This document shows, in pieces, positions 1 through 64,000 of a DNA stretch of 64,000 bases; position 1 is the stretch's first letter, and every line of letters starts with the position of its first letter. The notes below the pieces were generated by a model, which saw only the letters and a list, made by a program, of their open reading frames with translations, ran no database searches and was not told the origin of the DNA. Origin of the DNA: Candidatus Eremiobacteria bacterium. GTDB lineage: Bacteria; Vulcanimicrobiota; Vulcanimicrobiia; Vulcanimicrobiales; Vulcanimicrobiaceae. The position numbers were made by a program, and so were the translations under genes. Location of the stretch: positions 416,001 to 480,000 of the forward strand of contig CAVWUU010000001.1 of the NCBI GenBank assembly GCA_963758295.1, written 5' to 3'.

Positions 1-98
1 CCGTAGTGCCAATGCCCGCGCTTATTGCACCGGTTGATTCAATCATCGAAATGCCGCACGTCAAAGCAACATCTTCCTTTTCTTGGAGGAGGCACTTC

Positions 99-1166
99 GT
101 GCGTTCATCTCAGTTTCGACGTAATGTTCTTACCGTTGTTTCGGTTTTTTTGTTGAGTTCCGCGCTTTCGGCCTGCGGTGGCGGCGGCGCTTCCAATTCC
201 GGTACGCTTCCGACCACCGAGCAGCCGCAGAGTGTGGGCAATGATTCCGTAGTAACGCCGAGCGCCATTACGGCGACCGGCTCGACAATCCACGTCACCA
301 GCGCGGACAAGCTGGCAGTCAAAACCGCAAAGGCCGGCAAGGCGCACGACTATGCGCCGCTTGCGGGAAGCAACAAGCTTCGTCCGCAGTCCATCGTGTA
401 TCCGGGAGATCTTCAGTATTACGGCGGGAAGGTTCTTACTACCGCCAGAGTGTTTAACGCGTTCATCAACAGCACGCCCGGTGCATTCGGCGATCCGAAA
501 GGTTTTGAGGAACACTTCAGCTACAGCAACATGATCCACATCATGGATCAATACGTCGGCGTGACGACGAACAACCGGTACGATTGGGCGGGCGACGTGG
601 GCGTTTCCTACAGCACTATCACGACGCTCGGCGACAACGATTTACTTTCGATCGTGCATGCCGTGGCCAAAGCCGAGGGCGGCGCCGGCTACCATCGCAT
701 TTTCCATATCTTTTTGCCGAAGGGCGAGAATTATTGCAGCACGGGTACAATTCTGCCGCTTGGCGCCTGCAACGCCTCGGTCACGAGTCCTAATCCGGCA
801 TTCTGCGCGTTCCACGACTCGGTCGTTTTCAGCGATCTCGGCGAGACGATCTTTACGTTCGAGCCATATCAAGATTTGAACTTCTGCAATGTCAACAGTG
901 GCGGAAATCCCAGCGCTCCCACGCCGAACGGCATCCAGAACGACAGTACGTATTCGACGCTATCGCATGAGACATCCGAGGCGATAACCGATCCGGATCC
1001 TTTTATTCCGGGCCTTGCCTGGTACGACAACAATGTCGGAGTCAACGGCGAGATCGGCGATCTTTGCGCCTATCTCTCGGCAACGACAAATCTAGACGGC
1101 AAGCTTTACAAGATCCAACGCGAGTACTCTAACCACGTGCACGGGTGCGACAACGCTTATCCGTAG
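99..1166 (+). CDS. Lipoprotein with Phi-1/EXORDIUM-like domain
   Basis: GGAGG RBS before GTG at 99 (ORF track starts at 6); lipobox LSAC-GGGG; motifs YYGGKVL, FCAFH, SHETSEAITDP and GEIGDLC recognised as Phi-1-like. Confidence 0.7.
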   Translation: MRSSQFRRNVLTVVSVFLLSSALSACGGGGASNSGTLPTTEQPQSVGNDSVVTPSAITATGSTIHVTSADKLAVKTAKAGKAHDYAPLAGSNKLRPQSIVYPGDLQYYGGKVLTTARVFNAFINSTPGAFGDPKGFEEHFSYSNMIHIMDQYVGVTTNNRYDWAGDVGVSYSTITTLGDNDLLSIVHAVAKAEGGAGYHRIFHIFLPKGENYCSTGTILPLGACNASVTSPNPAFCAFHDSVVFSDLGETIFTFEPYQDLNFCNVNSGGNPSAPTPNGIQNDSTYSTLSHETSEAITDPDPFIPGLAWYDNNVGVNGEIGDLCAYLSATTNLDGKLYKIQREYSNHVHGCDNAYP

Positions 1167-1188
1167 GACACGACGGGCGAAATAGCAA

Positions 1189-1228
1189 AGCGCCGCCGCC
1201 GGCATTAGCTTGCGTCGGCGCTCCTTTT
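1189..1228 (+). terminator. Possible intrinsic terminator between convergent genes
   Basis: Stem AGCGCCGCCGC/GCGTCGGCGCT with one mismatch, followed by CCTTTT. Confidence 0.4.
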
Positions 1229-1243
1229 AAGACTCTTGCCTTG

Positions 1244-1909
1244 CTATCGCGCTTCGACGGGCATCGGGTCGATACGGAAAAGCTCGACGAAACGCTGCAG
1301 GAGTTTGGCATTCCCGCTAACCCGTACGCTACCGTTCGCAACCGCAGCTTTCGGCGTAATTTCGGCGGCCATCAGCGCTTTGAGTGCCGTCCCCGCTTCA
1401 ACCGTTAAATCGGCGCCGGGCAATTCGCCTTCACCCGCTTGCAGTTCGCCATCGTCGATTCGCGCGTGGAGAATCGTCGCGCCGAAACGCAGTTCGAACC
1501 CGGCGTGCAACCCGCGTGCGGCCTCGCGCCGGAACGTCGAACGCAGCGCCATGACGAGGGAATCCGGCGTAGCGATTTCCTCGGGCCTCGGTTCCCCAAG
1601 CGACTTCGCGCCCCAGCGTCCCAAATACACGACCGGCTCTTCCAGTTCGGCGCCGTATTGGGTCAACTCGTAGACGATAGAGGTGGCCGGGCGGGGCAGA
1701 ATGCGGCGGCGCACGATGCCTGCCTGTTCCAGCTCTTTCAGTCTTGCCGTGAGCACGTTGGTGGGAATTCCGCAGAGGCCCCGGTGAAGATCGGTGAAGC
1801 GTTTAGGGCCCACGAGCAGATCGCGCACGATCAGGAGTGACCACCGCTCTCCCACCAGCTCGAGAGCGCGCGATAATCCGCAAAACTGGCCATAGGCTCG
1901 CCTCGGCAT
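1244..1909 (-). CDS. HxlR-family winged-helix regulator with C-terminal SCP2-like domain
   Basis: YGQFCGLSRALELVGERWSLLIVRDLL...RFTDL...YELT; C-terminal SCP2-like AVANGSVRVSG. Confidence 0.9.
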   Translation of the reverse strand: MPRRAYGQFCGLSRALELVGERWSLLIVRDLLVGPKRFTDLHRGLCGIPTNVLTARLKELEQAGIVRRRILPRPATSIVYELTQYGAELEEPVVYLGRWGAKSLGEPRPEEIATPDSLVMALRSTFRREAARGLHAGFELRFGATILHARIDDGELQAGEGELPGADLTVEAGTALKALMAAEITPKAAVANGSVRVSGNAKLLQRFVELFRIDPMPVEAR

Positions 1910-1970
1910 GGTTATGTTATATCATGCTTTTCTGAACGCATGATGCTTGCTCAGAGAAAGTGACCGCGAA

Positions 1971-2246
1971 ATGTGCCGTAACATCCGCCCCTTGTTCAAT
2001 TTCGATCCGCCTGCGTCAAACGACGAGATACATTCGGCGTCCGTCCAGTTCGTGAGAAAGCTCTCCGGTTTCACAAAGCCTTCGCACGCCAACGAAGACG
2101 CGTTCGATCGCGCCGTAGAAGAAATTGCCGAAGCTGCGCGACGGCTAATCGATTCCCTCGTAACGTCCGCCGAGCCGCGCGACCGTGCCGAAGTTGCGGC
2201 ACGAGCAAAAGCTCGCTCCGCAGAACGCTTCGCAAAAACCAGTTGA
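1971..2246 (+). CDS. DUF2277 family protein
   Basis: MCRNIRPLFNFDPPA...ASVQFVRKLSGF..PS.AN signature. Confidence 0.85.
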   Translation: MCRNIRPLFNFDPPASNDEIHSASVQFVRKLSGFTKPSHANEDAFDRAVEEIAEAARRLIDSLVTSAEPRDRAEVAARAKARSAERFAKTS

Positions 2247-2314
2247 GCCTACGTACAACTTTAGCGGCGGTAAGGGAACCGTAAAACCCCGGTAATCCGC
2301 CATACCCACTGACC

Positions 2315-3316
2315 GTGCGCTGCCTTTACGATGGGGGCGTGGAGAATCGTATCGCCGGGATTCCGTACGTTGAGATCCTGCGTGGGGCGGTCGTAGAGTC
2401 GGTTCACGACGTGGCGGCATATGCATTGGGTCGCAACGGGCAGCCGATTCTCGACGTCGGCGCAACGACGGTACCGGTTTACTTGCGATCGGCGGCCAAG
2501 CCGTTCATCGCGGCGGCCGCGGTGATGGCCGGAGTGTTGGAACGCTTCGGGATCACGCAGCGCGAGCTTGCGCTAATGACCGCCTCGCACGAGGCCGAGC
2601 CGTTTCACATCGAAGGCGTGCGCTCCATCCTGCGCAAGATCGGCTTGGACGAAAGCGCACTGCAGTGCGGCCCGGAGCCGCCGTTTACCGAGCCGATAAC
2701 CAATAATTGCTCCGGGAAGCACGCCGGCATTCTTGCACTGTGCCTGGCAATCGGCGCCGATCCGGCGACCTATCGCGACGCAGCGAATCCTGCTCAACAA
2801 CGGATCCTGCGATTTTGCGCTGCCCTGGCCGACCAGCCGTTCGACGCAATGGAAATCGGTATCGACGGATGCGGCATTCCGGTCTACGCGATTGCTTTGA
2901 AGAATGCTGCGCTCGCATACCGGCGGCTAGCTACGCTTGACGTTCCGGACCCGGCCGCCGCTGACGCGTTGCGGCAAGTTCGCGACGCTATGATCGCGTA
3001 TCCGGAGTATATGTCCGGAACCGGTGTATTTGATGCGGAGTTGATTCACGCCGCAGACGGCGCGCTCGTTTGTAAAGGCGGCGCAGAAGGCGTTCTCGGT
3101 GTAGCGTTGATAGAACGGGGCGAAGGGTTGGTGATCAAAGTGATCGACGGACACGAGCGGGCGCGGCCTCCTGCGGCTCTTCACGCACTGCGCTTTGTGG
3201 GTGCTCTCAACGAATCGCACCTGGCCCACTTAGAGACCTTTGCAAATCCGGTGTTACGAAATAAATCCGGAATGGTGGTCGGCAAAATTCGAGCGATCGA
3301 GAATTCCAACGCATGA
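2315..3316 (+). CDS. L-asparaginase II (Rhizobium etli-type family)
   Basis: RSAAKP, NNCSGKHAG, DGCG and KGGAEG motifs; start may be the GTG at 2339. Confidence 0.9.
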   Translation: MRCLYDGGVENRIAGIPYVEILRGAVVESVHDVAAYALGRNGQPILDVGATTVPVYLRSAAKPFIAAAAVMAGVLERFGITQRELALMTASHEAEPFHIEGVRSILRKIGLDESALQCGPEPPFTEPITNNCSGKHAGILALCLAIGADPATYRDAANPAQQRILRFCAALADQPFDAMEIGIDGCGIPVYAIALKNAALAYRRLATLDVPDPAAADALRQVRDAMIAYPEYMSGTGVFDAELIHAADGALVCKGGAEGVLGVALIERGEGLVIKVIDGHERARPPAALHALRFVGALNESHLAHLETFANPVLRNKSGMVVGKIRAIENSNA

Positions 3317-5898
3317 AGTTCAAAGTTCTGCTTGCATGCGGGATGCTATTAGCCTGCGTGGCGTGTTCGCGCCCGGCTGCGCCATCCGGGTCGCTCTCCA
3401 TCGCGCAACAGTGGTCGCCGCGATCTTTGAACCCCGCGTTGGAAAACGGCACCTCGTCGATGGAATGGTCGATGCTGATCTTCTCGTACCTGGTAAAGTT
3501 TGACGATGAAGGGCGCCTGATTCCCGATTTGGCGACGGAGGTGCCGACGCTGCAAAACGGCGGCATCAGCGCCGACGGAAAAACGATTGTCTATCATATT
3601 CGCAAAGGCGTGCGCTTCGCGGACGGAACGCCGCTTACCGCGGCCGATTGCGCTTGGTCCATAGAGGCGATCAATAACCCGCGCAATCTCGTTCAAAGCC
3701 GCTTTGCTTATGACGACGTTGCGCGCGCCGAAGCACCCAACTCTTCGACGCTCGTCCTGCATTTGAAGCGCGCGTTTCCCCCGGTGATCGTCGTTGTCGG
3801 CGCCCCGCAAGGCTTTCCCATTTTGCCGAAGCACGTGCTGGAGAAGGAACCGGACTTCAATAACGTCGCGTTCAATCGGACGCCGTTCGGTTCAGGGCCG
3901 TATAAAGTCGTTCAATGGCTTCCCGGCGATCGCGTCGAGCTCAACGCCAATCCGTACTACTGGCACGGCGCTCCCGGCATTCCACATATTACGGTGCGTT
4001 TCGTTTCGAGCCCGCAGACCGCTATGAACATGCTTCGCACCCATGAGGTACAGAGCTACTTCGACGAGCAGGATTACGCGAACTATTCGCTCTTGAAAGC
4101 GATTCCCGGATATCACGTAACGAGTACTCAGCAAAACGCCGTTGGTGCGCTGATCTTTAACACGACCGACGCAATAACGGGTGACGCGCGAGTGCGACAC
4201 GCGTTGGCCGAGGCCATCGACATCCGAAGCGCCATCCAAAGAGTTTATCGCGGAGCCTTGCAGTCGCATGAAGCGGGCGCGGGTCTTTTCTTGTGGGCAT
4301 TCGATCCCAAAGCCTATCCCGATGTTCCGTACGATCCGGCCGGAGCCAGAAAACTGCTCCGCGACGCCGGGTGGCAGAGCGGCCCGGACGGCATCTTGCG
4401 CAAGAACGGAAAGCCGCTGGACGTGCTGTTGATTCTTCAGGCGGCAACTCCGGGCGACGCTTCGCTTGCGAGTCTCATCATGCAATACGAGCGCGCCGTC
4501 GGCGTGAGAGTAACGCTCAAGGAAATCAATATCACGCAATTCGTTGCACCGGCAAATGAGGGCGGTCCGGTTTACGGCGGCAAATTCCAAATAGCGCTCT
4601 ACTCCTTTCAAAACGGCGACGATCCGGATACGACAGACCAGTTTGCATGCGCGAACGTTCCGCCGGGCGGCTACAATAAGTCCAGATTCTGCGACCGAAA
4701 GGCCGACGCGCTGCTGGCACAAGGCCTATCGACGTACGATCCGGCCAAGCGCAAAGCGATTTATTCGCAGTTGCAGCGTGTGCTGTACGATCGCATGCCG
4801 ATTGCCCTGATTTACCGGCGCACGGAGCTCAATACGTTTCCAGACCGGCTCGAAGGACAAACCACGTCACTATCGGGGGCCTTCTGGAACGTGGCCGCGT
4901 GGCACTGGTGCGCGCCGAAGGTATGGCCGGCGCTTGGGCAGCCTTCCGCGGCGCAGACGTTGCACGGACCGGTTTTAGTGCTGCAGGGCGGCGGCAGCGA
5001 CATCGACGCGCAATTCCGCCGCATGCACGACATGCTTGCGCCGAATGCTTCGAAACCGGCACTCAACGTCGTCGTGCTAACCGCGCATACGGATCTCAAC
5101 GACTACACGTCTTATATCCAACCGCTCGGACCGTTTGCGTCGGTACAAACGATCGGCATTCCGTCGTGCGTCACACCCGATCAGTTGGATTCGCTCGTTC
5201 CGATTATCGACAAAGCGGACGCGGTATTCTTCGGCGGCGGCGACCAGGCTAATTACGTTTGGTGGAAAGGCTCAAAGTTTGCCGCTGCGTTGCAACGTTT
5301 GTGGATCCGGGACGGCGCTATCGGCGGTACGAGCGCCGGATTAGCGGTGCAGGGCCAGTATGTCTACGATTCGGTAGCGGCGGACCGCCTCCACGAGGAC
5401 GATCCCGACTATAACGTTACGACGGCCAATGCGGTGCGCAATCCATACGAGCCGGAGATCAGTTTCACAACGGGATTCCTCTCGTGGCCCCCGTTGCGCA
5501 ATACCATCACGGACACCCACTTTGCGCGGCGCGATCGGTTCGGACGCACCGTCGTCTTTTTGGCGCGGCTCGAGAGCGAAAACCACCTGCCTACCGGAAC
5601 GATCACCGCACTTGCCGTCGACGAACGCAGTTCCATCGTCGTGAATCGAGACGGCGCCGGAATCTTGCTGAAGCACGTAGGCGCCGGCTATCAATCGAAG
5701 GGCGTGTATCTCGTGCGCTTGCTTTCCGTGAAACGCCTCGAGCGCGGAAAACCGTTGCTCGCCACAGTCCAAGTTTTCCATATCGCAAACGCCGGGGCAA
5801 AAATAAACCTCAAAACGAAAGACGGTGACGGCGTACGATATACCGTGACCGTCGACGGGTCGAAAGCAAATCCTTATAGCCGCAACCCGTATCACTGA
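3313..5898 (+). CDS. Peptide ABC substrate-binding lipoprotein (family 5) fused to a cyanophycinase-like (peptidase S51) domain
   Basis: Lipobox CVAC; SBP motifs PDLATEVPT..NGGIS.DGKT and GSGPYKV up to FWNVAAW; then GGGDQ, GGTSAG, DTHF..RDRFGR and AVDE; ATGA overlap with the upstream gene. Confidence 0.85.
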   Translation: MKFKVLLACGMLLACVACSRPAAPSGSLSIAQQWSPRSLNPALENGTSSMEWSMLIFSYLVKFDDEGRLIPDLATEVPTLQNGGISADGKTIVYHIRKGVRFADGTPLTAADCAWSIEAINNPRNLVQSRFAYDDVARAEAPNSSTLVLHLKRAFPPVIVVVGAPQGFPILPKHVLEKEPDFNNVAFNRTPFGSGPYKVVQWLPGDRVELNANPYYWHGAPGIPHITVRFVSSPQTAMNMLRTHEVQSYFDEQDYANYSLLKAIPGYHVTSTQQNAVGALIFNTTDAITGDARVRHALAEAIDIRSAIQRVYRGALQSHEAGAGLFLWAFDPKAYPDVPYDPAGARKLLRDAGWQSGPDGILRKNGKPLDVLLILQAATPGDASLASLIMQYERAVGVRVTLKEINITQFVAPANEGGPVYGGKFQIALYSFQNGDDPDTTDQFACANVPPGGYNKSRFCDRKADALLAQGLSTYDPAKRKAIYSQLQRVLYDRMPIALIYRRTELNTFPDRLEGQTTSLSGAFWNVAAWHWCAPKVWPALGQPSAAQTLHGPVLVLQGGGSDIDAQFRRMHDMLAPNASKPALNVVVLTAHTDLNDYTSYIQPLGPFASVQTIGIPSCVTPDQLDSLVPIIDKADAVFFGGGDQANYVWWKGSKFAAALQRLWIRDGAIGGTSAGLAVQGQYVYDSVAADRLHEDDPDYNVTTANAVRNPYEPEISFTTGFLSWPPLRNTITDTHFARRDRFGRTVVFLARLESENHLPTGTITALAVDERSSIVVNRDGAGILLKHVGAGYQSKGVYLVRLLSVKRLERGKPLLATVQVFHIANAGAKINLKTKDGDGVRYTVTVDGSKANPYSRNPYH

Positions 5899-5941
5899 GA
5901 GCCGCTTCGGGACAAGGGACGGCCCCGACCAGCGCGCAAGC

Positions 5942-8680
5942 ATGGCAACACGAATGATTTCGTCGGCGATCGTCAGCAATGAGTTCGTCGGGCGCCATGA
6001 AGAACTCGAGGTCCTTGAGGAAGAGTTTCGTTTGGCGAACGACGGCCGTGTCCGTTTCGTCCTCGTCGAAGGCGAGGCGGGCATCGGCAAGTCGCGTCTC
6101 CTGCGCGAGTTTGCCGCTCGCATAGAGAAGAACGCGCTCGTCTCTTTCGGCCACTCGTCCGAGCAGATTCGCCGGCCGTATTTGCCGCTGCAACCGCTGA
6201 TGGAAACCATTTCGCGGCACCGGCTCGCGCCAAAACCGAGCGAGCGGGCCTTCAGTGCTGAAGAGAAAGCCGCATACTTCGAGGCTTTCGCCGCAGCGAT
6301 TCAGCGCGAGTCGACGCGCCGTCCGGTTTTTGCCGTGCTTGAGGATGCGCAGTGGGCCGACGAAGCGTCGCTCGAATTGTTGCGGTATCTGGCGGCATCG
6401 CTGCACGGCGGCCGGCTATTGTTGGCCATTTCCCTTCGAACCGCCGACGTGATGATTAACGCCGCGCTCGCCTCTCTGCGCCTCTCGATGGCTCGGGCTC
6501 GCGCTACGACCATTTCGCTGCACGGTCTGCGTCGCACGGAGATGCGAAATCTGGTGCGCGAGCTGGTTCGTGCGCGCGACGCGCAATTGCAGCCCGATCT
6601 GCTTTCGCAAATAGAACATCTTTCCGAAGGCAATCCGTTCTTCGCCGAAGAGCTCACGCGTATGGCATTGGAAAGCGGCGAGTTGGCCTTCCGGGAAAAC
6701 ATGCCGCTTTCGGTTCAGGCGACGCTCAGCGAACGTCTTGCGGCGTTTACGGAAGGCGAACGCGACATCCTCATACGTGCGGCGATCGCCGGTCAAACCT
6801 TCAGCAGCGATTTCGTTGCGACGGTAGCGGAAGTTCCGGAAGGCGAGGTACTCGCGGCCGTTCAGCGAGCCGTTTCAACCGGCATCGTCGTTGCATCGGC
6901 GGATTCGCCGCAGCATTTTACGTTCCGCCATGCCCTGATTCGTCAAGCGCTGGCCGAGCAAGTCGTTGTGGCGTTGGCCGCGCCGCTGCACGTGCGTATT
7001 GCCGAAGCAATCGAGCACGAGCCCATGGCGGAGAACCGTGCGCCCGAGCTGGCCTACCACTACACGCAAGCTCGCGTTGCTGATAAAGCGCGTTTGTATA
7101 ACGAATTGGCCGGGAAGTCGGCGATGGACGTCTATGCCTACCGTGACGCGATTCGCTTTTACACAGCAGCTTTGAAGTGGGAGTACCCGCCGGGCCCAGC
7201 GCGTGCGGCGTTGTACGAGCGGATCGGGCAGCTGCTCTATATCGAAGGCATCGGTGAAGAGCCTGCCCGCTGGTTCGAGCGCTGTCGCAAAGAACATGCC
7301 TCGCTCGACGATCGCGCCGGCGTTGCGCATGCGTTGCTTTTGCTGGCGGATCAACGATGGGTCGACGCTCGTACCGGCCAAAGTCTACGCGACGCAGCCG
7401 ACGCCGCTTCGATTGCGTCGCAGCTCGACGCTGCGCCGCTCGCCGCGGAGGCAACGCTCTCGCGAGCGCGCTTTGCAATTACCCTTGGCGATGCGCCGGC
7501 GGCTTTGGAACATTTGGAAAACGTCTCCGCGATGCAAGACGGGTTCGGGCCCGCTACGCACGCGATGTTCTACGAAGTGCGCGCGGAAACGCGCGCCGCG
7601 CTTGGCGATTGCGCCGGTGCGCTTCGCGATTGCGAACGCGCATCGAAGCTTGCGGCGCAGACCGGATCGAGCGAATTGATCGCGCAGGTTGAGAATAACT
7701 GCGCGTTGGTCGCCGCCGACCTGGCCGAGCTGGATCGAGCCGAGCGACACCATCGAATCTCGATGAATGAGTCGCGGCGGACGGGCATGATGTGGCGCGT
7801 CGCGTACTGTGCTATGAACTACGCGCGCACGCTTGCGCTGAAAGGCCAATTAGCGGATGCCCGCGCTCTTGTGGCTGAAGCCTTGCGCTGCGGAGTGACC
7901 ACGGCGACCTTCAAGACGAAGGCGGCGAGCGTCGGCATTCCGATTGCCTTGGCGCTCAACGACCGGCAATTGCTTGAAGCGTGCGCCGACGAAGAAGCGA
8001 TGATCTACGCCGTACGCTCGGAAGAGATCCAGCGAATCGCCGCAGTGGCTGCCGCGTTCGCCGAACTTCGAAACGCGCAGGGTGCAGCGGGCGAAGCGAG
8101 GCGTATTCTTACCGAGGCGCTGCACGCAATTCCAAAGGGCCACAGAAGCGGCGGATTGTGGTTCCAAGCCGCTCAACTCGGAGGGACCGAAGAGATTCAA
8201 CGCGCAACGGCGATGTTGCGTGACTCGAGCGGCCGGCCACGCGTGCTGCGCGTTTCCATGCTGCTGTTGCAAGCACTGCGTTATCGCGAGACGGACGCCG
8301 AAAAGAGCCGGCGTCTGGCGAGGCTCGCGGCGCGTACTTATGGATCCATCGGGTTTCGTTGGCATGCCGCGTATTGCGAAGAATTGGCGGGTAATCAGGA
8401 AGCCGCCGAAACCGAGTATCGCGCGATGGGTGCCGTCCGCGATATCCAGCGATTAGCGGCGCAACGCCGGACTCGGCCGGAGCAGCGTCTCGATCTTACG
8501 GCTCGCCAGCGTCAGATTGCGGAATTAGTGGCGCGCGGTGAGACGAACCGTGAAATTGCCTCGGCGCTGCACATCAGCGAACACACCGTCGAGCACCATC
8601 TCTCGACGATCTTCACCAGAATCGGGATAAAGTCTCGCGCTCAGTTAAGCGCGTATGTCGCGGCAGAAATGACCGCCTGA
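5942..8680 (+). CDS. Large ATP-binding LuxR-family (LAL) regulator: AAA ATPase, helical repeats, LuxR HTH
   Basis: FVGR..EL, Walker A GEAGIGKS, LEDAQWAD, GNPFFAEE, FRHALIR; C-terminal LTARQRQIAELVARGETNREIA...TVEHH. Confidence 0.92.
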   Translation: MATRMISSAIVSNEFVGRHEELEVLEEEFRLANDGRVRFVLVEGEAGIGKSRLLREFAARIEKNALVSFGHSSEQIRRPYLPLQPLMETISRHRLAPKPSERAFSAEEKAAYFEAFAAAIQRESTRRPVFAVLEDAQWADEASLELLRYLAASLHGGRLLLAISLRTADVMINAALASLRLSMARARATTISLHGLRRTEMRNLVRELVRARDAQLQPDLLSQIEHLSEGNPFFAEELTRMALESGELAFRENMPLSVQATLSERLAAFTEGERDILIRAAIAGQTFSSDFVATVAEVPEGEVLAAVQRAVSTGIVVASADSPQHFTFRHALIRQALAEQVVVALAAPLHVRIAEAIEHEPMAENRAPELAYHYTQARVADKARLYNELAGKSAMDVYAYRDAIRFYTAALKWEYPPGPARAALYERIGQLLYIEGIGEEPARWFERCRKEHASLDDRAGVAHALLLLADQRWVDARTGQSLRDAADAASIASQLDAAPLAAEATLSRARFAITLGDAPAALEHLENVSAMQDGFGPATHAMFYEVRAETRAALGDCAGALRDCERASKLAAQTGSSELIAQVENNCALVAADLAELDRAERHHRISMNESRRTGMMWRVAYCAMNYARTLALKGQLADARALVAEALRCGVTTATFKTKAASVGIPIALALNDRQLLEACADEEAMIYAVRSEEIQRIAAVAAAFAELRNAQGAAGEARRILTEALHAIPKGHRSGGLWFQAAQLGGTEEIQRATAMLRDSSGRPRVLRVSMLLLQALRYRETDAEKSRRLARLAARTYGSIGFRWHAAYCEELAGNQEAAETEYRAMGAVRDIQRLAAQRRTRPEQRLDLTARQRQIAELVARGETNREIASALHISEHTVEHHLSTIFTRIGIKSRAQLSAYVAAEMTA

Positions 8681-8734
8681 CCGCCGATATGGCGGAAATC
8701 CAGGATACCTGGCGCCTTTCGCTCTTCCTATAAT
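8681..8734 (+). promoter_or_regulatory. Candidate activator-dependent promoter of the TonB-dependent receptor
   Basis: TATAAT at 8729-8734 with no good -35; two short inverted repeats upstream (CCGCC..GGCGG and CCAGG..CCTGG). Confidence 0.4.
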
Positions 8735-8768
8735 CGAGATAACTCCAGCTCGAGGAAATGGGGGCGGT

Positions 8769-11700
8769 ATGCCGCGTTTAATCCGTGCCTGCGGTGTTCT
8801 ACTAACGCTCGTTCTTCTGGTGTCGTGCCTGACGCCGTCGGCCTTCGCGGGAACGACCGGTTCCCTTAGCGGCCAGGTTCTGGAAGCAGAAGGACGGGCT
8901 GCGATTGCAGGCGCTCGCGTGACGGCTACCAGCCCCTCGCAGAGCGCAAGCGTCGCGACCGATGCCTCCGGAAAATTCACGTTCATCTCGCTGATGCCGG
9001 ACACGTATTCGGTAAGCATAGAAAAGAGCGGCTACCAACCGATTTCGATCGCCGGCATTGCGGTGTTCGCCGATCAAAACCAAACGCTCGCGTTTACCCT
9101 CGAGAAGAATCTCAAAGAGATCGCGCGGGTCACCTCGCGGTCATCGCTGAGCCCCGTGCGGCCCGGAACGACAACCGACGTTTACTCCGTCAATCCGGCT
9201 CTTGCATCGGCTGCCGCTCCGGTGGGCGGCGGAGGCGGATTGAACAACGCCTATTCGGCCATTGCCTCGCAACCGGGCGCCTTCGTTCCGCCGAACCAAA
9301 TGGGCGTGAATCAGACCGTCTACATTCGCGGCGGATACTACGATCAAATCGGCTACGAATACGACGGCGTGCCGGTGAATCGCTCGTTCGATAACTATCC
9401 GGCTCATTCGGCCTCGAGCCTCGGACAGCAAGAGCTCCAAATTTACACCGGCGGCGGTCCGGCGAGTTCGAACGCGACGGGCCTCGCCGGCTTCATCAAT
9501 CAGGTCGTCCGCTCGGGCACGTATCCCGGTTTCGGCACGCTATCGGGCCGCGTGGGCTCGCCGGCGTTCTATCACGACCTTTCTTTTGAAACCGGCGGTG
9601 CTTCGCCGAACCGCTTGTTCTCGTATTACGTCGGCCTCAGCGGATTCAATCAAGATTACCGCTATCTAAACAACGACAACGGTGCCGGCCTGGGCGATCA
9701 GTTCCCGGTCACCTGGCCGAGCAACATCACGACGAATCTGGCATTCTGGCCGGCCGTTTATCCGACGTGTAATAACAACGATCCGACAAACTTGTATACG
9801 AACCCGTCGACCGCGATTTCGTGGAACGATCCGGGATGCTTCGCCTCGCTCAATCCCAACTTTGGCAATATCTCCACGATTTATGGCCGCGAGTTCGTAG
9901 CGAATCTTCATTTTGGAGTCCCACACCATAAGGACGGCGGTCGCGACGACATTCAGCTGCTCTTCACGAGTTCGTCGCAATTCCGCCATTATTACGACAG
10001 CGCGAACGATGCGCAGCCGCTACTGAGCACGCTGCAGAATGAAAACTTGACGGCGAATGGATCCGCGGTTGGTGCGTATGCGTATCAGCCGATGTGGCCG
10101 GACTTTTACACGTTTCCCGCGACGACCACGTTCATGCAGCCGGCAACCGTGCAACCTATTGCCTATGCGTTTCCCGGATCTCCGGCGAATCGCTGTTATA
10201 ACACGAGCCTGATTGGGGGACAAGATTCGGCGGCGGCGACACCGATTACGGTCCCCAACCAATGTCCCGACGGTACGGTCGCGGCGATGCCGAACGATTA
10301 TCGCGACGGACGGTGGGACCAGGCGGGCATCTTCAAAGTTCAGTATCAAAAGAATTTTGGCGGCAATGCCTACGCGCGGCTCTTCGGCTACACGTTCTAC
10401 TCGAACACCAACCGTAGCGGTGCGGTCCAACAAGGCATCACCGGCCCATACGGCTCGGCGAATCTCGGCGCCACCAATTACGATTACGAAGTGGACGGTC
10501 ACACGCGTGGATTGGAATTCCAGGCGGCGGACCAGATCAGCGATCAGCATCAGCTCGAGCTTTCACTTAGCTACGTGACAGCGAGCACGCTTCGCTATTA
10601 CAACTTCAACAACTACAACACGGGCGGCGCACCGCTAAACGATTTCACCGGTTCCAGCGGCCAGATGGTAAGCAATCTCACGAACGGCACGAACTGTTAT
10701 GCCGCGTATAGTGGAACGCTGGCCAACGGTCAGGAAAGCGTCAACGCGGGCGACCTCGCGCCATGCAACGATCCGATCACCCAAGGATCGTTTAGCGATC
10801 TCACCGGCAACTCCGATTACAGCGCCAGCGGCGCACCGCAAAACGTGGACTGCTCAGGCGGTCCGAACGAACCTATTCCTACAAATGCGTGCGCCAACGG
10901 CGCATCGTGGCGTATGACGTTTCTCGGCCAGCAGGCCTCGATCAATTCCGTAACACCGAAGTTCACGCACGCGTCGCTAAGCGACACCTGGCGCCCCTCG
11001 GACAAATGGAACATCACGGGAAGCCTGCGCTTCGACCGCGACGAGTTCGATCTCACCCCGGTTGCCGGCGATCCGGGGAAAGACTTCTGGTATTCGCGCG
11101 CACAGAAAGAATACTGTTACAACCCGCAGACGCTTCAGCCGGTCATCATTCCGCAGGAACCGCGGCTTCTTCGAGACGTCACGCCGTACGTCTCATTGAA
11201 TTGTCCGGTTATCGAAGGCGGCGTTCAAAGCGTTCATCCGGACGGCTTGAACGGACATTTGCTGCTGACCGACCAGTTCAACTCGACCTACGTGCAGACG
11301 TACTTCTCGCCGCGCTTCGGCGCGACGTACACCCTCGACCCGCAAACGGTGTTACGTTTCTCGGCCGGCCGCTTCGCGCAAGAGCCGCAAAATTACGAGG
11401 TAGAGTACAACAGTCTGGAGCCGAACCTCGCAGCGCAACTCGTCGGCTTCCTGCCGTTCGGTTTTACTACGCCGTTCCACGCGGCGCAAGCGCAGTTCTC
11501 GAACAATTACGATCTCTCGATCGAGCATCAGTTTCCGAAGACCGACATCGCCCTGAAAGCGACGCCATACTACCGATATGCAACAAATCAGTTGTATGAA
11601 TCGGTCAGCATTCCGACGCTCTTTGGCGTTTCGCCCTCGTTCAACGCCGGCACCGAAAAGACGTACGGCGTAGAACTGCAGGTGACCAAAGGCGACTTCA

Positions 11701-12635
11701 ACCGCAACGGATTCGCGGCTTCGCTGGCCTATACGTACACGAATTCAAAGGAGAAGTGGTCGAACTACGCCGGTACGGACATCAACCCGGTCGATCCGTA
11801 CAACCAAGACATCCAGCAGTTCAATCTCCTGACGAAATCGGGCGGCGGCGCTCCGTGCTACTTGAACGACCGGTCGGGGACCGGCGATCCTACCTGCGGC
11901 GCGACCTCGATCTTGAATCCGTATTACAACATGAGCGCGCAGCCGCTGTTGGACAAGAACGCCTACTACGATACGGGTCTCGACTATCCGTACATCTCGC
12001 CGAACACGTTCACGTTTATCCTGAACTATAAAGCAAACAAGTTTGCGGTCACGCCGGTCTTCACGCTCTACCAGGGCGCGACGTACGGCACGCCCTCCGA
12101 CTTCCAGGGGCTCGATCCGCGTTCGTGCCGTTCGAATCAAAGCTCGGAGGGGATTCCCGGTGCACCGAACCCGCTGACTGCCGACTACACCTCGTGCGGC
12201 GCAGCCGAAATCGGTGCGAGCGGGACGTCGCCCGGCCATCTGTACGTCCCGAATCCGTACACGGGAACCTTCGATACGTTCGGGCAGTTCCGCCAGCCCT
12301 GGCAATTCAACATGGGGCTGCAGATGAGTTATGCGTTCAGCCCGCGCGTAACCGGAAACGTGACGATAGCCAACTTGGTGAATCAATGTTTCGGCGGATC
12401 GGCCGAACCGTGGACTGCCGTTTATAAACCGAGCAGCTCGAACTGCGGTTACGGCTACAACAAGTTCTACATCAGCAACTACTACAATGGCGCAAGCCCC
12501 AACGACGTTACCGCAAACGGCGTGCCGCTGAACACCTACTTCTCGGTGCCGTTCGCCCCGTCGTACGCCGACGTGAATTCGGGGAACCTGCCGCTTCCGT
12601 TGCAAGTGTACTTCCAACTGCAGATCAAACTTTAA
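8769..12635 (+). CDS. TonB-dependent receptor with N-terminal carboxypeptidase-regulatory-like domain
   Basis: Signal peptide, GTTGSLSGQV..TDASGKF, plug region VYIRGG...YEYDGVPVN, FSPRFG, C-terminal beta-strand VYFQLQIKL. Confidence 0.85.
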   Translation: MPRLIRACGVLLTLVLLVSCLTPSAFAGTTGSLSGQVLEAEGRAAIAGARVTATSPSQSASVATDASGKFTFISLMPDTYSVSIEKSGYQPISIAGIAVFADQNQTLAFTLEKNLKEIARVTSRSSLSPVRPGTTTDVYSVNPALASAAAPVGGGGGLNNAYSAIASQPGAFVPPNQMGVNQTVYIRGGYYDQIGYEYDGVPVNRSFDNYPAHSASSLGQQELQIYTGGGPASSNATGLAGFINQVVRSGTYPGFGTLSGRVGSPAFYHDLSFETGGASPNRLFSYYVGLSGFNQDYRYLNNDNGAGLGDQFPVTWPSNITTNLAFWPAVYPTCNNNDPTNLYTNPSTAISWNDPGCFASLNPNFGNISTIYGREFVANLHFGVPHHKDGGRDDIQLLFTSSSQFRHYYDSANDAQPLLSTLQNENLTANGSAVGAYAYQPMWPDFYTFPATTTFMQPATVQPIAYAFPGSPANRCYNTSLIGGQDSAAATPITVPNQCPDGTVAAMPNDYRDGRWDQAGIFKVQYQKNFGGNAYARLFGYTFYSNTNRSGAVQQGITGPYGSANLGATNYDYEVDGHTRGLEFQAADQISDQHQLELSLSYVTASTLRYYNFNNYNTGGAPLNDFTGSSGQMVSNLTNGTNCYAAYSGTLANGQESVNAGDLAPCNDPITQGSFSDLTGNSDYSASGAPQNVDCSGGPNEPIPTNACANGASWRMTFLGQQASINSVTPKFTHASLSDTWRPSDKWNITGSLRFDRDEFDLTPVAGDPGKDFWYSRAQKEYCYNPQTLQPVIIPQEPRLLRDVTPYVSLNCPVIEGGVQSVHPDGLNGHLLLTDQFNSTYVQTYFSPRFGATYTLDPQTVLRFSAGRFAQEPQNYEVEYNSLEPNLAAQLVGFLPFGFTTPFHAAQAQFSNNYDLSIEHQFPKTDIALKATPYYRYATNQLYESVSIPTLFGVSPSFNAGTEKTYGVELQVTKGDFNRNGFAASLAYTYTNSKEKWSNYAGTDINPVDPYNQDIQQFNLLTKSGGGAPCYLNDRSGTGDPTCGATSILNPYYNMSAQPLLDKNAYYDTGLDYPYISPNTFTFILNYKANKFAVTPVFTLYQGATYGTPSDFQGLDPRSCRSNQSSEGIPGAPNPLTADYTSCGAAEIGASGTSPGHLYVPNPYTGTFDTFGQFRQPWQFNMGLQMSYAFSPRVTGNVTIANLVNQCFGGSAEPWTAVYKPSSSNCGYGYNKFYISNYYNGASPNDVTANGVPLNTYFSVPFAPSYADVNSGNLPLPLQVYFQLQIKL

Positions 12636-14591
12636 ATGCGGGCGATAGCGGCCGCGGTGGCCGCTTCGCTGCTGATCGGCGCGGGAGCGGCGCCCCCGCG
12701 CTTCTCCCTCGACGCGATGCAGCGCATCGTGGAAGTATCCGGGGCCGTCATCTCGCCGGACGGCAATTACATCGCGTACGTGACCACGCAAAACGTGCTC
12801 GAGCGAAACTCCCGTGTCGACACGTTGCACGTTTACGACCTTCAGACTCGCACCGATCGCGCCGCTTCGTTCCGGCACGAATCGTATTCGAGCCTGCAGT
12901 GGTCGTGGAACGGGCATTTGGCGTACGTTGCCGATGACGCGACGAAGAATGCCGATGAAATCTTTGTTACTGATGCGGGGCTCGCGCCGGAGCGCCGGTT
13001 AACTTCCGGAACGGACGTTTTGGAATTGGCATGGAGCCACGACGGGCGAAGATTGGCGTTTTTGCGCCATGATCCTGAGCCGTCCAAGAGTGGCGCGGCG
13101 AAGTACCGTGACGCTTTTGAAGTCACCGATAACGCGTATCTTTCCACAAAGAATCCGAAGCCGGTACATTTATGGACCGTCACGCTCGACGGTCGAGAAC
13201 AGCGGCTGACCGGCGGAACGTGGAGCCTTCGCGACTCGTCGATTTCGTGGTCGCTAAGCGACCGCGCGATTTTATACGAGCGAGTTCCGAATGCGATTTA
13301 CGGAATACGCGATCGCTCCAAAGCCGAACTCATTGATGTCGAGACCGGTCGCACTTCGCCCGCGAGCCCCTTTTCCTCACTCGAGAATCAGGCGATCTTC
13401 TCTCCCGGCGGACGAATCGCTGCGATGCTTTATCCGCGAGACGGCACGCCGCAAGGTGCGCCCGCCGTATGGATGTTGCGACGGGCGGGAAAACGGCCCC
13501 GTTTGCTTACCAGCAGTTTGGACCGCCACGTCGAGGATTTCGCATGGTACGACGAGTCACGCGTGCTGGTGCGCGCCTACGACCGAACGCGTGCGCGGTT
13601 GTACCTTGCCGGCATCGACGGAAAAATCCAAGCGCTTCCGTTAGGGGAAGTTCGCGACGCATCGATCGACTCGCAACAAAGCGTCGACGGGCACGGAGAC
13701 GTGGTCTTCACGGGTTCGACGGCGACGCAGCCGCCGGAGTTGTTTCTCTTACGCCGGGGAGCGCCGGTGCCGGATCGGCTCTCGTCGTTCAACGCATGGA
13801 TCTCCGGATTCAGCGTGGGACGTCAAACCGAGATCCAGTGGAAGAGCGGCGCCTTCGTCGAGTACGGCGTTCTCACGTATCCGCCGGGCTACGATTCGCA
13901 CCGGAAGTATCCGCTGGCCATCCGGGTTCATGGCGGTCCGGCGCTTTCCGCACTCACCGCGTTCGACCCGTTCTATCAAGCGGCAGCGGCGCGCGGATAT
14001 GTCGTGCTCGCACCGAACTACCGCGGCTCCAGCAATAACGGAAATGCGTTCGAGCGTTCGATCTTCAACGACGCGAGCGTCGGTCCGGGCAGCGACGTTA
14101 TCGCGTCGATCGACGCGGTCAAACGAATGCGAATCATCGATCCGAGCCGGATCGGCGTTTCAGGCTGGTCGTACGGCGGCCAGCTCACGAGTTGGCTGAT
14201 CGCGAGATATCACATTTTTAAAGCCGCAGTCGCAGGCGCCGGCGTTCACGATCTTGTCGTCGATTACGCGATTGCCGACGACTATGACGACGATCTTCAC
14301 GCGTTTTCGTCGCCGCCGCACGCGGCTGGTTCTCTGCAGAAGTGGCAACGCCAATCGCCCATTTCGTTCGTCAGTGACATTCGAACGCCGACGCTGATTC
14401 TAGGGAACGTTTACGACGTGCGCGTCCCAATCGTCGAATCTTACGAACTGTATCACGCGCTGCGCGATCGCGGCGTCCCGGTTAAGTTCTACGCGTATCC
14501 CACCGGCGGCCATCTTCCGAACGGTCCGGTCCGCCTCGCCGATGCTTATGGCAAATGGCTCGATTGGTTCGACAAATATTTGCGCCGGTAA
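12636..14591 (+). CDS. Secreted S9-family (prolyl oligopeptidase-like) peptidase
   Basis: Signal peptide, propeller repeats (SPDG, WSHDG), HGGP, NYRGS, GWSYGG, DVRVP and GGH. Confidence 0.92.
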   Translation: MRAIAAAVAASLLIGAGAAPPRFSLDAMQRIVEVSGAVISPDGNYIAYVTTQNVLERNSRVDTLHVYDLQTRTDRAASFRHESYSSLQWSWNGHLAYVADDATKNADEIFVTDAGLAPERRLTSGTDVLELAWSHDGRRLAFLRHDPEPSKSGAAKYRDAFEVTDNAYLSTKNPKPVHLWTVTLDGREQRLTGGTWSLRDSSISWSLSDRAILYERVPNAIYGIRDRSKAELIDVETGRTSPASPFSSLENQAIFSPGGRIAAMLYPRDGTPQGAPAVWMLRRAGKRPRLLTSSLDRHVEDFAWYDESRVLVRAYDRTRARLYLAGIDGKIQALPLGEVRDASIDSQQSVDGHGDVVFTGSTATQPPELFLLRRGAPVPDRLSSFNAWISGFSVGRQTEIQWKSGAFVEYGVLTYPPGYDSHRKYPLAIRVHGGPALSALTAFDPFYQAAAARGYVVLAPNYRGSSNNGNAFERSIFNDASVGPGSDVIASIDAVKRMRIIDPSRIGVSGWSYGGQLTSWLIARYHIFKAAVAGAGVHDLVVDYAIADDYDDDLHAFSSPPHAAGSLQKWQRQSPISFVSDIRTPTLILGNVYDVRVPIVESYELYHALRDRGVPVKFYAYPTGGHLPNGPVRLADAYGKWLDWFDKYLRR

Positions 14592-14636
14592 AACGCCGGT
14601 GCACCAAAGCGACTTCGCATACTCTTAGTATACTAG

Positions 14637-14686
14637 TTGACGGCGACGGCGCGTTGCGGTATGTTACAACTACGAATCTAGGAGTT
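14637..14686 (+). promoter_or_regulatory. Sigma70 promoter with candidate BlaI operator
   Basis: TTGACG (14637)-17 nt-TATGTT (14660); imperfect inverted repeat AACTAC-N7-GGAGTT (14668-14686) over the likely +1 and RBS. Confidence 0.55.
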
Positions 14687-14689
14687 GCG

Positions 14690-16144
14690 ATGAACAGGAC
14701 CGCAATCCTCGCGTTGGTGCTTGCTGCATGGGCTGTGTTCTCAAGCGCCTGCGCCGCGGAAACTCGATCGCCCGCGATAATTGCCTCTACCGAGGCTTCG
14801 GTGGATCCTCGCGTCACCCACGCCGCCAAGATCCTTTTTTTAGCCGCCCAAAATGGAACCGTTACCCGGTCTGAACTGGCGCCGCGCGTGCGTTCGCTGC
14901 TGACGCCAAAGCTAGTGCGCGATACAGCACGAGAGCTGAAGAAGAGCGGCGCGCCAACGGCGTTCGCGTTCGAAGGCTCGCGTGATCTTACGATGGCGCC
15001 CGGAAAAGGTTATCTTTACCGCGTGAGCTTCGCGCGCGCTCCAGACTTGAGCTGGTACGTCGGCTTCACTCCGAGCCTTCAAGTCCTGGGAATGTTTTTC
15101 TTTCCTTACGAGCAGCGCATGCATCTCAGCGAGAGTGAAGTTATCGCTCAGTTGCGGGCGAAGCTCCAACGAGATGCGGCGGCCGGCCGGTTTTCGGGCG
15201 CCGTGCTGCTGGCGAAGGACGGTGCGCCGGTCTTTTCGCAGGCGTACGGTCTTGCCGACCGTTCGAAAAAGATTCGAAATACGCTCGACACCAAATTCCG
15301 CGTCGGTTCGATGAACAAAATGTTTACGGCTGTGTCCATTTTACAGCTCGTCCAGGCCGGCAAGGTGCGTCTCGAGGAAACGGTGGGGGAACTCATTCCG
15401 GCTTATCCCAATCGTGAGATCGCTTCGAGAGTTACCGTCGAGCAGCTTTTGACGCACACCGGTGGCACGGGCGATTTCTTCGGACCGCTGTTCGACGCAA
15501 ATAGGAAGAACTTACGGACGCTCGACGATTACATAAAGCTTTACGGGAAGCGCGGTCCGAGGTTTCCGCCCGGCAGCCGCTTTGAATACAGCAACTACGG
15601 CTTCATTCTGCTTGGAAAGATCGTCGAGAACGCGAGCGGCGAAGATTACTATGACTACGTAAACAAACATATCTACGAGCCAGCGAATATGAACTCGACC
15701 GGCTCCCTTCCGGAAAACGAGTCGGTCCCGGATCGCAGCGTCGGTTATACCAGCGAGCATGGAAAGCTCGTTTCGAACGCCGATACGCTGCCATACCGAG
15801 GGATATCCGCCGGCGGCGGCTATTCGACCGTCGGAGATCTGCTTCGCTTCGCTGACGCGCTACAATCGAATCGCCTCCTTGAGGAAAAGTACACGTCGAT
15901 GCTCACGACGGGTCGAGTGCTGATGCCCGCGTTACCGGACGTCCAGCGCAAGTATGCGTTCGGCTTCGCCGATCAGACCCAGAACGGGATTCGCTGCTTC
16001 GGCCACGACGGCGGAGCACCCGGCATGAGCGGCATGTTGCAAATCTGCCCGGCGAACGGCTATGTCATCGCCGTGCTCGCGAATATCGATCCGCCCGTCG
16101 CGGACTTTGTCGCCGACTTCATTGTTAATCGCTTACCGAAGTAA
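14690..16144 (+). CDS. Secreted serine hydrolase, beta-lactamase (class C-like) family
   Basis: GGAG RBS, signal peptide, SMNK (SxxK), LLTHTGG, YSN and GHDGG. Confidence 0.9.
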   Translation: MNRTAILALVLAAWAVFSSACAAETRSPAIIASTEASVDPRVTHAAKILFLAAQNGTVTRSELAPRVRSLLTPKLVRDTARELKKSGAPTAFAFEGSRDLTMAPGKGYLYRVSFARAPDLSWYVGFTPSLQVLGMFFFPYEQRMHLSESEVIAQLRAKLQRDAAAGRFSGAVLLAKDGAPVFSQAYGLADRSKKIRNTLDTKFRVGSMNKMFTAVSILQLVQAGKVRLEETVGELIPAYPNREIASRVTVEQLLTHTGGTGDFFGPLFDANRKNLRTLDDYIKLYGKRGPRFPPGSRFEYSNYGFILLGKIVENASGEDYYDYVNKHIYEPANMNSTGSLPENESVPDRSVGYTSEHGKLVSNADTLPYRGISAGGGYSTVGDLLRFADALQSNRLLEEKYTSMLTTGRVLMPALPDVQRKYAFGFADQTQNGIRCFGHDGGAPGMSGMLQICPANGYVIAVLANIDPPVADFVADFIVNRLPK

Positions 16145-16147
16145 ATC

Positions 16148-16530
16148 GTGCCGAGAAAAAAAGCGTTGGTATTGACCGATCACGAGCTACGCTTGATGAC
16201 GGCGTTGTGGGCGAAGGGCCGTGCCACCGTCGCGGACGTCACCTCCGCGCTGGCGCCCCCTCTCCCTGCCTATAACACCGTTCTTTCCACAATGCGCACG
16301 CTGGAGCAAAAGGGCTACGTAGCGCATGAGGAATGCAAACGCGCTTTCGTCTATTACCCGCTCGTCGAACGCGCCGACGCAGCAAAGTCGGCCGTGAGCC
16401 AAGTGCTCGCGCGATTCTTTCAAAACTCACCGAACGCGCTCGCGATGACCTTGTTAGACGACGTTCCGCTAAGCCAAGCGGATCGCCGGCGCATTCGCGA
16501 ACTTCTCGAACCGCAGCGAAGAGGCAAGAA

Positions 16531-16534
<4 letters not shown>
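16148..16534 (+). CDS. BlaI/MecI/CopY-family repressor
   Basis: LTDHELRLMTALW..G.ATV, AYNTV...LEQKGYV, RAFVYYP. Confidence 0.92.
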
Positions 16535-19382
<2,848 letters not shown>

Positions 19383-19404
19383 ACACCCCGCTTCGGTCTT
19401 TAAG

Positions 19405-19441
19405 AAAAAGCCCGGCACGGAACCTTCCCGTGCCGGGCTTT
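19405..19441. terminator. Bidirectional intrinsic terminator
   Basis: AAAGCCCGGCACGG-loop-CCGTGCCGGGCTTT between convergent genes. Confidence 0.85.
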
Positions 19442-19458
19442 CGATTTGCGGGCGTCTT

Positions 19459-22400
19459 TTAGGGTTCGCGCGGGATCGACGGGAGGGCCTGAAGGCCGGC
19501 TTTCGTTAGTTCGCCGTTGAGTTGCGGCAGCGAAGCTGCGAATGCGTTATACGCGTCGCGCGCATTGCGATACTCTGCGTCTATGCGAGCGTAGAACTGG
19601 GCCGCAGCAGGCGTCACGATGGCTTGCACCGGGAATGACTGGAGCGATGTGAAGGCGCCGTCGAGATTTTCGCGGAGCGAGCCCGGACGAGACACCGAGT
19701 CTTCGCCGTTTGTGTACGCCGCGGTTAGACGCGCCATGACCGAGGCACGTCCCTGACGCGCGTGTTCGAGCGCCGCCCGTGCGCCTTCACCTTGCGGTTG
19801 CTGAGCGACAATCGCTTTCCCAACCTTATCGAGGTTATTCAGCATCACGTCGACGCTGGAATACAGTGAGTTGAGCTTCGCAAAGGCATTATAACTTTGC
19901 TGCATTTGCCCGAGCGTCAACGTCGCTTGCGGATCGGGCTTGACGGTGAAGGCCTGAACGAACGTGCGGCCGTTTAAGGTGATCCGCGCGCTGTAACGGC
20001 CGGGAACGACCATCGGTCCATCGTCAGGCCCGGCAAATCCCGGATTCGGCGCGCCGGTCCATCTTACGGGCGGCGCAGCCGTGAAGTTCCAAACGATGCG
20101 ATTGATTCCAGCGTCATTCGTGCCGCGTAACGTGCGAACTGTCCGCCCAGAAGCATCGAGGATCGCAACCTCCGGCGCGCGAGCTTGTTGCGTCGACTGA
20201 TAGTAGGAAACCGGCACGCCGTACGGCGGGTTCGCCGACGCGTATTGCGTGTAGAGTCCTTCGGTGTTGTTCGTGAGGTTGTATTCGTAAGAGGTGCGCG
20301 GCGCAAAAAGCATCGCGCCTGCGCCAACGGCTTGCGGAAGATCTTGCAGCGGACGAATGTCGTCCATTACCCAAATGGAACGGCCGTGCGTCGCGATGAC
20401 GAGATCGTTGAAATGCGGCTGGATGCGAATATCTCGCACGGAGACGGCCGGCATGTTATTGCGAAGGCTTTGCCAATGCGCGCCACGATCGTACGACACC
20501 CACAGGCCCTGTTCGGTGCCAAGATAGACGACCGCCGCGTTGCGAGTGTCGGGGCGGATTGCGCGCGTCCACAGTTCGCGCGGCAATCCGCCGGCGATCG
20601 ATTGCCAATGCGCGCCGCTGTCGTGCGTAACCCATACGTGGGGTGCGCTGTCGCCCATTAAGTGGGCGTCTTCTACGGCATACGCCGTTGCGCGCTCAAG
20701 CGGTGACGGCGCTACGGTTTCGAAGCGGCCGTTGGGATTTGCATCCGGCGGCGTGACGTTTTTCCAATGTGCACCGCCGTCCCGCGTCATCTGGACGTAC
20801 CCGTCGTCGGTGCCGGCCCAAATCTCGCCGGGCGATACCGGTGATCCCTCGATGTCAAGAATCGTATCGGTGTACTCGGCGCCCGTTACATCGTGTGTGA
20901 TGGGGCCGCCCGCAGGCGCTTGATGGGCTTTGTCGTTCCGCGTGAGATCCGGGCTGATGGGATGCCAGCGATAGCCGCCGTCGGTAGATTGAAATACCAC
21001 GTTTCCGCCGAACCACGCAATGCGCGGATCCCAGGGTGCGAACCCGATCGGCGATTCCCAGTTGAAGCGATACGGGCTCGTCCCGACGTTGTAGTCTTCC
21101 TGAACGCTCGTGAAGTACGGTTGCGTGAACGTGTATTCGCGCGAACGACGGTTGAACAGGAAGAGCGCGCCGTCCTGACCGTCGGACCAAATGACGTTTG
21201 CATTACGGGGATCCGGGATTGCCCACTGGCCGTCATCGTCTTGGACGGGTGCAAACCATCCGGCATTGCTGTTGCCGGCCATGTCGAGCGAATTCGACGG
21301 TCCGCAGTACGAATTGTTGTCTTGCAAGCCGCCGCAGATCGTGTACGGATTGTCATTACCCAAACCAACGCGGTAAAACTGGCCGATCGGGATGTTTGCC
21401 CAGAACGCCCACGTACCGCCTCCGTTAACGCTTAGCGCGTATCCCCCGTCTTCCCCGACGATGATGCGCTTGGAGTCGTTGGGCGCAATCCAAATCGAGT
21501 GATAGTCGCCGTGCACGTTCCTCGCAATCGCCTTGAACGTTTTTCCGCCGTCTTTACTTTCCGCAAGGGACGTCGACGCGGTGTAGACGTGGTCGGGATT
21601 AGCCGGATCCACTTCGATGTGCGAAAAGTAAAACGGCCGCTGATCGACGAGTGTATTGGAGCTCACCAGCGTCCACGTTTTTCCATCGTCGTCCGAACGC
21701 CACAAGATTCCGTGCTTCGATTCGATCAAAGCATAAATGCGATTCGGATCGCTGGGCGAGACGGCAAGACCGATGCGGCCGGTGATCCCTTCCGGCAGAC
21801 CGCCGCCGGTGAGACGCGTCCACGTGCGTCCACCATCCGTCGAACGGTAAAGCCCATCGCGATCGCCGCCGGAGCGAAACGTCCACGGCCGCCGTTGGAA
21901 CTCCCACACGCCTGCATAGACCACGTTCGGCGTGCGCGGGCTCATTGCCAGATCGGAGATGCCGCTGCTGGGTCCGCCGTCGAGCGTCTTCGTCCACGTT
22001 TTGCCGCCGTCGAACGTTACGTATGCGCCCCGATCCGAGGAGTCGGCAAAAACGTTGCCGAGCGCGCCGACGATCACGTGCTGTGAATTATTCGGATCGA
22101 TCAAGATGCGCGCGATGTGCTTGGTTGCAGCTAGGCCGACGTTCGTCCACGTTTTGCCGCCGTCGATCGTTTTATACACGCCGTCGCCGTAGCTCACGTC
22201 GTTGCGGGGATTCGATTCACCGGTTCCGACCCAGACCGTGTCGTCGTTCGCCGGATCGATAGCGACCGCGCCGATCGCTCCAACGTTTTCCTGGTCGAAC
22301 ACCGGCGTCCACGCCGCCCCTGCGCTCGTGCTTTTCCAGACGCCGCCGCCGGCGGACCCGAGATAGTACAGGTTGGGATCGTGCGCCGATCCCGCGACGC

Positions 22401-22542
22401 TCGTAACGCGGCCGCCGCCGATGGCGGGCCCGGCTTCGCGCCACGGAATGTTACCGGTAGGAAGCTGCGCGGCTCCGGCCGCGGGCGCTAAAAGCGCAAC
22501 GAACCCAGCGAGGGCGATAACCGATCGAATCATATCGTGCAA
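19459..22542 (-). CDS. Secreted VPS10/sortilin-like BNR-repeat beta-propeller protein (often labelled glycosyl hydrolase)
   Basis: Signal peptide, WREAGP..GGR, many Asp-box S/TxDGGxTW repeats, GGLQDN, ATHGRS.W. Confidence 0.88.
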   Translation of the reverse strand: MHDMIRSVIALAGFVALLAPAAGAAQLPTGNIPWREAGPAIGGGRVTSVAGSAHDPNLYYLGSAGGGVWKSTSAGAAWTPVFDQENVGAIGAVAIDPANDDTVWVGTGESNPRNDVSYGDGVYKTIDGGKTWTNVGLAATKHIARILIDPNNSQHVIVGALGNVFADSSDRGAYVTFDGGKTWTKTLDGGPSSGISDLAMSPRTPNVVYAGVWEFQRRPWTFRSGGDRDGLYRSTDGGRTWTRLTGGGLPEGITGRIGLAVSPSDPNRIYALIESKHGILWRSDDDGKTWTLVSSNTLVDQRPFYFSHIEVDPANPDHVYTASTSLAESKDGGKTFKAIARNVHGDYHSIWIAPNDSKRIIVGEDGGYALSVNGGGTWAFWANIPIGQFYRVGLGNDNPYTICGGLQDNNSYCGPSNSLDMAGNSNAGWFAPVQDDDGQWAIPDPRNANVIWSDGQDGALFLFNRRSREYTFTQPYFTSVQEDYNVGTSPYRFNWESPIGFAPWDPRIAWFGGNVVFQSTDGGYRWHPISPDLTRNDKAHQAPAGGPITHDVTGAEYTDTILDIEGSPVSPGEIWAGTDDGYVQMTRDGGAHWKNVTPPDANPNGRFETVAPSPLERATAYAVEDAHLMGDSAPHVWVTHDSGAHWQSIAGGLPRELWTRAIRPDTRNAAVVYLGTEQGLWVSYDRGAHWQSLRNNMPAVSVRDIRIQPHFNDLVIATHGRSIWVMDDIRPLQDLPQAVGAGAMLFAPRTSYEYNLTNNTEGLYTQYASANPPYGVPVSYYQSTQQARAPEVAILDASGRTVRTLRGTNDAGINRIVWNFTAAPPVRWTGAPNPGFAGPDDGPMVVPGRYSARITLNGRTFVQAFTVKPDPQATLTLGQMQQSYNAFAKLNSLYSSVDVMLNNLDKVGKAIVAQQPQGEGARAALEHARQGRASVMARLTAAYTNGEDSVSRPGSLRENLDGAFTSLQSFPVQAIVTPAAAQFYARIDAEYRNARDAYNAFAASLPQLNGELTKAGLQALPSIPREP

Positions 22543-22576
22543 TTACCGCCGCGGAAATGCCATCACCTCGTAAGGC

Positions 22577-23584
22577 TTATGGCTTCGCAAGCGACGCCAA
22601 TTCTCGAAACAGCTCCTCTTCCCGTTCGCTCAGACGCTGCGGCAGTTGTCCGATGAGGCGAACGTAAAGGTCGCCGTTTCCGCCGCCGTTCAAATGCGGC
22701 ATTCCCTTTCCCGCCGCCCGCATCAACTGTTCGTTCTGCGTTCTGGCCGGGATCGTCATCGTAATCGCGCCGGTAAGCGTCGGCACATGGGCTTCACCGC
22801 CGAGCACAAGGGAATAGATCCCGATCGGAAGATCGGTGTAGAGATCGTCTCCTTCGCGGCGGAATCGTTCGTCCGGCTTTGTGCGGACGGTCAAGTACAG
22901 ATTGCCGGGCGGACCGCCGTGAAGACCTTGACCGCCCTGTCCGCCCAGACGTATGCGTTGGCCGTCGCGCACGCCTTTTGGAATTTTGACTTCCAACGCC
23001 TTTCGCTCGAGGATCGCACCGGTGCCATGGCAATTTGGACAAATGCGCTCGTGTTGCACGCCGGTACCGCCGCACGCGGGGCAGCGGTCTTCAACGTCGA
23101 GCGAAATCGATTTCGTTGCGCCGTCATAAGCGTCGCGAAGGTCGACCTCTATCGATCCCTCTAAGTCTTGTCCGCGATGGGGCGAACGCGGTGAACCGGC
23201 GGCGCGACGTCCGACGTTCGTGAAGAATGATTCGAAGAAGTCGGAGTAGCGGTCATCGCTCGCGCCGCCGAAAAAGTCCTCGGCGCTGAAGCCCGCGGTA
23301 GTGCCCCGATCGGAGCGGTAGCGCCGTTGCTGCTCCGCCTCGCGCGACGCACTTTCCCAATCGCTTCCGAGCGCGTCGTATTTGCGGCGCTTCTCGGGAT
23401 CGCTAAGAACCTCGTACGCCTCTTGGAGGTCTTTGAATTTTTCCTCCGCAGCTTTGGCATTCTCGAGGTTCGCATCGGGATGCCATTTGCGCGCGAGCTT
23501 GCGGTACGCCGACTTGATTTCTTTCTCGGACGCGCTCTTCGCGACGCCAAGAACCTCGTAGTAATCTTTGTAGGCTACGGCCAT
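22577..23584 (-). CDS. DnaJ/CbpA-like J-domain co-chaperone
   Basis: [26 protein letters not shown], two CxxCxGxG motifs, DnaJ C-terminal domain. Confidence 0.92.
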
Positions 23585-23611
23585 CCCGGAACCGCCTTCA
23601 GCTCGAGCGAA

Positions 23612-24124
23612 TTAGGCGTTAGCGCGCTGCGGCAGTCGCCAATTCGGCCGAATGAAGTGGCAGGTGTAGCCGTCGGGATACTTTTGCAAATAATCCTGGT
23701 GTTCGGGCTCCGCTTCCCAAAAGGGACCGGCGGAAGCAACTTCGGTGACGACTTTGCCCGGCCACAGTCCCGATGCTTCGACATCTGCAATCGTGTCTTC
23801 GGCAATGCGGCGCTGTTCGTCGGTCGTATAAAAAATCGCCGATCGATAGCTCGCGCCTCTGTCGTTGCCTTGGCGGTTCAGCGTCGTCGGATCGTGAAGC
23901 TGAAAGAAAAACTCGAGCAATTGCCGGTAGCTCAGTTGCGCGGGATCGAAAACAATTTCGACGGCTTCCGCGTGATTGCCGTGATTGCGATAAGTCGCAT
24001 TCGGCACGTCTCCACCGGAGTAGCCGACGCGCGTTGAGATAACGCCCGTAAACGTCCGCAACAGCTCTTGCACGCCCCAGAAGCAACCGCCGGCAAGAAT
24101 AGCCCGCTCACTTTGTGTATCCAT
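23612..24124 (-). CDS. msrA: Peptide-methionine (S)-S-oxide reductase MsrA
   Basis: [38 protein letters not shown] before ATG at 24124. Confidence 0.96.
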
Positions 24125-24203
24125 GCTCCCGTAACCGTTCGTGAAAGAGCGCGGGTTTCTCTGCGAAGGGCGGCCGTCACGGCGCGCGAACCCGGCGCAC
24201 GAG

Positions 24204-25112
24204 ATGAGCGAAGCGAGTGTCCTTCGGTGGCTGCTCGACGGCGATCCGTCGATTCGCTGGCAAGTGATGCGAGATCTCACCGATTCGCCGTGCGCGATCT
24301 TCGAGGCCGAGCGACAACGCGTTGCTCTGGAAGGCTGGGGTCGCGCACTGCTCGATCGTCAGTCGCCCGGGGCCTGGTGGGGCGCTCCCGACGAAGAAGG
24401 CTGGATGATCTCGACCGACGCCCTCGCTCTTCTTCGCGAGATGGGCGTCGAACCGTCGAGCGATGCCGCGCGCCGTGCCCTCGCGCGTGTCAAAACGCAT
24501 CTGAAATGGGAACGCTTGAACGGGCGGGCGTACTTTGCGGGCGAAACCGAGCCATGCATCAATGGCGCGATTCTAGCTATCGGCAGTTACTTCGGCGAAC
24601 GGTGCGACGAAATCGTCGAACGTTTACTGCACGAACAGCTTCCCGACGGCGGCTGGAATTGCGACGCGCCGCCGAGCTGCCGTTCGTCATTCAATTCCAC
24701 GATTCGCGTCCTGGAAGGACTGCTCGAATACGAGCGCGCGTGGGGACGTTCCGGCGCGGTCGCCTCGGCGAGATTCAAAGCGCACGAATATCTGCTGCAA
24801 CGCCGGTTGTTCCGGCGCGCGAGCAATGGCGAGGTCATCGATCGCGCTTGGATGCGCTTCGCATTCCCGACAACGTGGCATTACGACATCTTGCGCGCCC
24901 TCGATTATTTTCGCAGCGCCGGCATCCCGCCGGATGAACGCGTAACCGAAGCCGTCGACGTAGTAAAAGCGCGACGGCATCAAAACGGGCGATGGCCGAT
25001 GAACCGGCTCCATGCCGATCGTCTGCGGTTTCCGTTGGAGCCGGAGACGGGCCGCGCGAGCCGCTGGAATACTTTACGCGCAATGCGCGTTCTCAAATGG
25101 TATCGACGCTAG
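24204..25112 (+). CDS. Prenyltransferase/squalene-cyclase-like repeat protein
   Basis: [49 protein letters not shown]. Confidence 0.75.
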
Positions 25113-25890
25113 CCTTGGGACTGCCCATGTTGGTCGTCGATCGCGAAACGCTCGAGTTTAATGCGTCGGCAACCACGTACGTTGCGCCGGCGATCAAAAA
25201 ATTCAAAGCGAATTCCGACCAGTTGAAGTGCGATTCCGGATGAACGAGCAAACGTGGTACCCAGACGAGGAAGCCGAATATGCCCAACATCAAAGCCATC
25301 AGGCGCGCGGCGAGCACGGCTTGGCGATCGATAAGCAACGCTATTGCGGCTAGCGCAAAGGCGATCGTGGTGAGATTCGCCCAGAAAACCTGGTTCGGCG
25401 GTATCCATACAGGCACGAGCTGTGCCGTTACCGCGAGGTAAACAATTTGCGCGACTGCAAACGAGATCGCGCAGAGCCCTAGCCCGATGCGCGCAATGAG
25501 GCGAAATGCGCAAGCGCGTGTCGCGCCGGCGCCGGTAGCCGATAACATGGCGACAGCGCCGCACAGCAAGGCGAATTGTTCGAAGAATGCCCCGTATGAT
25601 TCGTAAACAGCCGGCATGGTAGCGATCGCGGGAATGCAGGTCAGCGAGAAAATCGCATAGACCGCCGTTAGCGCGGTCGATCCGGCGCGCAAGGTTCGCG
25701 GAAAAAACAGGCAGAGGCCGCCGGCAATCTGGGCGATCATCACGCACGTGCCTACGACTGCGCCGAGCGGCAAGCTTAGGAGCTTATATGAAGCTTGCCA
25801 GGTGGCAGCGTCGCGCCACATAAGCGCCAGAACGCCCGACAAAACTGCCGATGCTGCGAACACGATGCGGCCGTAAACTGGCCTCGTCAC
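25093..25890 (-). CDS. Multi-pass membrane protein (DoxX-like)
   Basis: About 7-8 hydrophobic segments; LVPxWIPP.Q.FWA motif; probable GTG start at 25890. Confidence 0.65.
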   Translation of the reverse strand: MTRPVYGRIVFAASAVLSGVLALMWRDAATWQASYKLLSLPLGAVVGTCVMIAQIAGGLCLFFPRTLRAGSTALTAVYAIFSLTCIPAIATMPAVYESYGAFFEQFALLCGAVAMLSATGAGATRACAFRLIARIGLGLCAISFAVAQIVYLAVTAQLVPVWIPPNQVFWANLTTIAFALAAIALLIDRQAVLAARLMALMLGIFGFLVWVPRLLVHPESHFNWSEFALNFLIAGATYVVADALNSSVSRSTTNMGSPKASVDTI

Positions 25891-26090
25891 GAAGTCGCAA
25901 CGTCCGCGGGATTTCAGGCGTGACGCATAGTCCAAAAGCCCCAAGAATTGCATCTTTCTGCGGGTAAGCGAGCAAACGGCCTGTTTGTTAACGTTTCCTT
26001 GGCTGAAAGCTTTCACAGCCGGCGAGCGAGCGAAAGGCCCTGCATTTTCTCGGTTGAACGGCGGATGGCAGTACAACTAAAGGGGACAAG

Positions 26091-27689
26091 GTGGGACGAC
26101 CGTTTTCAGGCCTGTCCATCTATGCTTTACTGCTCGCTACTATTGCGAGCGTAGCAGCATGTGGTGGAGCAGGCGGGGGATCTCCCGAGGCTTCCGGAGT
26201 GCTTCCGGCCGCTTCGGCTTCACCATGTCCTAGTGGTTATACCGGAACGCCCGGCCAGTGCACGCAAGTCCAGTCCGGCGATTCTTTCACGCCGGTCGCA
26301 TCGGCGACGACTGCGCCGCTTCCGGCCGTCGGTGGATTTAGCGGCACGATTCAGGTGCCGCCCGCCGGAGCAGCCGGTCCAATTCAGGTAACCGTTTCTA
26401 CCACTAATCCCGGCGTCACGACGTTCGATCGTCTGCGCCGGGCGGCAAACGGAATCACGCGCGCCGACGGTAGCGCTGCGAGCACGCCGCTCCTCTATAT
26501 CACCCTTTCGACCGGCGCCGCTGCGGTTACGTTCCAAGGCTTTCCGGGATTCGTGCTATCGCTGCCGTCGTCGGCGGGGACGGGCCCGTTCTACCTGGCG
26601 CAATTGGAGAACGCAAGCGGCGGCACGGGAACGTGGACCACGATTGCGGGGCCAACGAATGCTGTGGGTTCAATCGCAACGATGCAGCCCTCGCTCCCGT
26701 CACTGGCGATGGCTCCAAACCAATCGACGTACTTCGTCTTATATACGGGCGCTATGCCGTCCAGCTCACCGCAGGCATCGGCAAGTCCGATGCCGCCGGT
26801 GACCGCGTCACCAAGTCCGGTGCCGACGGTCACGTCGAGCCCGAGCAGCACTACGACGCCGGGCCAGACGCCGACGCCTATCCCAACGGCAACTTCTTCG
26901 CCGACGCCGGTTTCGTCGCCGACGGGTTCGCCGACGCTCCCGCCGACGGCTGCACCGACCACGACGTCTTCGCCGACTCCATTCCCGACGGCGTCACCGT
27001 CGCCGACGCCGACGCCGGGTTCAGGCACGGCCTCGACGCCGCGGACGCTTTCAGTTCACGGGCTCCCGAGCGGGACGTCCGGAACGTCGATCAATTTTGC
27101 CGCGGGAACGTTTTCGCTCAGCGTCTTGAATTCATCGGGCGCAGCAATCGCGGGATCGTTTGCCAACGCCGTCACGGTTTCGAGCAGCGACACAACCGGC
27201 GTCGTGCAGCTTTCAGTGAACGGCGGCGTGGCGGCGCGAAGCGTTTCCGTTACCTCGGGCAGCGATCTGATCGCGCTGATCTATAACGGGAGTACGATCG
27301 GCCCGGTTACGATTTCCGCCACGGCCGCCACGGCATCTACCGCATCGGCGATTTTCACGCCGGCGATTCAATCGATTCAGTACAGTGGTCCATCTAATGC
27401 TTCAAACGGCACGCCGGAAATTGATTTGTACGCGCCGAGCGGTCAGGGAACCGGATCGACGTTCGACTTTTCCGTGAGCCAGCCCGGTTACACCGGCACC
27501 TATTCGCTCGGCATTCCGAGCGCATGCAACAACTTCGCAAGCATCATTAACAACGGCAGCGGTTCGTATACGGTCAACTCGATCGCGTCACCGGTCGCCG
27601 GAACGTGCACGTTCACCGTCACCGGTTACGGCACGTCAACGGTCAGCGTGAAGCTGACGTATTCCAGCTTTGGGGTAATTTTGCAATGA
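26091..27689 (+). CDS. Lipoprotein with central Pro/Thr/Ser-rich linker and beta-rich domains
   Basis: Lipobox VAAC-GG; PTPTP/SPTP tract at ~26760-27040. Confidence 0.8.
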   Translation: MGRPFSGLSIYALLLATIASVAACGGAGGGSPEASGVLPAASASPCPSGYTGTPGQCTQVQSGDSFTPVASATTAPLPAVGGFSGTIQVPPAGAAGPIQVTVSTTNPGVTTFDRLRRAANGITRADGSAASTPLLYITLSTGAAAVTFQGFPGFVLSLPSSAGTGPFYLAQLENASGGTGTWTTIAGPTNAVGSIATMQPSLPSLAMAPNQSTYFVLYTGAMPSSSPQASASPMPPVTASPSPVPTVTSSPSSTTTPGQTPTPIPTATSSPTPVSSPTGSPTLPPTAAPTTTSSPTPFPTASPSPTPTPGSGTASTPRTLSVHGLPSGTSGTSINFAAGTFSLSVLNSSGAAIAGSFANAVTVSSSDTTGVVQLSVNGGVAARSVSVTSGSDLIALIYNGSTIGPVTISATAATASTASAIFTPAIQSIQYSGPSNASNGTPEIDLYAPSGQGTGSTFDFSVSQPGYTGTYSLGIPSACNNFASIINNGSGSYTVNSIASPVAGTCTFTVTGYGTSTVSVKLTYSSFGVILQ

Positions 27690-29377
27690 AGGCAACGCAC
27701 TATCTGCGCGGCGGCGCGCTTGCGTTGAGCGTTGCGGCAGGCGCACTTGCCGGATGCGGCGGCGGCTCGATGCCGTCACACGGCGTCGGTTCGGGAAACG
27801 GAGATAGCGGTTCGTCGGGCTCAAGCAAGTACGCCGTCGCGAAACTGACGATCGTCATTCCGGAAAAGACGACGAGCGGTATGCGCCGTCCGGCGTATAT
27901 CTCTGCGTCGACGGCATGGCTTGCGTGGACGCTCGACGGCGCGCAGCAGAATCCGGTTGCGCTCTCGACGACCGCGTCACCAAATCCGAATTGCACGGGC
28001 TCGGGATCGAGCACCGTATGCACCGTCCCGTTTTATGTTGCTCCCGGAACGCACAACTTCGTCTTCACGCTTGAAGATGCGAACTTCCGCGCGCTTTCGA
28101 CCGGAACAGCCACGAATGTAACGTTGACTGCCGGCGTCGCAAATACGTTGAACCTGACGCTGGGCGGCATCCCGGCGGGCATCAGCGTTTCGTCGAACAA
28201 TACGAATTTTACGAAATCGTCTTCGATCTACACGATGTACGGCACCGGCTCGGTGACGCTCGCGATCAATGCCGTTGACGCGGCCGGGAATACGATCGTC
28301 GGCGGCGGCGCGCCGTCGTTGAGCGCGTCGTTAGCAGCGGCTTCTCCCGCGCCATCACCGGCGCCGTCGGCCACGCTGGTCGCCGGATCCGGAAACACCT
28401 GGACGCTTACATCTTCATTCCAACCTTCATCGCCGACGCAAGGAACGGCGGCCGTGCTCAAAGTGCAGGCCTCGCCCGCGGCCGGTTCCGGAATCGCTTC
28501 GTTCTCGTCGCAGTTCAGCGTGCTGTTTTATACGCCGCGAATCTTCGTTGCGCAATCCGGTTCGGGCAGCGTCACGAGTTACGATGAACAGGGGAACGCG
28601 CAATCGACCACTATCACGGGTCTCGCGGCACCGCAAGCGGTTTCGTACGGAGCGAATTCCAGCACGCCGAACCCGTTGCCGTCTTCCTATCTTTATGTCG
28701 GGAGTCTTCACGTCGTTACGCCGACGCCGCTCCCGACCGCCAACGCAACGGCCGGCCCGACGCCGACGCCGTACGGATCTATTGCTGCGTACAACATCGA
28801 CGGTTCGTCGCCTAGCGGTCTCGGCGCCTTTTCGAATGCCGGCGTACCGGTCGGCGTGGCGTTCGACACAAATCTCAACGAGTTATTCGCGCTGAACTCG
28901 ATAGGATCGGCGCTGCAGGTCTATAGTTCATCCGGCACTTATCAAAGCACCGCCGTCGCCAGTATCATCAATCCAACGGGGATCGCGTTTGATGCTGCGA
29001 GCAATGACATGTACGTAAGTACGTCGAGCAGCGTTATCGCCTACCACGAAAATGGCAGCGCCGATACGGCGGTGTCGTCTTTTTCGTCACTAAATTCGCC
29101 GGCCGGCATTGCTTATGATTCGGTGTTGAATGAACTGTTCGTCCTCAATCGCGGCAACAGTACGGTGGCGGTATACTCGCCGTCCGGCGGCGCGCCGTTG
29201 GCTTCGTTCAGCGTCGTTTCTACGCCGACGGCCTTGATGTACGATCCGTACGTTCGCTGGATTTACGTGGCGAACGCGACTTCGATTCGCGCGTATAGCG
29301 AGAGCGGCGCGCCGCAAACGCTAAGCGGTACGTGGTCCAACCTCAGTACGCCGACGTCATTGACGGTCGTCCAATGA
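27686..29377 (+). CDS. Lipoprotein with C-terminal NHL/YncE-like beta-propeller
   Basis: ATGA overlap; lipobox LAGC-GGG; RRPAYIS motif; repeats PxG[IV]A[FY]D..xxLFV. Confidence 0.8.
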   Translation: MKATHYLRGGALALSVAAGALAGCGGGSMPSHGVGSGNGDSGSSGSSKYAVAKLTIVIPEKTTSGMRRPAYISASTAWLAWTLDGAQQNPVALSTTASPNPNCTGSGSSTVCTVPFYVAPGTHNFVFTLEDANFRALSTGTATNVTLTAGVANTLNLTLGGIPAGISVSSNNTNFTKSSSIYTMYGTGSVTLAINAVDAAGNTIVGGGAPSLSASLAAASPAPSPAPSATLVAGSGNTWTLTSSFQPSSPTQGTAAVLKVQASPAAGSGIASFSSQFSVLFYTPRIFVAQSGSGSVTSYDEQGNAQSTTITGLAAPQAVSYGANSSTPNPLPSSYLYVGSLHVVTPTPLPTANATAGPTPTPYGSIAAYNIDGSSPSGLGAFSNAGVPVGVAFDTNLNELFALNSIGSALQVYSSSGTYQSTAVASIINPTGIAFDAASNDMYVSTSSSVIAYHENGSADTAVSSFSSLNSPAGIAYDSVLNELFVLNRGNSTVAVYSPSGGAPLASFSVVSTPTALMYDPYVRWIYVANATSIRAYSESGAPQTLSGTWSNLSTPTSLTVVQ

Positions 29378-32300
29378 AACGCGTCGATCGTCGTGCCTTG
29401 AGGCGCAAGAACGTCGCTCGCGCGGCGGGCTTTGCCGTTTTTGCCGGTGCGGCGCTCGTTGCGGTTACCACGCGGCCGGCCTTAGCAACGCCTTCGTGCA
29501 CGGTTGTAAACACCGGCGGCACGTACCAGATCAATTGCACCGGGTCCACGCCTCCGCCACTCCCGCCTGCGTTAAGCGCGCCGCTATCGAGCGGTTCGCA
29601 GATCACGCAGACGGCAAACGGTGATAGCGGCGGCGGCGGACACGACGGTGCGCTGTTCGTTTCTGCGGGCTCCGGGCACTCGGGTGATAACGGCGGTCCG
29701 ATTTCCGGGACCTTCGGGAGCTCGGGAACTTCAATCTATAATCCCGGCGGTTCGGCCGGCATTTTCTTCCAGGCCAACGGCGGCAACGGCGGTAACGGCG
29801 GCAACGGGTATGCCGGAGCCAGCGCAGCCGGCGGCGGCTCGGCCGGGAGCGGCGGTAACATCAACGTTACAACGCAGACCTCGGGCATCTTCACTTTCAA
29901 CAACTATCAGCCCGGAGTTTGGGCGCAGAGCGCGGGCGGCGTGGGCGGTAGCGGCGGCGGTGCCTACGTTAGTTTCGGCGGCGGCGGAAACGGTGCGCCG
30001 GGCGGCAGCGGCGGAAACGTCTCGCTGACGGCGGGCGGCCTCATCTACACGCAGGGTTACGAGTCGTTCGGCATCTTCGCGCAAAGCATCGGCGGCGGCG
30101 GCGGAAACGGCGGCACCGGTTGGGGCGCGCTCGAAGGGGGCGGTAGCGGCGCAAGCGGTCAGAACGGCGGCGACGCGGCAGCGACGCTAAACAACAATGC
30201 GACGGTCTTCACGACCGGAAACAATTCCGTTGGAATCTTCGCGCAAAGCGTCGGCGGCTTCGGCGGCAACGGTGGCGGCGGAATTCTAACGTTCGGCGGC
30301 AACGGCGCCAATGGCGGCAGCGGCGGAAACGTCACGGTCACCACCAATAGCGGCTCAGCCATCTACACCCTCGGCAACGATGCTAACGGTATCGTCGCGG
30401 AGAGCGTCGGCGGCGGCGGCGGTACCGGCGGCAACAGCACGTCGCTCTTCGCGGTCGCGGGAGCGGGCGCATCGGGCGGCTACGCGGCGAACGCATCGGT
30501 CACGAATTACGCGAACGTCTTCACTTACGGAAGCCTTTCCAAAGGCATCTTCGCGCAGTCGGTTGGCGGTTTCGGCGGCGACGGCGGCAGCAGCGCCGGA
30601 CTCGTCTCGCTGGGCGGCAACGCGGGCGTCGGCAGCAACGGCGGCACGGTCAACGTCACCAATTACGGAAACGTCACGACCTACGCGACCGACGGCATTG
30701 GCGACGCGACCTCGCTCGGATCGCAGGCGATCTTGGCTCAGTCGGTCGGCGGCGGCGGCGGCAACGGCGGCGCTTCGGGCGGCTGGGTTTCGCTCGGCGG
30801 CGGCGGCGGTGCCGGCGGCAACGGCGGCAGCGTCACGGTCTATAACTCGGGAAGTCTCACGACCTACGCCACCTTCTCGCAAGGTTTGCTGGCGCAGTCG
30901 GTCGGCGGCGACGGCGGCAACGGCGGCGGCTCGGATGCCGTCGGCTTAGGCGGCGCGCTTTCGATCGGCGGCAACGGCGGCTCGGGCGGCACGGGCGGCG
31001 CGGTCAACGTCAACCTGAACGGCGGCACGATTGCAACGCACGGCGCCTTCTCGGACGGCGTGCAGCTGCAGTCGGTCGGCGGCGGCGGCGGTAACGGCGG
31101 CGCTTCGCTCTCGGCATCGATCTCACCGACGGTCTCGATTTCCGTCGCCGTCGGCGGCTCCGCGTCGGGCGGCGGCGCCGGCGGAAACGTCTATATGTGC
31201 GTCAACGGCCCGTCATGCGGATCGCAAGGGTCCATCGTAACGACCGGCGACTTCTCGGACGGCATCCTCGCGCAAACGGTCGGCGGCGGCGGCGGCAATG
31301 GCGGCATGGCCATCGCGGCGTCGGGCGGCCTCGCGGCGCTGAGCACCGCGGTCGGCGGCTCGGCCTCGAGCGGCGGCACCGGCGGTACCGTGCAGGTTGT
31401 CTCCAACAATAACGTCCAGACCAGCGGCGCCCAGGCCATCGGCATCATCGCCCAGTCGGTCGGCGGCGGCGGCGGCACCGGTGGCAACAGCGTCTCGGGC
31501 AGCCTCGGCATTGCCTCAGCATCCCTCGCCATCGGCGGAACCGGCGGCGCCGGCGGGAACGGCGGAACGGTCACCCTCTCGAGCACCGGCACCGTTCAAA
31601 CTTCAGGAGCCGGCGCAATCGGCGTCATGGCGCAGTCGGTCGGCGGCGGCGGCGGCAACGGCGGTTATGCGGCGGCCGGATCCATCGGCGCAATCGGGTC
31701 GGCGGGCCTCGCGCTCGGCGGCAACGGATTGACCGGCGGAAACGGCAACACGGTTACCCTCTCGAATTCCGGTAACGTCACCACGGGCGGCTACGATGCG
31801 ATCGGGCTCTTCGCTCAGTCGGTCGGCGGCGGCGGCGGCAACGGCGGCTTCGCTGCGGCGGGTTCGTTAGCCGCCGGAGTCACGGCCGACTTCGGGATCG
31901 GGGGCAAAGGCGCCACCGGTGGAACGGCTTCGACGGTTACCCTGAACAACAGTACGGATACGATCACGACCATAGGCGACAGCGCCACGGGCATTCTCGC
32001 TCAATCGGTCGGCGGCAGCGGCGGCAACGGCGGCTTTGCAGCCACGGGTGGCGCAAGCGGCCTCGTTTCAATTTCGGGCTCGCTCGGCGGCGCAGCCGGC
32101 GATGGCGGATCGGCTAACGCAGTCCGCGTCACCAACGGAACTTCCTCGAGCAGCCTGGGCTCGATCTATACGTCGGGAGACAACGCGGCCGGAATCTTCG
32201 CGCAGTCGTTAGGCGGCGGCGGCGGTAACGGCGGCTGGTCCGTGTCGGGGACGCTTTCGGGCGGGGCAACGGTCGGCCTCGCAATCGGCGGCGATGGCGG

Positions 32301-35300
32301 AGCGGGCAGCACGGCCGGCGCGGTGACGGTCACAAACTACGCCAACATCTTTACCGGTTACAACGACACGTCGTCGACCTCGTCGCATGGCACGAGTTCG
32401 GCCGGCATCGTCGCGCAATCGGTCGGCGGCAGCGGCGGTAACGGCGGGTTCGCGGTGAGCGCGGGCGGCAGCGTCGACTTCTCCGGAAATCTTTCCATCG
32501 GCGGCGGCGCCAGCTCGGGCGGTACCTCCAATACGGTCGGCGTTATAAGCTACGGGTCCATATCGACAACGGGAAATCAAGCCGACGGCATCCTCGCGCA
32601 GTCGATCGGCGGCGGCGGCGGCAACGGCGGGTTCAGCATCGCGGGCGCGCTCTCGGCCGGCGCGGCAGCAGGTGTCTCGCTCGGTGGATCCGGCGGCGAC
32701 GGCGCGTACGGCAATATCGCCACCGTTTCCCAGCACGGCAACATCGCGACCGTTGGATCGCAGTCACTTGGCATCGTCGCGCAATCGATCGGCGGCGGCG
32801 GCGGCAACGGCGGACTCAGCGTCGGCGCCGGAGCCGGACTCGATGCCGGCGTCGGTGTGAGCCTTGGCGGCAGCGGCGCAAGCGGCGGCTACGCCCAAGG
32901 CGTAACGGTCACCTCCACCGGTACGGGCACCAACGTTTGGAACGTCTGGACGCAAGGCGCAAATTCGACCGGTATCCTCGCGCAGTCCATCGGCGGCGGC
33001 GGCGGCAACGGCGGGGCAAGCATCGCCGGGGCGGCAAGCGGGACGGTTGCGCTCAGCGGCAGCGTCGGCGGTAAAGGCGGAACGGGTGCGAACGCGGGCT
33101 CCGTCACCGTCACGAGCACCAACAACATTTTGACAGGCGCAACGCTTGCCGGTTCGACCGTTTCGGAAGCGGCGAACGCCTTCGGCTCAGCCGGCATCAT
33201 CGCGCAATCGATCGGTGGCGGCGGCGGCAACGGCGGCTTCTCTGTCGCAGGGGCCGGGGCGGACATCGGCGCAGCGGCGAGCTTCGGCGGCATTGGCGGC
33301 GCCGGCGGTTACGCGCAGGGCGTTACGGTAACCAGCACCGGCGCGATTCAAACCTTCGGCGGCTCGGCCGACGGCATCATGGCGCAGTCGATCGGCGGCG
33401 GCGGCGGTAACGGGGGCTGGAGCGTAGGCGGCGCCGTTTCCGACACCGGCTCCGTGGCGCTTTCAATGGCGGGCGGCGGCGGTTCCGGTTCATATGCCGG
33501 GAACGTCGGGCTTACCAGCACCGGAGCGATCGTAACCGACGGGTATCAATCTGCGGGACTTTCCGCGCAGTCGATCGGCGGCGGCGGCGGTAACGGCGGC
33601 TTCAGCGTTGCGGGAAATCTTTCGGCGGGCAACGCCGCATCGGTATCGCTCGGCGGCGGGTCGGGAAGCGGAGCATATGCGGGCACCGTTCAGCTCACGA
33701 GCACCGGTAACGTTTCTACATTAGGTGGAGATTCGGACGCGATCCTCGCGCAGTCGCTCGGCGGCGGCGGTGGCAACGGCGGCTTTAGCGTCACCGGCAA
33801 CCTTAGCAGCGGCGGCAACGCCGGAGCGTCGGTCGGCGGACAAGGCGGCGCAGGCGGTTATGCGCAGTCGGTCATCCTCTCGAGCAACGGAAATGTTTAT
33901 ACCGGCGGTGCGTCTTCGGCGGGTATCGTCGCGCAGTCCATCGGCGGCGGCGGCGGTAACGGCGGGTTCAGCGTGGCCGGCGCGCTTAGCGGCGGCGGAG
34001 CGTTGTCGCTTTCGCTCGGCGGCGCGGGCGGTACGGGCAGTAACTCCGGCTTGGTGCTGCTCTCGAGCGGCGCGGCTTCGAGCCCCGTCAACATCGTGAC
34101 GACCGGATCGCAGGCTGACGGCGTTCTCGCGCAGTCGATCGGCGGCGGCGGCGGCAATGGCGGTTTCTCGGTTGCCGGCTCAATCACGAGCGGCTCCAAC
34201 CTTGGCTTCTCGATGGGCGGCAATGGCGGCGGCGGCGGATACGCCGGCGGCGTAACCGTCAATTCGTATAGCAATGTAACCACCGGCGGCGATGAATCGA
34301 ACGGCATCGTTGCGCAGTCGATCGGCGGCGGCGGCGGTGACGGCGGATTCAGCGTGACCGGCGGCGTCTCCACCGCATCGGCCGTTGCTCTATCGTTGGG
34401 CGGCAAGGGCGGCAGCGGCAATTACTCCGGCGCCGTCAACCTTACGAGCGGCACCAGTTCCAACATCGTCGCCATCTCGACCGGCGGCGACTACGCCGAC
34501 GGTATTCTCGCGCAATCAATTGGCGGCGGCGGCGGCGACGGCGGCTTCAGTGTCGGCGGGACCGTTGCGAACAACACGTCAATGGCGTTTTCATTCGGCG
34601 GATCGGGCGGCACCGGCGACTACGCCGGCGGCGTCAACGTCACGAGCTACAGCACTATCAATACTACGGGCGCAAATTCGCTGGGCATCGCCGCTCAGTC
34701 AATCGGCGGCGGCGGCGGCAACGGCGGCATGGGCGTCAAAGGCACGCTCAGCGTTACGAGTCAGTCCGGCGCAGCCTCAATCGGTTTCGGCGGCGGCGGA
34801 AGCGGCGGCTACGCGCAGGGCGTAAACGTCACGAGCGCTTCCGGAATTACGACGCTCGGCGATTACTCCGGCGGCATTCTCGCGCAATCGGTCGGCGGCG
34901 GCGGCGGCTACGGCGGCATCGGCGTAACCGGACAGATCGCAAGCGCGCTTGGCTTCTCGTTCGGCAGCAGCGATTCGGGCGGCACGGCCGGCGCGGTAAG
35001 CGTGACGAACAGCGGCTCGATCTCGACCGGCGATGCAAGTGCGGGAACCGGTGCGCACTCCGGTGCGATCGTCGCGCAATCGATCGGCGGCGGCGGCGGC
35101 GACGGCGGATTTAGCATCTCGGCCGGTATCACGGCGACGGGATCGGGATTGTCCCCGCTCAAGAACGCTTTCGGAGCGGCGGGCGGCGCAGGCGGAAACT
35201 CCGGCCAAGTAACGGTTAGTAACACCGCTTCGTCTTTGCAGACCGTCGGCTCGAATTCCGACGGCATTCTGGCACAATCGATCGGCGGCGGCGGCGGTAA

Positions 35301-38300
35301 CGGCGGCTTTGCGATCGCGGGAAATATTTCCGGCGGTGCTGCGCTCGATATTTCGATGGGCGGCAGCGGCGGCAGCGGCGCGTATGCAGGCGGCGTCAAC
35401 GTTACGTCGTCGAGCAGCATCGCAACGGCCGGCGATCTTTCGAGCGGATTGGTCGCGCAATCGCTTGGCGGCGGCGGCGGAAACGGCGGCTTCGCAATCA
35501 GCGCCGGCGGAGCAGCAAGTCTCGCGGCGTCGCTGGCGTTCGGCGGTAACGCCGGCAGCGGCGGTTACGCTAGCGACGTCAACGTCGTAAACACCGGTCT
35601 GGTAACGACGCAAGGCAATCTTGCAAACGGTCTTCTCGCGCAGTCGGTCGGCGGCGGCGGCGGCAACGGCGGCTTCACCATTGCAGCAACGCTCAGCAAT
35701 TCAAGCGCGGTAACGCTTGGCTTCGGCGGCAATGGCGGCAGCGGCGGATACGCCGGCAACGTTTACCTTACAAATCTTGCGAACGTCGGAACGTCGGGAA
35801 ATTCCGCGAGTGCCATCGTTGCGCAGTCTATCGGCGGCGGCGGCGGTAACGGCGGCTTCAACGTCTCGGCGGGCATTGCTGCAAATTACGGCATTACGCT
35901 CGGCTTCGGCGGCACCGGTGACTCCGGCGGCTACGCGCAAGCGGTCAACGTAACGAGCGGTGCAGCAGGAGCGCCCGTCACGATCGTGACGTCGGGCACG
36001 CAGTCATCGGGAATCATTGCGCAATCTATCGGCGGCGGCGGTGGTAACGGCGGTTGGAACATCACCGGTTCGATGTCCAATCAGCCGACATTGGCCCTTA
36101 GCTATGGCGGTACGGGCGGCACAGGCGGCTATGCGTCGTCGGTGACCGTCGCGAGCAATTCGAACATTCAGACGACCGGCGATCAGTCGGGCGGCATCAT
36201 TGCGCAGTCGATCGGCGGCGGCGGCGGCAACGGCGGTTTCAGCATCGGCGCTTCGCTCTCAACGAAGAACTCGTTCGCGTTCTCGTTCGGCGGCGAAGGC
36301 AACAGCGGAAATACCGGCGGTTCGGTCCTCGTTACGAGCGGAACGCCGCAAGGCGCAATGACGATCGAAACCGAGGGTTCGCATTCAGCGGGCATTCTCG
36401 CGCAATCGATCGGTGGCGGCGGCGGTAACGGCGGTTTCGCAATCGGTCTTAACGGAACGACGGGCGACAGCTTCTCGCTACGGTTTCAATCTCGGCAGCG
36501 ACGGCGGAAGCGGTGCGAACGCATCGACGGTTACCGTTGCGAGCAACACGCAGGTCGAAACGTTCGGCGCGAATTCAAACGGCATCTCCGCGCAATCGAT
36601 TGGCGGCGGCGGCGGTAACGCGGCGTTCTCCGCTGCGGGAAGCGCATCGCCCACGGCCGTAGCTGGGTCGTTCTCGTTCGGCAGCGGCGGCGGCGCAGGC
36701 AACTCCGACGTCGTCAACGTCGGCAGCTTGAACACGATTGTGACGCACGGCGACAACTCGATCGGTATTCTCGCGCAATCGGTCGGCGGCGGCGGCGGGT
36801 ACGGCGGCTCGGCTCTTCCGTTAACGCCCGTTACCGCAGCAGCGTCGCTCGTTGGTTTCGGCATGGGCAATAACTGCGCGGTCGGCGCGTCGTGCGGCGG
36901 CAACGCGAGCGACGTTACGTTGACGAACAGCGGCAACATTGAGACGTACGGCGCAAACGCCGGCGCGCTCGTTGCGCAATCGCTTGGCGGCGGCGGCGGC
37001 GACGGCGGATTTTCGATCTCCGGCGGTCTTTCGAGCCAATCGAGCATTTCAACGAACATCGGCGAGTCGATCGGTGCAAACGGCGGCGTCGGCGGTAACG
37101 CTACGAACGTCACGGTAAACAACAGCGCGCAGTCGCTATTCACCAACGGTTCGCAATCCGACGGCATTCTTGCGCAGTCGGTCGGCGGCGGCGGCGGCAA
37201 CGGGGGCTTCTCGATCTCGGGCAATATCGATCCCGGATGGGGGCTGAACTTTAGTCTGGGCGGTAGCGGTGGAAGCGGCGGCACGTCGGGCACCGTCGGC
37301 GTAACCAACGGCAGCCGTATTTCAACGATCGGCAATCTTTCCGATGGCATCGCGGCGCAATCTATTGGCGGCGGCGGCGGTAACGGCGGCTTCTCGATCG
37401 CGGCGCAAGGCGCGATGGGACTCGCTGCAAACGTTGCAGTCGGCGGCGCCGGCGGCTCCGGCAACAACGCCGGTAGCGTTACCGTAAGTAACAGCGGCGT
37501 TATCACCACGCAAGGTGGTTCGTCGAACGGCGTGCTCGCGCAATCGATCGGCGGCGGCGGCGGCAACTCGGGATGGGTCGTTGCGGTGTCGATCGATCAA
37601 GGCAATAACGCTTCAATTGCCTACGGCACGAGCGGCGGTTCCGGCGGTACGGCATCCACCGCGTCAGTCAACAGCACCGCGAGCATTCAAACACTCGGAA
37701 ATTCTTCGAACGGCATCGAGGCTCAATCGCTCGGCGGCGGCGGTGGTAATGGCGGCTTTGCGGTCAACGGTGGAATTTCGGGCGGCAAATCGCTCGGCCT
37801 TGCCTTCGGCGGCGCAGGCGGAACCGGCAGCAACAGTGACACCGTCACGGTGAATTCCGGTGCTTCCGCGAACGCCGTAACGATTTTGACGTCGGGTGAT
37901 TTCTCGAACGGTGTGCTTGCGCAATCGGTCGGCGGCGGCGGCGGTAACGGCGGCTTTGACGTAGCCGGCACGGTTTCGTCGGGCGCGTCGTTCTCGCTCG
38001 CCTACGGCGGAAGCGGCGGCGACGGCGGCTATGCGGGAAGCGCAAACGTTACGAGCTTCACGAACATTCAAACGCAAGGCTCGTCTTCTGCGGGTATCGT
38101 CGCGCAATCAATCGGCGGCGGCGGCGGCAACGGCGGCTTCAGCGTCGGCGCGGATCTCTCTGCATCGAATGCGCTGGGCGTTACGTTCGGCGGAAACGGC
38201 GGAAGCGGCAACACCGCAAATACGGTAACGGTACAAAACGGCGACGCTTCCACGGCGGTTGAAATTTACACGTCGGGCGCAGATTCCGATGGAATCCTCG

Positions 38301-41300
38301 CGCAATCGATCGGCGGCGGCGGCGGTAACGGCGGCTTCTCCGTAGGCGTTGCGGCAACGAGCAGCTCGAGCTTCTCTAAGAACATGACGCTGGGAAGCGG
38401 CGGCGGCAGCGGCGCAACCGCTAACGACGTAACCGTTTCCAGCAACACGCTGATCTGGACGCAAGGCGACAATTCGGCCGGTATTGCCGCTCAGTCGATC
38501 GGCGGCGGCGGCGGCAACGCGGCATTTACGGTTAAAGGTTCGATATCGGCAACCGGCGCGAGCGGATCGTTTAAGTTCGGCACGGGTGGAAACGGCGCGG
38601 ATGCAGGCACCGTCGACGTCGCGAGCTCGAATATGATTCTGACCGGTGGTGAGAACGCGGACGGCATTCTCGCGCAATCGATCGGCGGCGGCGGCGGTTA
38701 TGGCGGCATGTCCATGACCGGCCAGCTGGCCGATGCTGTCGGTTCGAATTTAGCGAAGCGGATGCGCATCGTGCGGCGGCAGCGGCAAAGAGCGTGAGCG
38801 TCACTTCGAGCGGCAGCATTCAAACCCAAGGCGACAACTCCGTAGCGATTGCAGCGCAGTCGATCGGCGGCGGCGGCGGCGACGGCGGTTTCTCGATCAG
38901 CGCCGGATTGAAGACGCAATCGGGGCTTTCGCAATATCGGTCGTTTCGGTCGGTTCCGCCGGCGGCGAAGCGGGTAACGGTCTCGGCGTCACGGTGGATT
39001 CGAGCGGCGCATCGTTGATCACGCACGGCGCGCAGGCAGACGGTATTCTCGCGCAGTCCGTCGGCGGCGGCGGCGGTAACGGCGGCTTTGCAATCAGCGG
39101 CCAAGTTGCCCCGGGTTGCGGGAATGAACTTCGGCATCGGCGGCGGCGCGGGCGCCGGCGGCTCCGCATCGCTCGTGCAGGTCACGAACTCGAGCGAGAT
39201 CGCAACGCTCGGCAGTCTTTCCGACGGTATTGCGGCGCAATCGATCGGCGGCGGCGGCGGCAACGGCGGCTTCGCCATCTCGGCGCAAGGCGCGAGCGGA
39301 TTTGCCGGCAACTTCGCGATCGGCGGAAGCGGCGGCAGCGGCAACGGCTCCGGTGAAGTCGACGTTACGAACGGCGGCATCATTCTAACCGGCGGCGATT
39401 CGTCGAACGGTATTCTCGCGCAATCGATCGGCGGCGGCGGCGGCAACGGCGGTTTTGCGGTAGCCGGTGCAATCGATACGAGCAGCAGCAATGCATCGCT
39501 CGCGTTCGGAACCGCGGGCGGCGACGGCGGCAGTGCCGGCATCGTCAAAGTAACGACGAACGCGAGCATTCAAACGCTGGGAAACGCGTCGAACGGTATC
39601 GTGGCGCAATCGCTCGGCGGCGGCGGCGGTAACGGCGGCTTCGCAGCAAATGCCGGTATTTCCGGAAAGAACTCGATCGCGCTCGCAATGGGCGGTAAAG
39701 GCGGAGCGGGCAGCGGCGCGGCGGCAGTTACGGTGAATGCCGGTGGTGCTGGTAACGTCGTGCAAATTCTTACCAACGGCAACGTTTCAGACGGCGTTCT
39801 CGCGCAATCGATCGGCGGCGGCGGCGGTAACGGCGGCTTCGCAATCGACGGCGCAATATCGCAAGGCACGTCGCTCTCGCTCGCAATGGGCGGAAGCGGC
39901 GGCAGCGGATCGACGAGCGACACGGTTACCGTTGACACGAACGCCGACATACAAACGATTGGCGACAATTCGTCGGGCATCGTCGCACAGTCGATCGGCG
40001 GCGGCGGCGGTAACGGCGGGTTTAGCGTTGCAAACGACACGTCGCTTTCCGGTAAAGCGTTGGCCCTTGCATTTGGTGGAACCGGCGGCAGCGGCAACAC
40101 CGCATCGGTAGTTAGCGTTTCGAGCGGAACGTCGCAATCGAGCACCTCGATCTTTACGCAACGGTGCAAATGCCGACGGCATCCTCGCGCAATCGATCGG
40201 CGGCGGCGGCGGTAACGGCGGCATGAGCATCGGTCTTGCCGAGACCACGCAAACAATGGCGAGCGGCTTCGGTCTTGGTGCCGGCGCAGGCAGCGGAAAC
40301 GATGCAGGCATCGTCGGCGTTTCGAATTACAGCACGATCGCAACGAGCGGAACCAACGCCGTCGGCATCTCCGCGCAATCGATCGGGGGCGGCGGCGGCA
40401 ACGGCGGTCTGAAGATCTCGGGTTCGCTCCAGAACAACGGCGCAAAAGCGTCGTTTACGCTACGGCAGCGGCGGAAGCGGCGGCGCAGGTAAAGCCGTGA
40501 GCGTTGGAAACGCCGGACAACTACAGACGCTCGGCGACAACGCCGACGGCATTCTCGCGCAATCGATCGGCGGCGGCGGCGGATACGGCAGCCTGGGACT
40601 AATCGGCACCCTTGCAACGGACGTCGGCATTTCGTACGGCGCGAGCAACGGCGGCGGTGGTTCCGATCTAGTCACCGTTACGAACTCGGGCAGCATTGCA
40701 ACGGGCGGCGACAACGCGAACGGTATCGAAGCGCAGTCTATCGGCGGCGGCGGCGGCGAAGGCGCGTTCAGCGTCTCGCTCGGCGCCTCGACGTCGCCCG
40801 GCCTCACGAGCCGGTTAACGAAGAGCTTCGGCGCCAACGGCGGCACGCGGCGGCGACGGCGGTCAAGTTACGGTCGGCAACACCGCGAACTTTATCTATA
40901 CGGCCGGCAGCGAGTCGGACGGCATCCTTGCGCAGTCGATCGGCGGCGGCGGCGGCAACGGCGGATTTGCGGTAGCAGGTTCCGTCTCGGGCGGCTGGGG
41001 CGCGGGCGTTTCGATGGGCGGCAGCGGCGGCGCCGGCGGCGTCGCGCACGACGTTAGCGTAAATAGCTCCGGCGAAGTGCTCACCTTCGGCGAACTCTCG
41101 AGCGGCATCGCCGCGCAATCGATCGGCGGCGGCGGCGGAAACGGCGGCTTCGCGGTTCTCGCGACCGGTTCGATGCAAACGCAAGCCGATGTCGCGCTTG
41201 GCGGCTCCGGCGGCTCGGGCAGTTCTTCGGGAACCGTAACGGTTGACAACTCCGGACTCGTCATCACCAAAGGCGATCTTGCAGACGGTATTCTCGCGCA

Positions 41301-44300
41301 GTCGATCGGCGGCGGCGGCGGCAACGCCGGCTTCGCGCTTGCCGCATCCATCAGCCAAAATTATTCGACGGCGTTCTCGCTCGGCGGCAGCGGACGGCGA
41401 CGGCTCGAACGGCGGCGTCGTCAACGTTGACAACGAAGGGCAAATCGAAACCTACGGCACGAGTTCGCAAGGCGTCATCGCGCAGTCGATCGGCGGCGGC
41501 GGCGGTAACGGCGGCATTCGCGGCGCAAGCGCCGGCTTCGGCGGGCAGGGCGGCATCGGTCTCGCGTTCGGTGGAAACGCCGGCAGCGGCGGCAACGGTC
41601 TCGCCGTCAACGTCCTCTCCGGAACGAGCGCGACCGGCACGGTCATCATCACCAACGGCGTAAATGCGAACGGCATTCTCGCGCAATCCATCGGCGGCGG
41701 CGGCGGCAACGGCGGCGTCGCAGCTGCCGGTGTCGGTGCAAACGGCCCGGCATTCGGATTCTCGATGGGCGGCAACGGCGGAAACGGCGGCGGGGGCGAC
41801 GCGGTCAACGTTCAAGTCAACTCTGCGATTGCCACGTACGGCGATTTTGCCAACGGCGTCGTTGCACAGTCGATCGGCGGCGGCGGCGGTAACGGCGCAA
41901 TCGACGCGACGGGCGCCGGTTCTTCGAAATTGAGTTCGGCGGTCGGCGTCGGCGGAAGCGGCGGCACCGGCGGCAGTGCTTCGACCGTGAACCTGATCAA
42001 TCAAGGACAAATCACGACGCAAGGCACGAATGCTGCAGGCATCATCGCGCAATCGATCGGCGGCGGCGGCGGCAACGGCGGCGTGAGCATCGCGGGCTCG
42101 ATCTCGCAATCGAACGCGTTCGGCGTGGCGGTCGGCGGCAGCGGCGGAAGCGGCGGCGGATCGAACGACGTGACGGTTCAAAACGGCGGCAGCATCGTGA
42201 CGAACGGCCAGTTCGCCGACGGTATCATTGCGCAGTCCATCGGCGGGGGCGGCGGTAACGGCGCCGTTAGCGTCGGTGGAACGTTGAGCAACTCTTCGGG
42301 CATCGGCGTCGGCGTGGGCGGCAACGGCGGCAACGGCGGCGACGCCGGCACCGTATCCGTTAGCAATACGTATGCGGGACAAGCGGGCGTCATCATTACG
42401 AACGGCGCCGGATCGGTCGGCATCCTTGCACAATCGATCGGCGGCGGCGGGGGCAGCGGCGGCGTCGGAATCAGCGGCAGCATCAACGGCTCTTCGGACG
42501 ATCTCGCGCTCGCGCTTGGTGCAAGTAACGGAACTGTCGGCCATGGCGGCAACGTCACGGTGACGAACGGCGGCACGATTCTTGCCAACGGCGTGGATGC
42601 GGTTGCGGTTGAAGCGCAATCCATCGGCGGCGGCGGTGGCGTCGTCACGGTGAACCTCGCCGGCGGCTTCTCACAAAACAGCGGTAACGTCAAAATGACG
42701 CTCGGCAGCGATGAAACGACGGCGACGGATATGAGCGGCGGTGTCGTAGCGCTTGCGAACACGGGCAACGTGCAGACCACCGGCAACGGCGCGCACGGCG
42801 TGTTGGAGCAATCGATTGGCGGCGGCGGCGGACAAGCCGCGCTTTCGGGAACGCTGACCAACGCGCTTTCCGATAATGCGACGCTTTCGATTGCAGACGG
42901 CGGATACGGCGGTTCAGCGACGGCGGCACAAAATCTTACCGCTAAGAACAGCGGCATGGTTCTCACGAGCGGCACCGGCGCGAACGCAGTGTTCGCGCAG
43001 TCGATCGGCGGCGGCGGCGGTGACGCGGGTTACGCGCTCGTCGCGGATTTGGGCGCAACGGCGAAGGCTGCAAACTTCTCGCTCGCGATGGGCGGAACGG
43101 GCGGCAGCGCCGGCACTGCGGGAACGATCGCTTTAACGACGTCCGGCGTGCTGCAAACGCTCGGTGAAAATTCCGCCGGATTGCTCGCGCAGTCGATCGG
43201 CGGCGGCGGCGGCACCGGCGGCTTTACGGCAAACGGGACGTTCACCACCAGCAGCGCGGCGTCGCAATTCAACGTTGCCGTCGGCGGAGCGGGCGGTTCG
43301 CAAAACAACGCAGCGGCAATCGGCGTAACGAACAACGGAACGGTGCTTACGTTCGGTAACGGATCTTCCGGAATCGAGGCGCAAGCCATCGGCGGCGGCG
43401 GCGGTGACGCCGGCATGACGGTCTCGGGCGCCTTCTCAGGCACGAGCGCAAAATCGATTTCCGAATCGATCGGCGGAGCCGGAAGCGGCAACGGCGCGGC
43501 GATTACGCTTGCGAATGTCGGCGCGATTCAGACCGGTACGCAAGCTTCGGGCTCCGGAACGAATTCAAACGGACTGCTCGCACAATCCATCGGCGGCGGC
43601 GGCGGTAACGGTTCCATTGCGCTCTCGCAACTCGCACTTGGAACGGCCGGCGAAGCTACGACGACGAACGTAAATCTTACCGTCGGCGGCGCGACCGGAT
43701 CGAGCGGCTTCGGCGATGCGATCGGCGTGAACGATAACGGAACGATCTCAACGTTCGGTGCGGCATCGAACGGTTTGGCGGCGCAGTCGATCGGCGCGGG
43801 CGGCGGTAACGCGACGCTTACGTTCTGCGGTTGCAACGTTACGGGCTCAAACGCAGCCGGCGCCACGATCGCCCTTAATGCGGTGCTCGGCGACCCTGCG
43901 TCGACGAATAGCACGGGCGGAAACATTTCGATCGATCATACGAACGGCGAAATCTACACGAGCGGCAGCGTTTCCAACGGCGTGCTCGTGCAATCCATCG
44001 GCGGCGGCGGCGGCACGATCACGTCGGCGCTCAATAGCGCGGTTGGAACGTACTCGCTGAATGCGACGATCGGCGGCAACGGCGGCGTAAACGACTCCGG
44101 CGGAACGCTCGATCTGCAAAATGCCGGATCGATAGCTACGACGGGCGCTCTTTCGGACGGGATCCTCGCGCAGTCGGTTGGCGGCGGCGGCGGTTCGCTC
44201 GCAAGCGCCTATGGCAGCGCATCGCACGCGAACGTTACGCTCGGTGGAAACGCTGCGAGCGGCGACGCCGGCGCAATCACCATTGCCAACAGCGGTGACG

Positions 44301-46849
44301 TCTATACGCAAGGAACGTCGTCGAGCGCCCTCTTCGCGCAATCCATCGGCGGCGGCGGCGGATCGTTCGTAACCAATGCGGCGAATGCGAACGACGCGTT
44401 CGTGCTCGGCGGTGCGAACGGCACTACCGGCAACGGCGGCGCAATCGGCATCAACAACGCGGGTTCGATCCAAACGACCGGCACGGACGCTTACGGCATC
44501 TTCGCGCAGTCCGTCGGCGGCGGCGGCGGCGCGGCGCTCGCAAGCGGAACGGTGACGCTGCAGAACGGCGGGACCGGCGACGGCGGCGCAGTCGATATTA
44601 CGAACGGTGGAAACATCGTTACCTCGGGCAACGGTGCCGACGGCATCTTCGCGCAATCCATCGGCGGCGGCGGCGGTATCGCCGGAACGTTCGCCGGAAG
44701 CGCCGGCGGAAACGGCTCCGCGGGCAACATCAACATCGCTCAAACCGGCGTGATCTATACGCAGGGATCGGCGGCAAACGGCATCGTCGCGCAAAGCGCT
44801 GCCGGCGCGGGAACCGGCGGCAACGTAAACGTTGCAGTGAACGGTTCGATTTACGTGACGGCGTCGAACGCAAACGGCGTTCTCGCGGGAAGCAGCGGCA
44901 GCGGCAGCGGCGGCGACGTCAACGTCACGCTTTCCGCAAACGGCGTGATCGTGGGCGGCGGCGGAACGAGCGGCGCCGGAACGACAAGCGTTTCCGGGCG
45001 AGCCAAATATCACGACGGCATCGTTGGACGGGGCGGGAAAGAAGACGCGGCACAAGCGTCCACCGTTTCGGGAGCAGCCGTGCAGTTTGAAGGCAACGGG
45101 ACGAACTCGTTGACGAATAACGGCACGATTACAACGCTGGCCGGCATAAAGGGCTTCGCCGTTGCCTCGACCGGCGGCACGACGTCGATCGTGAACAACG
45201 GCGTTATGGTGGGCTCGATCTCGCTCGCGAATTCGGCTAACAATTCGTTCACGAATTCCGCTAACGGGGTGTTCATCGCCGGTTCAACCATCAATTTGGG
45301 CGGCGGCACGTTCATGAACGACGGCGCTCTATCGCCCGGCGGCATCGGATCGATCGGCACGATGAACGTTACCGGAAACTACAACCAATCCATGACCGGT
45401 ACGACGGCGATGGATCTGAACTATTTGAACGGCGCCTACGATCGGATCAATGCGACCGGCAACGTGACTGTCTCGGGTCAACTCGACCTCTCGCTGCTCA
45501 ATGTCGCCAACGTGACCTCCGGCGTGCACAACTACGACCTGTTCACGGCCGGTGGAACGCTGAGCGATCAATCGCTGCAGCTGGTTGCGCCGCAGTCGGC
45601 GGTGTCGACCTATTCGCTGGTTCCGAATGCGAATGGCAAGCTGCAGTTGCAGAACGTGGTGAACTTCTCGCCGGCAAACATCAGCGGCGGCACGAGCTCG
45701 TTCGGAAGCTACGTGAGCCTGCTTCAGGCGGCCGGATCGTCACCGTCGCTTTCCGGCATGGTCGCTCAGATCTTTAATGCGCCGTCAGCGACCCAGCTCA
45801 CGCGCCTGTATCAACAGCTAACGCCCGCCAGTTACGGTCCGATGGAAGCCGCTACGCTGCTCAGCACGTTGAATTTCTCGCAAGAAATGCTCACGTGTAA
45901 ATCGCCCGAGACGGACTTCGCATCGCTCTCGCGCGGTCGCTGCGTCTGGGGTGGTTTGGGCAGCACGCAGTCAACGCAAATGGGATCCACGGCTGCCGTC
46001 GGTTACAACGAATACAACGCCGGTGTCTCGTACGGCTTCCAGAACGTCGTGAGCCGCGATAAACAAACGCTCTTCGGCGGCGCGTTCTCGTTCGGAGAAG
46101 ACAACCTTTACGCGAACAGTTCGTCGATGTGGGGCTCCCGCTTCACCGGCGGGCTCTTGTTGAAGCGTGAAAACTCGCACACCGGCATGACGTACTCGTT
46201 GGACGTCACCGGCGGATCGGGCAATTATCAAACCCGCCGCACGATCGAGTTCCCGAGCACGGCGATCCCGACGTCCGCGGGCGCGACCGGCTTTGGATCG
46301 TATCAAACGCCGTCGGCCACGGCTACCGGAGCGAGCTACGTCTCGTTCTTCAACACCGGGCTTCGCGCCGACAAGTACGTTGCGCTCGCCGACGGATGGG
46401 CGCTTACGCCGTACGTTTCGCTGACGGACACGCGCTTGTCGCTCACGCCGACGACCGAAACCGGTGCAGGCGCGCTGAACATCAAGACGGCTTACGAGGG
46501 CGATTCGTATCTGACGCTACAGAGCGGCTTCGAGCTCGGCGGAATCTATCAGGCGAAGAGCTGGCAGATCCAGCCGCACCTCGATATCTTCGCGACGCAG
46601 TTCGTCGGCAACAATCAAACGGGATTACCGTCGACCCTGGAAGGCCAGCCGGTGTGGATGAAGCCCTTCACGTTCAACAATGAAATAGACCGCACGCTCT
46701 TCAACCTGCAGCCGACGATCGATTTCGGTGGAAAATCCGGATTCAGCATGCGCCTCGGCGGCACTTACCAGTTCAGCCCGCACGTGCACGGCGGCACGCT
46801 GAACATCAATATCTCGCAGAAACTGGGGCCTTCACCGAAGGCCCCGTAA
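29374..46849 (+). CDS. Giant glycine-rich repeat autotransporter/adhesin (~5,800 aa if joined), interrupted by at least 8 frameshifts
   Basis: ATGA overlap, signal peptide ending ALA, about 80 AQS[IVL]GGGGGNGG units continuing across successive ORFs (29332, 36413, 38794, 38994, 39088, 40223, 40497, 41014, 41243); LSPG linker and autotransporter-like beta-barrel at ~45900-46849. Confidence 0.85.
29920..44810 (+). repeat. Coding tandem repeat, unit ~155-215 bp, core GCGCA(A/G)TCG(A/G)TCGGCGGCGGCGGCGG
   Basis: Manual count about 80 copies; higher-order period ~1.89 kb. Confidence 0.9.
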
Positions 46850-46858
46850 ACCAGCGAA

Positions 46859-47374
46859 CTACTTCAGCTTATCGCTGACTTCCGAAAAGCCCGTAAGGGG
46901 CAGCGTAGCGTTCACGGTGTGCTCGCGAAGGGCGCCGTCGAGAATCACGTAAGAGACGCGAAGATCGCCCTTGCCGGCACGCATCGCGCTCAGCAGATCG
47001 GCCGTCATTGTGCCCGTTGCGAAGCAGCCCTGCTGCGAGCACGCGAGATAGGTGAACGTTTGCGACGACGCGGTGCCCGCGGCGACCGAGACAGGCGTGC
47101 GGACGGAGACGCCGAGCGGCACGTTCATCGAAAGGCCGACCTTGCCGTCGCCTTGGGCGGCAACGGTGAAGCCGATAACCAACCCGCCGTTTGTGAGGAC
47201 CTGATCGGTCCCGTGGCAGGCGAGGCTGCCTTTAACGGGATCGCACTCCAACTTCCATCCGCTGGTGCTTCCCTGCGTCATCGTGTTCGCAGGAGCGGCC
47301 GTGGGTGCCGGGGTCGCAGCCTGAACGACACCCGAAGACAATGCAAAAAGAGCAACTGCAGAAAGCAATTTCAT
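46859..47374 (-). CDS. Invasion-associated locus B (IalB)-like exported protein
   Basis: Signal peptide; W.L.C, C...Q, VPLGV, C...GC.A, L.AMRAG and LxGFS pattern. Confidence 0.75.
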   Translation of the reverse strand: MKLLSAVALFALSSGVVQAATPAPTAAPANTMTQGSTSGWKLECDPVKGSLACHGTDQVLTNGGLVIGFTVAAQGDGKVGLSMNVPLGVSVRTPVSVAAGTASSQTFTYLACSQQGCFATGTMTADLLSAMRAGKGDLRVSYVILDGALREHTVNATLPLTGFSEVSDKLK

Positions 47375-47831
47375 ACCGTTGTTTTCGGCAATGCGGCTTC
47401 GAAACTTCTGCAAAACGGCTTGTTTTTGAGTAAAGATGGCCGACGAGGGGGAAGCGCTGCGTACCAGCGTTCCAAGTCGCTATGCCACTGGCTTAACGCA
47501 TCGGGCTGAGATAAATGCATAATGTCCCGACGGATAGAAGCCGTAGGTGATGTCTTCTGAAGGGCCAGCGGCAAATTTAGAGGTTGTAGCGTGTACACCG
47601 TCGCGAGCCAAGGCGTAACCGAATCGTAGTATCAAGGGTGCCGAGAACTTGTGCAAACGCGGATTCGTCGTCATCTTTGACGCATGCCAGCCTCGGTATC
47701 GCTCTTTTAAAAAGACTGGCGCGACCGGGCAAAAGCTCTGGCCGACATCGAACGCGGGAATCTTCGCGTGTGGACGCGCGTAGAAGACGTCTTACCCTCG
47801 TTGCAACGCCTCGAAAAATAGCCCCCGTCGC

Positions 47832-47990
47832 ATGCACTATGGAGCCCCGCTGATAAAGCCGGGCTCCTATTTGCATTTCGATGAATTTGCTGATCGTGCC
47901 AATGAAATGCCTGCGTCTTTAAATTTCGTCGAGGAATACGACGTTCGGTACGAAGCCATTGCTTCGACCCCTCATCTAACGCGTCGTCTT
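47832..47990 (+). pseudogene. Possible remnant of a TylF/MycF-like methyltransferase C-terminus
   Basis: PLIKPGSYLHFDEF...E..A..F resembles that family's end; no N-terminus seen. Confidence 0.3.
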
Positions 47991-48096
47991 CCAGGTAACG
48001 GGTATCCGAAACTCCCATCTACTACTCGGCGCAAGAGCAGGCTCCATCGCGACAGCCGACTAGTAACACTGCCAGGTTTTGAAGCTGCAGCTGAGA

Positions 48097-48789
48097 TTAA
48101 CACCCACCTGAGATCTCGATATAAAAAAGGTGACCGTGCCAGAACCCAAAGTTTTGGTCCTGCTCGCAAGGATACTTGAGCGGATGAACGTACGACAAAA
48201 CTTCGATATCCTTATTCCAAGACGCATGTTGGATGAACGTCTTTCCGTAAATCGTTTCCACTTGGGTGCGTGTTTGTCCGAGACGGATTCCATGCACCGT
48301 ACGCAGCGCCGAAAGGTCCTTATCCACTATAGGAATCGGCGGCGCTGCAATGTTGGATGCTAAAACGGTTGAGTGCCACGCGCAGCATCCTTCCGCATAA
48401 AAAACGGTGGAGTGCGCCGAATCGTAGATGGCATCGCCTCTTGGGGCGGCTTGTCCGTAGACGAATGGCGTTCCGTCCTCGGGCGAGCCTTGATTTAATT
48501 TCCACTCCATGCCGCGCGGTATTCGGTTTTCATAAACGAAGCCGTCCATGAATGGCACCTGTGCAGCTTTATGTTGATCGGAGTCTGCAAAGCCCTCTTT
48601 CAAAACCGGGAGCCAAGCCGCAATTTTCCAGTTATTGCAAACATCGTGGAAGTATTGCTTGCAATAGTCGGGCGGACGAAAGTCGGTTTCCGCGCCTTTC
48701 GGATAGTCTATGAACGTACGTTGCGCGCTAATTGCGGGAAGGTACAGCGCAACAGAAAGGGCGGTGAGAATCAGCGCGGCTCTTTTCAT
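48097..48789 (-). CDS. Exported hypothetical protein
   Basis: Signal peptide MKRAALILTALSV; several Cys; GIRLG.T..QVE.IYG. Confidence 0.65.
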   Translation of the reverse strand: MKRAALILTALSVALYLPAISAQRTFIDYPKGAETDFRPPDYCKQYFHDVCNNWKIAAWLPVLKEGFADSDQHKAAQVPFMDGFVYENRIPRGMEWKLNQGSPEDGTPFVYGQAAPRGDAIYDSAHSTVFYAEGCCAWHSTVLASNIAAPPIPIVDKDLSALRTVHGIRLGQTRTQVETIYGKTFIQHASWNKDIEVLSYVHPLKYPCEQDQNFGFWHGHLFYIEISGGC

Positions 48790-48979
48790 GATTCATCGTT
48801 CATTAAGGCTACCGCCCCGTTCCTTTCCAAGCTCGAGTCAAGCTAATGCGAAGCCGGCGCAACGCGGTTGATTCGACAATAAACTGCAAACGTTGCGAAA
48901 TTTTTTGTTCTCGTCTTGAAAGCGTTGTCAGACTTGCAGCCGGTGAAGCACTGAGCGGATGACGCCGTAAAGCGGCGTT

Positions 48980-49237
48980 CTAGAGCCCGATTCGGGTTAG
49001 GTCGGCAATGAATTCTTGCGTGCTGGGGCGATCCAGCCAATTCGCGAGTATTGCTTCAGCTTCGCGAGCCGAGCCGAGCACGCCGAGGTGATGCTCGACC
49101 GAAGCGCGTTGCGGAGCCGGATTCTGCAGCTCCGCTTCAAGGTCGTCAATTGATTGATGCGCTTCGTCGGTGGCCGGGATAGCGCCACGCAGCGCTTCCC
49201 CGGGAAAAGAAGATCGGACTTCGTCGTACTTATCCAT
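48980..49237 (-). CDS. Small helical hypothetical protein
   Basis: 85-aa ORF with plausible composition ending DLTRIGL. Confidence 0.55.
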   Translation of the reverse strand: MDKYDEVRSSFPGEALRGAIPATDEAHQSIDDLEAELQNPAPQRASVEHHLGVLGSAREAEAILANWLDRPSTQEFIADLTRIGL

Positions 49238-49409
49238 GCGGCAACGCTACAAGGCGCGTTATCGCGCGCCCTGCTGCTCCGCAAGGGGACCCCACTTCTT
49301 AAGGACGCGCCTTCTCGCTGCAAACATCGTAGGCTCGACGCCAAGCGAATGCTAGAGATGAACATCCCGTTCGTGCGGGTACTGACAGACCGCGCTGGGG
49401 CTGCCGCGG

Positions 49410-50321
49410 TCATGACGAAACAGACGTGATCCGCGTGCCGCGGTATATTCTCGGCCGCACCCCTTGCGGACCGCGACACGTCAATTGCGCCGGGGATCCG
49501 GCCGTGCTTGAAACCGTAACGTCGAACGTGCCACGCGCAGTCGCGACTCTTACCTGCAAGCGCTCTTCGTCGACCTTCGTCACCGACGTCGCGGTGAGTG
49601 CGTCGCGTGCCGTGATCCCGAGCTGTTGATGTGCGTAGACGATTGCCGCTTGCGCCGCCGGCGTCAGCCCGATGCGCCCCCGCAAAATGTCCGGCAGAAC
49701 TTGGCCTGTCTCGGCGCGTTCCACGAACTGCGCTGCGATTTCCGCGCTCACGCGCCCGTACAGCTCTCCCGTCGGCAAAACCAAGACGTTCGCGGCGAAA
49801 CGGTCGCCGCCCAAATGCGTGGTTTCCCACACGCGACGGGGGCGTAGGTGTTGCAGTGCTTGCGCAACGGGCCGCCCGCGCAACGCGCAGCACGCATCGT
49901 GACGCCCGTGCGCGCAAACCAAGTATAACGGTTGCGTATCGATCGCAATGGGTGCGCGATGCGGCCCTGCGCCTTCCAGTTCGTCGGCGAGCTGCGCTAA
50001 ATCATCGAAGCGCCACCACGCAATCGCTTGCGCACCCGCCCGCGTGTCGGCAATCCCCACGTCGTAGCCTCCAGGGGGCGGCCCCACGTGATGTTTGCCG
50101 TGGCGGCGAATCGCTTGGAGACGCATGCCGGCGCGCGCAGCTGAGACGTCGATGCGATGCGCAACGTCAGGATCGGCACGGCTCTCGAGCAAGCCGCGTG
50201 GCCCCCATGCACCCGGTTGGTGCACCAGCAGTACGCGCGCTTGCGGCGGCGCGGTGCCAAGCATCGAATCGCCGCGTTCATCTGCTGCCGCCGCGCACCG
50301 AAATGCTGGAACACGCGTCAT
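49410..50321 (-). CDS. Sucrase/ferredoxin-like (thioredoxin-like 2Fe-2S) protein
   Basis: GTAP....LLV.QPG.WG, LVCAHGRHDACCA.RG, WETTHLGGDRFAAN, YGR; ATGA overlap with the JmjC gene. Confidence 0.9.
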   Translation of the reverse strand: MTRVPAFRCAAAADERGDSMLGTAPPQARVLLVHQPGAWGPRGLLESRADPDVAHRIDVSAARAGMRLQAIRRHGKHHVGPPPGGYDVGIADTRAGAQAIAWWRFDDLAQLADELEGAGPHRAPIAIDTQPLYLVCAHGRHDACCALRGRPVAQALQHLRPRRVWETTHLGGDRFAANVLVLPTGELYGRVSAEIAAQFVERAETGQVLPDILRGRIGLTPAAQAAIVYAHQQLGITARDALTATSVTKVDEERLQVRVATARGTFDVTVSSTAGSPAQLTCRGPQGVRPRIYRGTRITSVSS

Positions 50322-51526
50322 ACCGGAACGACGATGCCCTCGCGCAGGAGCTGTGCGATCAGCGCCAAGCCCTCCAGCACATCGACGCCCGGCAGAGCCT
50401 CGGCCGAGACAACGGCGCCCGAAACGGCGAGCTGTGCGGCTTGCGCTTGCGCTTCGGTAACGCGAACTTCTTTGTCGGGCAATTCGATCACAAGCTCATC
50501 ATCGCCGGCACGGAATGTTGGACGAAGCCCGGGTCGCACACGTACTTTTGCGTCCGGTGCAAGGGACTCGGCCGCAGCGAATTGTTCGAGCGGCCGAAGT
50601 GGTGCAGGGCGCGTCGCCGCCGCCAGATTGCGTCGAAGCGCGCGAGCGATCGTTCCGCGATCGAAGCGATCGATCGCCGCGTGCAGCGCAGCGATCGTCG
50701 CTTTGAGATCGCCATCGATAGCGCGTTCATCGGTCAAATCGATGCCGGCGGGTAACGAGCGGCGCAGTTCGACATCGTCCGAGAGGACGCTGAGAACTTC
50801 ATCCGCGAGCATCCGGCGCGTCAACGCATGTATCCCGACGGTTAGGTGGCCCGAAATTTCGTTTAACGACGTCGCAGCATGAATGTATCCGCGCGGCAAA
50901 TAGAGCGCGTCGCCACATTCGAGAACGCAATCGATAAGCGGCGTTTCAGCGGCACGCGCGGCAACGGCGGGCTTGCGTGCCTGCCACGGTTGGTCGCGAA
51001 GCGGCGCCTGCAAGACGGGGTCATAGATGCGCCATCGTTTGCGGCCGGCGAATTGGAGCACGAAGACGTCGTGAACGTCATAGTGAGGGGCAAAGCCCGA
51101 GTTCTGCGGCGGCGTTAAATAGGCGTTTACTTGCACGGGGTGTCCGAGCTGCGCTGCAAGCGATTCCGCAAAGGATTGAATCGGCGCCCAAGTTCGATGC
51201 AAGCCCTGGAGCACGAGGGTTGCGCCTGAAGCAAATTCGGTGAGGATCTTGTCGTCGGCGACCTGATCGGCAATTTCCGCACCAGCGCCACCGCCGCGCG
51301 TGTACCGCGACGGCGGCAGAAGATCGCCGTCTCGAGTCATGCGGACGAACGGTGTGCGCAAACCGCGCCGCGACACCAACTCGTCGACTGCGTCCAGGGA
51401 AAGCAATTCGGAAAACCCGCCATTGGGAAGTTGCGCGGCGTTCAGAAGCAGCGGCGCAACGCCCCAATGTGATGTGGAAAATTCACCGAGGGTGAGCCCG
51501 GTGAGGCGGAAGAGCGGATCGCTCAG
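50318..51526 (-). CDS. JmjC/Cupin_4 Fe(II)/2-oxoglutarate oxygenase (RoxA/NO66-like) with C-terminal winged-helix-like domain
   Basis: NAYLTP, HYDVHDVFVLQ..G.KRW, LYLPRGYIHAA, HLTVG; frame open from 51406 up to a CTG at 51526. Confidence 0.9.
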   Translation of the reverse strand: MSDPLFRLTGLTLGEFSTSHWGVAPLLLNAAQLPNGGFSELLSLDAVDELVSRRGLRTPFVRMTRDGDLLPPSRYTRGGGAGAEIADQVADDKILTEFASGATLVLQGLHRTWAPIQSFAESLAAQLGHPVQVNAYLTPPQNSGFAPHYDVHDVFVLQFAGRKRWRIYDPVLQAPLRDQPWQARKPAVAARAAETPLIDCVLECGDALYLPRGYIHAATSLNEISGHLTVGIHALTRRMLADEVLSVLSDDVELRRSLPAGIDLTDERAIDGDLKATIAALHAAIDRFDRGTIARALRRNLAAATRPAPLRPLEQFAAAESLAPDAKVRVRPGLRPTFRAGDDELVIELPDKEVRVTEAQAQAAQLAVSGAVVSAEALPGVDVLEGLALIAQLLREGIVVPV

Positions 51527-51753
51527 CTACCGCCACCGGCGCCTGCGTCGGCACCTCCGTCTGCGCCGCCGTCGGCATCCTCATCCGCGCCGCCGTCGGC
51601 TCCGCCGTCTTGCATGCCCGGATTACCCGAAGCGCCGCCATCGGCCGGCCCTTCAGCGCCGCCGTCCGCGCCGCCGTCATGCATGCCCGGCGTACCGGAA
51701 GCTCCGCCGTCGGCCGTGCCTTCGCGACCCGTTCTGTCGTCATCTTCAAACAT
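51523..51753 (-). CDS. 76-aa acidic Asp/Gly repeat peptide (8 x DGGA), candidate precursor/substrate peptide
   Basis: GGAG RBS 7 nt before ATG; 23-aa internal duplication; TGA stop overlaps the probable JmjC start. Confidence 0.8.
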   Translation of the reverse strand: MFEDDDRTGREGTADGGASGTPGMHDGGADGGAEGPADGGASGNPGMQDGGADGGADEDADGGADGGADAGAGGGS

Positions 51754-52143
51754 CGTTCGGCTCCATCAAAGCGTGGGTAACCGCAAAAGCGCGGTCACAC
51801 GGCGTTTGCCCAGGCCCGCAAACGGTAAAACAGCCGCGGCCCGTTCGTTCGCTCGGGCACGATTACCACGCACCTCATTGACGCCTCTTCATGTAGCAAT
51901 GAAATCATTGCGCTCTCCTTATGGACTTACCGCGCGCTGACCCCGTCGTCATCGTGTTCGGGGTGTTTTTATGTTCAAGGTACTTCTTGGACCATGGCGA
52001 CAGACGGAGGAAAATCGGCGGGACGATTTCATTTGCCAAAATAGCCTGCGCTACTTACTTCGCTACCGAAAGCAACTCACGCATGCGCGCGCCCGTGGAT
52101 GCTGTGGTCGCCGTCAAATACGCGAAGGGCGACTGTAAGATTG

Positions 52144-52215
52144 AGGCGACGGGCAGATTCGAACTACCGCATAGGGCCTTTGCAGGGCCCCGCCTTACCG
52201 CTTGGCTACGTCGCC
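52144..52215 (-). tRNA. tRNA-Cys (GCA), CCA not encoded
   Basis: Acceptor GGCGACG/CGTCGCC, D-arm GCCAAGCGGTAAGGC, anticodon arm GGGCC-CTGCAAA-GGCCC, T-loop TTCGAAT, discriminator U. Confidence 0.95.
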
Positions 52216-52494
52216 GCCGTAGACGTTATACGAGCCGCGTTGTATTGGATCATGCTTTTGCAATTGTTGCATGTGAGCTCTCTAGGGCGTTCGCTAGCGC
52301 CCACCCCTGGGGTACGACGATACCGTGGAACCAACGGCTCATACACGTGCAGCGCAGCTCAATATACCAAGTCGCCGCGCACTAGGATATCGCTCGCTCG
52401 CGATTTGCCATCCACAAACCGCAAACGCTGCTTAGATAGTGTAATGTTAACATTACCGTATTGGGACTCGGCTGAATGTGTTCGAGGTTAGGCA

Positions 52495-54080
52495 ATGACC
52501 AATCCGCGCCTTTTTGAGAGGCGGCACTTGTGGCGATACGTTCTCATGCTCGCGTTTTTCTTTTTCACCCACGCTCGTGCAGGGCATCATGCCGCGAGTC
52601 GCTCATGCCGCCGAAGACGCTGCAACCATTCCGCGCTTCGAGCCGGCGTCGTGTCCGAAACTGCAAGGCGTAGAATGGCTCGTCCGCGCAGACTGCGGCT
52701 ATCTCATCGTGCCCGAGGATCGTAGCCGCCCGAACGGTCGTACCATCCGGCTCCTAGTCGCAAAACATCGTGCACAATCATCGAAAAAGCGGCCCGATCC
52801 GATCCTATACCTGGAAGGCGGCCCCGGGGACATTGCCCCGCTTGAGATCAACTCGATCATCGCCGCCGGACTTCATTCGCGACCGGGACATTTGGGTGGT
52901 GAGTCAGCGCGGCACCTGGCTTTCGCAGCCCGCGCTCACATGTGCGGAGACGAACAATTTCGCAAGAGCGCTCCTTGGCCTCCGTTTCTATTCTGCGGCA
53001 ACGAAGCGCGCACATTTGGCTGCGACGGAAGCCTGCCACGGCAAGCTCATTGCCACCGGAGCCAATCTGAGTGCATACAATTCGACTGAGAGCGTTGCGG
53101 ATCTCGCGGATCTTCGCAAAGTCCTGCGCATTGCTGAGTGGAACGTTTATGCGAACTCGTACGGCACGTATGTGGCTCAGACGCTTATGCGCGATCACCC
53201 CGATGGTATCCGGAGCGTTGTCCTCGATTCGGTCGTACCGACAACGTATACCATCCCTGCAAACTGGTGGAACGCCCGCTACGCCTTCGACAACATCTTT
53301 CAGGCGTGCGCAGCGCAACCGGCTTGCAATGCGGCGCACCCCGATCTGAAGCAAACCTTTACGCGACTCGTTAAGAAGCTTGAGGCCGAGCCGCTGACGA
53401 CAACAGTCAGCTGACCCTATCACCGGCAAAGACGTCAGCGTGGTGATCGACGGCGGTGCGCTGATCGACTGGCTGCGTAATCAGACATATAGCGTGCCAA
53501 TGCTTCGCGCCGCGCCGGATCGGATCGCCGGCCTCGCCGACGGTCGCCGCCAATCCATCGAGGTGATCGCCGAGGATCGGGCCGGCCGGGCGCCACCATA
53601 TCGACCGGGTGTCCGGTTCTCGGTGACGGCCTCGCTTTCGGCGTCACCTGCCGAGAAGATTATCCCTTCGCGACCACGGAAGAACTTGCGGCGGCTGGCC
53701 GAGAAGCGTTTCCGGACTTTCCCGTTTCAGTGCAGCGCGAGGCTGTCGGCGGCTGGGCGTATGCTAACGAAGACTGCCGCGAAGTCTGGAAACCGGCCGC
53801 CGCTCCGAAGACCATGCACGAGCCTGTTGCGAGCAGCATTCCAACGCTCCTCATTTCCGGCACCTTCGATACGTTGACGTCTCTCGCCGGGGCGCGGGCC
53901 GCAGCGACTCGCCTGTCCCACGCGACAATCATCAGCATCCCGGGTGTAGGGCATACTGACTTCCGCATCGTCTCCTTGCGCCCAAGCAGTCATCGTCTCG
54001 TTCTATGCCGCTCCCAATCGCGTCGACACATCGTGCGTCCGTGGGTTGAAACCGCAACGTTTCACCTCAACCGCATCACC
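52495..54080 (+). pseudogene. Secreted alpha/beta hydrolase (TAP-like), multiply frameshifted with an internal stop
   Basis: CGYLIVPEDR, LEGGPG, QRGT..SQP.L.C, NSYGT, VVLDS and PTLLISGTFD.LT spread over three frames; TGA at 53412. Confidence 0.8.
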
Positions 54081-54250
54081 ACAGGTACGACCGTCTGCGA
54101 CGAGCCCTACGGATGCATCTTAGCTGTTCGCAATCGCCGCTCGAAATGCTGAAGATTGACCTTAGCCGTTTCGGCACCTCAGGTCTTTTAACAATGGAAC
54201 GCCTCGCGGAAATTCGAGACGTTCTATTTGCTGGTGTACCGCGAGGACGA

Positions 54251-54613
54251 TTAGAATTTCTTCCTCTCACGTTCAGGAGACCAATCCTCTACCAATTGTC
54301 GAACTTCGATGGCGCCAAAATGCGCGCTCGGAATTAGCGCAGCGTATTCGAGCGCCTGATCATGACTGGCGCAGTTGAACACATAAAATCCAGCCAGCAC
54401 CTCTTGCTTCGCAAACGGTCCTTCTGAAAGAACTCGCTTGCCATCGCGGATTCGCAGTGTCCTTGCCGTATTTGATTCGTAGAACCGGGCGCGATTGTGA
54501 ATTTGCGTGGACAGCGTCTCGTTCAGCTGCTGATATGCATTAGCAGCCGTTTGCAACTCCTCTGGACTTGCCGCTACATCCGTCGGGATATAAATCAAAC
54601 AAATATATTTCAA
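54251..54613 (-). CDS. YciI-family protein
   Basis: KY.CLIY, EGPFA..E.LAGFY, A..P....IEVR; probable TTG start at 54613. Confidence 0.85.
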   Translation of the reverse strand: MKYICLIYIPTDVAASPEELQTAANAYQQLNETLSTQIHNRARFYESNTARTLRIRDGKRVLSEGPFAKQEVLAGFYVFNCASHDQALEYAALIPSAHFGAIEVRQLVEDWSPERERKKF

Positions 54614-54654
54614 GGTAGTACCTTCTAGCTCACAAAAGAATCGAGTAGTCTCGG

Positions 54655-55449
54655 CTACCAATCGACGACCAAACCGCCGGTAAGATTGACCGTTGATGCA
54701 GTCATCGATGTCGCGCGGTCGCTCGCTGCAAAGGCTGCCGCATCGGCTACTTCTTGCACGGTGGTCGAACGTTTCGTGTGCGTGAGGCTCTCGATGAACC
54801 CCTGAAACTGTTGCTGTGGAATACCAATCGCTTTGGCATGCAAGCCGAAGACGGTTTCGATTGTCTTCGTTTCCGGCAGCCCCGTCGAGCGAATGGTCAC
54901 CGCGCGGATCCCATATTGGGCAAGCTCGCCTGAAAAATTACGATTCATCGCTTCCATCGAGGCCCATGACGGCGCCATGCCGCCAACGAGGCGAGCGCCG
55001 AGACGTGAGACCTCCGGGACGTGCGCGAGAATTACACCGCTCTTCTGTTGCATCATGCGCTGCGCCGCTGCCCGAGCCGTAATGAAGTATGACTTAGAGT
55101 ACGCGACGATCGGCTTCATGAAATCTTCGACGGCAATCTCTAGTAAGGGTACACCCTGAACGCCCTGCTGCGGAATGCTGATCGAGCAGAACGAGATGTC
55201 GATGCGTCCGGCCTTCGTCAACACATCGTCGAGGTACGCGTTAGCTGCATTTTCGTCGAGCACGTCGACCATTGATGCTTCCGCTGCTCCGCCTGTGCGG
55301 ACGATCTCGTCGGCAAGAGCTTGGACGGCTGTGTGCGTACGTCCGGCAAGAAAGAGGCGCGCACCTTCGCGCGCAAAGGTTTTTGCGACTACGCTACCGA
55401 CGCCGCCCGCCGCGCCATAGATCACCGCAATTTTGTTTTGGAGTAACAT
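54655..55449 (-). CDS. SDR-family oxidoreductase
   Basis: KIAVIYGAAGGVG, FAREGA, GRID, ELAQYGIR, AFAASD.A..MT...NLTGG. Confidence 0.9.
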   Translation of the reverse strand: MLLQNKIAVIYGAAGGVGSVVAKTFAREGARLFLAGRTHTAVQALADEIVRTGGAAEASMVDVLDENAANAYLDDVLTKAGRIDISFCSISIPQQGVQGVPLLEIAVEDFMKPIVAYSKSYFITARAAAQRMMQQKSGVILAHVPEVSRLGARLVGGMAPSWASMEAMNRNFSGELAQYGIRAVTIRSTGLPETKTIETVFGLHAKAIGIPQQQFQGFIESLTHTKRSTTVQEVADAAAFAASDRATSMTASTVNLTGGLVVDW

Positions 55450-55523
55450 GCCTCAACCGACGGCAGCCTAGCCGAGAAAGATTCTGAATCTTTTTCGGCC
55501 GCGCCATCGTCAAAGAGGATAAG

Positions 55524-56420
55524 ATGCTATATACGGACCTCGAGGATCGCATAGAACCTCTGCGGCCGCGGTTGCACAGGTATTGCTCGCGTATGACCGG
55601 CTCGGTGTTCGATGGCGAAGACGTCGTGCAGGAGGCCCTGATGCAGGCATTTCGCGCTTTGCGCTCCGAAACGGAAATCGTCGATCTCGAGCGTTGGATG
55701 TTCAAGATCGCCCACAACGCCGCCATCGATTTCTTGCGGAAACGAGCGCGCGAATCGCCGCTAGCCGAGTACGATCCGGAAACGCTCGCCTTTACTGATA
55801 ATGAAAACGATCACATCGAGACGGTCCCGGTGAGCATGCGAATGCTGATGCGCCTTCCTGCAAACCAGCGCGCCGCCGTGCTGTTGAAAGATGTGCTCGG
55901 ATACCGCTTGCAAGACGTGACGTCAATTCTCGAAATGACGCTTCCAGCAGTAAAGACGGCGCTGCATCGCGGTCGTTCGCAATTGCGGGACCTTGCGCAA
56001 AGAGAGCTAAAACCGACGTGGGCACCGAAGCTGTCGCCGGCTCAGCGAGCTCTGTTCGAACGCTACGTTGACCTTTTCAACGCACATGACTTCGATGCAA
56101 TTCGGGAAACGCTCGCCGAAGAAGTTCGCTTGGATCTCGTCGGGGTCGAAAGGCGTGAAGGCAAGCTTAACGTCGGGCACTACTTTGAAAACTATAGCAA
56201 GCGTTCGTATTGGCGCCTGCGGGTGGGCACGCTCGAAGGTCGTTATGTGGTCATGGTGCATAGCGCTGAGGTCGGGTCACCGCCGCTCTACTTCGTGGAG
56301 CTCCAATGGGAGGGCGACAAAGTCCGCTCGATCCGCGATTTCGCGCATGCGCGCTACGCGCTCGCGAATACAGAAATTGAGGAATCCTTTTCGAAGGCGC
56401 CATCGTCCGTTGATGCATGA
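55524..56420 (+). CDS. ECF sigma factor with C-terminal SnoaL-like extension
   Basis: LHRYCSRMTGS..DGEDVVQE, WMFKIAHN, LP..QRA...LKDVLG, VKTALHRGR; Y...FN..DFD. Confidence 0.9.
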   Translation: MLYTDLEDRIEPLRPRLHRYCSRMTGSVFDGEDVVQEALMQAFRALRSETEIVDLERWMFKIAHNAAIDFLRKRARESPLAEYDPETLAFTDNENDHIETVPVSMRMLMRLPANQRAAVLLKDVLGYRLQDVTSILEMTLPAVKTALHRGRSQLRDLAQRELKPTWAPKLSPAQRALFERYVDLFNAHDFDAIRETLAEEVRLDLVGVERREGKLNVGHYFENYSKRSYWRLRVGTLEGRYVVMVHSAEVGSPPLYFVELQWEGDKVRSIRDFAHARYALANTEIEESFSKAPSSVDA

Positions 56421-56716
56421 AGGTAACAACTGTACGCTATAAAATCGCGCCTGATCGCGTGCAAGAAAACGTCCGTTTCGTCCGTGCGGTTTTCTCGCAA
56501 CTCCACGAGACGTCGCCGAGTGGACTGCGATACGCGTGCATGAGGGCAGGTAACGGCTCATTCATGCATATCGTTTGCACCGATGACGACGCCGCCGACG
56601 AGTCGCTGACGTCACTTCAATCGTTTCACGACTTTCGCGTGGGCTTTGAGGATCGCGCCCTCGAGCCACCGACCTTCACGGAGCTTGAGGTCGTCGGAAA
56701 CTACGGGCTCTTCTGA
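56417..56716 (+). CDS. Small ABM-like hypothetical protein
   Basis: ATGA overlap with the sigma gene; VRYK..P....EN...V.AVF..L. Confidence 0.7.
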   Translation: MKVTTVRYKIAPDRVQENVRFVRAVFSQLHETSPSGLRYACMRAGNGSFMHIVCTDDDAADESLTSLQSFHDFRVGFEDRALEPPTFTELEVVGNYGLF

Positions 56717-56764
56717 GCTGGGCCACACGATCCTCACCGCTGTCACGCCTCGTTCACCGGAATA

Positions 56765-56927
56765 CTCGATCGGTCGCGCGCACTTCTTGATGCAAAACGC
56801 ACTCATCGCCGCGCAAACCGTTGCCGCCGAAGGGGCCACGTACATGGCGCTTGGCAACGCGCGTATGCCGATGATCGACGGGCGCGATATTCGCGAAGCC
56901 GCAGCGCGCCATCGGATTGTACACTAA
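56765..56927 (+). pseudogene. NmrA/atypical SDR fragment
   Basis: FLMQN...GNARMPMIDGRDI.EAAA with no Rossmann N-terminus. Confidence 0.5.
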
Positions 56928-56965
56928 CCTAAATGTTCTGACGCAAAGCGCGGATCGGGAATCAG

Positions 56966-57196
56966 ATGAAAACTATGACTTGTAGTGATCTTGGCGGAAT
57001 TTGTGACGTAAAGTTGTCCGCTCGCACGTGGGACGAAATGGTAACGACCATGACAGAACACGTGATCGGAAATCATCCTGGCGTCGTTCAGCATATGGAA
57101 AAGATGCACAACGAGGATCCCGGGAGATGGTCTAGAGAGACGAAACCCAAGTGGGACGCCATAATGCCATCGGCGATAGACCGCCGGATCCCTTGA
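56966..57196 (+). CDS. DUF1059-like small protein
   Basis: MKTMTCSDLGG.CD..LSA.TW.EM......H. Confidence 0.7.
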   Translation: MKTMTCSDLGGICDVKLSARTWDEMVTTMTEHVIGNHPGVVQHMEKMHNEDPGRWSRETKPKWDAIMPSAIDRRIP

Positions 57197-57277
57197 GAAC
57201 TGCGTGAGCCGGTTCGCCACGGATGGCGGAGCCGCAGATGAAGAATCGTACCGTCTCGTTTTTAAGCATCTGCATGC

Positions 57278-58630
57278 TCACGGCTTTTTCGGCTGCGTGA
57301 TCTGCGCGTTAGCGTAATGACTCCCGATCGCGCCGTCGCGAATGAAGTCGGCCATCATCTCGAAATACTCCGGCGCAAAGCGCGTCGAGAGACGCTCACC
57401 TTTTGCATTCAGCTCGTATAACGTCATTCCATGTTCCGCGCCGGGATAAACCGCGAGCGTGTATGCCCTTCCGCCGGCAATCAAGGACTTTATGCGCTTT
57501 GCCGTTACAGCGCTTGGAGCGTCTAAATCGTCGGCGCCGAGTACCCAAAGCTGCGGCGTCGTAGACTTCCTTAAAACCGGCATGGGTTGGTACTCGAACG
57601 GAGTTGTGTTCACACCGTACTCCTTGGCCGCCTCAACGATCTGCTTCTCGTTCAGAGGTAAGACGATGAAGAGAAAGTCGCCATGTACATCCTTGTACCA
57701 GCGCGCTGACCTATACTTCCGGCGCAAGCTATCGAACTTATTGTAGCCTTGTCTCCCGCCGGTCTCGACGACGTATTCGCCGGCGCGCGCAAGTTCTAGC
57801 GCCTTAGCGGTATCTGCAGCCGAGCGGTGGTGTAAATACATGTCGAGGGCGACGCTTTCCTGATCTTCTTCTAATACCGTAACGGCAAGTCCAAAGCTCA
57901 CAATCGCGAAATCGACATGAGCATGACTCGCCGCGATCGGTACGACCCACCCGCCTTCACTACCGCCTTGATAGCCGATGCGCCCAAGGCGCGAACCGGT
58001 GAGGCGTTTGGCTTCGTTCAGCGCGGCGACGGCATCCTCGGCAAGAACTTCGAAATTTTGCGTGTAGGTGCCGCCGGATGCGCCGGTTCCGCGCTTGTCG
58101 TACACGAACGCGCCAATACCCTTCGCGGGGAACATTCGTTGTAACGCGTAGAAGTCAAGAGCCGAATCGTGCTCTGAACCATGCACCAAGACAACGACCG
58201 GTATTTTTCCGTGACCTTTCGGTAGAATCAGCCGGCCGGCGAGCTTCGTGCCGTTGCTAAAGAAGGTGGTATTGGTCACATCGAATGCGATGCGCGTACC
58301 GTGCTCCTCTCCAAAAACGATCTTACCTTTGTTGCAATTGGAAAACGAAACGGTCTTGCCGTCCGGGCGACCGGTCCAGCCATAGGTACTCGTCCACGTA
58401 CCGTCCTTCTGCGGATGAAGCTGCCCTGTCTCGCCGGTGAACATACGCCACCGTAGCGTGCCCGCATCAGACGGCGCGATATCGACGGTTTTACCGTCGC
58501 TCAGCCCATAGGAGCCGATGTGACAATCTTTCATCGTATCGGTCGCGGCCCCGGCGGTCAGCGGCGGCGCCACGCAGATCAGGGACGAGATAATCGCGGA
58601 CAGCGCCGCAGCAATCAGTTTGCATTTCAC
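57278..58630 (-). CDS. Secreted alpha/beta hydrolase (S9/S15-like)
   Basis: Signal peptide, LVHGS, YDKRGTG.S.G, GGSEGG, GADD and GAEHG; probable GTG start at 58630. Confidence 0.88.
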   Translation of the reverse strand: MKCKLIAAALSAIISSLICVAPPLTAGAATDTMKDCHIGSYGLSDGKTVDIAPSDAGTLRWRMFTGETGQLHPQKDGTWTSTYGWTGRPDGKTVSFSNCNKGKIVFGEEHGTRIAFDVTNTTFFSNGTKLAGRLILPKGHGKIPVVVLVHGSEHDSALDFYALQRMFPAKGIGAFVYDKRGTGASGGTYTQNFEVLAEDAVAALNEAKRLTGSRLGRIGYQGGSEGGWVVPIAASHAHVDFAIVSFGLAVTVLEEDQESVALDMYLHHRSAADTAKALELARAGEYVVETGGRQGYNKFDSLRRKYRSARWYKDVHGDFLFIVLPLNEKQIVEAAKEYGVNTTPFEYQPMPVLRKSTTPQLWVLGADDLDAPSAVTAKRIKSLIAGGRAYTLAVYPGAEHGMTLYELNAKGERLSTRFAPEYFEMMADFIRDGAIGSHYANAQITQPKKP

Positions 58631-58729
58631 GCTTACCTTACGCCCGTGTTGGCATGTGTGTTTCACTCTCGTCACTCTGGCGACTCGACCGCGTTACTTC
58701 AGCTTTGCGTCGTCAACCATTCTCGCCGC

Positions 58730-58990
58730 TATGGCCGAGACGTTTGAGTTCCAAGCGACGAAGTGAGACGTTCTGCAAGACCGTTGGTAAGGACGACGGT
58801 TGCGCCGTCTTCGTCCGTGCGGAACACGGTTACCCCGAGTGTTCCAGAGTTGCAATCGTAGACGGGGCCGGGTGGCCGAAAACATTGTGGCGGCCGACCG
58901 AGATGATTGCGTATCGCGGGTGCACCGCGGCGATGAACTCCGGAGAAGAGCTGTATGCCGATCCGTGATGGCCAACTTTCAGAACATCGG
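58730..58990 (-). pseudogene. comEC: comEC 3' fragment C1 (metallo-beta-lactamase domain end)
   Basis: DVLKVGHHGSAYSSSPEFIAAVHPRYAIISVGRHNVFGHP...then, after a frameshift, VFRTDEDGA. Confidence 0.85.
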
Positions 58991-59177
58991 GGCTCTGGGT
59001 TGTTAATTAATTTGCGCGCTTGTTAAGGCGCGGCTTTTTGCGGTTTGCGTGCTAAATTCGGGGACTTGCGTGTTTTACTCGCGCAGCGGCTTCATGCGGC
59101 CAGCCAACCTCGAGTGGTATGCGTGTGCAATGGGTCGCAGCCAAGGAGCCCCGCTTTCTCGCGCTGCACCTGGTTGC

Positions 59178-59850
59178 ATGACAGCAAAAGAGGATCGAAA
59201 TCTGCGAGACAGGCTGGTCTTTGCGCGAGTCGGGTGGTGCAGGCTCTACAATGAAACTGCGGGCGACGAGCCGCTGCAAGGCGGCTCCCACAATAACGAC
59301 GAGGTCGGATCTGAGTTCGCCAACTTTTCAGTCGTTAAGGGTCGCGTGTACGGCTACGTGCGGCTTGGCTACGATGGCCAAGTGGTCCGCGTCATGGGTT
59401 CGCCGGACGCTGAAGTGGACGACGTGCCCATTGCGCTTTTCGCGACCGTATACGTTTGGCCGGGCTCGGCGAAGGACGCCATTCTTCTTCCCGTTCGCGA
59501 GCGCCGGTTGACCATTCCGAAGGGTAAGGGTGGAACCGGCCAGGCAAACGTAACGTATTCGCGCAACGCCGTCGGTCGGCTACGTAACGTTCCATGGATC
59601 AGTGAGGTACGTCGGTTCATTCAGTCGTACGACGGACCGTCGTTGGTGGGTCTAAGAAATGTTCAGTCCAACGAAGAGATAGTGGCGGACGAAGCGGAGG
59701 CGTTGCTCCGTGGTCAGAACATCATGCAGAACGCGCAGATGCGCGCAAGCATCGAGGACTACGCTATGCGGAAAGTGCGCGCGGCTCTGCGAAACGACGG
59801 ATACGAGGAAGTAGAAGACGTACACGATTGGCAATCGTTCGACTTCTGGT
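59178..59850 (+). pseudogene. Truncated nuclease-like gene (DUF3883/NO VEIN-like C-terminus cut)
   Basis: LVFARVGW...Y...GGS.N...E..NF and GQ.NV.Y; IEDYAM......GY..VEDV.....FD, after which the ORF runs into antisense comEC sequence. Confidence 0.5.
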
Positions 59851-59975
59851 GTCGCGTTCTATTCTCGCAGTCTGCCGTGCGTCGTTATACGCATAGCCGC
59901 CATAGCGTTGACCGCTATCGCAAACTCCGACACGGGAAAATCGCGCAAAACGACGGGCGCACCGCCGACGTGGTC
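59850..59975 (-). pseudogene. comEC: comEC middle fragment M1
   Basis: DHVGGAPVVLRDFPVSEF(frameshift)DSGQRYGGYAYND, homologous to fragment M2. Confidence 0.75.
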
Positions 59976-60100
59976 GCATAAAATCTTTCAGGCACACGAC
60001 CGCGGGAGCGCATGCGCCGTATGCCACAGAATAAGGCATCATGAAGGCTGCCGACACCTAACGAACGGTCGATCGTACATTACGAGGGAGGATCTTAACC

Positions 60101-61675
60101 ATGCGTCCTGTCCGCACTATTACCGCTCTAGCTTTCATCATTGTTGCTAGTCTGTGCTGTTTAGCCGTGGCAGAAGCGTCGTGCGGGCCGGCAGATCCAA
60201 CCGGGTACTACGAGGGCACCGCCCAGAGTAAGGAGGCCGGAGCGCTGAAAGTCACTATGAACCTGCGGTGCGACGGCCGTCGTTATAACGGCAGCATAGT
60301 TACGCCGGTTGGTACGTTTGCAATCGTCGACGGCAGCTACACGAACGGAACCCTCAGCTTGCAGTTCGGCGGTGGCGCCATCAATGATCGGGGGACACTG
60401 AACCTACAGATTAACGGGGATAGCGCCATAGGGTCTTTCAAACTCGCCGCCGATTCGGGCTCTTTTGCGTTAACGCGATTGGGGGATGCTCACGTGCTAG
60501 CATCGGTGACGCCCGATCTCGATATCACAAGGCAGCAGTGGCATGAGGACCTGCGGTTCCTAATGTCAGAGCTTACGACTAAACACGTCCAACCGTTCGC
60601 GTACACGTCGCGCCAAACGCTGCTGGACGACTCGGCGGCACTCGACCGGCAATTGGGCACGCTGAACTTCGATGAGATTTATATGGGCATGGATCACATA
60701 GCCAATCTTATCGGGGATGGCCATACATACGTGGAATTCCCGCCCGATCTCGCACTTTTTCCGATGCAGCTGCAGCGCTTCAATAACGATTACCGGGTTA
60801 TCGAAGCGACCGGAGAGGGCAAGAATGTACTTGGGATGCGCGTGGTGGCAATAGACGGAGTGCGCATTCAAAAGGCGCATGATGAACTTCTTGCAGCTAT
60901 CACGCCCATCGGTGAGACGAAGATACTTCGCGACGTACGGGCGCAGAATTTTTTGACCATCGGAATGGCGCTGCATGGAATCGGCATCATTTCCGAGCGC
61001 GATCGCGCAACGTACACGATTGAGGATGATTCCGGCCGCGTAAAGCAGGTAACTTTGAACGCGCTCTCGCCCGCACAAGCGGACGCGGCTCAGTGGAAGT
61101 GGGCATGGCAAAAGCGTCCACTGTTTCACCAGCGGCGAGACGATGATTTTTGGTACACGTATCTGCCGCACGCGAAGGCAGTATACCTCAGTTTTAGGGG
61201 CTACGAGAATCTGCCGTCGCTCGCTCCACGGTTCATGGATTTCGTGAAAACGAAGCGGCCCGCCAAAGTGATAGTGGATCTCCGATTGAACAGCGGTGGC
61301 GATTATAAAGCAGGTTTGAAGTATCTAGTCGACCCCATTGCCGCACTTTACAGCATAAACCGGACGGGGCATTTGTTCGTACTCGTGGGGCCGAACACGT
61401 TTTCCGCTGCAATGTCAAACGCGGCGCAGTTCCGGACCAAAACGCACGCGCTTTTAGTTGGCCAAACCATTGGCGAGCGGCCAAACAGCAACCAAGAAGC
61501 AAATGAGGAGCGGCTGCCCAATTCGCATCTGCTGCTTCGGTACTCGACGCGGCACTACGCATTCTTGCCGGGGAAGATCAATGAGATCGTTCCCGACAAG
61601 CAAATCATTCCCGCGTGGCCGCCGTTCCGATCTGGACGTGATCCGGTTTTGGAGTGGGCGTTAGCAGCGTACTAA
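60101..61675 (+). CDS. Secreted S41-like peptidase
   Basis: GGAGG RBS, signal peptide, W.EDL, DGHT, VDLRLNSGG, TFSAA, GERPN, PD and DPVL. Confidence 0.8.
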   Translation: MRPVRTITALAFIIVASLCCLAVAEASCGPADPTGYYEGTAQSKEAGALKVTMNLRCDGRRYNGSIVTPVGTFAIVDGSYTNGTLSLQFGGGAINDRGTLNLQINGDSAIGSFKLAADSGSFALTRLGDAHVLASVTPDLDITRQQWHEDLRFLMSELTTKHVQPFAYTSRQTLLDDSAALDRQLGTLNFDEIYMGMDHIANLIGDGHTYVEFPPDLALFPMQLQRFNNDYRVIEATGEGKNVLGMRVVAIDGVRIQKAHDELLAAITPIGETKILRDVRAQNFLTIGMALHGIGIISERDRATYTIEDDSGRVKQVTLNALSPAQADAAQWKWAWQKRPLFHQRRDDDFWYTYLPHAKAVYLSFRGYENLPSLAPRFMDFVKTKRPAKVIVDLRLNSGGDYKAGLKYLVDPIAALYSINRTGHLFVLVGPNTFSAAMSNAAQFRTKTHALLVGQTIGERPNSNQEANEERLPNSHLLLRYSTRHYAFLPGKINEIVPDKQIIPAWPPFRSGRDPVLEWALAAY

Positions 61676-61897
61676 CCTCGCACGACGTTCCGTCGCTTAT
61701 GATGGATATAGCGCCGTTTTCGTCGCTGCGGAAGACTCACACGCCGAAATGTTCGATTTCAAGCGTCGAGGACGCCGGATAGCCAAACGTGTTGTGGCGG
61801 CCTACTGAGATGATCCCGTATCTTGGATGAACCGCTGAGACGAATTGGGGCGACGAACTGTATGCTGAACCGTGATGGCCGATTTTGAGAACGTCGG
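61670..61897 (-). pseudogene. comEC: comEC 3' fragment C2
   Basis: DVLKIGHHGSAYSSSPQFVSAVHPRYGIISVGRHNTFGYP...GV*VFRSDENGAI (internal stop). Confidence 0.85.
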
Positions 61898-61989
61898 AGA
61901 CCTGCGTGGCTTATTGGACGACTTGCGTGCTAAATTCGCCGTTGAATTCTCCGTTTGACAAAACCGGGTCGACCTTGATCACCCACAGT

Positions 61990-62345
61990 AGAACATCGGC
62001 ATGCAGATCGATGCCTTCGTCCAAAAAGCGACGGTCGGCCGCGACGCCGGCATCGCCGGTGAAAAGCATCCGAAAGTGTTTGTATTCAAGGACGAATGCA
62101 ATCGAGTTATCGTTGATCGCGTTTCTTCCGTCGATGAACGGAAGCGACGGTCCGATGAACGTTAGCATCAGGCCGTCATCGGTCCGCCAGACGTCGCCCG
62201 CTCGGGGTTGAACGACGGGCACATAATTTGTTTCGGCGGTTTCGAGGCAGTCGTGGTATCCATGTCCGCCGTAGACTTGTCCGCTATCGGCAATTTCAGC
62301 TACGCGTAATCGCCGCAGCACCGGCGCGCAGCCACCGACGTGATC
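61990..62345 (-). pseudogene. comEC: comEC middle fragment M2
   Basis: DHVGGCAPVLR...DSGQ...NDNSI...FRMLFTGDAG...DLHADVL; starts abruptly inside the HxHxDH motif. Confidence 0.85.
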
Positions 62346-62369
62346 TCATAAAATCTTCCACTCACACGC

Positions 62370-62410
62370 TTGACAGCCGAGAAACCCTGTGTATACTGTG
62401 CATATAGACA
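62370..62410 (+). promoter_or_regulatory. Sigma70 promoter with YtrA-type operator
   Basis: TTGACA (62370)-16 nt-TATACT (62392); inverted repeat TGTGTATA-N7-TATAGACA (62388-62410). Confidence 0.7.
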
Positions 62411-62800
62411 TGCACAGTGGTTTCGTCATCTCCCGGTCGGATGGCCGGCCGATGTACCTCCAAATCATTGAGCAGATCAAGGAGCGGATCGCGGTCGGCG
62501 ACTGGCCTCGAGGGGCGGAGATTCCTTCGATTCGTCAGCTAGCGGCGTCGCTTCGCGTGAGCGTCATCACGATAAAGCGCGTCTACGAAGAGCTCGAGCG
62601 CGAGGGCGTGATCGTCACGCAACAAGGCAAACCATCGACCGTGTCCGACGACGCCAACGTCGGGCGCGTCGAACGACAACGATTTGGTCCAGCATATCGA
62701 GCAAGTCGCCCGGCTTGGAACGTTGCTTGGATTTTCCCCAAACGAGTTGGGCGCGCGAATGCGCGACGCCGCTGTACGATTGACGGAGGAAGCCCGATGA
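62410..62800 (+). CDS. GntR (YtrA subfamily) regulator, frameshifted near 62670
   Basis: PMYLQI.EQIK..IA.G, PSIRQLA..L.VS..T.KR.YEELEREG; alternative-frame tail ends at TGA 62798-62800. Confidence 0.85.
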
Positions 62801-63696
62801 ACGACGAGTTAGCGGTTTGTTTTGAAGGCGTCGGAAAGAAGTATCCGCACTTCACACTCGACCATATCGATCTCGAACTTCCGACCGGCCACATCATGGG
62901 GTTCATCGGTGCTAATGGTGCCGGCAAGTCCACGACATTCGAATTCTCATGGGCCTCGTTCGCCAGGATCGCGGCTACGGTTCGCGTTCTTGGGCATCCG
63001 ATGCCCGCGGAGCTCGTAGCGGCAAAACGTGATATTGGCTTCGTTTCCGAGGACATGCGGCTTTACAAGGGCGCGACAATCCAATGGCACATGGACTTCG
63101 TGCGATCGATCTTTCCGAACTGGGATGCGTCCTATGCACACGCTCTACTTAAGCGGTTTGACATCACGCCGCAACAAATGGTGAAGGGTCTTTCGCACGG
63201 CCAGCGCGTAAAGGCTGCGCTTCTCCTTGCGCTTGCGCGGCGGCCCAAGCTGCTTGTGCTTGACGAGCCTACCACGGGGCTCGATCCGGTGGCCCGCCAA
63301 GAAGTATTAGGCGCGCTGATTGAGGCACTCGTGGACGAAGAACGAACGGTGCTCTTCTCGTCCCAGAATACGATCGACGTCGATCAGATTTCCGATCGCA
63401 TCACGTTCATCGATCGAGGACGCATCGTGGACTCGGGCGACAAAGAAACGTTCCTCGATCGCTGGCGACGCATCCGCGTCGCAGTTCCCGACGGTGCGAA
63501 GATTCCATCGCTTCCCGGAGTCGTCGATGTGACCACCAGTGGACGCATAACGGTGTTGACGACTAACCGCTTTGATCCAGACGTATCGGCTGCCTTCGAG
63601 AACACGGGCATCGTGGTGCATGCGATCGACACGATGACGCTTGAAGAAATTTTTCTTTCCGAAGTAAACGGCCGCCGAGAGCGGGAGGCAGCATGA
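62797..63696 (+). CDS. ABC transporter ATP-binding protein
   Basis: GGAGG RBS, GANGAGKST, LSHGQ, LLVLDEPT.GLDP; short out-of-frame patch at ~62935-62977. Confidence 0.9.
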   Translation: MNDELAVCFEGVGKKYPHFTLDHIDLELPTGHIMGFIGANGAGKSTTFEFSWASFARIAATVRVLGHPMPAELVAAKRDIGFVSEDMRLYKGATIQWHMDFVRSIFPNWDASYAHALLKRFDITPQQMVKGLSHGQRVKAALLLALARRPKLLVLDEPTTGLDPVARQEVLGALIEALVDEERTVLFSSQNTIDVDQISDRITFIDRGRIVDSGDKETFLDRWRRIRVAVPDGAKIPSLPGVVDVTTSGRITVLTTNRFDPDVSAAFENTGIVVHAIDTMTLEEIFLSEVNGRREREAA

Positions 63697-64000
63697 GTTT
63701 CTCAATGGTTCAAAGGCTGGTCGCTAAGGATTGGTATCTGTTGCGCCTGCCTCTCGTCGGCTACGTTAGTGGAGGCGTCCTAGCGCGTGCTCATGTTGGC
63801 GACGGGCGGCGAAGCGATGTTCAACGTTGGGACCATTCTGATCATCACGCTCCTCATCGCTTTGGGAATGCATGTGGTGATGGCGACGGTTGTCGGTGAG
63901 CGCATGGAACATACGCTGCCGTTCGTTATGAGTCTCCCGGTTTCAATTGCGCAGTACACCCTGGCGAAGATCGTCGCGAATGGTTCACTGTTTCTGAGCG
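63693..64000 (+). CDS. ABC-2 type permease (partial, frameshift ~63785, runs off the window)
   Basis: RLV.KDW; second frame gives TM segments and ER...TLPFVMSLPVS. Confidence 0.75.

Follow-up and report, generated by a model that had tools for sequence, protein, structure and literature searches.

What does a small, disordered, hyper-acidic repeat protein do when it is encoded immediately 5′ of a NO66-type hydroxylase? The question is raised by a three-gene unit on the minus strand of the window, a stretch of 64,000 nucleotides of Candidatus Eremiobacteria bacterium DNA (GCA_963758295.1 CAVWUU010000001.1:416001-480000), between positions 49410 and 51753. The unit encodes a (DGGA)8 mini-protein, an NO66-like JmjC oxygenase and a sucrase/ferredoxin-like protein, referred to here as Suc_Fer. 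We consider the chances about even that this self-contained, horizontally acquired three-gene operon constitutes a dedicated intracellular peptide hydroxylation module, with the mini-protein as the hydroxylase's own substrate. The module is situated in a variable region of the genome adjoining a tRNA-Cys, and the tRNA alone was matched in an Rfam scan of positions 48800–52600. Searches of NCBIfam and PADLOC assigned no family to any of the three proteins, nor did the peptide match one in Pfam. Among public sequencing runs, we found four soil-metagenome DNA runs with small shares (0.07–0.14) and no RNA run. In the literature outside subscription journals, nothing was found that describes this module, that joins JmjC, RiPP and hydroxyaspartate, or that is relevant to Suc_Fer-like/PF06999 proteins, to DGGA-repeat strings (the sole match concerns DNA repeats) or, among the matches listed, to 'BatC' as an acidic actinobacterial protein.

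The peptide gene (51523–51753, minus strand, from the ORF listing) codes for 76 residues and is preceded by a Shine-Dalgarno-like GGAG (51761–51764, minus strand), read in the sequence 7 nt before the ATG and kept at the same position in the aligned Eremiobacterota loci. The mini-protein starts with the head MFEDDDRTGR, continues with two 23-residue units of the form EG(T/P)ADGGASG(T/N)PGM(H/Q)DGGADGGA and ends in a DGGA-rich tail. The sequence quoted in the first-pass annotation proved exact, including the eight DGGA motifs, the 23-residue duplication and a ribosome binding site of its own. Gly (37%), Asp (19%) and Ala (19%) dominate the composition, Cys is absent, hydrophobic residues are almost absent, and no signal sequence was found in the mini-protein. 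The two copies of the duplication are identical in 20 of 23 residues and differ in 11 of 69 nucleotides, 9 of these 11 being located at third codon positions; read in the peptide frame, the copies are distinguished by seven synonymous and three non-synonymous codon changes, compared with no synonymous change in either of the other two frames. When the repeats of 16 loci were offset against themselves, the mismatches at the first, second and third codon positions amounted to 167, 196 and 284. The frame bears a coding signature and the peptide gene is, judged by its sequence, a real one. Exact look-up of 10 peptide sequences in a collection of 15 billion proteins found none present; 45 relatives were recovered from a database of 5.8 billion sequences. 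The label 'BatC protein', given for such peptides in the first-pass annotation, does exist as one UniRef name among the 45 annotated relatives and in ESM Atlas cluster names.

The second gene (50318–51526, minus strand, read from the CTG at 51524–51526) encodes an NO66-like JmjC Fe(II)/2-oxoglutarate (2OG) oxygenase of the ROX family with 402 residues. It is assigned to JmjC_2 (PF08007; E = 1e-27, 96.6 bits versus a cut-off of 22), and among solved structures NO66 is closest to it in sequence (1.7e-21). His148, Asp150, Lys163, Trp165 and His216 are invariant among 49 homologues and align with the HYD (HxD), GRKLW (GRKxW) and IH motifs of NO66, which we take to provide the Fe(II) triad HxD...H and the 2OG-binding Lys; the triad and the Lys had been correctly recognized in the first-pass annotation. 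The AF2 model (pLDDT 85.1) matches NO66 over the whole length (E = 3.5e-23, 452–465 columns of about 457 residues, identity about 20–22%) and likewise MINA53 and YcfD, and predicts a JmjC barrel, a helical dimerisation domain and a C-terminal winged helix. In family, iron triad, 2OG-binding Lys and, according to the model, three-part architecture, the enzyme thus resembles the ROX members human NO66/RIOX1, human MINA53/RIOX2, E. coli YcfD/RoxA and Rhodothermus YcfD. The winged helix, present in the model as expected, had been taken for a RiPP recognition element; since it characterizes the NO66/MINA53/YcfD family as a whole, it offers no evidence for such a role. The dN/dS of the gene is 0.13–0.17 versus four relatives. 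A predicted oxygenase–peptide complex, calculated from two alignments and without controls, gave an ipSAE of 0.01 in both runs, below the mark of 0.32, and is counted neither for nor against an interaction. The computed net charges are −16 for the peptide, −9 for the oxygenase and +8 for Suc_Fer. With its value of −9, the oxygenase is not obviously suited to a substrate of −16, and the idea of charge complementarity between these two was dropped, Suc_Fer being the basic partner.

Suc_Fer (49410–50321, minus strand, 303 residues) is a member of PF06999 (E = 1.6e-19, 71.1 bits versus a cut-off of 34.9). The motifs CxHxxxDxCC and HxGG ascribed to it earlier are realized as CAHGRHDACC and HLGG, and Cys136, His138, Asp142, Cys144, Cys145, His169, Gly171 and Gly172 are invariant among 45 Suc_Fer sequences. 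Candidate cluster ligands are Cys136, Cys144, Cys145 and His169, together with position 173 as a fourth candidate, which is Asp, Cys or Glu in the same 45 sequences. In the eukaryotic Suc_Fer-like proteins Apd1 and Aim32, the ligands are arranged as C-x8-C and H-x3-H; Suc_Fer resembles them in the C-x8-C pair and an H-x3-(D/C/E) pattern, but the fourth position is Asp, Cys or Glu instead of His, and the cluster itself is a prediction. The AF2 model (pLDDT 94.5) contains a central domain with the probable fold of thioredoxin-like [2Fe-2S] ferredoxins; Foldseek retrieved the Aquifex protein (1f37, Fd4; E = 5e-4, TM 0.69–0.72 on target) and the FeSI protein of Azotobacter vinelandii (5abr). In contrast to these, Suc_Fer carries two extra domains, at about residues 1–120 and 235–303. 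Its dN/dS is 0.13–0.21, and a minus-strand search 3′ of the gene revealed no intrinsic terminator. To our knowledge, bacterial sucrase/ferredoxin-like proteins are currently without a function.

The connections between the three genes deserve closer inspection. The first-pass annotation described them as joined by 4-nt stop/start overlaps, which applies to the oxygenase stop and the Suc_Fer ATG (ATGA, 50318–50321), an overlap of a type found in 39 of 72 loci. Between the peptide and the oxygenase, the overlap requires the oxygenase to start at CTG 51524–51526, a point that had been missed; the peptide stop TGA (51523–51525) and this candidate start then form CTGA. The first canonical start of the oxygenase ORF, TTG at 51406, lies 40 codons inside the conserved N-terminus, whose 41 residues are kept, and homologues begin with Met or Val exactly at the position of the CTG. 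Directly upstream of the CTG an in-frame TAG is present, and neither ATG, GTG nor TTG occurs before the invariant Phe16. We therefore infer, from conservation only, that CTG 51524–51526 is the start codon. The same lack of ATG, GTG and TTG before Phe16 is found in 16 of 93 loci, 6 of them among the 16 Eremiobacterota loci, and the nearest relative of the window, L087 (dS 0.76), also shows CTGA. An in-frame fusion of peptide and oxygenase was considered and rejected: the N-terminal extension of homologues with 464–513 residues is the wrong frame of the repeat (PTAV/RTA-type), not DGGA, and gene callers often take this wrong-frame repeat as part of the oxygenase.

The oxygenase has roughly 6,000 homologues. 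For analysing the conservation of the unit, two sets of 80 loci were compiled, the first with the best oxygenase relatives and the second retrieved by way of an oxygenase of 36% identity. The first-pass annotation had proposed as a test whether a (DGGA)n ORF upstream and a ferredoxin-like gene downstream are conserved beside homologous oxygenases, and the result is positive for both. In the first set, all 74 testable loci have an Asp/Gly/Ala-repeat ORF upstream of the oxygenase. Of the 78 loci whose sequence extends far enough downstream, 70 have Suc_Fer directly adjoining on that side, one has it at a non-adjacent position and seven lack it. All 15 other Eremiobacterota loci possess a homologous peptide ORF upstream of the oxygenase. 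When 678,154 bp of related loci were screened in six frames, ORFs with at least three DGGA-type motifs turned up nowhere but directly 5′ of the oxygenase gene (77 of 80 loci). The three genes form a conserved unit, which is carried by hundreds of genomes from Actinomycetota, Eremiobacterota, Chloroflexota and Armatimonadota; Geodermatophilus, Modestobacter and Amycolatopsis are among its cultured carriers.

The second set extends into other phyla; 72 of its 74 testable loci have an Asp-repeat ORF preceding the oxygenase, with repeat units that differ profoundly: DGGA in 37 loci, T/S/A/G-D dipeptides in 25, DGTD in 5, DPGGPGED in 3 and DPDxxK in 2. Asp is the sole residue common to these units beside related oxygenases, which would fit Asp as the hydroxylation target. 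Only 52 of 71 peptides contain His, which rules this residue out as a target common to all of them. Some lineages can do without Suc_Fer, which is absent from 19 of the 37 DGGA-type loci. Beside the start codon, 66 of 67 loci of the T/S/A/G-D, DGTD and DGGA types share an N-terminal head D-x?-[DE]-[IMV], compared with 2% of 2792 control frames, and this head, rather than the repeats, could be a single modification site. In the first set, 25 of 71 peptides lack the motif, including whole clades that start with MSE or go straight into EGPADGGA, and it is degenerate in the window (MFEDDDRTGR); leader-guided recognition can therefore not be general.

On the basis of these data, we propose the following scenario. 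The mini-protein would serve as the hydroxylase's own substrate and be hydroxylated at several repeat sites, most likely at C-3 of Asp because no other residue recurs in every repeat variant; a His adjoining Asp may be an additional or alternative target in some lineages. Ribosomes finishing the peptide would re-initiate at the overlapping CTG to produce the hydroxylase, so that little enzyme would be made, and none without its substrate. Suc_Fer would act as an accessory protein: it may keep the enzyme iron reduced and, being basic, may also dock the acidic peptide. Against such a role speak that 2OG oxygenases need no external electron donor and that Suc_Fer is missing from many loci. The product is envisaged to stay in the cytoplasm and to be made under a sigB/F-type stress sigma factor, in keeping with a promoter-like motif 5′ of the peptide gene. 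Hydroxylation of Asp at C-3 by 2OG oxygenases, including a JmjC enzyme, has precedents in FIH and in AspH-type Asp/Asn β-hydroxylases. Compared by description, both differ from the window enzyme in belonging to other subfamilies and in acting on folded ankyrin or EGF domains. As reported, NO66, MINA53 and YcfD hydroxylate protein side chains at C-3 (PMC9994133, PMC5862935), the JmjC enzymes CzlI and BipG hydroxylate ribosomal peptides (PMC11575548, PMC12707348), and Asn and Asp are among the targets of JmjC hydroxylation (PMC11575548).

Four other explanations have to be weighed against this scenario. It is possible, although rather improbable in our estimation, that the oxygenase is an ordinary ribosomal oxygenase acting on uL16, uL2 or another protein, and that the mini-protein is its regulator, decoy inhibitor, chaperone or adaptor, e.g. 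as a mimic of a Gly-rich ribosomal loop or of nucleic acid. Its closest solved relatives are all hydroxylases of ribosomal proteins, it is the single ROX-type gene found in the window's genome with the oxygenase query, and some repeat units carry x-H-D-G-G, resembling the Gly-rich His loops acted on by NO66-type enzymes. Yet the known ROX enzymes act on substrates encoded elsewhere and are not known to be accompanied by a dedicated small partner gene, whereas in the window unit the repeat gene is always found upstream and the gene for the Fe-S-type protein usually downstream, a context that points to the mini-protein as the substrate. A housekeeping modifier should moreover be inherited vertically, but just 15 of the 400 further genomes sampled within the phylum, and none of five from the same genus, were found to carry the oxygenase gene, and the window's enzyme falls into a patchy Eremiobacterota clade nested inside Actinomycetota. 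ROX paralogues with about 30% identity, encoded in relatives of the window's genome (L002–L006), are accompanied neither by the peptide nor by Suc_Fer. Finally, a repeat number ranging from about 5 to 28 motifs and a unit that changes completely between phyla are more in keeping with a substrate or polymer than with a specific mimic.

Somewhat less probable is the view that the mini-protein is itself the end product, a hydrophilic acidic stress protectant or a buffer of Fe, Mn or Ca within the cytoplasm, the two enzymes being merely co-regulated stress genes that leave it unmodified. The Gly/Asp/Ala-rich composition devoid of Cys and nearly devoid of hydrophobic residues would suit this function, as would the frequency of the operon in soil and desert lineages, e.g. 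Geodermatophilaceae and Eremiobacterota, and a conserved promoter-like element. The latter, GTTTT-N16-TGGGCAA (51806–51831, minus strand), is of the sigB/sigF type GTTT...GGGxA, lies about 53 nt 5′ of the peptide ATG as a putative promoter, has its single match in the window there and is kept in 14 of 15 aligned Eremiobacterota loci. Of 74 loci of the first set, 14 (13 from Actinomycetota plus L007, an Eremiobacterota contig) carry GTTT-N14-18-GGGNA within the 150 nt preceding the peptide, versus 0.0015 per 150 nt elsewhere. The genome encodes a sigma factor of the SigB/F/G subfamily (286 bits versus a cut-off of 234). A genome-wide regulon for the motif found no support, with two matches versus two control matches. 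Co-regulation alone, however, explains neither the strict adjacency of peptide and oxygenase across phyla nor the stop/start overlaps and the oxygenases lacking a canonical start.

A classical RiPP natural-product cluster, in which a leader would be removed and the hydroxylated core would leave the cell as a siderophore-like metallophore, appears quite unlikely. β-Hydroxy-Asp is a known iron ligand in siderophores, and a leader-like head followed by a variable repeat core is reminiscent of RiPP precursors. JmjC tailoring enzymes do occur in RiPP clusters: the Phe hydroxylase CzlI of curacozole and the Orn hydroxylase BipG of biphenomycin are, like the window enzyme, JmjC Fe(II)/2OG enzymes encoded beside a ribosomal peptide (PMC11575548, PMC12707348). 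As described there, these systems differ in being multi-enzyme clusters with cyclases, proteases and transporters, in which the hydroxylase acts once on a short core, and the nearest structure to CzlI is given as YxbC, not NO66 (PMC11575548), whereas the window enzyme is of the ROX type. The window unit, in contrast, has neither protease nor exporter, and its putative substrate consists of many Asp-containing units in a row. Over the 4 kb flanking each side, the 80 loci of the first set show no conserved protease, transporter or additional tailoring gene, and no other neighbour recurs in more than 13 of them. The peptide also lacks a signal sequence, and many peptides lack the head. The absence of a conserved protease or exporter beside the unit, already noted for the window in the first-pass annotation, makes an intracellular product a reasonable assumption.

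Least probable of all, in our view, is a repeat ORF that mainly serves as a translated leader (uORF) delivering ribosomes to a start-less oxygenase and yields a functionless peptide: the strong GGAG/ATG signals of the peptide gene, the 16 of 93 oxygenase genes devoid of a canonical start and the candidate start overlapping the peptide stop in the window and L087 would agree with it, but amino-acid-level purifying selection acts on the repeats, the head motif and Asp repeats are kept across phyla, and in 69 of 93 loci a canonical start codon of the oxygenase lies between −15 and +12 codons relative to the conserved N-terminus, peptide–oxygenase gaps of 20–90 nt being common in the first set.

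Returning to the hydroxylation module, a more far-reaching picture may be drawn, which we put forward tentatively and regard as unlikely to hold in full. Several phyla would make a ribosomally encoded, multiply β-hydroxylated, poly-acidic cytoplasmic polymer, an O2-dependent 'hydroxylated hydrophilin', that might buffer metals (Fe/Mn/Ca) or protect against desiccation or oxidative stress, its synthesis being controlled by a general-stress sigma factor. In some lineages, among them that of the window, the enzyme would possess no start of its own and be made only by re-initiation at a non-AUG codon overlapping the peptide stop, by which a low enzyme-to-substrate ratio would be hard-wired.

The near-absence of the peptide from databases and the wrong-frame calls amount to a systematic annotation gap, as gene finders usually miss the peptide. 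A canonical start has been lost repeatedly, with a near-cognate codon overlapping the preceding stop, and these genes lend themselves as a natural system in which to examine termination-reinitiation in bacteria. If the proposed module is real, its oxygenase would be the first bacterial enzyme of the NO66 type to have a dedicated substrate encoded beside it. The module would also represent a new class of ribosomal peptide modification, in which many hydroxylations are introduced into a disordered Asp-repeat protein, and it would give the bacterial sucrase/ferredoxin-like proteins a function.

The operon (window 49410-51753, minus strand) comprises three genes. The first (51523-51753, -) is an ORF starting with ATG, preceded by GGAG 7 nt upstream, and encodes a 76-residue peptide with eight DGGA motifs and two 23-residue units identical at 20 of 23 positions; its sequence, motif count, duplication and ribosome binding site had been read correctly in the first-pass annotation. 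The second (-) codes for a JmjC oxygenase (JmjC_2, 1e-27, and Cupin_8 in Pfam) of 402 residues as read from CTG 51524-51526 to a stop within 50318-50321, where the ATG of the third gene (-) overlaps this stop as ATGA. The third product is a sucrase/ferredoxin-like protein (Suc_Fer-like, 1.6e-19 in Pfam). The peptide found no match in Pfam, and NCBIfam and PADLOC contained no family for any of the three proteins. Suc_Fer is basic with a net charge of +8; those of peptide and oxygenase are -16 and -9.

At least 367 oxygenase relatives were confirmed among genome contigs, the best 80 of which (46-71% identity; set 1) were compared. A DGGA-type ORF ends beside the oxygenase start in all 74 loci with at least 300 nt of upstream DNA, and Suc_Fer adjoins on the same strand in 70 of the 78 with enough downstream DNA, so that the arrangement postulated from the window recurs among these best 80 of at least 367 relatives. 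A canonical Suc_Fer start overlapping the oxygenase stop by 4 nt was counted in 39 of 72 of these loci, which is an upper estimate since the start closest to the stop was taken. ORFs with three or more motifs were found nowhere in six frames of 678 kb of related loci except upstream of the oxygenase. Suc_Fer is entirely missing from seven of the best 80 loci (Intrasporangiaceae, Microbacteriaceae, Pseudonocardiaceae, Motilibacteraceae). Because of these counts and the seven loci devoid of Suc_Fer, the core is the pair of peptide and oxygenase, with Suc_Fer as an accessory.

The oxygenase start was placed at TTG 51406 in the automatic ORF listing, and the frame stays open as far as TAG 51527-51529. 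An alignment of 49 homologues extends to residue 1 of the 402-residue version and places their Met/Val on CTG 51524-51526 of the window; F16, W21 and P25 are invariant among them, the N-terminal part is folded in the structure model (pLDDT 85-93), and conservation of the first 41 residues is seen at the protein level. No ATG, GTG or TTG was found ahead of F16 in the scanned frame. As the CTG, overlapping the peptide's TGA as CTGA, probably serves as the oxygenase start, the first of the two previously described 4-nt overlaps would involve a non-canonical start, and the geometry is correct at both junctions. An assembly error as the source of CTGA is excluded by L087, the nearest relative (79% identity, dS 0.76), which has an identical CTGA in a separate assembly. 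Comparison with four relatives gave dN/dS values of 0.13-0.17 (oxygenase) and 0.13-0.21 (Suc_Fer). A canonical start before F16 is missing in 16 of 93 testable loci (6 of 16 in Eremiobacterota, 10 of 77 in Actinomycetota). In the eremiobacterial loci L088, L090 and L091, which lack a canonical start, peptide ORF and oxygenase share one frame, interrupted by a single TAA followed by one or two codons; readthrough would yield a peptide-oxygenase fusion, and no claim is made as three of 16 corresponds to the chance level of frame coincidence.

Among solved structures, the closest relative of the oxygenase by sequence is NO66 (1.7e-21), followed by MINA53 and YcfD; by fold, NO66 is matched along the whole length of the model (E 3.5e-23). 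The winged helix, previously taken for a RiPP recognition element, is therefore a family trait instead. According to PMC9994133 and PMC5862935, NO66 and MINA53 are His C-3 hydroxylases of Rpl8 and Rpl27a, and uL16 is the substrate of YcfD; PMC11575548 and PMC12707348 describe CzlI and BipG as JmjC enzymes already known to hydroxylate ribosomal peptides. The peptide might regulate a ribosomal oxygenase or serve as its decoy, an unlikely reading but the best placed of the alternatives; neither peptide nor Suc_Fer lies beside the paralogues of the ribosomal oxygenase family (ca. 30% identity) that relatives of this genome carry. The Suc_Fer model (pLDDT 94.5) matches thioredoxin-like [2Fe-2S] ferredoxins in its central domain; its invariant residues include C136, C144, C145 and H169, and D, C or E occupies position 173.

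Peptide anatomy was derived from 71 sequences, nine of the best 80 (of at least 367) loci being dropped, six as truncated or frame-broken and three without an ORF reaching three motifs. In this sample, the peptides are 49-231 residues long (median 89) and consist of 37% G, 19% D and 19% A; Cys is absent, His is present in 52 of 71, and DGSA is a common C-terminus (24 of 71). An N-terminal head, e.g. M-A-L-D-D-D-D-M-T-T, occurs in 46 of 71 and is lacking in whole clades; MFEDDDRTGR of the window is a degenerate form. A peptide of this kind could also function independently as a protectant or metal buffer, which we regard as somewhat less probable still. An exported RiPP metallophore appears improbable; no further neighbour is common to more than 13 of the best 80 of at least 367 loci.

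Between the two repeat units, 11 of 69 bases differ, nine of them at third codon positions; in the DGGA frame these amount to seven synonymous and three non-synonymous codon changes, synonymous ones being absent from both other frames, and a self-offset comparison of 16 related loci gave 167/196/284 mismatches at codon positions 1/2/3. That the repeat ORF is a mere translated leader is the least probable reading. Gene callers mostly overlooked it: none of 10 peptide sequences was present in an exact look-up in a 15-billion-protein collection, and a search of a 5.8-billion-sequence database returned just 45 relatives. One of these bears the UniRef name 'BatC protein', a label already mentioned in the first-pass annotation; the same automatic name is attached to ESM Atlas clusters, and a literature search found no paper giving it a meaning for these proteins. 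In annotated oxygenases of 464-513 residues the repeat is read in the wrong frame as an N-terminal part, and the window's own predicted oxygenase (P0002) is shortened to 340 residues. Errors at the 5′ end are systematic in public oxygenase gene calls and hide the real repeat ORF. Wrong-frame extensions with PTAV/RTA-type N-termini are seen in many of the predicted proteins P0014, P0018, P0051, P0063, P0076, P0101, P0104, P0110 and P0113. Frame switches within the repeat ORF of several metagenome-assembled loci (L011, L016, L070, L052, L055) might stem from assembly indels within the 12-nt repeat or represent genuine slippage variants.

Locus L102 of the same phylum, with a 36%-identical oxygenase, carries an upstream ORF with the head ..YDDSDVRTIW.. 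and three DDAGRDDGSAPQP units. Its oxygenase as query provided 80 further loci (set 2) from Acidimicrobiia, other Actinomycetota, Chloroflexota, Armatimonadota and others. An Asp-containing repeat ORF lies directly upstream in 72 of the 74 with enough upstream DNA, composed of DGGA (37 loci), T/S/A/G-D dipeptides (25), DGTD (5), DPGGPGED (3) or DPDxxK with a twin-arginine-like signal (2); it is absent from two, one of which is masked. Of the 67 loci with dipeptide, DGTD or DGGA repeats, 66 have a head D-x?-[DE]-[IMV] beside the start codon, compared with 56 of 2792 control frames (2%). Suc_Fer adjoins in 22 of 23 testable set-2 loci of the dipeptide type, in 4 of 4 of the DGTD type and in 18 of 37 of the DGGA type. 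Asp is the sole residue common to all repeat units, and the head is retained while the repeats change entirely. Among the comparative data, this argues most strongly for a functional pair of enzyme and peptide, with Asp as the presumable target. In L151, L165 and L178 (Acidobacteriota, Gammaproteobacteria; oxygenase identity 35-37%), the upstream ORF combines a twin-arginine-like signal, ..RRRSFLTA.., with basic DPDKVK/DPDAKK repeats; it could be an exported form of the pairing, or a neighbour unrelated to it. In L137, L147 and L153 (Chloroflexia), an ORF with the repeat (D/E)TSRDPGGPGED ends 147-191 nt before the oxygenase; neither Suc_Fer nor the head motif is present.

The oxygenase was found in none of the five further genomes available for the genus (completeness 61-92%). 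Of 400 other genomes drawn from the phylum, 15 contain it (56-79% identity); these all belong to one family, and peptide and Suc_Fer accompany the oxygenase in every case. A quick ML tree built from 100 rows, in which actinobacterial rows were picked by similarity to the query and outgroup branches are long, unites the 17 Eremiobacterota rows in one clade (SH-aLRT 99) within Actinomycetota beside Allobranchiibius and Marmoricola. In the same-genus genome G003, the flanks matching 44000-47405 and 57192-58000 sit 11.2 kb apart with no homologous DNA between them, leaving 47405-57192 (9.8 kb) without a DNA-level counterpart; this segment resembles an island or variable region next to a tRNA gene, and no integrase was seen. 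GC is 0.62-0.66 in the cassette versus 0.52-0.57 alongside. A GTTTT-N16-TGGGCAA block (51806-51831), 312 nt downstream of tRNA-Cys(GCA) (52143-52215, -), is kept in 14 of 15 related loci; a looser form of this putative promoter motif is enriched ahead of the peptide, occurring in 14 of 74 set-1 loci (13 Actinomycetota and L007; best 80 of at least 367) versus 0.0015 per 150 nt elsewhere, and the genome encodes a SigB/F/G-type sigma factor. The variable region also contains an ECF-type sigma factor (Sigma70_r2, r4_2) fused to a SnoaL-like domain (55524-56420, +), adjoined by SDR (54655-55449, -) and YCII-domain (54251-54661, -) genes. An alpha/beta-hydrolase (Abhydrolase_1, TAP-like C-terminal domain; 52514-54152, +) is split among at least three overlapping frames (52514-53089, 52770-53414, 53440-53877, 53730-54152), either as a decayed gene or by assembly indel errors. 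A 1868-residue Gly-rich protein (41243-46849, +) with dozens of ..AQSIGGGGG.. repeats, at least 60 short DNA matches of which lie in one G003 region, has an autotransporter-like C-terminal part and is followed by an IalB-like gene (46859-47413, -).

As the most likely reading, held at about even confidence, we propose that the operon encodes a putative dedicated peptide-hydroxylation module, which would be cytoplasmic and stress-induced. The mini-protein would be the substrate of the oxygenase, Asp the probable hydroxylation target and the Fe-S protein an accessory, and translation of the enzyme would be coupled to that of its substrate via the non-canonical start.

Follow-up and report, generated by a model that had tools for sequence, protein, structure and literature searches.

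The window analysed here is a 64,000-nt stretch of Candidatus Eremiobacteria bacterium (GCA_963758295.1, contig CAVWUU010000001.1, positions 416,001-480,000), drawn from a 3.03-Mb assembly that is 82% complete. It holds two displaced comEC 3′ fragments on the minus strand, F1 (62345-61650) and F2 (59977-58717), and a full-length comEC begins 322 nt past the window edge (window-extended 66570-64322), where the original prediction had placed a restored gene. By blastn, the comEC-derived pieces in the window are 72-78% identical to this full gene. The full gene matches PF03772, and its orthologue in genome G005 matches both PF03772 and PF00753; the fragments align with residues 578-776 of the G005 protein at 57-86% identity, and on their own yielded no Pfam match at E ≤ 0.01. 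The neighbours of comEC on the far side of the array are an epimerase, an FAD monooxygenase and leuS, and the integrase that had also been expected to the right of the window is absent.

As first reported, comEC is represented in the window by four pieces, all on the minus strand. F1 opens with M1 (61994-62345; blastn and alignment), an open stretch of 117 codons from DHVGG to HADVL with a dN/dS of 0.07-0.08 against working comEC genes, continues through a foreign remnant of ~96 nt (61896-61993), and closes with C1 (61650-61897; blastn), which runs from DVLKIGHHGS to the gene end with one in-frame TGA. F2 opens with M2 (59882 to about 59975-59977; blastn and alignment), which covers only ~32 codons from DHVGG, and the remaining middle part is deleted. 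A decayed DUF3883/NOV_C (PD-(D/E)xK-like) nuclease gene, recognised from homologues and alignment, occupies 58991-59881 on the plus strand, and C2 (58717-58990, minus strand; blastn) extends from DVLKVGHHGS to the stop with one frameshift. Read along the minus strand, the order is M1, the 96-nt remnant, C1, an S41-type gene, M2, the nuclease gene and C2. The arrangement given earlier had the two copies swapped, and left out the ~0.9-kb decayed nuclease gene between M2 and C2. Since frameshifts occur throughout the source assembly, and even leuS and the full-length comEC are affected, the stop and frameshift in C1 and C2 cannot be read as decay.

The gene ends alternate with unrelated cargo. 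On the minus strand, the head, or newest, cassette occupies window-extended positions 64928-62346 and gives the working comEC its 3′ end; its plus-strand cargo (62389-64000, with the last gene reaching ~64365) consists of a GntR-type regulator and an ABC ATPase (Pfam GntR and ABC_tran), followed by a membrane permease identified as an ORF. The assembly, which is error-prone, shows the regulator and ATPase ORFs fused. The second cassette carries a 524-aa S41-type peptidase-like gene as its cargo (60101-61675, plus strand; Pfam Peptidase_S41, 26.7 bits against a cut-off of 24). C2, the last gene end of the array, is probably the oldest. An S9/S33-type serine hydrolase gene (57278-58675, minus strand; Pfam and blastn) closes the array and is 89-93% identical across genera by blastn; in G155 this gene lies inside the array, and it is therefore itself old cassette cargo. 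One low-depth soil contig joins the start of the S9 gene to the contiguous comEC end of a relative. An Rfam search of positions 57000-64000 returned two sub-threshold chance matches only.

Two recurring breakpoints had been attributed to two recombinase specificities, and our analysis retains only the one at DHVGG, a recurrent, nucleotide-exact hotspot. The breakpoint at DVLK is not an att site: comEC homology does resume at DVLK in both C pieces, as alignment confirms, and this is the insertion point of the decayed DUF3883/NOV_C nuclease-like gene. The gene was inserted antisense at the DVLK codons of the already existing F1 and F2 and has since decayed. An imperfect 8-nt direct repeat (61888-61895 and 61990-61997, 7/8) borders the insert in F1; the nuclease copy in F2 has an internal deletion and, by alignment, is missing the catalytic EVK part together with ~75 C-terminal residues. 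The 16-mer previously noted near both C pieces does occur exactly twice in the 3.03-Mb assembly, at 61923-61938 within the F1 remnant and at 59045-59060 upstream of the nuclease gene start. Only seven homologues of the nuclease were found in 5.8 billion proteins (six besides itself), two of them with PF13020, and the ORF at 59175-59981 gave no Pfam or NCBIfam match of its own; the alignment places the window copy as a decayed relative of DUF3883/NOV_C nucleases.

At the first breakpoint, both M pieces begin precisely at the Asp-His codons (...HPHG/DHVGG) inside HxHxDH, and the sequences preceding them (59965-59998 and 62335-62368) are identical at 29/34 positions, both as originally described. 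Alignment and a position weight matrix (PWM) define a non-comEC half-site of 26 nt lying directly against the F1 Asp codon in an attR-type junction (62346-62371, minus strand), with its second copy at the attR-type junction of F2 (59976-60001, minus strand). In a PWM scan of the source genome the motif copies scored 31-33 and the next best position elsewhere 14. A search for the junction pattern in related genomes, proposed earlier as a check, recovered 19 sites, which are spread over 13 of the 201 family genomes and 6 of 78 genera. The reversed pattern gave 0 in the same 201 genomes, and the recurrence is far above chance.

The breakpoints were also expected to be conserved in relatives, which holds for the DHVGG start; DVLK does not recur as a fragment start in relatives. 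Displaced fragments all begin at residue 577/578 of the 779-aa ComEC in G000, G005 (4), G010, G012 (2), G133 (2), G151, G155 (2) and G184 (2). High-scoring segment pairs at local loci begin at the site in 67 cases, span it in 99 and end there in 2, with overlapping loci counted repeatedly. The 25-26 nt before every fragment carry 0.6-1.5 bits per column, and positions -60 to -29 carry ~0.1 bit. An exception is G019, in which a displaced fragment begins ~6 codons earlier and without the motif. Arrays contain up to five gene ends each, a cargo-less cassette lies directly behind the comEC stop in G005, and the architecture is present in at least 15 independent assemblies, one of them a single-contig chromosome. 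Across 185k species genomes, every match with support from either a comEC fragment or another site came from a record titled Eremiobacterota, Vulcanimicrobiota or Baltobacteraceae, or from one of two records with other titles; lone pattern matches in unrelated taxa were taken for chance, and viral contigs contained none. A promoter function for the motif was considered and rejected, because the neighbouring cargo has either orientation.

The junctions comprise more than one type of site. A mirror-image junction, known from one organism (L093/L094), joins the comEC 5′ part (...HPHGD) to the motif in inverted orientation, with the register unchanged, and one genome, G133, carries the motif, 2 nt and the inverted motif as a complete palindromic site (26+2+26 nt), the second half-site of which scores 8.7 bits (background frequency 1e-5 per position). 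Conservation of the attR-type junction is exact to the nucleotide, the attL-type junction is seamless within the restored comEC, and the 2-nt register agrees between the two. Sites of attR, attL, attP and attB type exist in one register, and on sequence grounds these are the full set of one site-specific system. The attP of a large serine recombinase is an imperfect palindrome of ~50 bp around a 2-bp crossover and is unlike attB. A site made of a motif half and a comEC half is an attR-like element site, and is not the canonical attB partner for such enzymes. The PWM detected no inverted motif partner inside arrays, and BLAST with the 66-nt palindrome query found no conserved counterpart in 201 genomes.

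The fragments differ from each other and from the resident genes by 20-30%, with dN/dS of 0.06-0.11 and dS of 1-2. These dN/dS values equal that between working comEC orthologues and, at such divergence, indicate that the fragments diverged as working genes; many remain open for at least 198-207 codons. Genomes G184 and L057 have 4007 bp in common from the Asp-His codons at 93.5% identity, and their comEC 5′ parts are 73.4% identical; in one of the two this cassette supplies the active comEC end, and in the other it sits as a displaced end. As judged from this comparison, one cassette was transferred between two diverged genomes. A tree of the M region, of which only the two starred clades were used because saturation leaves it mostly unresolved, pairs the G184 fragments G184_b and G184_a with the active ends of L057 (support 100/99) and G083 (99/98), respectively, and fragments from the same genome do not group together. 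No relative of F1, F2 or the resident end was nearer than ~80%. Comparison of 5′ and 3′ identities of full genes located no crossover, because all pairs are too diverged (63-81% identical).

Searches for the enzyme that would move these cassettes gave no linked candidate. Among ~190 ORFs in or beside arrays of ~15 genomes and contigs there was no recombinase, transposase or transfer domain, and a single large serine recombinase and a single Xer protein, used as tblastn queries, had no match in 143 loci (1.5 Mb). G184, a single-contig chromosome that is 93% complete, encodes one XerC/D-like protein as its sole tyrosine recombinase and lacks Resolvase, Recombinase, Y1_Tnp and IS110 domains; PF00239 and PF07508 are absent from G000, G184 and G155. 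G151 has a serine recombinase, and the motif was not found near it. An integrase-bearing related element was not detected in the 143 loci, in viral contigs or in array contigs of five genomes. Neither a circular form nor an empty/filled pair of near-identical strains was seen in the available sequences; the sole public runs, two soil runs holding 5% of the words, were analysed as contigs only, and these leave the junctions uncovered.

Small mobile gene cassettes are probably docked within comEC here as a tandem stack, and in our reading these CIME-like units accreted one after another, moved in trans by a putative enzyme. The docking point would be the first two bases of the Asp codon in the metallo-beta-lactamase motif HxHxDH, and a cassette would comprise a replacement comEC 3′ end (~600 nt from Asp-His), 0-12 kb of ordinary cargo and the 26-nt end motif. 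Upon integration, the cassette's own gene end is predicted to fuse in frame with the resident comEC 5′ part, so that comEC stays whole, and the previous gene end would move downstream with the motif now in front of it as an attR-type junction. This agrees with the original proposal, in which arriving elements bring a 3′ end of their own and displace the old one, so that repeated integration builds an array that separates cargo genes. Repeated integration would yield comEC, cargo, motif and end, cargo, motif and end; in the window, the stack would run from the head cassette (GntR/ABC transporter) through the second cassette (F1 and the S41 peptidase) to the oldest end, F2. Movement may involve a dimeric site-specific recombinase acting in trans, the 26+2+26 geometry resembling a large serine recombinase attP, and cassettes presumably pass through a circular form. 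More tentatively, the locus could represent a new type of gene-capture platform, integron-like, with its att site in the comEC catalytic motif and with a selected last-200-codon spare and a 26-nt half-site in each cassette. The mover would then never be array-linked, being a host Xer-type or an undescribed recombinase, and old ends would act as reusable spares.

Several other histories could leave repeated comEC ends. A single ancient, illegitimate junction between the motif and Asp-His might have given rise to all cassettes by cargo turnover, duplication and homologous exchange, with no dedicated recombinase, and exchange between repeats, for example by transformation, has reportedly been proposed for Rhs/CdiA orphan arrays. 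Such a history fits the lack of a recombinase anywhere near the arrays; conserved flanking genes could act as homology arms, 600-nt comEC repeats are good RecA substrates, and the cassette common to G184 and L057 ends within the next comEC fragment, as a homologous crossover predicts. We nonetheless find it rather unlikely, since the 26-nt motif is much better conserved than the adjoining synonymous sites (dS saturated at 1-2) and its conservation stops sharply at -26, and since a passive scar predicts neither the inverted motif of L094 nor the complete palindrome of G133 about the same two bases. Mobilization by the host XerC/D-like recombinase, as in IMEX or the pdif modules of Acinetobacter plasmids, would account for recombinase-free cassettes, and a conserved XerC/D-like gene (309-314 aa) is present in 6/6 array-bearing genomes tested. 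We judge it improbable: the source genome, at 82% completeness, offers no second motif copy as dif (next-best PWM score 14 against 33), the palindrome query has no conserved counterpart in the family, there is no GC-skew switch at the locus, and a 26-nt half-site around a 2-nt centre departs from the 11-6-11 layout of Xer sites. A reading of the motif as a dif site was rejected on the PWM scan of its own genome, GC skew and the palindrome BLAST in 201 genomes.

Alternatively, the fragments might form a silent store of alternative comEC ends for gene conversion, like pilE/pilS, with the cargo incidental; they are promoter-less and open, have one common 5′ boundary and are under purifying selection. 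This appears highly improbable, given that kilobases of unrelated, horizontally moving cargo separate the fragments and that variation is even along them instead of lying in variable patches. ComEC, moreover, is an inner-membrane channel and nuclease for which we know of no need for variation. An assembly artefact, with repeats collapsed or joined into chimeras in a long-read metagenome-assembled genome prone to error, could be suspected from the many indel errors and from the lack of raw reads to hand, yet an assembler cannot confuse copies that are 22-28% diverged, and the recurrence of the architecture in at least 15 independent assemblies, including the single-contig chromosome, makes the chance of an artefact negligible.

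The proposed accretion of cassettes at comEC bears on the Eremiobacterota (WPS-2), a group abundant in soil that has almost no cultured members and is practically unexplored as to its mobile elements. In one family the locus seems to act as a major gateway for accessory genes, among them transporters, peptidases, regulators and redox enzymes. Many mobile elements knock out the competence gene, whereas these cassettes would rebuild it each time, and travel without a recombinase gene is an unusual design. With the enzyme in hand, a new type of attachment system within a gene would be defined, and the phylum would gain a natural 'landing pad' for genetics. In the literature searched, on comEC with integrase or attB and on Eremiobacterota with comEC, no description of a comEC cassette array was found.

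Known systems share parts of this design. In the tandem accretion of ICEs, IMEs and CIMEs typified by ICESt1/ICESt3 at the fda 3′ end of Streptococcus thermophilus, the target gene is likewise kept whole (PMC5704250). The comEC cassettes resemble CIMEs in carrying no integration or transfer genes and in having att-type boundaries; they differ in that no integrase-bearing parent element or relative was found, in a replacement end of ~600 nt instead of tens of bases, in a site inside a mid-domain catalytic motif, in cassettes that may be cargo-less, and in their eremiobacterotal host. The Dehalococcoides ssrA islands offer a similar picture of one conserved gene docking many tandem islands with strain-specific cargo, and an integration module is retained in only 16/31 of them (PMC3146451). 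The ssrA arrays differ in having integration modules near the site, an RNA gene as target and a short repeat. With integrons, the comEC arrays share recombinase-free cassettes of one to few genes, added at the array head with the newest first; unlike integrons, they have no adjacent intI and no folded attC at the cassette ends, carry cargo in both orientations and include a piece of the target gene in each cassette.

The array layout of a main gene followed by displaced 3′ fragments with accompanying genes is also that of Rhs/CdiA orphan arrays, but there the fragments encode toxin tips that vary and come with immunity genes, and no conserved foreign motif fixes where the fragments start. At rlmH (orfX), SCC and pseudo-SCC elements stack recombinase-less and recombinase-bearing units intragenically and are moved in trans by the Ccr large serine recombinases. 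A Ccr-like serine-type enzyme would fit the 2-nt centre and the ~50-nt palindromic site at comEC; the comEC arrays differ from SCC in that no ccr-like gene was found and in that the duplicated target is a long, diverged and selected coding segment.

On the minus strand of the window the 3′ third of comEC is present twice in truncated form, as F1 (62345-61650) and F2 (59977-58717), and in the alignment both copies begin precisely with Asp-His (...HPHG|DHVGG). F1 is made up of M1 (62345-61994) and C1 (61897-61650) with a foreign remnant of 96 nt between them, while F2 comprises M2 (59977-59882, only ~32 codons), a decayed plus-strand gene of ~0.9 kb and C2 (58990-58717). A plus-strand S41-type peptidase gene (60101-61675) lies between the fragments, and a plus-strand GntR/ABC-transporter operon begins to the right of F1 at 62389. 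By eye, the interval from the first motif copy to the GntR start (62372-62410) contains what looks like a sigma-70 promoter close to consensus, overlapped with an inverted repeat that could be a GntR operator. The original prediction had recognized four minus-strand comEC pieces and a shared junction of 34 nt (29/34 identical between the F1 and F2 copies), both of which hold, but its order of pieces swapped the copies and missed the nuclease gene between M2 and C2. It had also anticipated a restored comEC and an integrase to the right. A full-length comEC is indeed present on the minus strand at 66570-64322, in window numbering carried on beyond 64000, with 72-78% identity to F1 and F2; the genes upstream encode an epimerase, a FAD monooxygenase and leuS, with no integrase among them as the contig was read on past the window. 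Both leuS and the full comEC are broken into at least four reading frames (64322-71421 in the same numbering; contig C1:480322-487421), and the frameshift-rich assembly looks like an uncorrected long-read MAG. The stop in piece C1 and the frameshift in C2 are therefore uninformative on decay, and single stops or frameshifts in the window are unreliable.

The same junction recurs in relatives. A protein search with M1 across 41 genomes revealed multiple comEC ends in the source genome G000 and in G003, G005, G010, G012, G019 and G021. In G005, which belongs to the same genus and shares the flanking genes, a whole comEC is followed by four fragments and smaller pieces across 31 kb; three fragments occur in G155, two each in G184, G012 and G133, and one each in G151, G010 and G083. 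With few exceptions, fragments in the relatives' loci begin with the Asp of DH (residue 577/578), and each fragment starting at Asp-His is preceded by one shared non-comEC motif. Over ~25-26 nt this motif carries 0.6-1.5 bits of information per column, versus ~0.1 bit farther upstream, and on the comEC side conservation drops at each third base in a coding-like manner. In a search of related genomes, a check that the original prediction had proposed, a degenerate motif plus Asp-His pattern matched 19 sites in 13 of 201 family genomes (6 of 78 genera), and the reversed pattern matched none. The 41- and 201-genome tallies take in four genomes flagged as unpublished (G004, G049, G050 and G062), on which no claim depends. 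Across 185,579 species, each represented by one genome, 25 loci matched; those backed by a comEC fragment or second site were in records titled Eremiobacterota, Vulcanimicrobiota or Baltobacteraceae, or in two others (Acidiferrales and Verrucomicrobiia), and uninspected single matches in unrelated taxa were taken for chance. Viral contigs gave no matches to the pattern. A weight matrix made from the junctions picked up additional motif copies, bringing the total to at least 30 junctions in ~18 genomes and four metagenome contigs; the matrix scan found no further copy in G000, where the next-best score was 14 versus 31-34. These array layouts are read from assemblies rather than from reads across junctions, and no near-identical pair of empty and filled loci was found. 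One displaced fragment, in G019 (L028:4046-4420), lacks the motif and starts ~six codons upstream of Asp-His, representing a separate event or a separate element lineage at comEC. In G155, a solo motif (L151; G155:C1:1304677) stands in opposite orientation at a distance of 44 kb from the array, followed by only ~14 comEC bases in decayed form; it may be left over from an inversion or from a second site.

Several properties indicate that the displaced fragments were once working comEC ends. Over 118 ungapped codons, 20-30% of bases differ among fragments and between fragments and the resident gene, with dS of 1.0-2.0 and dN/dS of 0.06-0.11, the same values as given by full-length orthologues, and several fragments retain an intact reading frame over 198-207 codons or more. 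Fragments of the same genome never cluster together in a segment tree, which is mostly unresolved; its only two starred clades each pair a displaced fragment with another genome's active end (G184_b/L057 and G184_a/G083). G184 and locus L057 share 4007 bp at 93.5% identity from Asp-His onward, a block that takes in the gene end, its cargo (among others MarR, EVE and SDR), the motif and the greater part of the following fragment, whereas the comEC 5′ parts and upstream genes outside are only 73-76% identical. One cassette, a replacement 3′ end with cargo and end motif, thus serves as the active end in one genome and as a second-position spare in the other, and it has moved between well-separated lineages. 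Similarly, the S9/S33 hydrolase gene that closes the G000 array (57278-58675) is 89-93% identical to copies in G003, G005 and G155, across genera that show a comEC identity of ~72%, and in G155, of another genus, it sits within the array (L040:11963-13378); this apparent flank is thus old transferred cargo. In a low-depth soil contig (run X2; matching the window at 58431-58913 and from 61996 on), the start of the S9 gene leads into an unbroken comEC end through joints at 58665>58855 and 58913>61996; it looks like a relative without cassettes, like G003. Immediately 3′ of the G005 comEC stop is a cargo-less unit of ~25-nt spacer, degenerate motif and decayed fragment.

The second breakpoint, at DVLK, had been attributed to a second att specificity for replacement ends. 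It is not a site of that kind; among relatives, no fragment begins at DVLK behind a motif. The 16-mer noted near both 3′ pieces does occur just twice in the 3.03-Mb assembly, at 59045 and 61923, and the insert ends adjoining C1 and C2 resemble each other and both contain it. A search of 5.8 billion proteins with the plus-strand ORF that separates M2 from C2 gave only 7 matches, one being the window's own copy, and two of its other homologues contain PF13020 (NOV_C/DUF3883). The window copy, the only one in the genome, carries an internal deletion and stops before a conserved EVK block; F1 keeps only 96 nt of insert between imperfect 8-nt target repeats (7/8). The ORF is absent from relatives' arrays. 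G005 fragment a (L023:11000-11060) has, at precisely the DVLK codons, an 8-nt tandem duplication that is imperfect (7/8), perhaps a footprint left when the same element was excised. We read the DVLK breakpoint as an event of its own, in which a nuclease gene inserted target-specifically into fragments that were already displaced, or else as copying from one fragment to the other.

Two further arrangements bear on the Asp-His junction. In metagenome contigs L093/L094, a comEC 5′ fragment ends in ...SHPHGD and, two bases into the Asp codon, meets the inverted motif, with a whole comEC 3 kb beyond; here the arrangement is mirrored, the replacement end being the 5′ one. G133 (L042:6850-6960) carries a complete 54-nt palindromic site of motif, 2 nt and inverted motif (26+2+26 nt), whose second half scores 8.7 bits, a value reached by 1 position in 100,000. 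On visual inspection, the sequence beside the palindrome resembles the 3′ end of a tRNA, with T arm and acceptor stem; ARAGORN called no tRNA gene in this locus. The family of elements may thus also occur in a context linked to tRNA. Mirror and palindrome are single cases each. Fragment junctions, mirror, palindrome and intact gene represent attR-, attL-, attP- and attB-type sites that have the same two bases at their centre. This shared register is a sign of a site-specific enzyme, and the 26+2+26 geometry is presumably akin to attP of large serine recombinases.

Pfam searches covered 48 ORFs of G005, 77 of G184, G151, G083, G155 and G133, 20 more of G133 and L094, and 52 of L057, L054, L043, L068 and L072, and detected no integrase, resolvase or transposase among them. 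Two tblastn queries, a large serine recombinase and a Xer, gave no match in 143 loci. The single-contig chromosome of G184 lacks Resolvase, Recombinase, Y1_Tnp and IS110 domains; it encodes rve-type transposases far from the array and one tyrosine recombinase, judged XerC/D-like from the NCBIfam assignment of its G000 orthologue. No motif lies near the one large serine recombinase of G151. Since MAGs may miss plasmids and phages, the enzyme may reside on either.

Among known systems, the closest in kind is the CIME and accretion scheme of streptococcal ICEs/IMEs (PMC5704250). Also close are the ssrA island arrays of Dehalococcoides, where an integration module persists in only 16 of 31 islands (PMC3146451). 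Unlike those systems, the comEC arrays have yielded no integrase-bearing parent element and include units without cargo; they have a very long replacement end that is under selection, their docking point falls within a catalytic motif, and their host phylum is new.
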